Shown piece after piece: positions 1-64,000 of a DNA stretch of 64,000 nucleotides. The DNA is from Octopus sinensis. Taxonomy: Eukaryota. Within the stretch, counting starts at the first letter, position 1. The number at the start of each line of letters is the position of its first letter. The notes beneath the pieces are model-generated. The model was not told where the DNA came from and ran no database searches. It was given only the letters and a program-made list of their open reading frames with translations. The translations under genes and the position numbers were made by a program. Where the stretch lies: the NCBI RefSeq assembly GCF_006345805.1, contig NC_043002.1:18786001-18850000 (forward strand), given 5' to 3'.

Positions 1-785
1 AATGTAGGGAAGATAATAAAGCTAGGAAGAGTTAGAAATTTTTAATAAATATTATAGTTATTGATATTTATTAGGTTGACTATGTTTATGTATTAATAAA
101 AATGTGAGTTAAGAATTTAGCTTGGCATAAGGTGAGAGGGAAATATATAGTAATATTATGTAAGTAATGAGTGTTTCACTTATGTAAGCTTATTGTGCAT
201 TGTATATAAGAAAAATAATTTTTATCTGTTTATGGAGTATGAAATATACAAAAATAATTTATATATAAAAGGAGACTTATAATGGAAAAGAATTCATAGG
301 GCATACTGATTCATTTGCAGAGAACATATCCGCGAAATAGTATACTTGGATTTATGTATTCTAGCAGTTTTTCAAGTTGAATTATTTGAGGGTGTATATG
401 AAAAGAAAGAACAGCGTACAAGACAAATAACCTTACATTGGGCTCGTATCAAAGTACGACAGGCTGAAACAAAGTATTTTATATTTCAAGGCTGGCAGCC
501 AAGACTGCCTGGTATGCGAATAAGAATCAAAGATGGAGTAGAGCAGAACCTCGGAAATTGTAAGTAGCCAAGCGGCGTGTTTACCTCAGGCTACTTTTCA
601 GGCCAAGGGCATCTTGATTATAGGGATTTTACTTTGTCGTTAGGAGGCCCACGTTAACACACAGAGGAACAATTAAAATATAACATATGTGTGTGAGTGT
701 ACGTGTGTGCGTGCGCCCGCATTGACTTTTGGTAAGGACACCGTATTTTGTTTTGTAACCATAACATACTGTGAAGTTGTGAAGA

Positions 786-1005
786 CATGTGGCTTAGTGG
801 TTAGGGTATATTGCACGCAATCGTAGGGTCGCGAGTTCGATTCCCGGCAACGTGTAGTGTCCTTGAGTAAGACACTTTATTTCACGGTGCGCCAATCCTC
901 TCAGCTGGCAAAAATGAGTAGTACCTTATTTCAAAGGGCCGGCCTTGTCACACTCTGAGAAGTATGAAGGGGTACACGTGTCCGTGGAGCGCTCAGCCAC
1001 TTACA
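786..1005 (+). mobile_element. tRNA-derived SINE in protease intron 3 (copies 17295-17533 -, 41533-41753 +)
   Basis: A box (tggcttagtggttagg), B box (gagttcgattccc), body gtgtccttgagtaagacacttt...gccttgtcacactct. Confidence 0.8.
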
Positions 1006-1119
1006 GTTCTTTTTTGCACTATCAAATATAATAACAGCTTCTAAGTAAATGTTGTATCCTATCTTTGGTGTTAGCAGTGCGTTGTTTTCATTTTCAAGTA
1101 TATCTTCTTTCTTTTATTC

Positions 1120-1490
1120 GTTTATTTCTTTCATTTGACTGTGGCCATGCTAGAGCACTGCCCTGAGTCGAAAAAATCGACTCCAGGGTTTATTCTTTGT
1201 AAGCCTAGTACTTATTCTATCGGTCCCTTTTGCCGTACCGCTAATTTACGGGGACGTAAACACGCCAAAATCAGTTGTCAAGCAATGGTGGGGACAATCA
1301 TACACATACACACAGACACACACATACATATACACACAGACACTCCAACACATTTACACAGATACACATATACATATGTACAGATGAGGATAGGCACTTT
1401 GAACAAGTGCCTTCTATTGTTGTACGCGGCCAGTCAAAGCCCTAGAAGTAGATTTGGTAGACAGAAACGGAAACAAGACTACCATATGTA
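1120..1490 (-). mobile_element. Second SINE family body/tail in intron 3 (copies 16815-17185 +, 41870-42235 -, 11455-11640 +, 48170-48345 -)
   Basis: Shared body gacaaccgatgttggtgtgttta...ataagtactaggctta...ggcggtgc-cagcatggcc-cagtcaaatga with an internal (TG)n tract. Confidence 0.75.
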
Positions 1491-1519
1491 TGTATGTAGG
1501 AATGTACATGTACGTATGT

Positions 1520-1765
1520 ATTATGTATCTATCGGGCATGTGGAGTAGTGTGTAAATCGGCAGGAGGACTTAAACGACAAGCAAAGGTACATGAAGCCCA
1601 GTTACAACTACAGCCGACTATTACCAGTATATGTTTTAGTTGCCAATTTTGTACAAGACATTGTAGATCTTTAGCTGGGCTAAAAAGTCACATTCGATCA
1701 CAGCACCAATAACAGTTAAGCTTCGTGCAATGGCCATACTCGATAATGAGGGGGCAGCCATAATG
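1520..1765 (+). mobile_element. RTE-clade LINE 3' end with C2H2 zinc fingers (copy 42270-42510)
   Basis: ACGVVCKSAGGLKR...FSCQFCTRHCRSLAGLKSHIRSQHQ* followed by a short UTR and (TATG)n tail. Confidence 0.65.
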
Positions 1766-1938
1766 TATGTATGTATGTATGTATGTATGTATGTATGTAT
1801 GTATGTATACATGCATGCATGTATGTATGTATGTATGTATGCATGAATGTATGTATGTATGTATGTATGTATGTATGTATGTATGTATGTATGTATGTAT
1901 GTATGTGTGGGTGTGTGGGTGTGTAGTGTGTGTGTGTG

Positions 1939-2163
1939 TATCAAAGAGGGATGCTGAAAAGACCCTGTTTTTAAGGGTTTTCTGGAAGGCCTCGCTGGAG
2001 GCCCAAACTGTCATGTTCTTTTACAAGGTGTAGAATAACTGATGGGCTGCTACAATAAGTGTGTGAATCTGAGAAGGAATATGTTGAATGAAATCATAAT
2101 TAACTGATCCGCCTGTGTATTGATTTTCACCCAAAACAGAGAACCTTTCAGCACCCACTCGTA
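1939..2163. mobile_element. Mariner-type MITE (copies 42724-42948 and 60252-60461)
   Basis: Imperfect TIRs (tacgagtgggtgctgaaagg / tcaaagagggatgctgaaaag) bounded by TA. Confidence 0.65.
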
Positions 2164-2561
2164 TGTATGTATGTATGTATGTATGTATGTATGTATGTAT
2201 GTATGTATGTATGTATGTATACGCATATATATATATATATACATCGTCGTTGTAATCCACATCACTATATTCTGTAGTAGTGACTACCGAGAAATGCTAA
2301 TGCGGATATTCTTTGGTATACAACTTTAATTAAGATAAGAAGATCTAGAATGTCTGAATAATGGCAGCTGGGATAAATACTGATGAAGAAATATCGGTGT
2401 TTAGACATTTCTTGCAGAAACATTAAAATGAAAACACCAAAACCATAGCTATCATATATTGACATTAAATTGCAGTGGATGAAACACTGATATTTACTGA
2501 TAAATGGTGAGAAGAAAGAGAAAATTTATAGGAAAGTGTATGAAGATATTGTAATACACAC

Positions 2562-2689
2562 TTATGAGGTAGGGTTGGTGAACGAAATGTTCATGTGTCA
2601 CATTTTGAATTGCATTTGTAGACTGAGGACCAGGAATCGACAAGTGGTTGGTACCAATATCTACTCTAACTTCTCTGTTACGTCTTTCT
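2562..2689 (-). CDS. Protease A exon 3
   Basis: 128 nt; LERRNREVRVDIGTNHLSIPGPQSTNAIQNVTHEHFVHQPYLI. Confidence 0.88.
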
Positions 2690-5613
2690 CTAAAATCAAA
2701 TAGAATTTACAAAATCTTTAACAGGGAATCATTTTACATCGTCATGTGCATGAAATTCTCCTAGATACTAAAACGTTTGTCTATTCTTTATCGTATTATA
2801 ACATATGTCTCTTTAAACGGCACTGTTATTATCAAAAGTCGTTGTTCATTTAAATACTATCATTCGAACGGTGTCTGTGTTACTAAAATATAATTCTATT
2901 GGTGTTGTTGGTCTGAAAAGTATTATACATACACGAACTAAAATGAGTAATTAACATATGTGGAAGAATGTTCCAAGATTGAAGCGATGTATTTATTTGA
3001 AAAAGGATTTTTTTTAGTTGAAAACCGAATATATCCTTTAACTAAATATCTCAACACGTTTATGGTGAAAGGCAATTATCGGACGTTTCTTGGAAACACA
3101 ATGTTCAATGTGAATTGTAATCTGATATTAAAGCCAGTATATATGTTGGTATATACACTAAATAATTCTTTCCAAACTTTATAGGTTTTTACATCAATAT
3201 ATGACATCAAGTTATGTGAATTATTGATATAAAGACGTCAATATGTACTGTGTATATACTTACAGACAGTGAGCTGCTGTCAATACATGTGTAGAATCAA
3301 TCAAAGTACCACCACATACATTAGAAAATGTAATACCCATGCTACCTTTGGGGCGATCAGATATTGTGAGATGGACAATAGATGGAAATTCGCAGTTAGC
3401 TGCTGGAGATCCACCGACGATCTGTTCGGCAGGTGCTGAAGGAAAATCAGAAAAGAAAATAAATATACATTTTTAGGAGAGTCATTCTTGAATGTCTACA
3501 ATATATCTATTGTGATTTTAATGGTTGTAATTTTGTAACAATTAATTATCAGTTTGTAATTATCGTTTTTATAATGCTCAAGGAAACAATAAAAAATAAT
3601 ATCTGATTTATTTAATTGTTAATATAGTCACTATTCTTTTCTGTGACATCTTTCTAATGCCACGTTCATAAAATTCCTTAAGTTTAGAAGTAAAATATGA
3701 AATTAACTCGTTTTTTAAGCTCAGCTCTGGAAGTAAACCTTAATCCACTCAAACAGTTTTGTAAATTTCTAAAGAGATGGTAATCTATAGGTGTAAGGCA
3801 CGGAGAATATTGTTGGTGGAGCAGAATTTTCCAAGCATATTTTTCAAGGACATCTTTGGACTTTTATGCAGTGTGAGGTCTCGCGTTATCATGATGTAGG
3901 ATGACTCCATTTCTGTTTGTTAATGATGGACGCGTTCTGCTGTAACACTGCTTCCAAACGTCTTAGATGTCGGCAGTATATATTGGCTGTTATTGTTTGA
4001 TTATGCTCAAGCAGTTCGCTATGAATTATTCCACTCACATGCCGCCATACACTCAGAAGCATTCGTTTTGGATTCAGGCCACTTCTAAGCTGCTGAGCTA
4101 GTTCTTCACCATGACTGAACCATAACGTTATTGCTTTACATTATGGTAAAGTATTCACTTTTCATCTCCAGTAATGATTCTATTCAAAGAAGGCATTTTC
4201 AGTTCACGAGATTCCAATGAAGTTGTAGTGATATTATAACGGTGCGCGCTCGCGCACCGTCCATTTGTATTTCGCGCGTGTTGGTGCCTTTACCAAGGCA
4301 GAGAAAGGAAGGGCCCTCTCGCGCATGCGCGAACCACCGGAAGCACGACCCGCTTGCCTATCGTGGTAGTTAGCGAGGCAAGGGGGTCGTAGAACGTTTG
4401 ACCACTAGCAGCAGCAAGCGGCGACTTGGGACCCAGCGATTGAAGGCGGCGGTCACGCATATATTCTCTCCGGTTGATAGCAGCCGGCCGAATGCCTTTA
4501 ACCAAATTGTTGCCGACCACATTCAACTTCCCTGTTCGACGCCATCTTGACCCCTTTCTGGTTTAGCGGCTAAATATTGTAAATATTACAATCGATTAAC
4601 TTTCAGCCTTGCGCGCCCCGAACCAAGGACATCAGATAACACACTTATTGTTATTGTTACCAAGAAAGAGAATAAAGTAGTAATATATATTTTACGTCTG
4701 CGTCTTGTTGTTTCTGACGGGCAGAGATTCTGGATTATTAAAGCAACGGCTAGTGAGTGATTGCTTTCTTGTACCCCGAAAGTACAAGATCAGATATTCA
4801 CATCACTCACACTAAGTTCGTTTCAAAGTGCAGTAGTCGACACGTTGTTTGTAACTGTCTGCAAAGAGACCATGTGGGACCCATTTTCCCACCTTTGTCA
4901 CTTAACCAAGCCTTTTCAATTCACGATCGATGAATGATCGTATGGCTCACAGTGAAGTTCATGCCTAATTCCTGAACTGTATTAGTCTGGTTTGCTTCAA
5001 CAGTGGCTTGCAATGCACCATACCGAACACACTTGGACGCCCTAATCTTGATTGATCCTGCAGGCTGTAGTCATCGTATCCGAATCGTTAAAACCATTTT
5101 CTGAGTGATCTTTCAGTCATTCCGCTATCACTATAAGTGTTTTGCGGGAATTTTGTTTCTAAACTTGCATTATTTCCTTTTTGAAATTTATAAAGAAAAG
5201 CGTTCTTTGCTAGGAGTGAACACGGGGCCAATATAACAACATTAATTATGACAAGCTTGAACAAATCTGAAAGAAAAGGAAAAGTAATTATTCATCAATG
5301 ATTTCGTCGCATTTCAACTAGAACTGAGAAGTTAAACACCTTTAAATTAAACTAGATATTTACTTTAAGAAAAACGGACAGAAGTTTCGCTACAATGTGA
5401 TATATTTAAAAAATCAGTTTCAAATTATCTTTTCATATGAAATTATTGATTTAAAAATGTATGAAGAATTCACTGAAACCAGTATTAACAAAGATATCAA
5501 CCGGAATGCGGACGACATTTGAAGTTTCATCATGGAAAACCCCTCGTCCGGAGATATGACTTACCAGCAAAAACTGAAGCAACCGTAACAAGAAGGCAAC
5601 ACAGAGACAACAA
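2562..5613 (-). CDS. S1A chymotrypsin-like serine protease, copy A (exons 1-3 in window; remainder runs off left edge; start codon is TTG, possibly non-functional)
   Basis: Exons 5613-5565, 3435-3264, 2689-2562 with GT-AG sites in phase. Translation (L)[33 protein letters not shown]...[17 protein letters not shown] contains catalytic His57. Confidence 0.85.
3264..3435 (-). CDS. Protease A exon 2 (IVGG, TAAHC)
   Basis: 172 nt, cag/gtaag; PAEQIVGG...[32 protein letters not shown]. Confidence 0.92.
3547..5400 (-). mobile_element. Decayed mariner in intron 1 of A (interrupted by solo LTR)
   Basis: Reverse complement of the B intron 1 mariner. Confidence 0.75.
4224..4825. mobile_element. Solo LTR, 602 bp, specific to copy A
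   Basis: TG...CA termini, 4-bp TSD AAGT (4220-4223 and 4826-4829); empty site ccaatg-aagt-gcag in B; CpG-rich. Confidence 0.8.
5565..5613 (-). CDS. Protease A exon 1 (signal peptide, ATG>TTG)
   Basis: GCCACC-TTG-TTGTCT..., 49 nt, donor gtaag; paralogs B, C and D have GCCACC/ACCACC-ATG. Confidence 0.8.
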
Positions 5614-5652
5614 GGTGGCACTAGATGTGAAGTTATTGGTGTAGGAAGATTG

Positions 5653-5689
5653 AACTGATGCTAGAGTTATGGAGAGCGTAGTATTTATA
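5653..5689 (-). promoter_or_regulatory. TATA box + Inr of protease A
   Basis: TATAAATA (5689-5682) about 30 nt upstream of TCAGTT (5658-5653), conserved in B and C. Confidence 0.65.
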
Positions 5690-6889
5690 GATGAGTATCA
5701 TTAGGGAACAACTTGGAGAAAAGAACAGCTGTAATCATCCATCAATATTCTAACAATATAGCAAAGAACAACAGAAAATGTTTCAATGTAAGATAAGTCA
5801 AAAGAAAATATAAGAAGCAACATTTGAAGTTACGACAACTAGAAGAACCGCTGTACATGCAATATATGCTGCAATAGGGTAACTTGCTTCGTAATCCCAA
5901 CTAAAGGATGAATACTATATGAGAACCTTCATTTTAGAAAGAAATCTATAACCATAAAAAGCAAGGATTAGACATTCTAGTTTCAATTGTTAATTAAACT
6001 GCAGAACGTCAGTGGTTATAAGCGTTGATGAATTGTTATGGGTAATATAAGAGTTAGTGGAGCAAAGTTCCTTTTTTGAGGTCACTCAAGCATTATCCAG
6101 TGGAGTTCCATCAGAAAGAACATAGTAAGATTATATTAAGAGGAGAAAAGCACTGATGTGGAATACGGAATGAGACCATCCTTGTCTATAATAATAAAAG
6201 CGAAATTGTCTGTCCGTGAGGGACCCGTATACCTTTTTGGAATCAGGATGATTCCGGGATTGAACATCTGCCCTTCGTTTGTTTCTTGAACATCCAGCAT
6301 TGGGATCTGATTTAAAAGCATTCGTGTTGATGTTTCTGGTGGGTAAAGCTTGGCTGATTCACACCATCTTGGTTGGCATTTGTCAGATCTAGGGTGAGAT
6401 AAATGGCTTTCGCTTCGTTAATTTTACGTCAAGATAAGAACTCTTTGGGACTAACAGGTCGATTGTTGGAATCCAACTTGGGACTGGAACAATAGAATGA
6501 TTGCATTAGAGAATTAATTATCAACCATCTTTAACATCTGATCAAACACCCCGGGCCACATAGTCATTATAGGCGTTATATTCCTGCTATTCTTCTTTTT
6601 AGTTTTTGGACGCAGACCCAAATAGCCCTCACGCAGGAGCTAGCTTAAAAGTCCGCACGGTGTGTAGATTTTAAGCAAATGTTTAATAAATGTCGTGGTT
6701 CGATACTCCAAGAACGTTACGGATTACGAAAGGCACCTGGTAAAGTACAGAAGGCTAAACACATTAAACGCTGTGGCTATTATCGTAATAACGAGGACAC
6801 CATTCTGATTAAATTCTATAATAATGATATTCCTTATTCACAAGGAATTCAGACAAAATATTACTTAAGTCTTAAAGTATAACAGATTT

Positions 6890-8045
6890 TATAATAATAA
6901 TAATAATGAAATTATTGTATACAGTGCTCAGGTGCACCACAACTTGTCAAAAAGTGCGTATAAAGTATATGCAGTAATGTACAAATGTCTGGGAAGTGGA
7001 CAGTGTATGAGTCACATACATGCTTGCGTGTGTATGGAGAGGAGAAAATCAGGTGTAGTGTTGGCGAATCTTAGGAAGCATAGAAGTTTTGAAGGATGCA
7101 GTGCTCCGACAACTAACAACTGATGCCGGCAATCTGTTCCATGCTTCGGCAACTCTTAGCGTGAAAAAATGTTTCCGAAAGTCATGGGAACTGTGTTGTT
7201 TTCTGACTTTGTAAACATGTCCACGGGTGTTAGACAGGTGGAGTTTGAAAAGGTGCTCAGAGTTATTGTTTGTAAGATGGTTAATAATTTTATGGGTGTC
7301 TGCCAAGCAGCTGCCAGACGTCGGAGTTTCAATGTGTCGATGCCCAGGGAAGTAAAGCGTTCAGAATATAGCAGATGCCTGATGGAGGGTATTCTCTTGG
7401 TTGCACGTCGCTGAACGGCTTCCAGACGATTAATATCCTGGGCAAGATAGGGGTTCCAGATCGGCGATGCAAATTCCAGGTGAGGTCGTACCATAGCTAT
7501 ATAAAGCCGCAGATAAATAGCCGGAGAGCGGCTCACAAAGGACTTGGTGAGTGATGCCAAGACATCCTCAGCCTTCTTGGCAATTTTAGCGATGTGTTTT
7601 GTCCAGGCAAATCGCTGTCGACAATAACGCCCAAGTCACGTTCACACGAAGACTTTTTGAGATTAGTGTAGTGGAGGGAGTAATAGACGCTGGGCTTTTC
7701 CTCCCAAATTGCATGGTGGTACATTTGTCCACAGCCAGCTTGAGTTGCCAATCCCTGATCCACTGCTGCATTGTGTCCAGGTCTGATTGCAATAGAGATC
7801 TATAGTGTACAGAATCTGACCTCTTTATTTCGAGGTACAGCTTGTTGTCATTTGCATATTTCAGCACTGCGGCATTCTTTAAGTTGGCATCTATGTCATT
7901 AACATATGCAACAAATAAAAGGGGGCCAAGAACAGATCCCTCATAGGGTGAAGAGTGCTGTCCTAGACCTGTGACAACTTCTTTCCGGCCGATAATAAAG
8001 GACTTCAACCAGTTATAGAGATCATCTCTTACTCCCAACGCAGAG
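6890..8045 (-). mobile_element. 5'-truncated CR1 LINE
   Basis: RT fragments (SVLGPLLFVAYVND, YANDNK), RPHLEFASPIWNP, RGH...RKHFFTLRVAEAWNRLP; (ATT)n tail. Confidence 0.85.
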
Positions 8046-8049
8046 AGTT

Positions 8050-8420
8050 GCTTTAACGTAAAATATTACATGTTATATCAGATATATGATCAATAAAATT
8101 TTTGCATTATCTCACAAAAGTAATGTTCCAATTTCTTATTGAGAACAGCCATCTTTTGGAATGTATTGTAATATTTGAAATTCGCATAACAGCGAAGTAG
8201 TTTTCATATTCTTATATGTATACGTTAATAACAATTACCCTTTGTGTGATGAGATATATTTTATTGTGTTGATAGGCGATTTTCATGCTATATTGATCCA
8301 CCTAAGTATTCTATCGTTGTTCATAAATATAGTATAGCAATTTCCAGTAAATAAATATTTCCTGTAAATAAGTGCTTATATATTCTTATCAGTGTCCTCA
8401 TCTTGTTTGCTATAGTTACA
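8050..8420 (-). other. Orphan relic of protease upstream region (lost fifth copy)
   Basis: Aligns by eye to sequence 170-550 bp upstream of the ATG in D (62950-63300) and C (45960-46290); no exon follows. Confidence 0.55.
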
Positions 8421-8529
8421 ACGTTTCGTATACAGTGATCTACGCTTAACTTCGAACCGAACCCTACGTTAAATCAACATTTTCTCACAAACACACACAC
8501 ATACATACATACATACATACATACATACA

Positions 8530-8562
<33 letters not shown>

Positions 8563-8649
8563 GTACATACACTCAAATATACGTTTTAATCGTTGATTTC
8601 AGTTAACTCGTTCAGTGATTGAGCCTGATTTTTTTAACGTGACAAATCT

Positions 8650-8703
<54 letters not shown>

Positions 8704-8711
8704 TGGAGAGT

Positions 8712-10552
8712 ATTTCTTTATTCACCATGAGGTTGAGAAAAAGAGGGGACAATACGGGGACAGACAACACAAACGTTGGGGTCAGGGTATCGAATGAGAC
8801 GAAACGTATGAATAAACAAACAATTAAAATATATACAATTAAATGAGAATGAGTGATTAACAAAAAATGAAGCGGAGGACGCGGTCGACCCCACAAAACC
8901 ACATACTCACACTGAAGACTTTGCTTTCTCCTTTTTATTTTCTCGTTTAAACAGGTTCTTTCACTCGCAGCATACTTGCTATAGATTTCCATCTTTTACG
9001 AAACACACTTTGCGACCGGCATTTCTTTTCCAGCCTTACTTTCCGTTTCATGTGGAAAACGAAAAAGTCGATTAGCTCGAGACTGGAGATTAACATGCCT
9101 GTTGCAATTCCTTTCTCTCTCGTCTTCCATACTACTTCTTTCGCCACAGCAACTACCGAGAGAAAACAGCTTGCTCCTCCCTATTCAGGGAGGGCGGTGG
9201 AACGATCTTAATTAAAGATTCGCTCTACAGTTGTACTCTTCTCGAATGCGACAGCAGATGTTCGACATAAGCCCAGTGTTCAGTCACCTTGGGGCATTGC
9301 ACAATCGCGTGCAGTACAGTTTCACTGTCCTCCTCACATCTTGCACAAACCGACGAAGGTGCACACCTATGTCTAAAGAGCTTATCTCGAACCGGAAAAG
9401 CTATTGTGTAACATTGCCAGGCCAGGGACTTTTGGTAATTATCCATAGGCCCCGGACCGAATGTTCTTTGGAACAGGCTGGCCAGTTGATCTTCGTCGAA
9501 GCCTAGGGTTTCTCCCAGGACGTCGTCACAAACTCTACTAACCCTCTATAGAAGAACGAGGTAGTGCCCCCGCCACTGGCGTTGTCCGATTGGGAGTGAA
9601 GCACAAGTGCCTGATGGCACTCTACATTCTGGATTCGGTAATTACAACTACATCCAAACGATGCGACCCAAGGTCGTCAAGGAGGTAGCCTTGCTTCCGA
9701 TACGACTTCAGGCCGCGAATATTTAAACAAACGAGTTTAAACGAGAATGTGAAAAATTAGTCGAATGTTTAAAACTTAGTATTTTAATGGGAGAGATGGC
9801 GTAGTTTCACCCTCCTCTTTTCTGTTTGTGAGTGTTGTGGTTTGCGAGGTCTTTCCGTCTTCTTTTTGAAGATTCCACGGTGACCCACTCCTGGTTGTTG
9901 TTGTTATTTTCTCCCGCTGTCGGCTGTACTTCGGCAATTGGTGTGCGCGACGTGGCTGCTATTTCTAGCCGTGTGGTCGTTGTCTTCGGCGTCGTGCTTG
10001 CCTCTTCTCCTGCGTTTTCTTTGGTTGTCTTCTTCTTACAGCTCGACCTTATGTGGCCTTTCTCGCCATATTTACAACATCTGGGCTTTTTCCGCTCGAC
10101 TAACACCATCAGGCTGGTATTTTCTCCAATTGTAAGGGAACTGGGCATTTTTTCTAAGTCTGAGGGGTTTGCTTGGATGACAAGCTCTAAATCTTTTCCA
10201 ACCCAGTTCATGTGGTGGTATCTCGTAGATTGAAGAATTGAAATTTCTTCTTCTTTGCCTGAGAATAGCGGCTATCACCCAGGCCACTTCTATTTCGGTT
10301 AGTGTATCAGTGACTGTGACTTTTGAAGTTCTCTTTCCTAAGTAAGTCGGCAGGAGAACTACTTCTTCCGACTTCAATGTCATTGTTGAATGTTCCCTAG
10401 CATTTTCTTCGCTATGGAAACGCACCTCAACAGTGCCGAAGCGACTTCCCCTCGTTATATAGCTTGTTTGTTGCCATATAGGCCTCAAGCATTTTTCTAT
10501 CGCTTCCCTCGGTACTTCACAATATCACCTTCTTTTTTTAGTAGTCCTTGGT
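8712..10552 (-). mobile_element. Internally deleted Tx1/L1-clade non-LTR element
   Basis: ORF1 with degenerate zinc knuckle (CCKYGEKGHIRSSC); ORF2 N-terminus CLNIRGL...DVVVITES (APE); then zf-RVT-like CARCEEDSETVLHAIVQC; RT absent. Confidence 0.7.
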
Positions 10553-10949
10553 ATTGGCGCGTAATAGAGCAAGAGACAAGTTGCGCCAATCAGAGTAGTG
10601 GACACAACAGGGTGCAAAAGAGCGGCCGAAGGCTAGCTGTTATCTACTACGTCCGTACTCATGTATGTATAACAGAGAGAAAGAGAGAGAGAGAGAATTT
10701 TACTAAATGTACGCTACAGATAGCTCCCCCACCAGTCATTTTGTAGAAGACCAAAGAGACAATAAACAGGAGACATATCTGTAGCGAAGAGGTGAAATTA
10801 GAAAGAGCGGTTGGCCATAAAAGTGAAAGGTAACTGGCACTAGGTCACCAATTTATAGACGTCCGTGTGAACGTAGGGCTGGCTGCGTTTTCGAATCACG
10901 TCGGGGTCAGCAATTTGTAGAACCTGAGCGAGCGTTGCTGTTGCTGAGT

Positions 10950-10950
<1 letters not shown>
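10553..10950 (-). mobile_element. Fragment of short LTR element (U5 end, tRNA-Trp PBS, internal region, PPT, start of 3' LTR)
   Basis: CTACA-AAT-TGCTGACCCCGACGTGATTCGAA; ggtgggggag followed by TGTAGCG; homologous to 34323-34712. Confidence 0.65.
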
Positions 10951-11036
<86 letters not shown>

Positions 11037-11234
11037 AAGGTGTTTGTATGATTGTGTAAAGAGGGATATACGTTATTCAAAGGAATTCTAACTCTGTTTT
11101 TTATGTTTTATTTATATTCTTTATAATATTAATATAGGATATAGAATATATAGTATAAATAGTATATGTAGTAAAATGAAATGAAGTATTGATTGTCTTA
11201 TTGAATAGATGAAATATTGAATATCAAATATTAA

Positions 11235-11278
11235 GGGACTAGTATACTTTCTTGCATTTTAGCAATCTTCAAGGTCCC
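11235..11278 (-). ncRNA. Type I hammerhead-like motif, GTATAC family (one extra base in core)
   Basis: GGGAC-CTTGAAGA-TTGC-taaaat-GCAA-GAAA-GTATAC-TA-GTCCC; adjacent to a Penelope endonuclease fragment (11282-11395). Confidence 0.6.
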
Positions 11279-11775
11279 AGGTTGTGACAAGAATCCCCCA
11301 CCTTATGCTGTACTCGGTGGTGCCTTCTTTCAACGACCATATCTGCTTGACCAGGGTTATGGAGTTACGTCTCTTCAGGATATTGGTGGGGCTTTTTTTT
11401 TCTGACATCTCACTGAACATTCATAGGTTGTCTTCGACGGGAGAGTCCGTAATAATGTATGTGTGTGTGTGTCCAATTACCGTTTGACAACCGGTGTTGG
11501 TTTGCTTGTCTTCCCATAAATGATCAGTTCGGCAAAAGACACCGATACAATAAGTACCCGGCTTAAAAAAGAGTATTGGGGTCGATTCTTCAAGGCGGTG
11601 TCCCGGGATGGCCGCGTTCTAATCACTGAAAAAGGATAAAAGATTAGATATCATTATTCACAGTGAAAATCCCGCTAATAAATCAAAGATGTCGATATTA
11701 ATTTTAAAACGAAATCATGACTTAATTATAGTTAAAACGTAGATATTTTGGCAATTACGTAAATGTTATAGAATC

Positions 11776-13130
11776 GGTTATACTTTAAGTGTTAAATAAT
11801 ATTTTGTCTGAATTCCTTGTGAATAAGGAATATCATTATTATAGAATTTAATCAGAATGGTGTCCTCGTTATTATGATAATAGCCACAGCGTTTAATGTG
11901 TTTAGCCTTCCGTACTTTACCAGGTGCCTTTCGTAATCCGTTAAGTTCTTGGAATATCGAACCACGACATTTATTAAACATTAGCTTAAAATCTACACAC
12001 CTTGCGGACTTTTAAGCTAGCTCTTGCGTGAGGGCTATTTGGGTCTGCGGCCAAAAACTAAAAAGAGAAGAATAGCAGGAATATAACGTCTATAATGACT
12101 ATGTGGCCCGGGGTGTTTGATCAGATGTTAAAGATGGATGATAATTAATTCTCTAATGCAATCATTCTATTGTTTCAGTCCCAAGTTGGATTCCAACAAT
12201 CGACCTGTTAGTCCCAAAGAGTTCTTATCTTGACGTAAAATTAACGAAGCGAATGCCATTTATCTCACCCTAGATCTGACAAATGCCAACCAAGATGGTG
12301 TGAATCAGCCAAACTTTACCCGCAAGAAATATCAACACGAATGCTTTTAAATCAGATCCCAATGCTGGATGTTCAAGAAACAAACGAAGGGCAGATGTTC
12401 AATCCCGGAATCATCCTGATTCCAAAAAGGTATACGGGTCCCTCACGGACAGACAATTTCGCTTTTATTACTATAGACAAGGATGCTCTCATTCCGTTTT
12501 CCACATCAGTGCTTTTCTCCTCTTAATATAATCTTACTATGTTCTTTCTGATGGAACTCCACTGGATAATGCTTGAGTGACCTCAAAAAAGGAACTTTGC
12601 TCCACTAACTCTTATATTACTCATAACATTTCATCAACGCTTATAACCACTGACGTTCTGCAGTTTAATTAACAATTGAAACTAGAATGTCTAATCCTTG
12701 CTTTTTATGGTTATAGATTTCTTTCTAAAATGAAGGTTCTCATATAGTATTCATCCTTTAGTTAGGATTACGAAGCAAGTTACCCTATTGCAGCATATAC
12801 TGCATGTACAGCGGTTCTTCCAGTAGTCGTAACTTCAAGTATTGCTTCTTATATTTTCTTTTGACTTTGTTTCACAAAGATCCCTGAATTCTTTTTTCCT
12901 TAATATGTGATCGATAAGGACTGTTTTTCTATCCTTCTAAGGGTCGAAATCTCTCACCTTTATATTTGTTCTCTCACACCTAATATATAAGACGGAATAC
13001 ACACAACTATTGGGCATCATAGCATGCTCTTTTGGGGTCTTTAAGAGAGACATTCTCGAAAATCAATAGTAGACTTAACACTTTACAGGAACCTTCATTT
13101 AAGAGTGAGAGAACATTTAACTTATGGCCA
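11776..13130 (+). mobile_element. Ancient decayed Penelope-like element upstream of the protease genes (copies 5800-6885 and 46690-48035)
   Basis: Weak motif order: MDD, PMLDV...KRYTG...NF...KDGLI (RT thumb-like), then VLIxYSSFSxDYEASY (GIY-YIG-like). Confidence 0.35.
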
Positions 13131-13956
13131 TAATAGATTTAGTTTTAAAGTCCCAGGTTCCATTGCATAATTGTCTTACACTACAACGGTACAAAGAATG
13201 TAAGTATTGATAAAACGTTAAGTGTAGTGACCAAGCTAATAAGCGTGAGTTCTATCCCTGGTCACGCAAACATATACTATACAGTTTGATTTAAGAGGAC
13301 AGAGGAAGCATCACATGTAAGAAGAATGACTAATGGGAGAATAGTCCTGATATGCATATTGAAATTAAATCGATCCATAGCTCCACGGTTCGGTTCGAAA
13401 TTCTGTGATGGTCACGGTATACGACAGAAACTTAAAAAGACTGAAGGGCACAACGGCCGAAACGTTATTACCATAGCAACCAAAATAAGGATACAAATAC
13501 CAATGTATATCCCTTTGTTTATTTTTGCAGGAAATATTTATAAACTGGAAATATCTATGCAACATTTACGGGTGATGGAATAATATTTGGATGAGTGGTA
13601 GAATAATATTTGGATGGCTCAATCCCTATAGAAATCATCTGAATGGTCAACACAATAAAATATATTTCATCACACAAAACACAAAAGGTAATCGTTTTTA
13701 ATGTATACATATAAAATATTGGAAATGCTTTGAAGTTATACGAATTTCAAGTATTACATTTCAAAAGATAGAAGTATTGAATAGAAATTAGAACTATACT
13801 TTACTGAAATAATTAAAAAATTTTTATTGATTTTAGATGACAACAAAAAATATCTTACATTAAAACATTTTCTGTTGTTCTTTGCTATATTGTTAGAGTA
13901 TTGATGGATGATTACAGCTGTTCTTTTCTCCAAGTTGTTCCCTAATGATACTCATC

Positions 13957-13993
13957 TATAAATACTACGCTCTCCATAACTCTAGCATCAGTT
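13957..13993 (+). promoter_or_regulatory. TATA box + Inr of protease B
   Basis: TATAAATA at 13957-13964 and TCAGTT at 13988-13993, canonical spacing, about 28 nt before the ATG. Confidence 0.7.
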
Positions 13994-14017
13994 CAATCTT
14001 TCTACACCAGTGCCACC

Positions 14018-14066
14018 ATGTTGTCTCTGTGTTGCCTTCTTGTTACGGTTGCTTCAGTTTATGCTG
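14018..14066 (+). CDS. Protease B exon 1
   Basis: GCCACCATG Kozak, hydrophobic signal peptide, donor gtaag at 14067. Confidence 0.92.
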
Positions 14067-17000
14067 GTAAGTCATATCTCCGGACGAGGGGGTTTTCCGT
14101 GATGAAACTTCAAAAGTCGTCTGCATTCCGGTTGATATCTTTGTTAATACTGGTTTCAGTGAATTCTACATACATTTTTAAATCATTAATTTCATATGAA
14201 AAGATAATTTGAAACTGATTTTTTAAATATATCACATTGTAGCGAAACTTCTGTCCATTTTTCTTAAAGTAAATATCTAGTTTAATTTAGGTGTTTAACT
14301 TCTCAGTTCTAGTTGAAATGCGACGAAATCATTGAAGAATAATTACTTTTCCTTTTCTTTCAGATTTGTTCAAGCTTGTCATAATTAATGTTGTTATATT
14401 GGCTCCGTGTTCACTCCTAGCAAAGAACGCTTTTCTTTATAAATTTCAAAATGGAAATAATGCAAGTTTAGAAACAAAATTCCCGCAAAACACTTATAGT
14501 GATAGCGTAATGACTGAAAGATCACTCAGAAAATGGTTTTAACGATTCGGATACGATGACTTCAGCCTGCAGGATCAATCAAGATTAGGACGTCCAAGTG
14601 TGTTCGGTCCTGGTGCATTGGAAGCCACTGTTGAAGCAAACCAGACTAATACGGTTCAAGATTTAAGTATGGACTTCACTGTGAGCCATACGATCATTCA
14701 TCGATCGTGAATTGAAAAGGCTTGGTTAAGTGACAAATGTGGGAAAATGGGTCCCACATGGTCTCTTTGCAGACAGTTACAAACAACGTGTCGACTGCTG
14801 CACTTCATTGGAATCTCGTGAACTGAAAATGCCTTCTTTGAATAGAATCATTACTGGAGATGAAAAGTGAATACTTTACCATAACGTAAAGCAATAACGT
14901 TATGGCTCAGTCATGATGAAGAACTAGCTCAGCAGCTCAGAAGTGGCCTGAATCCAAAACGAATGCTTCTGAGTGTTTGGCAGCATGTGAGTGGAATAAT
15001 TCATAGCGAACTGCTTGAGCATAATCAAACAATAACAGCCAATATATACTGCCGACATCTAAGACGTTTGGAAGCAGTGTTACAGCAGAACGCGTCCATC
15101 ATTAACAAACAGAAATGGAGTCATCCTACATCATGATAACGCGAGACCTCACACTGCATAAAAGTCCAAAGATGTCCTTGAAATATATGCTTGGAAAATT
15201 CTGCTCTACCAACAATATTCTCCGTGCCTTACACCTATAGATTACCATCTCTTTAGAAATTTACAAAACTGTTTGAGTGGATTAAGGTTTACTTCCAGAG
15301 CTGAGCTTAAAAAACGAGTTAATTTCATATTTTACTTCTAAACTTAAGGAATTTTATGAACGTGGCATTAGAAAGAGGTCACAGAAAAGAATAGTGACTA
15401 TATTAACGATTAAATAAATCAGATATTATTTTTCAATGTTTCCTTGAGCATTATAAAAACGATAATTACAAACTGATAATTAATTGTTACAAAATTACAA
15501 CCATTAAAATCACAATAGATATATTGTAGACATTCAAGAATGACTCTCCTAGAAATATATATATATTTTCGTTTCTGATTTTCCTTCAGCACCTGCCGAA
15601 CAGATCGTCGGTGGATCTCCAGCAGCTAACTGCGAATTTCCATCTATTGTCCATCTCACAATATTTAATCAGCCCACAGATAACATGGTTAGTCTATGTG
15701 GTGGTACTTTGATTGATTCTACACATGTATTGACAGCAGCTCACTGTCTGTAAGTATATACACACTACATATTGACGTCTTTATATCAATAATTCACATA
15801 ACTTGATGTAATATATTGATGTAAACACCTATAAAGTTTGGAAAGAATTATTTAGTGTATATACCAACATATATACTGGCTTTAATATCAGATTACAATT
15901 CACATTGAACATTATGTTTCCAAGAAACGTCCGATAATTGCCTTTCACCATTCTTCACATATTATGTTAATTACCCATTTTAGTTCGTGTATGTATAATA
16001 CCTTTCAGACCAACAACACCAATAGAATTATATTTTAGTAACACACACAGACTGTTCGAATAATAGTATTTAAATGAACAACGACTTTTGATAATAACAG
16101 TGCCGTTTAAAGAGACATATGTTATAATACGATAAAGGATAGACAAACGTTTTAGTATCGAGGAGAATTTCAAGCACATGACGATGTAAAATGATTACCT
16201 GTTAAAGATTATGTAAATTCTATTTGATTTTAGAGAAGGTCATGTCAGAAAAGTTAGAGTAAATATTGGTACCAACGACAAGCGGATTCGTGGTCCTCAG
16301 ACAACAAATGCTATTCAAATTATGAGTCATGAACATTACGTTCACCAACCCTACCTCATACGTGAGTATTACAATATCTTCATACACTTTCTTATAAATT
16401 TTCTCTTTCTTCTCACCATTTATCAGTAAATATCAGTGTTTCATCCACTGCAATTTAATGTCAGTATATCATAGCTATTGTTTTGGTGTTTTCATTTTAG
16501 TGTTTCTGCAAGAAATGTCTAAACACCGATATTTCTTCATCAGTATTTATCCCAGCTGCCATTATTCAGTCATTCTAGATCTTCTTATCTTAATTAAAGT
16601 TGTATGCCAAAGAATATCCGCATTAGCATTTCTCGGTAGTCACTACTACAGAATATAGTGATGTGGATTACAACGACGATGTATATGTATATATGCGTAT
16701 ACATACATACATACATACATACATACATACATACATACATACATACATACATACATACATACATACATACATACATACATACATACATACATACATGTAC
16801 ATTCCTACATACATACATATGGTAGACTTGTTTCCGTTTCCATCTACGAAATCTAATTGCAGGGATTCGATTGGCCGCGTACAACAATAGAAGGCACTTG
16901 CTCAAAGTGCCTATCCTCATCTGTACATATGTGTGTATGAACATGTGTATGTGTATGTGTGTCTGTGTGTATGTGTATGTGTGTATGTGTGTATGTGTAT

Positions 17001-20000
17001 GTGTGTCCCCATCATTGCTTGACAACCGATGTTGGTGTGTTTACATCTCCTTAAAATAGCGGTACGGCAATAGGGGCCGATAGAATAAGTACTAGGCTTA
17101 CGAAGAATAAGCCCTGGAGTCGATTTGTTCGACTAAGGGCAGTGCTCTACTATGGCTATAATCAAATGAAAGAAATAAACGAATAAAAGAAAGAAGATAT
17201 AATTGAAAAGGAAAACAACGCACTGCTAACACCAAAGATAGGATACAACATTTACTTAGAAGTTGTTATTATATCTGATAGTGCAAAAAAGAACTGTAAG
17301 TGGCTGAGCGCTCCACGGACACGTGTATCCCTTCATACTTCTCATGGAGATTCGGCGTGACACAGAGTGTGACAAGACCGGCCCCTTGAAATAAGGTACT
17401 ACTCATTTTTGCCAGCTGAGAGGATTGGCGCACCGTGAAATAAAGTGTCTTGCTCAAGGACACTACACGTTGCGGGAATCGAACTCGCGACCCTACGATC
17501 GCGTGCCATATACCCTAACAACTAAACCACATGTCTTCACAACTTCACAGTATGTTATGTTAACAAAAATACGGTGTCCTTACCAAAAGTCAATGCGGGC
17601 GCACGCACGCACACACACATGCACGCACACACACTCACACACACACTCACACACATATGTTATATTTTAATTGTTCCTCCGTGTGTTAACGTGGGCCTCC
17701 TAACGGCAAAGTAAATCCATATAATCAAGATGCCCTTGGCCTGAAAAGTAGCCTGAGGTAAACACCCCGCTTGGCTATTTACAATTTCCGAGGTTCTGCT
17801 CTACTCCATCTTTGATTCTTATTCGCATACCAGGCAGGCTTGGCTGCCAGCCTTGAAATATAAAATACTTTGTTTCAGCCTGTCGTACTTTGATACGAGC
17901 CCAATGTAAGGTTATTTGTCTTGTACGCTGTTCTTTCTTTTCATATACACCCTCAAATAATTCAACTTGAAAAACTGCTAGAATACATAAATCCAAGTAT
18001 ACTATTTCGCGGATATGTTCTCTGCAAATGAATCAGTATACACTATGAATTATTTTCCATTATAAGTCTCCTTTTATATATAAATTATTTTTGTATATTT
18101 CATACTCCATAAACAAATAAAAACTATTTTTCTTATATACAATGCACAATAAGCTTACATTAGTTAAACACTCATTACTTACATAATATTACTATATATT
18201 TCCCTCTCACCTTATGCCAAGCTAAATTCTTAACTCACATTTTTATTAATACATAAAAGGAAAGCATGGACATGCAGCCTACAAGAAACCCTCAGAATCT
18301 TTCCAGCTTGAACTTCCATAAGGCAAACTGGAAACAAATTGAGAAAGAGATCCTCAAACAACTGGCCTGAATGTCCTCCTCGCCAGACATCGACGTGAAA
18401 CTTCAACAATTCATGTCTGTAATACAAGCCATATGCTACAAATGTGTCCCAGAGAGAAAGGCCACTGTACACAAGAAAAAATCCACAGAAAGAGGAAAAT
18501 TTTAATGAGACGGCGTACAAAAATTTCAAATCGCCTAAACAAACAAATTGAAAGCAGTGAAAAGTCCCGCCTGAAAATAAAACTGTTGGAAATTGAAAAA
18601 TGTCTGCAACTCTTCCATGAAAAGGAAAGAACAGACATAGAAGCCTGGACTATAGACAACATATAATCTAACCCCAGAGCTTTCTACAGGTATGCCAAAG
18701 AAACAGCTACGGTGCACTGTAGGATAGGGCCACTCCTTGAAAAGGATGGCACACTCACAGGAAAACCAATGAGGGTAAGTGAAATACTGAATGAGCAATT
18801 CAAGAGTGTTTTCACCCCACCCTTTGGGCATTTCCAAATCAGCAATCCAACTGACTTCTTCACCACTGTAGATATGGGGTCAGAGGCGGCGATGATTGAT
18901 TACATCAATATGAAGGAAGACGATGTAATAAAGGCTATAGATGAAATGAAAACAGACTCAGCTACTGGCCCCGATGGATTCCCGGCAATCCTCCTAAAAG
19001 TATGTAACAGAGTCCTAGCAAGACCACTGCAGTTCCTCTTTCAGAGCTTCCTTGCAGCTGGCAAACTTCCAAGAAAACTGAAGGATGGTAAAATATGCCC
19101 TATTCATAAAGGAGGTAGCAGAGCGGAGGCCAAGAACTACAGACCTATCTCTCTGACCTCACACATCAGCAAGGTCATGGAACGAATAGTCAGAAGGAAA
19201 CTGATCACCTTCCTTGAAGAAAATGACTTGCTGACACCCAAGATGGTTTCCGACCAGGGAGAAGCTGCTTAACTCAGCACCTACAACACTATGACTGGGT
19301 GCTGAAACGACTGCTCAACCACTCAAATGTGGAAGTGATATATCTCGACTTTGCAAAGGCCTTTGATAAAGTCGATCATGGAATGATATGTCACAAACTG
19401 CGTGATCTCAGCATAGTTGGAAAACTGGGAGAATGGCTTCATGACTTTCTGAAAGATAGAATTCAGGTGGTAGTAGCCAATGGGGCCACTTCCATTAACA
19501 CGCAAATAGTGAGCGGTGTTTCGCAGGGCACTGTTTTGGGACCACTACTGTTCATAATGGCCCTCTCAGACATGCCCTCAGCCACGCAGAGAGCCACGAT
19601 CACAAGTTATGCAGATGATACAAAAGTTTCACAGGCAATACAGAACCCTGAGGACACTAAACGCCTGCAATGTGAGCTGGACAAAATATACAAGTGGGCT
19701 GAAAAGAATAGCATGCAGTTCAATCTGAAAAGTTTCAAGCTTTATACTATCAGCATGCAAACTAAATGCAATACCCAATGAATACCTGGACCCGGAGGAA
19801 TTGCAATCCCAGAGGCACAATCAGTGCGTGACCTGGGTATTACACGAGTGATGACGCAAACTTTCGTGTACATGTTGCTAAATTGGCAATGAAATGTAGA
19901 CGACTGGCCGGATGGATTCTCAGAACCTTTAGAACAAGAGAACAAGAAACCATGATGGTCCTCTGGAGGACACTTGTCCTAAGCCACTTTGACTATTGCT

Positions 20001-21725
20001 CTCAGCTATGGTCACCATCCAGTGTCAAGTTGATCACAGAACTTGAGGCGATCCAACGTAGCTACACGAAGAAGATAGCCTCTATGAAGAATATAAGCTA
20101 CTGGGAAAGACTCAAGAGATTAAAACTCTATTCCTTGGAGCGTAGGCGAGAAAGATATGCCATAATATACATCTGGAAGATCCTGGAGGGACTTGTCCCA
20201 AACTTTGGCATCGAGAGTTACACAAATGCCAGAACTGGGCGCCACTGCGTGGTGCATAGGACTCCAAATTTGCCATCAAGATGTAGGACAAGATACTGTG
20301 ATAGCCTGGGCTTCCGAGGCCCACAGTTCTTCAATATCCTCCCGAAGAACCTAAGAGACCTGCATGGGGTGGATGCAGATGTCTTTAAAATGAAACTGGA
20401 TCTCTTCCTGTCAGGTATCCCAGATGAACCAACTTCACGGCAGGAGGTGCAGATGAGGGCAGCTGCATCGAACTCTCTCATGCACCAAATGGCAGTTGCT
20501 AAAAAGCATTCGTGAAGTAAAACCATGTAGCAATACCAAATGGCGGTGCCCCAGCATGGCCACAGCTCATGAGCTGAAACTATAATCAATCAATCAATCA
20601 ATCATAGTCAACCCAATAAATATCAATAACTATAATATTTATTAAAAATTTCTAACTCTTCCTAGCTTTATTATCTTCCCTACATTATTAATTTTCAGTC
20701 TTACAATATCTATTATACCTCTGAACGTTCTTTTAATTTTTATATCCACAGCAAATATTTACTATTTTAATTCTGTAATATTAACAACTAATTTTCCTAT
20801 TTTAATTTTTTTTACCTTATATTTAATACGCACAAATGAATATAAGTTCTTACAGTAACACATTTCCATTATATGTAGCTCTTGAAATATTTTTATTAAC
20901 TCTTGTTCTCGTTGCATTCTAGCAGCCTACTATATAAATACATCCACTAGTTTAAATACATTCTCACACACAATTTTTGTTTTTAAATATACACCATATC
21001 TAATATTACTTAAAACTGTCAAATGATATCCTCATTCAAACATAATTATGCTTTTCCATTGGACACCTCTATTAAACTCCTATAATGAATGACTTATTTG
21101 GAGCTTGAATTACTTATCTACTTACTCTTCTATAGAGGGAACGTCTCTTAAACATTTTTTCACTCAAATTTTCAAATAACCGTTAACTGCATCAGTTTTA
21201 GTTTATACACAGCTAGACTCACATTCTTTAGCATGTTCTCAATTGTTTCATATGGATAAAATACACATATCCGAATTTGTTATCTGCTATCTCATTCATC
21301 AAGTCTACTGTAATAATAAAAATTTTCTGTTGTATACTTGTTGCACTGAGAAGAACAATGATATGTAATTACTTTAATTTAATCAAATTAGTTTTAATTT
21401 TTCTACCATGCATTTACATGATAATATCGCTGTTTGAAACGATCGTACGGTGCATTAAAAAACTTCTCTTCTCAATTTATTGAGTTTCTATTAGATACCT
21501 TTCCATAAATTCTCATAACACATCATATATAAGTAATATTTTCATATTCGCATAAATCCTACGCCAGTAAACTACCAGCAAAATATGAAGTATTTTTGTT
21601 AGAAATCGCCCTTTTGAGCCCTCCAAAGTAAAGGATGAAATATAATTCGACCTTTTCACATACGCGCACACTCTCTCTCACACACACATGTATATGTATG
21701 TATGTATATATATATATACATACAT

Positions 21726-21803
<78 letters not shown>

Positions 21804-21833
21804 GATATATATATATGTATGTATTATATATAT

Positions 21834-21877
<44 letters not shown>

Positions 21878-22805
21878 TAGATATATATATATATATATAT
21901 GACATACATACATATATATTCGCCTCTAATGCATAACAAGCTGGCATTTATATCCATTTTATACCTATTTTATTTTTGAAGAGAACGACATCGCCATATT
22001 GACTTTGAGCAGACCAGTCCGTGAAGTAGGATGTGTGAAATTTGCAACTATGGCCTATCCAGGAGAAACATTTGATCATAAAAGATGTATCGCTGCTGGA
22101 TGGGGAAATCTCTTTTGTAAGTATCAATATAGTTTCATCAAACATTCTTATTTGAATTAAATTGTTGTTGATCGATATTAATCATCACTCGATTTGTACT
22201 CCTTTCAGTCAAAGGAAATAGCCCTAACGAATTATATAAAGTGGCCCTTCCAGCTATTCCCCATGCTGTTTGTAAAAGAAGATCTAGGATGCGAATTGTT
22301 GACGGAATTCTTTGTGCCGGGGATTTCAGACCAGGTGGAGCATCTACTTGCCAGGTATACAGTATTGATACTATAGTATATACCTGTTTTAATATCTCAC
22401 TGATGCATCTCTCTATCTGTTGAACATACTTTTAGATGTGAGTGTGTGTGCGCGTGCGCGCGCGCGCGCGTGTGTGTATGCGTATTAATGCAATGATATC
22501 GGACACATTTTCAATTTAGTGAAAAGAAAACTGTTTATCACAATAAGAAAAGTACCCTGTTGTATATGTTGAACAAAAAATTATATTTCGTAAAATAATT
22601 CAACATCTGTGAATTTCAAGAACAATATATAGATATATTGTTTGTGTTTTCGTAGGGTGACTCTGGTGGTCCACTTTATTGTCCAAGATCAAATGGTGAA
22701 ATGGTGTTGGCAGGAGTAACATCTTTTGGACATAAATGTGAAAGACATATCAGTGCTTTCAGCGACGTCGGATATTTCCGAAACTGGATCGATAGGCACA
22801 CGTGA
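14018..22805 (+). CDS. S1A chymotrypsin-like serine protease, copy B (intact, 6 exons, 255 aa)
   Basis: Exons 14018-14066, 15590-15749, 16234-16361, 21982-22116, 22209-22354, 22656-22805 total 768 nt with consistent phases. Signal peptide [25 protein letters not shown] (His57), NDIAIL (Asp102), TCQGDSGGP (Ser195), VTSFG; AATAAA at 22876. Confidence 0.95.
14232..15480 (+). mobile_element. Decayed mariner transposon in intron 1 of B (copy in C 44337-45580)
   Basis: ITGDEK, HDNARPH and YSP motifs with stops; tattaggttg TIR-like end in C; absent from D intron 1 (about 250 bp). Confidence 0.8.
15590..15749 (+). CDS. Protease B exon 2
   Basis: PAEQIVGG...[28 protein letters not shown]. Confidence 0.95.
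16234..16361 (+). CDS. Protease B exon 3
   Basis: [43 protein letters not shown]; tttag/gtgag. Confidence 0.9.
18258..20602 (+). mobile_element. 5'-truncated CR1-group LINE inserted in intron 3 of B only
   Basis: [38 protein letters not shown]; one stop and two frameshifts; (TCAA)n tail; empty site atacataaa|catagtc in A and C. Confidence 0.92.
21982..22116 (+). CDS. Protease B exon 4
   Basis: [12 protein letters not shown]...[10 protein letters not shown]. Confidence 0.95.
22209..22354 (+). CDS. Protease B exon 5
   Basis: [16 protein letters not shown]...[16 protein letters not shown]. Confidence 0.95.
22656..22805 (+). CDS. Protease B exon 6
   Basis: [10 protein letters not shown]...[30 protein letters not shown]. 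Confidence 0.95.
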   Translation, partial: GDSGGPLYCPRSNGEMVLAGVTSFGHKCERHISAFSDVGYFRNWIDRHT

Positions 22806-22875
22806 GAAGTACTTTGATGAAGATATCTGTTATCAAAAGAATGTCAGCAGAATAATGTCAAACTATTGAGAAATC

Positions 22876-22881
22876 AATAAA
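22876..22881 (+). terminator. Polyadenylation signal of protease B
   Basis: AATAAA 70 nt after the stop; same position in C (38631-38626, minus strand). Confidence 0.6.
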
Positions 22882-23450
22882 TATATACGAAATGATTTAT
22901 GCAAATATTATTGTCATAATATTACAAGAGAATGTTTAACTGTTTCTCTTTAAGTGTTTATAGCGTCGGGAAAACGTTCACTTTACCTATTTCACTCTGA
23001 GAACGGTTAATTAGCATGTACGTTAGTTGAAACTTGTAGGCTGAATGGAGAACTGAACGAGATTTTCTTTCTATTCCTGACACTCTTTCAGTTCTGGAGT
23101 GGAAGGGGTTCGTGCACATATATACTTCTCAGCGTATCCATATAAATATATATTGAAAGAATAAGTAGAGATGGCATTTTTGAGGGGATAATTTTTTATT
23201 TTAATCTTAATAATAGTGATTACAGTGAGTGACCTAAGTTTCTGGATGATGTCTGTCCATCATATGCAAAGCAGAAGGAGCAGCAACGCTTCCAGACGAA
23301 TCGGTTGAAAAGATGAATTACGTCGGGTTATGTGAAGAAGAATTATAAAAATATTATGCAAACCACCTATCTTCTTTCCGCCACATCGACAAAAGTAATG
23401 CAACTAAGTTGGCTAGCCACGCATGGAGTTTGAAGGCCAGCTCCATACCA

Positions 23451-24461
23451 TTAGGTTGTTCCAAAAATAATGACCGATTTCTTAAATATAATTTTATTCT
23501 GGAAAAATTAACAATAGAAATGATTTGATTAGTCAAAGTATGAACCGTGAACATCTATGCATCCCTGCCATTGATCCACGAGATTATTTATGCTTCGTTG
23601 ATAAAAACGTATTGGCTTTGATTCTAAGAAATCTTTGAAAGCCGACTCCACTTGTGGATTGGGCCTGAAAGTTTTATCACTTAAAAATGTGTTTGAATGC
23701 TTTAAAAATGTAGTCAGTGGGTGAAAAATGAATTCAGAGGGGAATATGGAGGATGTGGTAAAGTCTCGTATCCCAAGTCTGTTAGTTTCTGCAGCGTCAT
23801 TCTTTCAACATGTGGTTTTGCATTATCGTGGGGCAGAACTGGGCCACACCGATTCACCCATGCAGGTCTCATTTTTTGCAAGTGAGCATGAATTTCAGCG
23901 ACTTGGTTGCAGTAAACCTCTGCTGTAATACTCTGATTGGCTTCCAGAAAGCTGTAATGGACAACACCAATTGCAGACCACCAGACAGTCAACACAATCT
24001 TTTGTTGATGCAACATTGGATTTGGGAAATGTTTAGGCGACTCATCACGATCAAGTCATCGATCTGATCGTTTACGGCTATCATAAAGGCTCCACGTTTT
24101 GTCACAAGTAACTATTCGGTCAAGAAAATGATCATTGGTGTTTCGTAGAAAGAGCATTGAGCACACTAGTGGACCCCTCTCCCCATGCTCTGTTGACATT
24201 GGCTGCAGTTTGGGAGGCATTGTGCCCAAGCTTGAACTCATGCAAGAAAAGTAAGCGAGGGGCCTTTTTTGCCATGTTCATAATTAAGGGCACCTATGCT
24301 TTAAGATTGTTTTCTCTCTGAGATAAGTAGGAAATTATTAAAGAGCATACATCACTTATTAACTATGCCGAAATTCACCTAAAATATAATTAAAATACTA
24401 TGATAAAATTGCGTTTCAAAATACAACATGAAGAGCGGCCATTATTTTTGGAACAACCTAA
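23451..24461 (-). mobile_element. Mariner transposon remnant with TIRs
   Basis: TIR ttaggttgttccaaaaataatg at both ends; DRIVTCDK, HDNAKPH, HPPYSP motifs. Confidence 0.9.
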
Positions 24462-24719
24462 TGCATAAATTCAAGTGGAGAATCATGGAGAAACATAAGT
24501 TATATGATCTAAGAAATGCAACTTATGCGTAGCAAAAATATCTCATATTCTTCTTAGATCCAACAATTCCAATACACTGCTTAATTCCAGCAGGTGTAAA
24601 CACACGGACAGGTTTCTTTTGTCAAATCGAAGACCACCTGCTCCAGATTGGGTTGCTTTCTCGCAGACCTGGAGCTATTTTCTGCTATTTTGTTTAATAC
24701 CAGCTGTATTAGTTGACGA

Positions 24720-25095
24720 TGGAGGCGCAATGGCCCAGTGGTTAGGGCAGCGGACTCGCGGTCGTAGGATCGCGGTTTCGATTCCCCGACCGGGCGTTGT
24801 GAGTGTTTATTGAGCGAAAACACCTAAAGCTCCACGAGGCTCCGGCAGGGATGGTGATGATCCCTGCTGTACTCTTTCACCACAACTTTCTCTCACTCTT
24901 ACTTCCTGTTTCCGTTGTACCTGTATTTCAAAGTGCCGGCCTTGTCACTCTCTGTGTCACGCTGAATATCCCCGAGAACTACGTTAAGGGTACACGTGTC
25001 TGTGGAGTGCTCAGCCACTTACACGTTAATTTCACGAGCAGGCTGTTCCGTTGATCGGATCAACGGGAACCCTCGTCGTCGTAACCGACGGAGTG
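24720..25095 (+). mobile_element. Full-length tRNA-derived SINE (related copy 52770-53090, -)
   Basis: A/B-box tRNA head, body gccttgtcactctctgtgtcacgctgaat...tcgtcgtcgtaaccgacggagt. Confidence 0.8.
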
Positions 25096-25405
25096 CTTCC
25101 ATTCCATTAGTTGACGCTTCTGCAACTAGGGAGGACGGAGATGTTATTTTTCTTCAGGTTGTTTCTTTCTTCCTGTTCCACTATTTGCATCAACTTACTT
25201 CGCTTTTCTTTTTAATTTTTCACGTCTTTTCTTATTCTCTCACTGTCCGGCTTCCTTGTTTTTAAAAAATATATATAACGCATGAACACAACCTGAAAGA
25301 TTATTTGGAGATACGTGGCGTATTTTATGAATATACCTAGTATCATAAGAGTTATGAAACTATTAGTAGTTCTTTCGTTCTGTGTGCTATATATATATTA
25401 TATAT

Positions 25406-25457
<52 letters not shown>

Positions 25458-25474
25458 GTATATATGTATGTATG

Positions 25475-25544
<70 letters not shown>

Positions 25545-25549
25545 TATAT

Positions 25550-26060
25550 ATATACAAATAAGAAAGTGGAGAAATACATCTAAATCAAATATCAATTACC
25601 AGATAATACTCAATCACATACTTTATTAAACCACCACATAAGAGACTGTAGGGTTAAATATAAAAAGCAGAACAAATCAGTGTACATAAAGGAATGTACA
25701 TAAAAGAGTAATGTTGAATAATAAGTAGAATATATGTAAAAGAGAATATAAATACAAGTATATATATAGTATTATTATATATTATATCTATATATTAGAT
25801 ATATATATATATACTATATATATATATATATATAATAATAATAAATATTAAGGAATGAATCCAAAATTACAGGGAAAATCATCGATTTAGGGTTAAATCC
25901 AATTTATAGTAAATTTATATAATATAATTCGAGACAAAACCACTATTTTAAACCAACAAGGAAAGACTTAATCAATACATAAAATTTTTAATATAAATTA
26001 ATAAACCGCCACTACAAATGTTTCATGTCTGCTCCGACAATCTTCAGGTGGATTTTCGAT
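25550..26060 (-). mobile_element. Penelope-type terminal repeat fragment with hammerhead
   Basis: 25925-26051 is homologous (inverted) to 52229-52350. Confidence 0.55.
26009..26051 (-). ncRNA. Type I hammerhead ribozyme motif, CAWWTG family
   Basis: CCAC-CTGAAGA-TTGTC-ggagca-GACAT-GAAA-CATTTG-TA-GTGG. Confidence 0.7.
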
Positions 26061-26133
26061 CTTCTAATCAGTATCAAATATATATCAGTATATATATATA
26101 TATATATACTCGGTTGTGTATATACATACATAA

Positions 26134-26205
<72 letters not shown>

Positions 26206-26494
26206 TACTCACATTATGTTCATATATATATGCAAGTATGTGTGTGCACGTATGTGTAATGTGATGATAGTTTTTCAGATCTGTAACTATATACTTTGAT
26301 CTTCACTAAACGCAAGTGGACATTGAACTAAGAAGAAAGTGTAGTTTTAAATTGTTAACAATTTAATACTACGCATTATGAGTTTCCCTTAGAGCAAAAT
26401 TACAAACCATATCCTGAAATTAATCTTCATGCTTTACAATTTCGGGAAGCCCGAAATCCCGTAAACTGATGTAACCGTAACCGTATACATATAT

Positions 26495-26818
26495 CCATGC
26501 TTGCTTCTCAACTACATGGTTCCAGATTCAGTCCCACTGCGTGGCACCTTGGGTAAGTGTTATCTACTAAATCTACTCACAAGGCTTTGGTCGGCCCGAG
26601 GGCCGACCAAATCCTTGTGAGTAGATTTGGTAGACAGAAACTGAAAGAAGCATCAAGGATATCCAGAGGTATATCCTCTGGATATACTTGTTGCTTATTT
26701 TGATTTTAATCACCTTACTTAAAAATTGTATGGATAATACAGTACTAAATTCTGGTGTCTCAACTCAAGTACTATATTCATCTGAATCTATCTATCTATC
26801 TATCTAACTATCTATCTA

Positions 26819-26881
<63 letters not shown>

Positions 26882-26892
26882 CTATCTATCTA

Positions 26893-26954
<62 letters not shown>

Positions 26955-27195
26955 ATATATATTTATATATGTACATATATGTGTGTGTATGTGTGTGTGA
27001 ATATATGTTTGTCTCTCCGCTATCGCTGACAACCGATGTTGGTGTGTTTATGTCCCCGTAAGTCAGCGGTTCGACAAAAGAGACTGATAGAATATGTACT
27101 ATGCTTACAAATAATAAGTCCTGGGGCCGATTTGTTTGACTAAAGGCGATGCACTAGCATGGTCGCAGACAAATAACTGAAACAAATAAAGAAAA
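26495..27195 (+). mobile_element. tRNA-derived SINE interrupted by a Penelope-type fragment (26655-26790) and microsatellites
   Basis: Head catggttccagattcagtcccactgcgtggcaccttggg; body and tail shared with the 1120-1490 family. Confidence 0.75.
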
Positions 27196-27725
27196 AAGAA
27201 TACATATATATATAAACACATAAAACTAACATGAACAGCAGGTTGCATAACATTCTAGACTTATATATATATATATATACTACAAAATTAGAGAATGGAG
27301 AAACATACTTAAATCAATAAAACATCAACTATCCGATGATACCCAATCAATACTTTAATACACCATTACATATGAGTAGTGTAATGGTCTTTGGTAGGGA
27401 TAGGTACATCCTTCATTGATGAATTGATCAGTATTTTCTCCATTCTTCTAGCAGTAATGATCAAAGGAACAAATATACTACACTAGGGTGTATTCACATG
27501 CACTATTAATATTTAAATCAATAAATGGATGCTTCTATTACACCAGTATGAGCAATTCAGGTTCCTCAAAAGATAAATTTAGGTTATAAAATGAGATAGG
27601 GGTTGAAAATTCAACCCACCATGGGATAATATATATCCAATATACTGCCAGATAGGTACCCAACAAGATTAATACATAGATGTTAAAAATTGTCAAACAA
27701 TCAGTTCATCTATTGTATTATATGG

Positions 27726-27771
<46 letters not shown>

Positions 27772-27789
27772 TATATATTTATATATTTA

Positions 27790-29345
27790 TACCATCATCA
27801 TCATCATTTAACGTCCGTTTTCCACGCTAGCATGGCTTGGACGGTTCGACCGGGGTCTGGTAAGCCATGGAGGCTGCACCAGGCTCCAGTCTGATTTGGC
27901 AGTGTTTCTACAGCTGGATGCCCTTCCTAACGCCAACCAATCCGTGAGTGTAGTGGGTGTTTTTTACGTGCCACCGGCAGAGGAGCCAACGCAGGCTGGC
28001 AAACGGCCACGATCGGTTGGTGCTTTTACATGTCACCGACATGGACACCAGTCAGGCGACGCTAGTAACTGTCACGCTCGAACGGTGCTTTTACGTGTCA
28101 CCAGCACTGGTGTCTTAACTTCAATTACTATTCGGAATTTTTGATGTTGACGAACTTGACTCAACAGCTCTCCTCAAGAACAGCGAGTCACTCTACGATC
28201 TAAGGTTAGCACAGCAGGCCGTCCTGTGAGCCATGAACTCACTTCATTTGTCGGGTCTTCGAAGTGACAGCATATCTCCAGAGGTCTCGGTCTTTCATCA
28301 TAGCCTCTGTGAGGCTCAAAGTACGAAGGTCATGCTTCACCACCTCGTCCTGGGTCTACCTCTACCCCGGATTCCTTCAACAGTTTGGGAGTGGCACTTC
28401 TTCACACATCTCTCCTCGTCCATCCTTAGTACATGACTGTACTAACGCAATCGTCTCTCCTGCACGCTGCATCCAATGCTTCTTATGTCCAACATTTCTC
28501 TCAGGGTGCTTACACTCTGTCGTGTATGCACACTAACATTATACATCCAGCAGATCATGCTAGCTTCATTTCTTTTGAGCCTACGCATGTCCTCCACAGT
28601 CACAGCCCGCGTTTCACTGCCATGAAGCATGGCAGTTCGCACACATGCATCGTACAACACACCTTTCAGTCTGAGCGACAGACCCTTTGTCGCCAGTAGT
28701 GGAAGAGGCTTCCTAAACTTTGCCCAAGCTATTCTTATTCTAGTGGTAACGCTCTCTGAGCATCCACCCCTGCTACTAACTTGGTCACCTAGGTAGCAGA
28801 AACTATCAACTAGTTCTAGTTCCTCCCCAAGGAGTGTAATGAAATCTGTTTTCTGAGTATCAATGGTGTCAATTGCCCCTGTGCATCTGCCGCACACGAA
28901 AGCTATCTTCCAGGTTAATTTTCCTTTGATATTACAGCACCTCTTATGTGTCCATAGCTTACACTAGGTACATCTTATGGAGTTTCTACCTACACCTTTT
29001 CTACAGATCGAGCAGGCCACCTACCTGAAGGTGTATGTGGTGAGTTTGCCTTCCTACTTACTAGAACTTTGGTCTTTGCTACATTGACTCTCAGGCCTTT
29101 TGATTCTAAACCTAGCTTCCACACACGAAATTTCTTCTCTAGTTCCGGTAGCTATTCTGCTACAAGGGCTAGGTCATCAGCATAGAGGAGCTCCCAGGGA
29201 CAACCCGTCTTAAATTCCTCTGTTATTGCCTGGAGGACTATGATGAATAGAAGGGGCTGAGGGCTGAGCCTTTTTGGATGCCAACTTCTACTCTGAATTC
29301 TTCACTGTACTCATTGCCAATTCTAACCTTACTACTAGCCTCTCT
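27790..29345 (-). mobile_element. 5'-truncated RTE-clade LINE
   Basis: PWELLYADDL, VDSFCYLGD...RIRIAWAKF, YDACVRTAMLHGSET; (GAT)n tail at 27790. Confidence 0.88.
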
Positions 29346-29486
29346 GTAAAGAGCTTGTACAGCCCTTATTAACCATTCGACTTGTACAGCCCTTATTAAC
29401 CATTCGAGCCCTTATTAACCATTCGTGGGGCCCTTATTAACCATTCAAGCCCTATCAAAATAAGCAACAAGGATATCTAAAGGTAA

Positions 29487-29574
29487 TACAGTACGATCGT
29501 TTCATGCAACTTCATTTAATTAAACAATGCGAGTATTACATCAGTTTTAAAATGTAGAGCAATCTTCAGTTGCA
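29487..29574 (-). ncRNA. Hammerhead-like motif, CGATCG family (long helix II)
   Basis: TGCAA-CTGAAGA-TTGCTCT...GTTGCAT-GAAA-CGATCG-TA-CTGTA. Confidence 0.5.
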
Positions 29575-29649
29575 TATAAGTATAGAATTTTAGTTAAATT
29601 GAAAAGATTCATTTTCATACTTATTCCATTAGCAACTTCACAAAGAGGG

Positions 29650-31380
29650 TAAGTAAATAGACAGAGAAACCAGTTTCATTAACAGAAACATGGTAGTAAT
29701 TAATATTTATTCATGGAGACACTGCTTATCACTGATTTTATTTTGCTATTTAGATTTACTATTGGGGGAGGGGATTTAATATTATTCTATTAAGTCTAAT
29801 GGAGACAACAACAAGAAGCTATCTTTTATAGATAGAGGAAGGAACAGTTTAAGTGGCAGAGACATAAATCAGGTTCTCTTTGAAGAAATTCATTTGGTTC
29901 AGTTGAATGTATTTCAGCTAAAATTAGTAGGCCAAAACTGATGGGGTAGGGAAGATAGAAACTTCTAATACTTAACTATTTAACAGCCATAACCCTACTT
30001 GTGATTTCAAATAAATAGGTATATTTTCGATAGTTTTTTTCAAAGAATTCGAATAATTTTTGTATCTTATACAATATGGATGGAGAATATAGAAATAATT
30101 TCATATTTATATAAATATAAATCAAATTTGTATAAGTTTATAATTAATTAGTAAATAGTAATTTATTGGTATTAATGAGTTAAATTAAAGGAATATGCTA
30201 AACATTACATATATTTTCTGCATGTTAATGACATTCAAATGTATTTACTTGTATTATAAAATAGATATTGAATTATAACAGTATGGTTCTGTATAGGTTA
30301 AGTGTGAACCCAATAGAAATGTATTATCAGCAAGATAATATAGTGAGTAAATGAGTAAGATAAAATGGTTTAAAATGTTAGTGAAGGAAATTTAAATCAG
30401 TAAATTGAAAAATAAATTTTTTTTAGAATATAGTAGATAAGGGGTAGACTAGATTTGCATTCTAAAAACTTATTGTGGGATATACCTAGCTTATTTATAA
30501 TAGGTGAGATAAGCTCCTATAAGAAAATACTTAATAATTACATTATATTTTTATAATTACTAAACTAAAATTAATATTTATTTATCATGGAAGTTGTTGT
30601 GTAAGGTTAGTGTTTAATATCGGGTGAAGAAATGATCAAACTATTGGTTAAAAATGATATTAATAATAAGACTATTATAGAAATAGAGATATTATTATCT
30701 ATTCATTATCAGGTTTTGAATATTAATTAAGGGGATTTAGAAGAACTTTTTATGAGAATACTCTTAGTAAATAAGGTTTTAATTGACAAACGTATCAAAA
30801 ACTTTAAATTATAATGGAAGGGAGGCAACTAGGCTAGTTAGCTGTAATATTTATTAAAAAAAAAAAAGAAAGAAATTAGGTGTAGTAGAATTCTTGCAGA
30901 AGTAGATATGGAAATTACCATTTCCTTAAAACTTTTTGTGGATTAAGTATACAACTTAATAAATTAGATATATGGAATTTATGTAATAGTTATAGAAATT
31001 TAGAAAGATTTTATTCAACTTTATTTAATTTATTTATGTTACTAAATTTCTTAATAACTAATGTTGATTAAATAAAAACTAGTAGGGTGTATTATTTCCT
31101 TATTTGACTTCAAAGCATTTAGATTAAAAAATTTAGGAATAACTAGAATGTTATTCTTTAAAATATTTAAAGGTACAGGTAGTACAGTGTATGCAAGATA
31201 CTCCAAGACCAAAATGGTTATTTAATAAGTTTACATTATCTCTATGTTTCAAAATTTCATATATCTCCATAGAACAAAGTTCACATCCATCGCTTGAAAT
31301 AATATCTATGTTATTTAGTCTCTATTTCTATAATAGTCTTATTATTAATGTAATTTTTAACCAAGAGTTTGATCATTTCT
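29650..31380 (-). mobile_element. Highly decayed LINE RT remnant
   Basis: Only faint motifs (SL..LP..KVF; YLADNT resembling YADDT) in AT-rich DNA. Confidence 0.3.
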
Positions 31381-31394
31381 TCACCTGATGTCAA

Positions 31395-32845
31395 AAACTA
31401 TAGGCCTATCTCTCTGACTTCACACATCAGCAAAGTCATGGAACGGATAGTCAGAGGGAAACTAATCGCATTCCTTGAAAAAATAACTTGCTAAGTGATA
31501 CCCAACATGGTTTTCGACCAGGTAGGAGCTGCCTGACCCATCTCTTACAACATCATGACTGGGTGTTGAGGCAGTTACTCAACAAATCAAATGTGGATGT
31601 AATATACCTTGATTTTGCAAAAGCTTTTGACAAGGTGGGTCATGGTATGATATGCCACAAACTGTGTGACCTCGGCATAGCTGGAAAACTTGGAGTGCGG
31701 TTACATGACTTTCTGAAAGATAGGAGTCAGGCAGTAGTGGCTAATGGAGCCACATCTATGAACAAACAAATAGTGAGCAGTGTTCCACAGGGCACTGTCT
31801 TGGGACCACTGCTTTTTATTATGGCCCTCTCAGATATGCCCTCAAATGTCCGGATAGCCACTCTGGCAAGCTATGCAGATGATACGAAAGTCTCACAGAA
31901 AATACAGAACCCCAGCGATGCTGCACACCTGCACCAGGAGTTGGACTCAATTTACAGATGGGCTGAGGATAATAATATACAGTTTAATGCTGAAAAATTC
32001 CAGGCCCTGCGCTACCAGCATCCAAAACTGAATATTAAACCTACAGGGTACACCGGTCCACAGGGAATTTCAATCCCAGAGCCTAAGTCAGTGAGGGACT
32101 TGGGTATCGACATGAGTGATGATACCTCTTTTCAAGTGCACATTACCAGGATGGCGACAAAGTGCAGACAATTGGCTGGCTGGATCCTAAGAACATTCAG
32201 AACCAGAGATAAGGAAACCATGATGGTCCTCTGGCAGACATTCTTCCTCAGCTGCCTGGATTACTGCTCACAGCTATGGTCACCCACCAGTGTAAAATTA
32301 ACAGCGGACCTTCAAGCAATCCAGAGAAGATTCACAAAGAAGATCGTCTCTTTGCAACAGCTCAGCTACTGGGAAAGATTGAAACAGCTAAGACTCTACT
32401 CCCTGGAGAGAAGACGGGAGAGGTATGCAGTAATATATATCTGGAAGATCCTGGAAGGAATTGTGCCAAATTTTGACATTGAAAGCTACACCAATGCCAG
32501 AACGGGACGACACTGCATGGTGCCAAAGATCTCAGCAATGCCATCACGCTTCAGGACCTGTTACTGCAACAGCCTGGGTTTCAAGGACCCAGAGCTTTTT
32601 ATATTCTCCCAAAGAGTCTGAGGAACTTGCACAAAGTAGATGTAGGGGTTTTTTAATCAAAGATGGACCTCTTCCTGTCGAGAGTCCCAGATGAGCGTGC
32701 CTCACGGCAAGAGGTGCAAATGAGAGTGGCTATATCAAACTCCATTCTTCATCAAGTGCCACATATTAGAGGAGGTTCCTAGTAATAACAGTGTAGCGTA
32801 AAACGGCGGTGCATTAGCATGGACGCAGCTCTGAGCTGAAACTTG
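31395..32845 (+). mobile_element. 5'-truncated CR1-group LINE (same family as 18258-20602)
   Basis: 377-aa RT ORF 31488-32621 ([27 protein letters not shown]); same 3' UTR. Confidence 0.92.
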
Positions 32846-32900
32846 AAAAAAATGCATACATACATATACACATACATACATACATACATACATACATACA

Positions 32901-32933
<33 letters not shown>

Positions 32934-33019
32934 GTACATACACTCAAATATACGTTTAAATCGTTGATTTCATTTAACTTGTTCAGTGATTGAGCCTGAT
33001 TTTTTTAACGTGACGAATC

Positions 33020-33061
<42 letters not shown>

Positions 33062-33789
33062 GGAGAGGGAGAAAGAGAGAGAGAGAGAGAAATGGAGAGA
33101 GTGGTAGTATGTTGACTATCTGAGCTTATGTATACCACTGCATATTAATTTATTAAACCCTCTCATTTTCTTTGCTTCCATTCGGGGTTTTATCAGCTGT
33201 ACATATGAATGTGTGTGATTGTGTATACATATACATGTTTCTGTGTATTTACATACATGTATGTATATGCAGCGTCCAAAACAGATGACCCGGAAGTTGT
33301 TGCTCTTCCATTACTTTCGCAAACAGCAGTAACTTGCTTCAGCTGAATACACGTCATTGACTGGTTAAAAATATAACTTTAACACGAAATAACTTCTAAA
33401 ATACAAACTTTTGTGAAAAACGTTAAGAGTAGACCGTGTTCTACGGGACACATTCAACCAGTATAAGAAATGTCAAACTGTTTAGTTAAAAGAAAAAATT
33501 GTAGAACAAATGTGCGAAGGAGAGGTGACGAAGAATGGCTCTTTTAATACATCGCACGGTCGATTACAATAAATTCGAAAAGGATGAGTACAAGTGTTAG
33601 AAGGAAAAGAGAGACACAACCCGTAGAATGTTAAGAGAAAGGTTTTATTTATGTGTTAACATGTGTGTCTGTGTCTGCTTCATATACGCATAATAATAAT
33701 AACAATAGACTGGCCGTCATGTATACATTATGTCTGAGTACAAACATGGATGTATATGTGTGTGATAAGTATAGAGCATTGAAAGAGTC

Positions 33790-34790
33790 TATAATATGAC
33801 GTTAGAAAAATGTTCGGACACAAGGATGATAAATACCAGTTCGTAGTTGAAGTGCTGTATCAAGAAATTGTGGCTACAATGCAGAACCGATTGAGGCACA
33901 TGTCGTGCGGGAAGCTGTGGCTACTATGCAGAGCCGATTACTTGATACAGGAGATCTCGCAGGTTGTACTTGCTGTTAACCATGGTGAAGTAATTCACAA
34001 ACAGCGAGGATAAATCATTTGCGAGTGTTGCTGGTTGCTGTGTACGTAGAGAGATGTTGTTGACGAAGTTAAGATGAAAGCGACGGAGATGGAGGTCCTG
34101 AATGCCGCTGGACGAAGTTGAATCTCCATGTGGCTGCTGTGGGTGGTCGCTGGAACTGGCTGTGTGCTCTGTTAGACCTTAGTGGTTAGACCTTAGAAGG
34201 TCTAGAACCGAAAGACGAAAGACGATCTGAAGCTAGCATTTTATAGTATATAACCTCTTCTGGGGTTTAGAAGAGACTGTCTCACGTGACCTTATCAGAA
34301 GGCTGCGATTGGTTGGGTTGCATATTGGCGCGTAATAGAGCAAGAGACAAATTGCCAATACCAACCAAATTGCCAATACCAACAGGGTGCAAAAGAGCGG
34401 CCGAAGGCTAGCTGTTATCTACTACATCCGTACTCATGTATATATAACAGAGAAAGAGAGAGAGAGAGAATTTTACTAAGTGAACGCTACAGATAGCCCC
34501 ACACCAGTCATTTTGTAGAAGACAAAAGACGCGATACACAGGAGACATATCTGTAGCGAAGAGGTGAAATTAGAAAGAGCGGTTGGTCATAAAAGTGAAA
34601 GGAAGCTGGCACTGGGTCACCAATTTGTAGACGTCCGTGTGAACGTAGGGCTGGTTGCGTGTTCGCATCACGTCGGGGTCAGCAATTTGTAGAACCTGAG
34701 CGAGCGTTGCTGGTTGCTGTGTATGTAGAGAGATGTTGTTGACGATGTTAAGATGTAGGCGACGGAGATGGAGGTCGTGAATGCTGCTAT
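33790..34790 (-). mobile_element. Non-autonomous LTR element (U5 remnant, tRNA-Trp PBS, about 195-bp internal region, about 700-bp 3' LTR)
   Basis: U5 direct repeat 34020-34110 vs 34700-34790; LTR ends TGTAG...CTACA; CCAAT and TATAAAA in U3; no ORF. Confidence 0.65.
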
Positions 34791-34829
34791 ATCTATACAT
34801 ATAACAGTATGTACACGGTATCTATACAC

Positions 34830-35900
34830 ATAACAGGCATTCATTTATTAGAATGTGTAGGCGGATATCCCGTAGATGATTTTTAAATCTGTTGGCAAGA
34901 CGACAGTGACACTGACCAACATATAAAGAGCACCTTTGAAGCAGCAATAGATTACGTTAGAAGATATAAAAAGGAAAGTGTTCTGGATGTGAATAGTGTG
35001 TTGGTTGGTTCCAGTAAGGGAGGTGATGCTGATATGGAACAGACCAGTGTAGCCACGGAGTTTGGACCAAAGAAAGGAACTTGGACGGGTGGGAGTAGTG
35101 GAGGGGAGAGAACAACCGGCCAGAAAGTCGCATAGGTAACAGGCGCATTTGAAGGAAGGGGAAGGTGGGTTGGTGAAGACAGAGAGCTGGTAAGATCGGA
35201 TTGGAGACAACGGAAAGCCCATATGGACTTTCCGACGAAGGGGTAGTGCGAAGGGGTGGATAAAAAGGGGAAAAGAATGTAGTTGTGAGACTAGTGTTTG
35301 GAAGGAGAAGTAGCTGAGGCGGGTCGAGTGGACGTCTGCCAGCGACGGGTGAACAAATAGGCCAAATATTGAAACCGAGTTTCAAAATATTTGTCGTGGC
35401 TGCACATGCAACAAATACGGAAGAATTGGGAGTCAGGGACCCCGGGTGATATGGCAGGTTGATAGTAGGGGTCAGTTGGTTTGAAGAAGGCGGAAGTGAT
35501 AAGAGAGTGGGTGAGGTAATCAATAGAGAGATTTTCAGAAAGTTGACAGAAGTGTCAGCGATGACATAGGTGACCTCAAGGTAAGGATGAAAGGTAGAAA
35601 CGAAAGATATGAAGTTATTGAGTTGTTCACGGATGTTAAAGTTAGCCCCAGTAAGTCGTCTATGTACCGATCGTATAGCTCTGGGATCGATCCAGAGAAC
35701 ATTTGAACCTCGACGTAAACCAACAGATAAGTTGGCGAAGTTGGGGCCCATTCTCGTTCCCGTGGCGACTCCAGATAACTACTGGTAAAATCTCGCTCGC
35801 GAACGGGAAACAGTTAAGGAGAGCGAGTTCAGCGAAACGGAGAGCTGTAGATTTGCTGGGTGTGAGGACGGTGCGACGGTTCGTCCTATTACAATAATTT
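34830..35900 (-). mobile_element. Penelope-like element, RT + GIY-YIG remnant
   Basis: MGPNFANL, RYIDD, FISFVSTFHP...VNFL, then SSNVIYC; frameshifted. Confidence 0.8.
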
Positions 35901-36099
35901 GGAATTATTTTAAGATGACAAGCATCACGGAACTACAATTATACAAGCAACATACATTGCATAGCAATATATATAAAATTTATACTTAAAATAACAAGGA
36001 TGGATAATTACAGTTCAGTACAATGTATGTTTCAGAAGTGAGGTATCCATCAATTATATACGTATTATATAATGATATAAAACCATTTCCCTCCATACC

Positions 36100-36600
36100 A
36101 GAGAAAATGTTTTCACTTTGTTACAATGCAAATGGCAGAGGTTAAAATATAAAAAGCCAATCGTATGACATGACAGATTTTGATTACTGGGATCGATTTG
36201 AGAAACGCATTCTTTCTTTCTTCCCATGTCGCCATGAGCTCTATATAATTTGTATGATGTGGAAAATGTTCCAACAACATTTCCCAAATGATGTTGGCAT
36301 CAACTTTAAAATTCACTCAAGGTTTGGTCCCCGTGTCGTCCGTCCGCTACAAAAGTCATTCTCGCGTCACATCACAACACTAAGTCAGAACTATTTCACC
36401 TCAACTATCTCTGCTCTCTTTAACACCATGCCAAGACAAACAAGAGAAGAAAAGAACTCATAACATCCAAACAGTCCCTGGGCGAATATCTTCAACAAAT
36501 TTCAGACAAACCACCTACACCCGGGTATATCTCTGCAAATAATTATTATTTACACCAATGTGCTATGGTGTTCAAAGAATGGCTGTTGCATGAAATATTA
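36100..36600 (+). mobile_element. CR1-group LINE 3' end remnant
   Basis: WKMFQQHFPN...ALFNTMP...LQQISDKP parallels the C-terminus of the 18258 LINE. Confidence 0.6.
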
Positions 36601-36669
36601 TTAAATGTCTTTCCATGCGATGTTATTAAATTAGACATGACCTGGGCCAATTCTGGCTGAAACTTGTCT

Positions 36670-36703
<34 letters not shown>

Positions 36704-36716
36704 ATCTATCTATCTA

Positions 36717-36800
<84 letters not shown>

Positions 36801-37012
36801 GATATAGGATAAAATTTTTTTCGGAAAAAAAATTTTATCAATGGCCAGCATATCAAAAAATGCCTTTAAAGGTAAAATTTATACGTAATTTACAAGATAA
36901 GGGAAGAAGAAAAATTCTAATGCCAGATACGCCGAAACAAAAAAATTGTCGATAATCATTAAATTTATGTGTCTCGAAACAAACCGATAGAAATCTCTAA
37001 ACAATTCGTTAT

Positions 37013-37071
37013 TACCGTATTGGTCCAATTTCGGGGTTAATTCACAAGAATTTTTCCCCTCTTCAGCGGCA
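37013..37071 (-). ncRNA. Type I hammerhead ribozyme (intact)
   Basis: TGCCG-CTGAAGA-GGGG-loop-CCCC-GAAA-TTG-gac-CAA-TA-CGGTA. Confidence 0.8.
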
Positions 37072-37187
37072 CATACGCTGTTCTATTTTTCTATTTGGAT
37101 ATATTTGGGGTACTTAAGTCTGCTCGGGACTTGGTGCTTGCTTCTTCCGTGGGTATGAATAAGTATTTCATTTATATCTTGCGTATG

Positions 37188-37246
37188 TCCCGCTGAAGAG
37201 GAGAAAATTTCTTGTGAATTAACCCCGAAATTGGACCAATACGGTA
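37188..37246 (+). ncRNA. Type I hammerhead ribozyme (mismatches in helices I and II)
   Basis: TCCCG-CTGAAGA-GGAG...CCCC-GAAA-TTGgacCAA-TA-CGGTA; cleavage predicted after 37241. Confidence 0.7.
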
Positions 37247-37652
37247 ATAACGAATTTTTTAGAGATTTCTATCGTTTGTTTCGAGACGCATAAATTTAAT
37301 GGTTATCGACAATTTTTTTTGTTTCGGCGTATCTGGCATTAGAATTTTTCTTCTGCCCTTATCTTGTGAATTATGTATAAATTTTACCTTTAAAGGCATT
37401 TTTTGATATGCTGGCCATTGATAAAATTTTTTTCCCGAAAAATTTTTTATCCTATATCAATTATAAATAGATTAGTGTTTCACTTCCGGATTCTATCACT
37501 CTGTGAAAGTTTCTAGTTCGAATCACACGTGTCTCGAGCTGCGCCAAAGATTTTTCTGTTTGGATATATTTAGGGTACTTAAATCTGCTCGGGACTTGGT
37601 GCTTGTTTCTTCCGTGGGTATGAATAAGTATTTCATTTACATCTCGCGTATG

Positions 37653-37711
37653 TGCCGCTGAAGAGGGGAAATTTTCTTGTGAATTAACCCCGAAATTGAA
37701 CCAATACAGTA
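37653..37711 (+). ncRNA. Type I hammerhead ribozyme (one helix I mismatch)
   Basis: TGCCG-CTGAAGA-GGGG...CCCC-GAAA-TTGaacCAA-TA-CAGTA; cleavage predicted after 37706. Confidence 0.7.
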
Positions 37712-37831
37712 ATAACGAATTTTTTAGAGATTTCTATCGGCTTGTTTCAAGACGCATAAATTTAATGGTTATCGACAATTTTTTGTTTCGGCGTATCTGG
37801 CATTAGAATTTTTCTTCTGCCCTTATCTTGT

Positions 37832-37872
<41 letters not shown>

Positions 37873-37926
37873 TATATCTGTCTATCAGTCTGTCTGTTTC
37901 TCTTTCTCTCTCTCTCTGTGTCTCTC

Positions 37927-38085
<159 letters not shown>

Positions 38086-38122
38086 TAAGAGAAAGTTCTT
38101 GGTTGAGTATTATATATATGTG

Positions 38123-38351
38123 AAGAATGAGTAGAGATGGCTTTTTTGAGGAGATAATTTTTATTTTAATCTTAATAATACTGTTAACAGTGAGTGACCT
38201 AGGTTTCTGGATGTTGTCCGTCCTCAGTGTGAGACTGTCTTACTCTGAGGACGGATATCATCCAGAAACTTAGGTCGCTCACTGTAATCACTATTATTAA
38301 GATTAAAATAAAAAATTTATCCCCTCAAAAATGCCATCTCTACTCATTCTT
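38123..38351. repeat. Fold-back palindrome (about 105-bp arms) with partial hammerhead cores
   Basis: 38123-38227 is the reverse complement of 38245-38351 at about 90% identity. Confidence 0.85.
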
Positions 38352-38701
38352 TCAATATATGTTTATATGGATTCGCTGAGAAGTATATATGTGACCGAAC
38401 ACCCTCCACTCCAGAACTGAAAGAGTGTCAGAAATAGAAAGAAAATTCGTTCAGTTCTCCATTCAGCCTACAAGTTTCAACTAACGTACATGCTAATTAG
38501 CCATTCTCAGAGTGAAATAGGTAAAGTGAACGTTTCCCCGACGCTATAAACACTTAAAGCGAAACAGTTAAACATTCTCTTGTAATATTATGACAATAAT
38601 ATTTGCATAAATCATTTCGTATATATTTATTGATTTCTCAATAGTTTGACATTATTCTGCTGACGTTCCTTCGATAACAGATATCTTCATCAAAGTACTT
38701 C

Positions 38702-38851
38702 TCACGTGTGTCTATCGATCCAGTTTCGGAAATATCCGACGTCGCTGAAAGCACTGACATCTGTCTCACAATTATATCCAAAAGATGTTACTCCTGCCAA
38801 CACCATTTCACCATTTGATCTTGGACAATAAAGTGGACCACCAGAGTCACC
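38702..38851 (-). CDS. Protease C exon 6
   Basis: GDSGGP...[29 protein letters not shown]. Confidence 0.95.
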   Translation of the reverse strand, partial: GDSGGPLYCPRSNGEMVLAGVTSFGYNCETDVSAFSDVGYFRNWIDRHT

Positions 38852-39567
38852 CTACAAAAACACAAATAATATATCTATATATTGTTCTTGAAATTCACAG
38901 ATGTTGAATTATTTTACGAAATATAATTTTTTGGTCAAGTTACACAACAGGGTAAATTTCTTATTGTGATAAACAGTTTTCTTTTCACTACATTGAAAAT
39001 GTGTCCGATATCTTTGCATTAATACACACACACACAGACACACACTCAAACACACACACACACACACACACATCTAAAATGTGCATCAGTGAGATATTAA
39101 AATAGGTATATACTATAGTATCAATACTGTATACCTGGCAAGTAGCTGCTCCACCTGGTTTGAAATCCCCGGCACAAAGAATTCCTTCAGCAATTCGCAT
39201 CCCAGATCTTCTTTTACAAACATCATGGGGAATAGCTGGAAGGGCCACTTTATATAATTCGTGAGGGCTATTTCCGTTGACTGAAAGGAATACAAATCGA
39301 GTGATGATTAATATCGATCAACAACAATTTAATTCAAATATGAATATTTGATGAAACTATATTGATACTTACAAAAGAGACTTCCCCATCCAGCAGCGAT
39401 ACATCTTTTATGATCAAATGTTTCTCCTTGATTGGCCATAGTTGCAAATTTCACACATCCTTCTTCACGGACTGGCCTGCTCAAAGTCAATATGGCGATG
39501 TCGTTCTCTTCAAAAATAAAATAGGTATAAGATAGATATAAATGCCAGCTTGTCATGCATTAGAGAC

Positions 39568-39650
<83 letters not shown>

Positions 39651-41371
39651 TGTGTGTGTGTGTGTGTGTGAAAAGGTTGAATTATATTTCATCCTTTACT
39701 TTGGAGGGTTCCAAAGGGCGATTCCTAACAAAAATATTTCATATTTTGCTGGTAGTTTACTGGCGTAGGATTTATGCGAATATGAAAATATTACTTATAT
39801 ATGATGTGTTATGAGAATTTATGGAAAGGTATCCAATAGAAACTCAATAAATTTGTTAGAAATGGAGAAGAGAAGTATTTAAATACATCGTACGATCGTT
39901 TCAAACAGCGATATTATCATGTAAATCCATGGTAGAATAATTAAAACTAATTTGATGAAATTAAAATAATTAGATATCATTGTTCTTCTCAGTGCAACAA
40001 GTATACAACAGAAAATTATTATTATTACAGTAGACTTGATGAATGAGATAGCAGATAACAAATTCGGATATGTGTATTTTATCCATATGAAACAATTGAG
40101 AGCATACTAAAGAATGTGAGTCTAGCTGTGTATAAACTAAAACTGATGCAGTTAACGGTTATATGAAAATTTGAGTGAAAAAATGTTTAAGAGACGTTCC
40201 CTCTATAGAAGAGTAAGTAGCTAAATAATTCAAGCTCTAAATAAGTCATTCGTTATAGGAAGTTTAATAGAGGTGTCCAATGGAAAAGCATAATTATGTT
40301 TGAATGAGGATATCATTTGACAGTTATAAGTAAAGTAGATACGGTGTATATTTAAAAACAAAAATTGTGTGTGAGAATGAATTTAAGCTAGAGGGATTAT
40401 TTAAATAGTAGGCTGCTAGAATGCAACGAGAACAACAGTTAATATAAATATTTCAAGAGCTATATATAATGGAAATGTGTTACTGTAAGTACTTATATTC
40501 ATTTGTGTGTATTAAATATAAGTTAACAAAAAAATTAAAATAGGAAAATTAGTTGTTAATATTACAGAATTAAAATAGTAAATATTGCTGTGGCTATAAA
40601 AATTAAAAGAACTTTCAGAGGTATAATAGATATTGTAAGAACGTTCAGAGGTATAATAGATATTGTAAGACGAAAATCAATAATGTAGGGAAGATAATAA
40701 AGCTAGGAAAAGTTAGAAATTTTTAATAAATGTTATAGTTATTGATATTTATTAGGTTGACTATGTTTATGTATTAATAAAAATGTGAGTTAAGAATTTA
40801 GCTTGGCATAAGGTGAGAGGGAAATATATAGTAATATTATGTAAGTAATGAGTGTTTAACTAATGTAAGGTTATTGTGCATTGTATATAAGTAAAATAAT
40901 TTTTATCTGTTTATGGAGTATGAAATATACAAAAATAATTTATATATAAAAGGAGACTTATAATGGAAAAGAATTCATAGTGTATACTGATTCATTTGCA
41001 GAGAACATATCTGCGAAATAGTATACTTGGATTTATGTATTCTAGCAGTTTTTCAAGTTGAATTATTTGAGGGTGTATATGAAAAGAAAGAACAGCGTAC
41101 AAGACAAATAACATTACATTGGGCTCGTATCAAAGTACGACAGGCTGAAACAAAGTATTTTATATTTCAAGGCTGGCAGCCAAGACTGCCTGGTATGCGA
41201 ATAAGAATCGAAGATGGAGTAGAGCAGAACCTCGGAATTTGTAAGTAGCCAAGCGGCGTGTTTACCTCAGGCTACTTTTCAGGCCAAGGGCATCTTGATT
41301 ATAGGGATTTTACTTTGTCGTTAGGAGGCCCACGTTAACACACAGAGGAACAATTAAAATATAACATATGT

Positions 41372-41460
<89 letters not shown>

Positions 41461-42509
41461 CGCCCGCATTGACTTTTGGTAAGGACACCGTATTTTGTTT
41501 TGTAACCATAACATACTGTGAAGTTGTGAAGACATGTGGCTTAGTGGTTAGGGTATATTGCACGCGATCGTAGGGTCGCGAGTTCGATTCCCGGCAGCGT
41601 GTAGTGTCCTTGAGTAAGACACTTTATTTCACGGTGCGCCAATCCTCTCAGCTGGCAAAAATTAGTAGTACCTTATTTCAAGGGGCCGGCCTTGTCACAC
41701 TCTGAGAAGTATGAAGGGGTACACGTGTCCGTGGAGCGCTCAGCCACTTACAGTTATTTTTTGCACTATCAAATATAATAACAGCTTCTAAGTAAATGTT
41801 GTATCCTATCTTTGGTGTTAGCAGTGCGTTGTTTTCATTTTCAAGTATATCTTCTTTCTTTTATTCGTTTATTTCTTTCATTTGACTGTGGCCATGCTAG
41901 AGCACTGCCCTTAGTCGAACAAATCGACTCCAGGGTTTATTCTTTGTAAGCGTAGTACTTATTCTATCGGTCCCTTTTGCCGTACCGCTAATTTACGGGG
42001 ACGTAAACACACCAAAATCAGTTGTCAAGCAATGGTGGGGACAATCATACACATACACACAGAAACACACATACATATACACACAGACACTCCAACACAT
42101 TTACACAGATACACATATACATATGTACAGATGAGGATAGGCACTTTGAACAAGTGCCTTCTATTGTTGTACGCGGCCAGTCAAAGCCCTGGAAGTAGAT
42201 TTGGTAGACAGAAACGGAAACAAGACTACGATATGTATGTATGTAGGAATGTACATGTACGTATGTATTATGTATCTATCGGGCATGTGGAGTAGTGTGT
42301 AAATCGGCAGGAGGACTTAAACGACAAGCAAAGGTACATGAAGCCCAGTTACAACTACAGCCGACTATTACCAGTAAATGTTTTAGTTGCCAATTTTGTA
42401 CAAGACATTGTAGATCTTTAGCTGGGCTAAAAAGTCACATTCGATCACAGCACCAATAACAGTTAAGCTTCGTGCAATGGCCATACTCGATAATGAGGGG
42501 GCAGCCATA

Positions 42510-42542
<33 letters not shown>

Positions 42543-45500
42543 TGTATGTATGTATGTATGTATGTATGTATACATGCATGCATGTATGTATGTATGTATG
42601 TATGCATGTATGTATGCATGCATGTATGTATGTATGTATGTATGTATGTATGTATGTATGTATGTATGTATGTATGTATGTATGTATGTATGCATGTATG
42701 TGTGGGTGTGTAGTGTGTGTGTGTATCAAAGAGGGATGCTGAAAAGACCCTGTTTTTAAGGGTTTTCTGGAAGGCCTCGCTGGAGGCCCAAACTGTCAAG
42801 TTCTTTTACAAGGTGTAGAATAACTGATGGGCTGCTACAATAAGTGTGTGAATCTGAGAAGGAATATGTTGAATGAAATCATAATTAACTGATCCGCCTG
42901 TGTATTGATTTTCACCCAAAACAGTGAACCTTTCAGCACCCACTCGTATGTATGTATGTATGTATGTATGTATGTATGTATGTATGTATGTATGTATGTA
43001 TGTATGTATGTATGCGCATATATATATATACATCGTCGTTGTAATCCACATCACTATATTCTGTAGTAGTGACTACCGAGAAATGCTAATGCGGATATTC
43101 TTTGGCATACAACTTTAATTAAGATAAGAAGATCTAGAATGACTGAATAATGGCAGCTGGGATAAATACTGATGAAGAAATATCGGTGTTTAGACATTTC
43201 TTGCAGACACACTAAAATGAAAACACCAAAACCATAGCTATCATATACTGACATTAAATTGCAGTGGATGAAACACTGATATTTACTGATAAATGGTGAG
43301 AAGAAAGAGAAAATTTATAGGAAAGTGTATGAAGATATTGTAATACACACTTATGAGGTAGGGTTGGTGAACGAAATCTTCATGTGTCACATTTTTAATT
43401 GCATTTGTTGACTGAGGACCAGGAATCGACAAGCGGTTGGTACCAATATCTACTCTAACTTCTCTGTTACGTCTTTCTCTAAAATCAAATAGAATTTGCA
43501 AAATCTTTAACAGGGAATCATTTTACATCGTCATGTGCTTGAAATTCTCCTCGATACTAAAACGTTTGTCTATTCTTTATCGTATTATAACATATGTATC
43601 TTTAAAAGTCACTGTTATTATCAAAAGTCGTTGTTCATTTAAATACTATCATTCGAACAGTGTGTGTGTTACTAAAATATAATTCTATTGGTGTTATTGG
43701 TCTGAAAAGTATTATACATACACGAACTAAAATGAGTAATTAACATATGTGGAAGAATGTTCCAAGATTGAAGCGATGTGTTTATTTGAGAAAGGATTTT
43801 TTTTCAGTTGAAAACCGAATATATCCTTTAACTAAATATCTCAACCCGTTTATGGTGAAAGGCAATTATCGGACGTTTCTTGGAAACATAATGTTCAATG
43901 TGAATTGTAATCTGATATTAAAGCCAGTATATATGTTGGTATATACACTAACTAATTGTTTCCAAACTTTATAGGGTTTTACATCAATATATTACATCAA
44001 GTTATGTGAATTATTGATATAAAGACGTCAATATGCACTGTGTATATACTTACAGACAGTGAGCTGCGGTCAATACGTGTGTAGAATCAATCAAAGTACC
44101 ACCACATACATTAGCAAATGTAATACCCATGCTACCTTTGGGGCGATCAGATATTGTGAGATGGACAATAGATGGAAATTCGCAGTTAGCTGCTGGAGAT
44201 CCACCGACGATCTGTTCGGCAGGTGCTGAAGGAAAATCAGAAAATAAAATAAATATACATTTCTAGGAGAGTTATTCTTGAATGTCTACAATATATCTAT
44301 TGTGAATTTAATGGTTGTAATTTTGTAAGAATTTATTATTAGGTTGTAATTATCGTTCTTTTAATGTTCAAGGAAACAATAAAAAATAATATCTGATTTA
44401 CTTAATCGTTAATATAGTCACTATTCTTTTATGTGACCTCTTTTTAATGCCACGTTCATAAAATTCCTTAAGTTTAGAAGTAAAAAATGAAATTAACTCG
44501 TTTTTTAAGCTCAGCTCTGGAAGTAAATCTTAATCCACTCAAACAATTTTGTAAATTTCTAAAGAGATGGTAATTTATAGGTGTAAGGCACGGAGAATAT
44601 TGTTGGTGGAGCAGAATTTTCCAAGCATATTTTTCAAGGAGATCTTTGGTCTTTAATGCAGTGTGAGGTCTCGCGTTATCATGATGACTCCATTACTGTT
44701 TGTTAATGATGGACGCATTCTGCTGTACCATTGCTTCCAAACGTCTTAGATGTCGGCAGTATATATTGGCTGTTGTTGTTTGAATATGCTCAACCAGGTC
44801 GCGATGAATTATTCCACTCACACGCCGCCATACACTCAGAAGCATTCGTTTTGGATTCAGGCCACTTCTGAGCTGCTGAGCTAGTTTTTCACCATGACTG
44901 AGCCACTGACGTTATTGCTTTACATTATGGTAAAGTATTCAATTTTCATCTCCAGTAATGATTCTATTCAAAGAAGGCATTTTCAGTTCACGAGATTCCA
45001 ATGAAGTACAGCAGTCGACACGCTGTTTGTAACTGTCTGCAAAGAGACCATGTGGGACCCATTTTCCCACATTTGTCACTTAACCAAGCCTTTTCAATTC
45101 ACGCTCGATGAATGATCGTATGGCTCACAGTGAAGTCCATACTTAAATCTTGAACCGTATTAGTCTGGTTTGCTTCAACAGTGGCTTCCAATGCACCAGA
45201 ACCGAACACACTTGGACGCCCTAATCTTGATTGATCCTGCAGGCTGTAGTCATCGTATCCGAATGGTTAAAACCATTTTCTGAGTGATCTTTCAGTCATT
45301 ACGCTATCACTGTAAGTGTTTTGCGGGAATTTTGTTTCTAAACTTGCATTATTTCCTTTTTGAAATTTATAAAGAAAAGCGTTCTTTGCTAGGAGTGAAC
45401 ACGGGGCCAATATAACAACATTAATTAAGACAAGCCTGAAAAAATCTGAAAGAAAAGGAAAAGTTATTATTCATCAATGATTTCGTCGCATTTTAACTAG

Positions 45501-45792
45501 AACTGAGAAGTTAAATACCTTTAAATTAAACTAGATATTTACTTTAAGAAACACGGACAGAAGTTTCGCTACAACTTGATATATTTAAAAAATCAGTTTC
45601 AAATTATCTTTTCATATGAAATTAATGATTTAAAAATGTATGTAGAATTCACTGAAACCAGTATTAGCAAAGATATCAACTGGAATGCAGACGACATTTG
45701 AAGTTTCATCACGGAAAACCCTTCGTCCGGAGATATGACTTACCAGCAAAAACTGAAGCAACCGTAACAAGAAGGCAACACAGAGACAACAT
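38702..45792 (-). CDS. S1A chymotrypsin-like serine protease, copy C (intact, 6 exons, 259 aa)
   Basis: Exons 45792-45744, 44225-44054, 43478-43351, 39507-39373, 39280-39135, 38851-38702 in phase; full His/Asp/Ser triad; ATG intact. Confidence 0.95.
39135..39280 (-). CDS. Protease C exon 5
   Basis: [16 protein letters not shown]...ILCAGDFKPGGAATCQ. Confidence 0.95.
39373..39507 (-). CDS. Protease C exon 4
   Basis: [44 protein letters not shown]. Confidence 0.95.
43351..43478 (-). CDS. Protease C exon 3
   Basis: LERRNREVRVDIGTNRLSIPGPQSTNAIKNVTHEDFVHQPYLI. Confidence 0.9.
44054..44225 (-). CDS. Protease C exon 2
   Basis: IVGG...SDRPKGSMGITFANVCGG...TAAHC, 172 nt. Confidence 0.95.
45744..45792 (-). 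CDS. Protease C exon 1
   Basis: [16 protein letters not shown]. Confidence 0.92.
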
Positions 45793-45831
45793 GGTGGCAC
45801 TAGATGTGAAGTTACTGGTGTAGAAAGATTG

Positions 45832-45868
45832 AACTGATGCTAGAGTTATGGAGAGTGTAGTATTTATA
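45832..45868 (-). promoter_or_regulatory. TATA box + Inr of protease C
   Basis: TATAAATA (45868-45861) and TCAGTT (45837-45832). Confidence 0.7.
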
Positions 45869-48589
45869 GATGAGTATCATTTGGGAACAACTTGGAGAAA
45901 AGAACAGCTGTAATCATCCATCAATATACTAAAAATATAGCAAAGAACAACAGAAAATGTTTTAATGTAAGATATTTTTTGTTGTCATCTAAAATCAATA
46001 AAAAATTTTCAATATTTCAGTAAAGTTTTGTTCTAATTTCTATTGAATACTTCTATCTTTTGAAATGTAATACTTGAAATTCGTATAACTTCAAAGCATT
46101 TCCAATATTTTATATGTATACATTAAAAACGATTACCTTTTGTGTTTTGTGTGATGAAATATATTTTATTGTGTTGACCATTCAGATGATTTCTATAGGG
46201 ATTGAGCCATCCAAATATTATTCCACCACTCATCCAAATATTATTCCATCACCCGAAAATGGTGCATAGATATTTCCAGTTTATAAATATTTCCTGCAAA
46301 AATAAACAAAGGGATATACATTGGTATTTGTATCCTTGTTTTGGTTGCTATGGTAATAACATTTCGGCCGATGTGCCCTTCAGTCTTTTTAAGTTCCTGT
46401 CGTATACCGTGACCATCACAGAATTTCGAACCGAACCGTGGAGCTATGGATCGATTTAATTTCAATATGCATATCAGGACTATTCTCCCATTAGTTATTC
46501 TTCTTACATGTGATGCTTCCTCTGTCCTCTTAAATCAAACTCTATAGTATATGTTTGCGTGACCAGGGATAGAACTCACGCTTATTAGCTTGGTCACTAC
46601 ACTTAACGTTTTATCAATGCTTACATTCATTGTACCGTTGTAGTGTAAGACAATTATACAATGGAACCTGGGACTTTAAAACTAAATCTATTATGGCCAT
46701 AAGTTAAATGTTCTCTCACTCTCAAATGTAGGCTCCTGTAAAGTGTTAAGTCTACTATTGATTTTCGAGAATGTCTCTCTTAAAGACCCCAAAAGAGCAT
46801 GCTATGATGCCCAATAGTTGTGTGTATTCCGTCTAATATATTAGTTGTGAGAAGAAATATAAAGGTGAGACATTTCTACACTTTGAAGGATAGAAAGACA
46901 GTCATGATCGATCACTTGTTAACAGAAAAAGGAGTCAGAGATCTTTGTGAAACAAAGTCAAAAGAAAATATAAGAAGCAATACTTGAAGTTACGACTACT
47001 GGAAGAACCGCTGTACATGCAGTATATGCTGCAATAGGGTAACTTGCTTCGTAATCCCAACTAAAGGATGAATACTTTATGAGAACCTTCATTTTAGAAA
47101 GAAATCTATAACCATAAAAAGCAAGGATTAGACATTCTAGTTTCAATTGTTAATTAAACTGCAGAACGTCAGTGGTTATAAGCGTTGATGAAATGTTATC
47201 GGTAATATAAGAGTTAGTGGATCAAAGTTCCATTTTTGAGGTCACTCAAGCATTATCCAGTGGAGTTCCATCAGAAAGAACATAGTAAGATTATATTAAG
47301 AGGAGAAAAGCATTGATGTGTAAAACGGAATGAGAGCATCCTTGTCTATAATAATAAAAGCGAAATTGTCTGTCCGTGAGGGACCCGTATACCTTTTTGG
47401 AATCAGGATGATTCCGGGATTGAACATCTGCCCTTCGTTTGGTTCTTGAACATCAAGCATTGGGAGCTGATTTAAAAGCATTCGTGTCGATGTTTCTGGC
47501 GGGTAAAGATTGGCTGATTCACACCATCTTGGTTGGCATTTGTCAGATCTAGGGTGAGATAAATGGCTTTCGCTTCGTTAATTTTACGTCGAGATAAGAA
47601 CTCTTTGGGACAAACAGGTCGACAGTTGGAATCCAACTTGGGACTGGAACAATAGAATAATTGCATTAGAGAATTAATTATCAACCATCTTTAACATCTG
47701 ATCAAACCCCCCGGGCCACATAGTCATTATAGACGTTATATTCCTGCTATTCTTCTCTTTTTAGTTTTTGGCCACAGACCCAAATAGCCCTCACGCAGGA
47801 CCCAGCTTAAAAGTCCGCACGGTGTGTAGATTTTAAGCAAATGTTTAATAAATGTCGTGGTTCGATACTTCAATAACTTTACGGATTACGAAAGGCACCT
47901 GGTAAAGTACTGAAGGCTAAACACATTAAACGCTGTGACTATTATCGTAATAAGATATTCCTTATTCCTTATTGTAATAATGATATTCCTTATTCACAAG
48001 GAATTCAGACAAAATATTATTTAAGTCTTAAAGTATAACATATTCTATAGCATTTATGTAATTGCCAAAATATCTACGTTTTAACTATAATTAAGTCATG
48101 ATTTCGTTTTAAAATTAATATCGACATCTTTGATTTATTAGCGGGATTTTCACTGTGAATAAGGATGCCTAATCTTTTTATCCTTTTTCAGTGATTAGAA
48201 TGCGGCCATCCTGGGACACTGCCTTGAAGAATCGACCCCAATACTCTTTTTTAAGTCGGGTACTTATTCTATTGGCGTCTTTTGCCGAACTGATCATTTA
48301 CGGGATGACAAGCAAACCAACACCGGTTGTCAAACGGTAATCGGACACACATACACACACACACATTATTACGGACTCTCCCGTCGAAGACAACCTATGA
48401 ATGTTCAGTGAGATGTCAAGAACCCCCCCCCCCAACCAGATGGACAATCAGCAACACACCCACATTACAATTACCACAATTCACCAACGCTTGCAAGTCA
48501 TTCATTTTACCTGGTGACTCCACATGTGAACCTTCAGGCCACCAAAAACAATATGGATATCAGCATGAGCATGACATATTAAACTAGTA

Positions 48590-48990
48590 CGTGATCGAAC
48601 TAAGAAATCACATTAGAGACAATGGTTGTTTGCGATTAGACTGTTGTTCTGTTGATTCGTTTTCCTGTTTTCGCGAAACTGCTCTTCATGTTGTACCCCT
48701 TTGACTTCGAAATTTTCAATCTAGAAAAATTACTCTCTTCTCCAGTCCGCACGGTTTCTCGCAAGATACTCAAAGTTTTCTTTCCTAATACTCAGGCATT
48801 TCAGATTTACTTTTTAATTTGTCCTTATACCGTAGAGGTGGCCGGCATACATTACGCCGTGAATTAAGAAGCTGACCATAAAAGATTTGCTTGGGCATTC
48901 GACTACAGTTCATGTGAAGGATGTGCCCACACCATCGCATCTGAGACTTTCTTTCAAAAATTTGCCATAAAGGCATGACACAGAGTAGCT
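48590..48990 (-). mobile_element. RTE LINE 3' remnant
   Basis: QMRWCGHILHMNCSRMPKQIFYGQL...RYKDKLK. Confidence 0.7.
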
Positions 48991-49306
48991 TGCGGGCTGG
49001 ACAAAAACATTCGGTCTTGACACCGGGTAGACGTCATTAGATAGTCGTGTCCTAAGAGTCCGACAGAGGATTGCAACAGTATATAATTGCGTATTAGGAC
49101 AATTTTTGGTACATATGACTGGAGTTTGTGTCTCGTTTCTGTTCCAGTATTATAGTGTTAGGAAAGTTTAGTGTTTAGACTGTGTTTAGAAGTTCCGTGT
49201 TTTGATGTAATAGAGTGTGGAGCAGCAATCTGTAGTTCTAGCTTCAATTATTCTTTGTTTGATGTTCTGGGTTGTTCCTACGATTGTCTATGCATATTCC
49301 TATAGA

Positions 49307-49368
<62 letters not shown>

Positions 49369-49374
49369 ACAACT

Positions 49375-49640
49375 GAAGGTCTCTTCAGAACCCCCTATAA
49401 CAACCAAAATCCGCTCTTCAACATCCTGAAGAGACGTAACTCCACAACCCTGGTCAAGCACATATGGACGTTGAAAGAAAGCACCACCGAGTACAGCATA
49501 AAGTGGAGGATTCTATAGAAATGTAAAGCGTACTTCAAAAGCAGCAGGAAGTACAATTTGTGCCTAGCTTAGGAAAGAGAGATTTTAAAGAGCTCCCAGT
49601 ATCCAGGCATCTTCCAGAATAGCAGAAATTAAATTGTTAA
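49375..49640 (+). mobile_element. Penelope GIY-YIG C-terminal remnant
   Basis: YNN...RNSTTLVKHIWTLKE...YSIKWRIL...NLCL..E, with stops. Confidence 0.65.
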
Positions 49641-50149
49641 CCCTTTCCCACATGAAAGTAAGTACATCCTACCATATCTGCGTGCCCCATCATGATTATA
49701 ATCACCAGTCCCCCAACTTTGGCCCTCCCCTAATACCTGGGAGTCCGGCAAAGAATTTTGACAAAAACATACGCAAACGCACCCACAACAAACACACACA
49801 CCCTAGCACGGCAGACATCCACCTAAAAGATTTAGTTCCACCCCAACACAAATATAAGTCCCTTCACATATTGTAACCCTGCAAACACCGCATGCATACA
49901 TAAATGCCACGAGAATTTAACCAAGGCAAAAGAAAAAAAACACACTTACGAACACATATGTTTATGACCCCCTAACCCCCCGCGAAAGCTATACATATAG
50001 TACCATTACACACAAGAACACTAACCTTATAATACCGTGCACATATGTGAATGGAATAGTGTAGTAGTAAGGCAGGCATCGAGAATAGATTTGGGTTACT
50101 GCAAGTTGTTTGTTAGAGCTGCTAAGATGAGCTAAAGCTCATAAATGTA

Positions 50150-52220
50150 TATAATAATTTATCATGGTAGTTTTTTAAAGAATCCATTCATAATAAATTT
50201 TTTTTAAGTAGTGTTGGTTTGCCACGTGGATATAGTTTTTAGTTCCATTTATTCTATTTCTCCATTCATAATTTTAAATGACGTTTACTTTCCATGGCGC
50301 GTATTCTTTTTTTACATAAGTTATATTTCTATGGTAACGTAATTTTGGTTTGATTTTTTTAACGGCTAAGAATTTAATTTCACTTCATAATTTGAAACTG
50401 ACTTGTAAGTATGTATTTTATTTCTCCTTATGTCTATTGTTATTTTTGATATTCTGGTTAATTACGATGTATTTAATGTTGTTTTTCATAGGATGTTTAT
50501 GTATATGAGATTGTGTGTGAGTTTTTAGTTGTATAATTTATTTATCTGTATGAGTGTGTGTGTAAATATTGTTGTATATATCGAGTTTAGTGAGTATGTA
50601 TATGCGTATATGTGAGGGAGTATATGTATCTGTTGTGTGTGTGTGTTTTGCGCGTGTGTGTGTTTGTGTGTGAATGTGTATATGGGTTTGTTATTTAGGT
50701 TTTGGGATGTATGTGTTAATTTGTCTGTGTGGGGAGGGAGTGGGTTTTTGGTGTATATTGAGGTTTATAAGTTAGTATAGGTATGTGTATAAGTCGTGGG
50801 TCTGTGGTTTACGTGTGGTATTTGTGTGTGAATGTTTAGGTTAGGGGGATTGCTATATAGGTTTGTTATAGAGTTTAGCAAAGGGAGATTTTATCGTTAT
50901 ATGTTTTTAAGAGTTTTGGTTTATCAAGGTTTTTTTTAGGGAATTCGTGGTAATTTGTCTATTTTCGATGTTGGTGTGTTTTATTACATTGTTTCATTCA
51001 TAATTTTTGAGTGGTGTTCGTTTTGCCACGTGAATATTATTTTTAATTCCATTTATTCCATTTCTCCATCCATTATTTTAAAAGATGTTCGTTCCAGAGC
51101 GGTTATACTTTTTATACATATGTTAAGTTCCTTGGTAAAGTAATTTTGTTTGGTGTATATGTTGAGGCTTATATGTACTTGTGGGTGTGTGTGAGTGGGG
51201 TGGGTGTTTGTATTTGTTATGGGTGTGTGGTTTACGTGTGTGTATTTGTGTGTGAATGTATAGGTTAAAGGGATTGCTATATAAGTATGTTATAGTGTTT
51301 AGTAAAGGGAGGTTTTATCATTTATGTTTTGTGAGTTTTAGCTTATCATGGTAGTTTTATAAAAGAATCCATTCATAATTTTTGTGTTATTTGTCTGTGT
51401 GGGGTTGAGTGGGTTTTGGAGTATATGTTGAGGTTTATATGTATAGGTATGTGTAAGTGGTGTGGGTATTTGTATATGTCGTGGGTGTGTGGTTTACGTG
51501 TGTGTATTTGTGTGTGAATGTTTAGGTTAGGGGAATTGCTATATAGGTATGTTATAGAGTTTAGTAAAGGGAGATTTTATCATTATATGTTTTTATGAGT
51601 TTTGTTTATCATGGTAGGTTTTGTTAGGAATTCGTAGTAATTTGTGTCTATTTGCGATGTCTGTTGTTTTATTGCATTGTTTCATTAATAATTTTTAAGT
51701 AGTGTTCGTTTTACCAAGTGAATATAATTTTTAATTTCATTTATTCCATTTCTCCGTTCATAATTTTAAGTGATGTCCGTTTTCTAGAGCGTGAATGTGG
51801 GTTGTAGGTGTGTGTGTGTGTGGGAGTATGAATAAGTATTGTGTTGAAGTATTTAGCTATTTTATTTATTTATAGTTGTCTAGACGTTTTTATGTGTATG
51901 TATAGGGATATATATATAGGTGTGTGATTTAGTGTATGTAGTTAGATATGGTTATATATAATTAGGTATATGTGTATGGGTGTATATATAGTTTATTATT
52001 ATATTATTATTATTTTTTTGTTTTGTTTTATATTTTATTTTATATTTTATATTTTATATTTAATTGTTGATAGGTTATTTTAGTTTATATATTGTTTATA
52101 TATTGATTATATATGGATTATATATAGGTTATATATGGATTATATATTTATATTTTTTCATTCATACTTTAATTATTTTAAAATTATTGTTTTTATATTT
52201 TAAAATATTGATATTTTAGA
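50150..52220. repeat. G/T-skewed imperfect tandem repeats
   Basis: About 200-bp unit at 50750, 51150 and 51420; second unit at 50190, 50990 and 51680. Confidence 0.7.
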
Positions 52221-52228
52221 TTGGAAGT

Positions 52229-52271
52229 CCACCTGAAGATTGTCGATCAAGACAAGAAACAATTGTAGTGG
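52229..52271 (+). ncRNA. Type I hammerhead ribozyme, canonical core, palindromic helix III
   Basis: CCAC-CTGAAGA-TTGTC-gatcaa-GACAA-GAAA-CAATTG-TA-GTGG; helices I and II perfectly paired; GUA cleavage after 52267. Confidence 0.85.
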
Positions 52272-53224
52272 CGGTTTTTTTGACTATTTATTAAAATTTT
52301 ATGTATTGATTAAGTCTTTCCTTGTTTGTTTTGCAAAATAGTGGTTTTGTCTCTAATAATATTTTATTATATATATATATATATATATGTAAACAGTTAA
52401 AAATAAATACAAACTGGGACAAGAACGTGAAACACCAAGGAGACGACACAAGAACCACAGGATGGGGCATTCGAAGCCCTCAGTCATATATATATATATA
52501 TATATGCACACACACACACGCGCGCGCACACGCATGCACACACACATACCTACTATATTGTTTAAAGTGGATATTATATATATATTTGTACACTATCCTG
52601 CACGCATGTAATCTGTGATAGTCCGAATTTACTATCCACTGAGTGAGAAACAAAACGCCAACGTATGCTCAGCAACACTGAATATAAGCAAGTCAGATTC
52701 TAGTGCGTTTTTTTTAATGTTACGGACTGTTTCAATTAATACGAATAAACTGACCATACTTCTAAAGACTCCGCCGGTTACGACGACGAGGGTCCCAGCT
52801 GATACGATCAACGGAACAGCTTGCTCGTGAAATTAACGTGCAAATGGCTGAGCATTCCACAGACACGTGTACCCATAACGTAGTTCTCGGGGATAATCAG
52901 CGTGACACAGAGAGTGACAAGACTGACCCTTTGAAATACAAGTACAACTCATTTTTGCCAGCTGAGTGGACTGGAGCAACGTGAAATAAAGTGTCTTGCT
53001 CAAGGACACAACGCGTCGCCGGGAATCGAACTCACAACCTTACGATCATGAACCGAATGCCCTAACCACTAAGCCACGCGCCCTCCAAACTAACCATACA
53101 ACTATGGACTGTTTATCCAGTTAATACGCATAAACTGACCATGCAGTTATTGTCTGTGCTAAATGTATAATGTATTATGGACATCATTATGCTCCGTTAA
53201 TCCTTTCTACTAAAAGCGCAAGGC

Positions 53225-53590
53225 CAGAAATTTGCGGGAGGGGAAAAGTCGATTGCATCGACCCCAGTGTTTCACTGGTATTTTATTTATCGACCCCGAA
53301 AGGATGAAAGGCAAAGTCGACCCCGGTGCAATTTGAACTCAGAATGTAGCGGTAGACGAAATACCTATTTCTTTACTACCAAAAAGGGGCTAAACACAGA
53401 GAGGACAAACAAGGACAGACAAACGGATTAAGTCGATTATATCGACCCCAGTGCGTAACTGGTACTTATTTAATCGACCCCGAAAGGATGAAAGGCAAAG
53501 TCGAACTCAGCGGAATTTGAACTCAGAACGTAGCGGTAGACGAAATACCGCTAAGCATTTCGCCCGACGTGTTAACTATTCAGCCAGCTC
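53225..53590 (-). mobile_element. Two tandem Nin/Deu-domain SINE copies
   Basis: gagttcaaattcc...gtcgactttgcctttcatcctttcggggtcgat...aagtaccagt occurs twice. Confidence 0.7.
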
Positions 53591-53853
53591 ACCGCCTTAT
53601 TATGCTGTGTTAATGAAATTAATATTGGGATATTAATAATTATGTTGCATCTCATTGTTTACAAAGTTCCACTTATTTGTGTAAAATATTGGCTCACACA
53701 AGGAAAATTACATAATCTATTCATGCGGAAGTGTGTGTGTTCGACTCGAATTTGGCAATCGATACTGGAGTATGTATGCTATTATCTATGTTTGTGCCTT
53801 TGTGAACATTTGCAGGTGTGCATATATGGGAATGAATATACGTGTGTGTGTGC

Positions 53854-54845
<992 letters not shown>

Positions 54846-54921
54846 AAAAGAACATATCGACAAAAGTAATGCAACTAAGTTGGCTAGCCACGTATGGAGT
54901 TTGAAGACCAGCTCCATATAA

Positions 54922-55919
54922 TTAGGTTATTCCGAAAATAATGACCGATTTCAGAAATATAATTTTATTCTGGAAAAATTAACAATAGAAATGATTTGAT
55001 TAGTCAAAGTATGAGCCGTGAACCTCTATGCATCCCTGCCATCCATCCACGAGATTATTTATGCTTCGTTGATAAAAACGTATTGGTTTTGATGCTAAGA
55101 AAGCTTTGAAAGCCGATTCCACTTATGGATTGGGCCTGAAAGTTTTATCACTTAAAAATGTGTTTGAATGCTTTAAAAATGTAGTCAGTGGGTGAAAAGT
55201 GAAGTCAGAGGAGAATATGGAGGATGTGGTAAAGTCTCGTATCCCAAGTCTGTTAGTTTCTGCTGCGTCATTCTTTCAACATGTGGCTTTGCATTATCGT
55301 GGAGCAGAACTGGGCCACACCGATTCACCCATGCAGGTCTCATTTTTTTGCAAGTGAGCATGAATTTCAGCGACTTGATTGCAGTAAACCTCTGCTGTAA
55401 TGCTCTGATTGGCTTCCAGAAAGCTGTAATGGACAACACCAATTGCAGACCATCAGACAGTCACCACAATCTTTTGTTGATGCAACATTGGATTTGGGAA
55501 ATGTTTAGGCGACTCATCACGATCAAGTCGTCGATCTGATCGTTTACGGCTATCATAAAGGCTCCACTTTTTGTCACAAGTAACTATTCGGTCAAGAAAA
55601 TGATCATTGGTGTTTCGTAGAAAGAGCATTGAGCACACTAGTGGACCCCTCTCCCCATGCTCTGTTGATATTGGCTGCAGTTTGGGAGGCATTGTGCCCA
55701 AGCTTGAACTCATTCAGGGGCCTTATTTTCCATGTTCATAATTAAGGGCACCTATGCTTTAAGATTGTTTTCTCCCTGAGATAAGTAGGAAATGATTAAA
55801 GAGCATACATCACTTATTAACTATGCCGAAATTCACCTAAAATATAATTAAAATACTATGATAATATTGCGTTTCAAAACACAACACGTAGAGCGGCCAT
55901 TATTTTCAAAACAACCTAA
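54922..55919 (-). mobile_element. Mariner remnant, duplicate of 23451-24461 including flanks
   Basis: Same TIRs and motifs; flanks 54856-54918 and 55921-55951 also shared. Confidence 0.9.
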
Positions 55920-55959
55920 TACATAAATTCAAGTGGAGAATCATGGAGAAATCTACTTT

Positions 55960-56540
55960 GACATGGTTTATTCAGCTGGATGCCCTATCTGACGCCAACC
56001 AATTGACAGCATGTGCTAGGTGCTTTTTTTCGTGCAACCAGCACTGCTGAGGTCACCAAGCTGTACGCAAGACGACGAACCCTAATGGCCGAGTGGTAGC
56101 TTTACGCTAGTGGATGAGGGTTTGGAATATGAAGAGTTTGGAGTGAAAAGTAGGTTCTATGCTTCATATGTCCATACCAGTAAAGACTTCTTCTTTACAC
56201 ACGACACCTGATTTTGTCTTATGCATTGTTCGTCTCTTAGTGCAGTATTTATACTATGTTGGACGTGCACTTATGTTGCACATCCAACAGAGCACGCTTG
56301 CTTTATTTCTTTCCAGTCTTCTCAGGCCCTCTGAACTCAATGCCCCAGTAGCATTGCAGTTCTAACCCAAACATCGTATGATCAACACTTTGACCTATTG
56401 GAAATATTCTTGCCAACAGTTGCAGCAGAACTTTCTCCAAACCGTTCTTAATCTGTTTGCTATATTTTCAGAGCAACCACCTCGTTTACTGGTTATACTT
56501 ACCAGATAACTAAAGCTATGAACTAATTCTAATGAACAAA
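55960..56540 (-). mobile_element. RTE LINE remnant
   Basis: LELVHSFSYL...GGCSENIANRLRTVWRKF; 3' UTR similar to the 27790 element. Confidence 0.65.
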
Positions 56541-56842
56541 GTTGTGTATGTGTGTGTGTATGTGTGTGTATGCATGTATGTGTGCGCGTATGTGTGTAGG
56601 TGTGTGTGTGCATGTATGTGTTGTCAGGTCAGTCTTGGGTGCTATATATAGCATGTAATCCAGTACAACCTGTTGCATGGTCAAATCATTGGCGACCGCA
56701 GCAGTCTTGTTTGGTGAGGAGGGTGATTGTTGGACACTATGCGGGACGAAAGTTGAGACCCGTCAAAGGGCGGAGAAACTCATGAGTAGTCAATGGCTTT
56801 CCAACAAATATGTGTAAATATGTATATACCGCTTTATATATT

Positions 56843-56927
<85 letters not shown>

Positions 56928-57076
56928 GTAGGGAAACGTGCGTAGTCTTTTTACTACTATTTACTATTTATTGTACTTTATTGATTTAAAATAAGTTTTT
57001 ATTATAGTATATGTTTTCTATATGGTGCGAACAACATTTTTCTTCATTGAATTATTTAATAGTGGTTTTCCTCTAA

Positions 57077-58015
<939 letters not shown>

Positions 58016-58058
58016 TATATGACGGAACGCACGCATCCATTTCTAAGTAAGATTGTTC

Positions 58059-58176
<118 letters not shown>

Positions 58177-58299
58177 TATATACATATATATATATATACA
58201 CGTTCTTTTTATATATGTCTTATTTCATGTATATTCCAAATTACATATCTTTTACGTTTTTTAAATCTTTTTTATATTTATGTAGTTTTTTTATGTATG

Positions 58300-59640
58300 T
58301 ATGAGGTGCTCCACGTCGGATACTGAAATGATATTTAATCACTCTATGGAGCATTTGGTTGTCGGTTTGGTGTTTGGCAAGGGATAGCGTACCTCATGGG
58401 CAGGTAGAAGCTCTTTAACTTTGGTTAGTAATCTACCTAGGAGAAGGAAATCTCCAAAATAAAACTTGAGATCTTGGGAGTTCCCTGTTTTACCAATTCT
58501 CATGCCACACCGGCGAAAGTTTTCTTGGGCCAATAGGTGGGGGTAATGCAGTGCAATCTGCACCCATCTACACAGATACTTCTTGTACACCAAATCTTAG
58601 TAAAATTATTCAATTGGTTGGCAGAAACCTAAAAATGCACTTGCAATTTTCACTGAAATGTCTCAGACAGATTCAGTAAATGGCAAAAATGGTGTGGGAA
58701 CGTCAGCGGAACACGTCTGGCGCGGCAGGTGTCCTAGTGTGTCACAGGCTGGGCCCGGTCGTCATCCTGCCACTGTGGTCAAACAATCATCAAGTAGAAG
58801 AAAAAATAAATATCCACTGAACTCCGGTTGTTGGAATGTGCGCACACTTCTAGATGATAATTTCAACAAGAGGCCAGAAAGTCGTACTGCACTTATTGCA
58901 TATGAGCTTTAAAATATTCCCTTGATATACTTGCGCTCTCTGAAACTCCTCTCTCCGGTGAGGGTCAAATAAATGAACCTACTTATGGATATACTATCTT
59001 CTGGAGAAGCCTACCCGAGGGTCAGCGTAGAGAATCTGGTACTGGGATTGCTCTCAAGAATTCATTTGTATCCTCCATTGCAGAATTTTCAAGTGGTATA
59101 TCTGAACAAACCATATCATACCGCATAAAACTGACAAAAGGTAGATTTCTTATTGTTGTCAGTATTTATGTACCAACAATGTCTCATTCTGATGAAACTG
59201 TAGGAAATGTTAATGATGATCTAGTACAATTATTGAGGAAAGTACCAATATCTGACAAGCTGGTCATATTCAATACAAGAGTTGGAAATGACTACATTTC
59301 ATGGCTTGTTTTAGACCGACATAGGATTGAAAAATGGAGTAGCTCTTTTGACATTTTGTACTGAGAATAATCTGGTTGTTACCAACACTCTGTTTAAGCA
59401 ATAAAATAAATATAAAACCACCTAGAGGCACCCAAGATCTAAGGACTGGTATCTCATAGATTATATTTTGATCAGGAAGTGTGATATGAAAGATTTTTCT
59501 AATGTTTAGGCCATGAGAGGAGCAGAGAGCTGGACTGACCATTGTCTAGTGCGTGAAAAAACGAATTTTTCGATAATGCCTAAAAGTCGACAGTCTGGTC
59601 CTAAGGCACCCAAAAAGTTAAATATTGCAAACTTTACTCT
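58300..59640 (+). mobile_element. RTE LINE 5' end (UTR + APE endonuclease), decayed
   Basis: GCWNVRTLLD...RTALIAYEL, LALSET, YTIFW, SHxLDYIL-like motifs with stops. Confidence 0.8.
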
Positions 59641-60664
59641 CACTTGCACAAACAACAGTTTGTGCAAGTGAGAGTAATATGTAAGAGAATAGAATAGAAG
59701 GATTCGTATTACTGCAATTAGATTTGTGCTTAAATCGAAAAGGTCTTAAATAATTCATGAATACAAGAAGGGAACGATTCATTTAATGATTGTACTGGGT
59801 TATGCGGTAACATTAGTATAAATTCTTTCAAACATAACCAGCACGGCACATTTTGACCTCGATATGAAGGACCATTATCAATGACAAACCAGGTTATGTG
59901 ACATGCTATACTTTTTATCTGGGGTTATATATTTGGTCGGCTAGTGAAGTAGATTTATTATGTTTATCAGATTTAAAAGAGCTCGGATGAGCTCAGTATC
60001 GATGTTTAAAGTTAACGTTTGCTCCAATGTAAACTTTGATAGAGTTTAGTTGCTTGTAAAGGAACGAACACTTATAACGTTGAAGCTTCTGTAGTTAGCT
60101 TGCAACGGATAGTTAGCGGGTATTTTGAAGTTGCAGTCGGTGCCATTTCGCTTATTATCCTTTTTCCTTATATCTGTTATTATTACTATCACTAAGAAAT
60201 CTATGAAATCTAAGACCGATTTAGTTGGGTCCATCAGATTCACCCTCCTCGCACAAGGGGAATCTGAAAAGTTCCTAACTTTGGGTAAAAGAAAATACAG
60301 GCAGATCAATTAAGATTTTATACAACATATATTCCTCTCTCAGATTCACACACTTATTGCAGAGGTCCTTCTGTCCTGTAAAAGAATTCGGAAGGTTGGG
60401 CCTCTAATCAAGCCTTTTTGCGATGCCCTTAAAGCCAGAAACTTTTCAGCAGCTCCTCGTATGTATTATATTCAAGTATGTTTTTCGTGTTATCCACGCT
60501 ATTATTGCTAAGATTAGCTATATAAGTATTATTAGTGATAGAGGGAATAGATCCCCTGATCTCTTGAGAGTTGGACAAGCTATTGCAGTTGATTGGCACT
60601 GTTGTTGGCTTAACCATTGTTGTTGTTGTTGTTGTTGTCGTCGCCGTCATTGTTGCTGTTGTTG

Positions 60665-61370
<706 letters not shown>

Positions 61371-62328
61371 TTCATTTGTCGTGGTTTGCAAATTATATTT
61401 GCTAAATTTTCACATATTTTCTACAGCTATAACTGATCCAGTGTTAGGTGTAGCTAAATAAGATAATTTAAGAGTGGATAAGTTAAAGATTGAGTGCTAC
61501 TTATGCTGCGGTGGAAAATTTTATTTAATAAAGCCGAATAACTGCTTAAGTACTCCCTCATCGTTTAAAGAGAAGTTGGGTGTATACTAAATAATATTTA
61601 TTCTCCTGCTTTTATTGGGTAATCGTAAGGGCCATGGTATTCGTGTTCCGACTGCATATCTGGGATATGTTTTCATCCCAGGATTATCTATCGTAAGAGT
61701 TTCTTGGGCTTTAGATTAGACGGAAGGACTTGTTGAGTGGATTGTTTGTTATGGATTATCCTATCTCTAGTCGGGTAGGTAATGGTCATAATTTCGGAGA
61801 GGGTAGAATTAGGATCCAGCAACGCTAAATAATAGTTAAGCTTACTGTTAGGTAAGAATTTCATTGCTGAGCACTGCAATTATGTTTGAATATATAAATT
61901 CCATGCTCTAAACGAACACCAATACCAATTATTTGCCGGATTATTAGTTCGTTTTAATGTATATGTACTCTCTCAATGATAAACGACATGTAGCCATTCA
62001 TTGCTAGGTGGCTGCATCAACACTTTGTCTTAGATGCAGTTCAAGTTGGAATTTCCTGAGGTAAGTCAATCCAAGCTCTTATTATATTCTTTAAGTAAAT
62101 ACCTCCCCCCTGTTTAAAGTTAAATGCAATATATCCTATGTTTGCTGTAAACACAAAAATTCAATGTAATTTTTATCTGTTATTAAAACCAGTCTATCTG
62201 TTAGTATTTACACCAAATAATTCTTTTCAATATTTATATTATACAAACATGGAATCTGAATCTTCTTCATGATTATCAAACAATGTTTGTATCGCGAAGA
62301 CGTCTATATGCACTGTGTGTATACTTAT

Positions 62329-62787
62329 AGACTGTGAGCTGCTGTCAATACATGTGTAGAATCAACCAAAGTACCTCCACATACACTAATCCTGTTATCT
62401 GTGGGTTGGTTAAATATTTGGAGATGGACAATAGATGGAAATTCACAGTTAGCTGCTTGAGATCCACCAACGATCTGCTCGTCAGGTTCTGAAAGAAAAT
62501 CACCAACCCAAATAAATATACATTTCTAGATGAATTATTCTTGAATGTCTACGATATATCTATCGCTGTGTTTTGTATGGTTGTAAGTTTGTAAGCAGTA
62601 ATTTCACACTAAATTAACGATTTAAAAATATATGTAGAATTTACTGATACAAGTATTAATATCGATGTCGGTCAGTATGAAGACGAGTTTTGAAAAGTTT
62701 AAACACGTAAAATCCCCTGATCAGGAGACATGACTTACTAGCCGAAACTGAAGCAATCGCAAAAAGAAGGCAACAGAGAGACAACAT
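62329..62787 (-). pseudogene. S1A serine protease copy D, exons 1-2 only, probable pseudogene
   Basis: Exon 1 62787-62739 ([16 protein letters not shown]) and exon 2 62488-62329 (KPDEQIVGG...TAAHS). Cys58>Ser, exon 2 donor GT>AT, TATA degenerate (TGTAACTA); exons 3-6 not found in window. Confidence 0.8.
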
Positions 62788-64000
62788 GGTGGTACTAGAT
62801 GTTTGGTTTCTGGTTTAGAAGTTCTGAACTGATGCCAGAGTTCGAGTGAGTGTGTTAGTTACAGGTTTTATTGGCAAGTGTCATTAGGAAAACGTCTTTA
62901 GAGAAAGAACAGCTGTAATTATCCGTCAATATTCAAACAATATAGCACAGAACAACAGAGAAGGTTTTAAAGTAAAGTATTTCATGTTATCATATGAAAT
63001 ATAAAATCAATAAAATTTTACATTATCTCACTAATGTGTTGTTCTAAATTCTATTGAATGAATATTGTCATCTTTTGAAATGTAATATTTTAAATTCATA
63101 TATCTTTGAAGTATCATTTTTATGGGCATTCATTGAAAAGAATTACCTTTTGTGTGATGATAAGATATATTTTATTATGTTGACCACACAGATGATTTCT
63201 AAGTAGATTGATCCACACATCTTGTTTATAAACATTGTATAGTTATTTCCAGTTTATGACTATTTTCTTCCTGTGAATAAACTCTGAAATATTGAGATTA
63301 GCGCCTTCATCCTGCTTGTCTAGTCACAACAACCACTACATGTAACAGTTATCAACTCTTTAAGGCAGTTAGGATGCAGAGGAGCTGGCACGGGACCGTC
63401 ATCCATTGAGAACATTGGTAGACCTGGTCGGCACTACGCATGATATTTACTGAACCACTAACCTGTGCTGACCCTAACCTCATCAAGCAAGAGCAAGAGG
63501 CAGCAAGCAAGCAAGGTGAAAATAATTATGTAATGGAAATTAGGAGCTCTAAATCCAATTTTTAGGTCATAAATTAAATGTTAATTCATTCTTAAGTGAA
63601 AGTTCCTATAAAGTTCTTATTTCTAAGCTAGATCTGTTGGGGAGTGTATTATTCATGTCTAGGGACCTCTTTCTGAAAGAAAGGCTACAAAATTAACTGA
63701 TAATTTCTGAAGGAAAATAGAAGTCAGCAACCTATATAGAGCAAGGTCAAGATGACGGAAGAATTAACACTTGAAAATACGACGATTAGAAATTCCAGCG
63801 CATAAGCTGCAATGTGATAGCATTCCTCTTAGACCTAGAATAGCGATGAACACCACATGGAAACCTTTATTTTAGAAAGACATCTATGATCCCAAAAAGC
63901 AAGTATTAAACTTTCTAATTTCTATTAGATAACCATCCGGTAGGACAATGTGAATGGCAATAAGTATTGGTCAAAGGCTAAGTACTGTATTATTATTAGC

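What the first reader, a model, noticed from the sequence alone, without database searches (positions are those of the whole stretch)
16234..16680. Exons evolve about ten times faster than flanking introns: strong positive-selection signature
Manual B vs C count for exon 3: 24 differences in 128 nt (about 19%), giving 17 amino-acid changes and only 1 purely silent codon. The next about 320 nt of intron 3 differ at about 6 sites (about 2%). Exon 4 has 4 aa changes and 1 silent, exon 5 has 8 and 0, exon 6 has 5 and 2. Changes cluster in surface loops (60s, 70s, 170s, 217-225), and A and C gain an N-glycosylation sequon (NVT) that B lacks. Exon-over-intron acceleration is the established pattern of snake venom enzyme genes. 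Intron-biased gene conversion could add to the contrast.
Basis: partly seen in the sequence, partly recalled or inferred. Interest (0 to 1): 0.8.

Follow-up and report, generated by a model that had tools for sequence, protein, structure and literature searches.

The report
Fast-changing exon in octopus venom-protease paralogs
Three neighbouring copies of an octopus salivary-gland (venom-type) serine protease gene differ mostly by amino-acid-changing mutations in the loops around the active site, a real but moderate sign of adaptive divergence; the "ten times faster than introns" contrast is inflated by gene conversion between the copies.

Summary
The window is Octopus sinensis. It holds three paralogous six-exon S1 serine protease genes (A, B, C) of the cephalopod salivary/venom-gland family, plus a dead fragment (D). 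The flagged span is exon 3 of copy B and the start of intron 3.

B and C differ at 24 of 128 exon-3 bases, giving 17 amino-acid changes and one silent codon. They differ at 5 of the next 320 intron bases.

The "ten times" figure pairs the most divergent exon with one of the least divergent intron stretches. Masked non-coding divergence is 4.2% across the locus. That makes exon 3 about 4.4 times faster and all exons together 1.75 times faster. Exons 4-6 match the introns.

Positive selection is supported, but moderately. In the paralog clade ω is 1.7-2.7, against 0.32 for the family background. A branch-site test gives p = 0.0004-0.002. The lineage leading to C has 23 non-synonymous and 0 synonymous changes. 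No conserved core position changed.

Gene conversion is a major confounder. Copy A is a B/C chimera. In O. sinensis a ~2 kb stretch of A, including exon 3, has been overwritten by the C type. Intron 3 holds a 9-11% divergent island, and synonymous divergence is higher in exon 3 than elsewhere.

This is a new example of a known venom-gene pattern.

The parts
14018..14066 (+). Copy B exon 1 (start codon and signal peptide)
   Evidence: Matches residues 1-16 of P0001, followed by a GT donor.
15590..15749 (+). Copy B exon 2. It carries the activation site (Gln|IVGG), the 37-loop and His57.
   Evidence: AG/GT splice sites and open frame. The loop patch differs from A/C by 11 substitutions and a 12-nt indel. 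Eight of the 11 are derived on the A/C lineage, using D as outgroup.
16234..16361 (+). Copy B exon 3, the flagged exon. It encodes chymotrypsin positions about 59-100 (the 60, 70-80 and 90s loops).
   Evidence: 24/128 differences from C, dN 0.25, dS 0.076. Identical in O. vulgaris B. Numbering.
16362..16680 (+). First ~320 nt of B intron 3, an unusually similar stretch
   Evidence: 5/317 unmasked differences from C, in the lowest 1% of non-coding windows. Only 2 B-specific sites in 300 nt.
16856..17210 (+). High-divergence non-coding island in intron 3 (SINE-like sequence beside microsatellites)
   Evidence: 8-14 differences per 100 sites among the A_vul, B and C types, against a locus mean of 2.6-3.9.
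18258..20599 (+). Retrotransposon (reverse transcriptase) insertion in B intron 3, absent from A and C
   Evidence: Gap in the alignments. Pfam RVT_1, E = 4.5e-19. Also present in O. vulgaris B.
21982..22116 (+). Copy B exon 4 (Asp102)
   Evidence: 5/135 differences from C.
22209..22354 (+). Copy B exon 5 (170s loop, residue 189)
   Evidence: 8/146 differences from C, all non-synonymous.
22656..22805 (+). Copy B exon 6 (Ser195, 220-loop, stop codon)
   Evidence: 7/147 differences from C.
38702..45792 (-). Copy C, an intact six-exon gene. Exons: 45792-45744, 44225-44054, 43478-43351, 39507-39373, 39280-39135, 38851-38702.
   Evidence: Its orthologue is O. vulgaris P0002.
2562..5613 (-). Copy A, exons 1-3 only (5613-5565, 3435-3264, 2689-2562). 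The gene runs off the left end of the window. There is no ATG at the canonical start.
   Evidence: Exons 4-6 correspond to P0122, outside the window.
706..2785 (-). Gene-conversion tract in copy A of O. sinensis (C type replaces A type). It covers exon 3 and about 1.9 kb of intron 3.
   Evidence: A_sin agrees with C against A_vul at 82 of 84 informative sites. A_sin to A_vul identity is 85-90% in two windows there (exon 3 and the SINE island), while A_sin to C is 97-99%.
62328..62474 (-). Fragment D, exon 2 of an older paralog and probably dead
   Evidence: tblastn hit. About 77% non-coding identity to A/B/C. The Cys58 codon reads Ser and the donor GT reads AT. No exons 3-6 were found in the window.

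Best explanation
The flagged span is exon 3 and the start of intron 3 of copy B. B is one of three closely related, inverted or tandem S1 (chymotrypsin-fold) serine protease genes of the cephalopod posterior-salivary-gland (venom-gland) family in Octopus sinensis.

Shown:
- B and C are intact secreted-type proteases. They have the catalytic triad, the cysteines, a signal peptide and GT-AG introns.
- All three copies predate the O. sinensis / O. vulgaris split.
- The copies differ mainly by amino-acid-changing substitutions in the loops ringing the active site (37, 60, 70-80, 90s, 148, 170s, 220). Exon 3 is the hot spot and exists in three versions: B, C and the O. vulgaris A type.
- Most B/C changes arose on the lineage leading to the C type, before speciation, and none of them was synonymous.

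Inferred:
- After duplication, selection for altered substrate, inhibitor or target recognition drove a burst of replacements in these loops.
- Gene conversion and recombination among the copies keep most of the remaining sequence, introns and exons 4-6 alike, at about 4% divergence.
- The very large exon-3-versus-intron contrast is therefore the product of three things: (i) real ω > 1, about 2-3 times; (ii) a deeper coalescence of exon 3, which escaped or resisted homogenisation, as did a nearby intronic island; and (iii) comparison with an exceptionally similar intron stretch.
- Conversion can also move exon 3 as a unit, as in C to A in O. sinensis.
For: Identity:
- P0001 is 100% identical (O. 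sinensis). The nearest named relatives are SP1-Abd-7 and SP1-Oct-1 from venom-gland transcriptomes.
- Pfam Trypsin, E = 2.6e-44.
- Exon structure is conserved in four other genes.

Rates:
- Exon 3 is 18.8% against 4.2% for masked non-coding sequence.
- Nei-Gojobori for B-C: dN 0.092, dS 0.048. Non-synonymous against non-coding gives p = 1.6e-4.

Codon maximum likelihood (my own GY94 code):
- Background ω is 0.32 and clade ω is 2.7. One ratio against a clade ratio gives p = 2e-8. Clade ω = 1 is rejected at p = 0.0135. Stem-C ω = 1 is rejected at p = 0.003.
- Branch-site test: 2Δl = 9.6 (p = 0.0019) for all post-duplication branches, 12.4 (p = 0.0004) for stem C, and none for stem B.

Polarisation:
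- C stem 23 N: 0 S. B stem 10 N: 1 S.
- In the exon-2 loop, 8 of 11 changes and a 12-nt insertion are derived on the A/C stem, against 1 change on that stem in 607 flanking non-coding sites.

Core constraint is kept:
- None of 57 invariant or near-invariant family columns differs between B and C, against 44 of 198 others.

Conversion:
- A is a mosaic.
- A_sin carries a C-type tract at 82/84 sites.
- Non-coding divergence is overdispersed, with an island.
- Exon-3 dS is 0.08-0.13, against 0.01-0.03 in exons 4-6.
- B is equally distant from C_sin and C_vul, so there has been no B-C conversion since speciation.
Against: - The test for ω > 1 weakens to p = 0.07-0.09 when copy A is included on a single tree.
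- Pairwise non-synonymous against synonymous for B-C is not significant (Fisher p = 0.14). There are only about 161 synonymous sites.
- Branch-site tests are known to be inflated by multi-nucleotide changes and by recombination, and both are plausible here. Seven codons have two hits against 4 expected (p = 0.08).
- The codon models are my own implementation, not codeml or HyPhy.
- Expression in the salivary gland and any toxic or digestive role of these particular copies were not tested. The literature says the function of cephalopod venom serine proteases has not been assayed (PMC7656900).
Confidence: 0.68

Rival explanations
1. Mosaic history alone. The paralogs are much older than the ~4% intron divergence suggests. 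Gene conversion has repeatedly homogenised most of the locus. Exon 3, like the intron-3 island, is simply a segment that escaped and evolved at about the neutral rate (ω near 1, relaxed constraint after duplication). No adaptive change is involved.
For: - Conversion tracts and a chimeric copy A are documented.
- A non-coding island reaches 9-11%, and the maximum non-coding 128-site window is 15-19 against 16-24 for exon 3.
- For a three-type tree, dS in exon 3 is about 0.14. That is close to the island (about 0.13) and about 3 times the locus mean.
- ω > 1 is only marginal with eight taxa.
Against: - On the C stem there are 23 non-synonymous and 0 synonymous changes, which has a probability of about 0.003 under neutrality.
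- Branch-site p = 0.0004-0.002.
- dN in exon 3 (0.15-0.25) exceeds both its own dS and the island divergence.
- Changes wholly avoid 57 conserved columns, so the genes are not drifting freely.
- B and C keep open frames and splice sites in two species.
Confidence: 0.2
2. Segment replacement. The divergent patches (the exon-2 loop with its 12-nt insertion, and the dense clusters in exon 3) arose in one or a few mutational events. These could be short-tract conversion from an unsampled divergent paralog, template switching, or ASSET-like segment switching. They would not be many independently selected point substitutions.
For: - The changes are tightly clustered. One example is 8-11 substitutions and a 12-nt insertion within about 48 nt, flanked by identical sequence.
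- Runs of 5-6 changes within 9 nt occur in exon 3.
- Exon 3 does move between copies as a unit.
- ASSET is described for surface segments of snake venom serine proteases (PMC2711939).
Against: - None of the roughly 35 closest family homologues inspected carries the A/C-type loop or exon-3 motifs.
- The exon 3 sequences of B and C share derived residues against all outgroups, so they are each other's closest relatives.
- Multi-hit codons are not significantly in excess (7 against 4, p = 0.08).
- The O. vulgaris A type is intermediate, which suggests stepwise change.
Confidence: 0.1
3. Pseudogene decay. The copies are dying duplicates, and the excess of replacements only reflects loss of function.
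For: - Copy A lacks an ATG at the canonical start in both species.
- Its O. sinensis 3' half is annotated as a low-quality protein.
- D is a dead fragment.
Against: - B and C have intact ORFs, splice sites, the catalytic triad and all cysteines in both species.
- No conserved column has changed.
- Free decay would give uniform divergence of about 4%, not 19% in one exon.
Confidence: 0.02

Closest known systems
Cephalopod-specific posterior-salivary-gland (venom-gland) S1 serine proteases, the 'SP1' sequences of Ruder et al. 2013 (PMID 23456102). Expansions described in PMC7656900.
   Same: - The best named hits are SP1-Abd-7 and SP1-Oct-1, at 75-76% identity over the full length.
- The length is the same, about 255 aa, and the six-exon structure is the same in O. 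bimaculoides and O. sinensis relatives.
- They are tandemly expanded, as the literature reports.
   Different: - Published family-wide analyses describe mostly negative selection on coleoid venom proteins, serine proteases included (PMC4619613). My background ω of 0.32 agrees with that.
- This young trio shows an episodic ω of 1.7-2.7.
- Gland expression of these copies was not tested here.
Accelerated evolution of snake venom gland serine protease and PLA2 genes, where exons diverge faster than introns and dN exceeds dS (summarised in PMC2711939 and PMC6062510).
   Same: - Duplicated secreted enzymes.
- Replacements concentrated in surface loops near the substrate cleft.
- dN above dS, and an exon more divergent than its introns.
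   Different: - Only exon 3 and the exon-2 loop exceed the introns. Exons 4-6 do not.
- The contrast is partly produced by gene conversion among the copies.
- This is an independent molluscan recruitment of the fold.
[quoted passage not shown]
   Same: - Short surface segments are radically different while flanking exon and intron sequence stays above 95% identical.
- One segment carries a 4-residue insertion.
- Exon 3 is exchanged between copies.
   Different: - The segments here are still recognisably homologous, and an intermediate version exists.
- No unrelated replacement sequence or donor was found.
Concerted evolution with selection-maintained islands, as described for some multigene families such as MHC and other immune or venom gene clusters (general knowledge).
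   Same: - Kilobase-scale conversion tracts.
- Chimeric copies.
- Divergent functional segments embedded in homogenised flanks.
   Different: Whether selection actively opposes conversion at exon 3 is not shown. In O. sinensis, exon 3 of copy A was in fact converted.

Membership tests
Peptidase S1 (chymotrypsin fold) | Significant match to the Trypsin domain profile over its full length | tested here: met
   PF00089, E = 2.6e-44, profile positions 1-220 of 220. PDB sequence hits to trypsins, chymotrypsin C, factor IX and kallikrein at about 1e-27.
Peptidase S1 (chymotrypsin fold) | Catalytic triad His57, Asp102 and Ser195, and an N-terminal IVGG activation motif | tested here: met
   TAAHC, NDIAIL, GDSGGP and IVGG are present in B and C, and in A as far as the window reaches. 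They align to chymotrypsinogen positions 57, 102, 195 and 16.
Peptidase S1 (chymotrypsin fold) | Conserved disulfide cysteines and the two-barrel fold | tested here: met
   Cysteines align with chymotrypsinogen C42, C58, C122, C136, C168, C182, C191, C201 and C220. The AlphaFold model has mean pLDDT 87.5 and pTM 0.85 and is strand-rich. No fold search was run.
Cephalopod posterior-salivary-gland (venom) serine protease clade | Closest relatives are the cephalopod-specific gland sequences | tested here: met
   All of the top 57 hits are cephalopod or unnamed sequences. They include SP1-Abd, SP1-Oct, SP1-Par and SP1-Sep entries and the O. kaurna S1 peptidases.
Cephalopod posterior-salivary-gland (venom) serine protease clade | Expression in, and secretion from, the posterior salivary gland, and an effect on prey | not testable with these tools
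   No expression data are on hand. No transcript contig carries exactly B or C. The literature states that the function has not been assayed (PMC7656900).
Accelerated (positively selected) venom gene evolution | dN/dS significantly above 1 on paralog branches | tested here: met
   Stem C against ω = 1 gives p = 0.003. Branch-site p = 0.0004-0.002. C stem 23 N: 0 S. However, p is 0.07-0.09 with copy A included, and the pairwise Fisher test gives p = 0.14.
Accelerated (positively selected) venom gene evolution | Exons diverge faster than introns across the gene | tested here: not met
   Exon 3 is 18.8% and exon 2 is 7.5%, but exons 4, 5 and 6 are 3.7, 5.5 and 4.8%, against 4.2% for non-coding sequence.
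Accelerated (positively selected) venom gene evolution | Synonymous divergence matches intron divergence, so the contrast is not due to different coalescence depth | tested here: inconclusive
   Gene-wide dS is 0.048, close to the non-coding 0.042-0.048. In exon 3, dS is 0.076-0.133, against 0.011-0.032 in exons 4-6. Each estimate rests on only 1-3.5 changes.
Concerted evolution / gene conversion among tandem paralogs | Phylogenetic incongruence along the locus, and paralogs closer than orthologues in some tracts | tested here: met
   Copy A groups with B upstream and with C downstream. In the exon-3 window, A_sin to C_sin is 97.2% while A_sin to A_vul is 89.6%; in the SINE-island window the values are 98.8% and 85.4%. 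82 of 84 informative sites agree. Variance/mean of non-coding differences is 1.5-2.3.
ASSET-type segment switch | An exon segment replaced by a sequence unrelated to the original | tested here: not met
   The divergent segments remain alignable codon by codon, and an intermediate exists in O. vulgaris A. No donor was found among the homologues.

The most novel reading that the evidence does not exclude
Exon 3, which encodes the 60, 70-80 and 90s loops, behaves as a hypervariable specificity cassette. Diversifying selection keeps three distinct versions among otherwise homogenised paralogs. Gene conversion occasionally transfers a whole cassette between copies, as in C to A in O. sinensis. Octopus venom-protease repertoires would then evolve by shuffling a selected exon on a conserved scaffold. 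This would be a molluscan parallel to the segment-switching proposed for snake toxins, and a case of renewed 'expansion-phase' evolution in an ancient venomous lineage that is thought to be under purifying selection.
Probability: 0.3. Interest if true: 0.55.

Novelty: new member of a known kind. Interest (0 to 1): 0.4.

Why it matters
Cephalopod salivary serine proteases dominate gland expression in non-tetrodotoxin octopods. Their function has not been assayed, and family-wide studies report mainly purifying selection.

This trio is shared by O. sinensis and O. vulgaris. It gives a young, genomically resolved case in which episodic positive selection and gene conversion can be separated. It also points to which loops probably set target specificity: 37, 60, 70-80, 90s and 220, plus residues 189, 190 and 192 in the pocket.

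The case is also a methodological warning. Exon-versus-intron contrasts between tandem paralogs can be strongly inflated by conversion mosaics.

Tried and rejected
- **Distant donor for exon 3.** I looked for evidence that B's exon 3 was imported from another paralog. The roughly 35 closest of the 833 homologues found were read, and none carries the A/C-type or B-type patches. B and C also share derived residues.
- **D as an outgroup for exon 3.** D has only exon 2 in the window. It was useful for polarising exon 2.
- **Raw non-coding divergence.** This was inflated by microsatellites. Intron 5 appeared to be 9-12%. I masked simple repeats and gap edges, which brought the figure from 4.75% to 4.2%.
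- **Multi-nucleotide mutation excess.** Seven multi-hit codons against 4 expected, p = 0.08, not significant.
- **Loop enrichment from predicted secondary structure.** 29 of 43 mature-protein differences lie in non-regular structure, against roughly 55% of residues. This is only a modest enrichment. Avoidance of conserved columns is the stronger signal.
- **Ruder et al. 2013.** The paper is not held in the library. What I say about it rests on its citation in PMC4619613 and PMC4280546 and on my own memory.
- **Not attempted.** I did not run a fold search, expression evidence, codeml or HyPhy, GENECONV or GARD. The last four are not installed.
Full report
**What is in the window**

A self-comparison shows three large homologous segments: window 1 to about 6,900 (copy A, gene on the minus strand), 11,400-23,258 (copy B, plus strand) and 38,249-48,418 (copy C, minus strand). 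A fourth, older fragment (D, about 77% identity) lies near 62,100-63,300.

Stop-to-stop translation and splice-site inspection give copy B six exons: 14018-14066, 15590-15749, 16234-16361, 21982-22116, 22209-22354 and 22656-22805. All introns are GT-AG and the ORF is an intact 255 codons. The product is 100% identical to an annotated Octopus sinensis protein. Its nearest named relatives are the SP1 sequences from coleoid posterior venom-gland transcriptomes, at 75-76% identity. It is a full-length Trypsin-domain protein (Pfam E = 2.6e-44). It has His57, Asp102, Ser195, the IVGG N-terminus and the standard cysteines.

Copy C is likewise intact. Copy A runs off the left edge after exon 3.

**Checking the observation**

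Every count was reproduced for B against C.
- Exon 3 differs at 24 of 128 nt (18.8%).
- The next 320 nt of intron 3 differ at 5 sites (1.6%).
- Exons 4, 5 and 6 have 4+1, 8+0 and 5+2 amino-acid and silent changes.
- The NVT sequon is present in A and C and absent from B and all outgroups.
- Aligned to bovine chymotrypsinogen, whose residue index is the standard numbering, the changes fall in the 37, 60, 70-80, 90s, 148, 170s, 185-189 and 217-224 regions.

After masking microsatellites and gap edges, non-coding divergence between B and C is 309/7307 = 4.2%. It is fairly even across introns, at 3.3-6.2%. The binomial probability of 24 or more differences in 128 sites is 9e-10. No non-coding 128-site window reaches 24; the maximum is 19.

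The headline "ten times" does not generalise. All exons together are 7.4%, or 1.75 times non-coding. Exons 4-6 are 3.7-5.5%, indistinguishable from non-coding. The 320-nt intron stretch used as comparator lies in the lowest 1% of non-coding windows. The 12-fold ratio therefore splits into 4.4 times (exon 3 against average non-coding) and 2.7 times (average non-coding against that stretch).

**Orthologues and timing**

The O. vulgaris chromosome carries all three copies in the same order: C_vul = P0002, B_vul = P0123 and A_vul = P0121. Orthologous non-coding divergence is 1.3% for B and 1.9% for C, against 3.9-4.1% between B and C. B is equally distant from C_sin and C_vul: 265 B-specific, 74 C_sin-specific and 64 C_vul-specific sites. 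The duplication therefore predates speciation, and B and C have not converted each other since.

B's exon 3 is identical in the two species. C's differs at 5 nt, giving 4 replacements and 0 silent whole-codon changes.

**Is it positive selection?**

Nei-Gojobori for B against C gives dN 0.092 and dS 0.048 (ω 1.9). For exon 3 alone, dN is 0.25 and dS 0.076. With only about 161 synonymous sites, the direct non-synonymous against synonymous test is not significant (p = 0.14). Non-synonymous against non-coding is significant (p = 1.6e-4).

I extracted coding sequences for three outgroups: an O. bimaculoides gene, a second O. sinensis paralog and a transcript contig. I fitted Goldman-Yang codon models with code of my own.
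- The family background ω is 0.32.
- Branches after the B/C duplication have ω 2.7. One ratio is rejected at p = 2e-8, and ω = 1 at p = 0.0135.
- On the branch leading to C the estimate runs to the upper bound, and ω = 1 is rejected at p = 0.003.
- A branch-site mixture gives 2Δl = 9.6 (p = 0.0019; 15% of sites at ω about 5) for all post-duplication branches. It gives 12.4 (p = 0.0004) for stem C and nothing for stem B.
- Parsimony polarisation agrees: 23 non-synonymous and 0 synonymous changes on the C stem, and 10:1 on the B stem.
- In exon 2, with D as outgroup, 8 of 11 changes and a 12-nt insertion arose on the A/C lineage within about 48 nt. Only one A/C-lineage change occurred in 607 flanking non-coding sites.

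None of the 57 invariant or near-invariant columns of a 40-sequence family alignment differs between B and C, while 44 of 198 other positions do. The proteins are therefore still constrained, and simple decay is excluded.

There are caveats. Adding A_vul and B_vul on a single tree lowers the clade ω to 1.7, with p = 0.07-0.09 against ω = 1. Recombination and multi-nucleotide changes can inflate branch-site tests. Multi-hit codons number 7 against 4 expected (p = 0.08).

**Gene conversion is central, not peripheral**

- Copy A groups with B upstream of exon 2 and with C from exon 4 onward, in both species.
- Exon 3 exists in three versions: B, C and a distinct O. vulgaris A type.
- In O. sinensis, copy A carries the C version. 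Across window 2785-706, A_sin agrees with C against A_vul at 82 of 84 informative sites. This is a ~2 kb conversion tract that includes exon 3. Conversion is therefore not biased towards introns.
- Non-coding differences are overdispersed (variance/mean 1.5-2.3).
- An island in intron 3 (16856-17210, SINE-like sequence next to microsatellites and a 667-nt indel) shows 8-14 differences per 100 sites among the three types. For A_vul against C_vul, its maximum 128-site window (19) equals exon 3 (19).
- Synonymous divergence in exon 3 is 0.076-0.133, several-fold higher than in exons 4-6 (0.011-0.032). It is similar to the island, although it rests on 2-3.5 changes.

The simplest reading is this. 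Most of the locus was homogenised after the original duplications. Exon 3 and the island retain older divergence. Within exon 3, replacements still outnumber the neutral expectation about two-fold.

**Mechanism proposed**

After duplication, selection favoured new recognition surfaces around the active-site cleft. The changes were mainly on the C lineage: the 37-loop insertion, recharging of the 60-loop, remodelling of the 70-80 loop, a new N-glycan site at position 88, and the 220-loop. The catalytic core was conserved throughout.

Later, species-specific changes even touch the S1 pocket. Residue 189 is Ser to Ala in C_sin. Residues 190 and 192 differ in C_vul and A_vul.

Gene conversion homogenises scaffold and introns and occasionally transfers exon 3. 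The observed changes are shown. The selective agent (prey substrates or inhibitors) is inferred.

**Comparison with what is known, and novelty**

The pattern is the classic one for snake venom PLA2 and serine protease genes, and it resembles ASSET in its segmental character (PMC2711939, PMC6062510).

For coleoids, published work reports expansions of gland serine proteases with untested function (PMC7656900). It also reports predominantly negative selection, within a 'two-speed' model that allows episodic bursts (PMC4619613). This locus is a concrete genomic example of such a burst, entangled with concerted evolution.

I rate it a new member of a known kind, with interest 0.4.

**Other features**

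Other features of the window and the related O. vulgaris loci are listed under Noticed in passing.

Noticed in passing
window 5611-5613 (minus strand); L006 12371-12373: Copy A has no ATG at the canonical start codon in either O. sinensis or O. vulgaris; the codon reads Leu. The O. vulgaris annotation uses an odd upstream start without a signal peptide. The O. sinensis 3' half (P0122, outside the window) is flagged as a low-quality protein. A may be non-functional or may use another first exon.
   Followed up: partly
window 62328-62474 (minus strand): Fragment D holds exon 2 of an older paralog. Its Cys58 codon reads Ser and its splice donor GT reads AT. Exons 3-6 are not in the window. O. vulgaris has the same fragment, and also a second D-like copy with intact Cys58 beyond copy A (L006 19950-20096 and 21602-21724).
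   Followed up: partly
window 18258-20599; 31392-32843; 14885-15133: A retrotransposon piece (Pfam RVT_1) is inserted in intron 3 of B only and is shared with O. vulgaris B. A 74% identical copy lies between B and C. A mariner-type transposase remnant (Transposase_1) lies in intron 1.
   Followed up: partly
window 47086-56090; 23382-24493 and 54853-55951: About 9 kb upstream of C has no counterpart at the orthologous O. vulgaris junction (L001 about 8707). The segment contains a 94.7% identical copy of the sequence just downstream of B.
   Followed up: no
window 39135-39160 (C exon 5, minus strand); L001 and L006 exon 5: Residues of the S1 specificity pocket differ between very close sequences. 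Position 189 is Ser in B, C_vul and A_vul but Ala in C_sin. Position 190 is Thr against Val, and position 192 is Gln against Lys, in C_vul and A_vul. With Gly216 and Ser226 the pocket is chymotrypsin- or elastase-like, not trypsin-like.
   Followed up: partly
window 15590-15615: The predicted activation cleavage is after Gln (AEQ|IVGG; ETQ|IVGG in relatives), not after Lys or Arg as in most S1 zymogens. This suggests an unusual activating protease for this family.
   Followed up: no
window 15315-15615 (B coordinates); C 44500-44200: Just upstream of exon 2, C_sin is the odd one out. C_sin to C_vul is 93.7%, while B and A to C_vul are 98%. This suggests another conversion or replacement tract specific to C in O. 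sinensis.
   Followed up: no
window 16680-16800; 42279-42946; 1532-2161: A (TACA)n microsatellite in B intron 3 sits where A and C carry about 0.65 kb of extra sequence. This homology break borders the high-divergence island and may limit the spread of conversion tracts.
   Followed up: no
window 36669-38072 and 53929-54815: Inverted-repeat (palindrome-like) structures appear in the self-comparison. Their nature was not examined.
   Followed up: no
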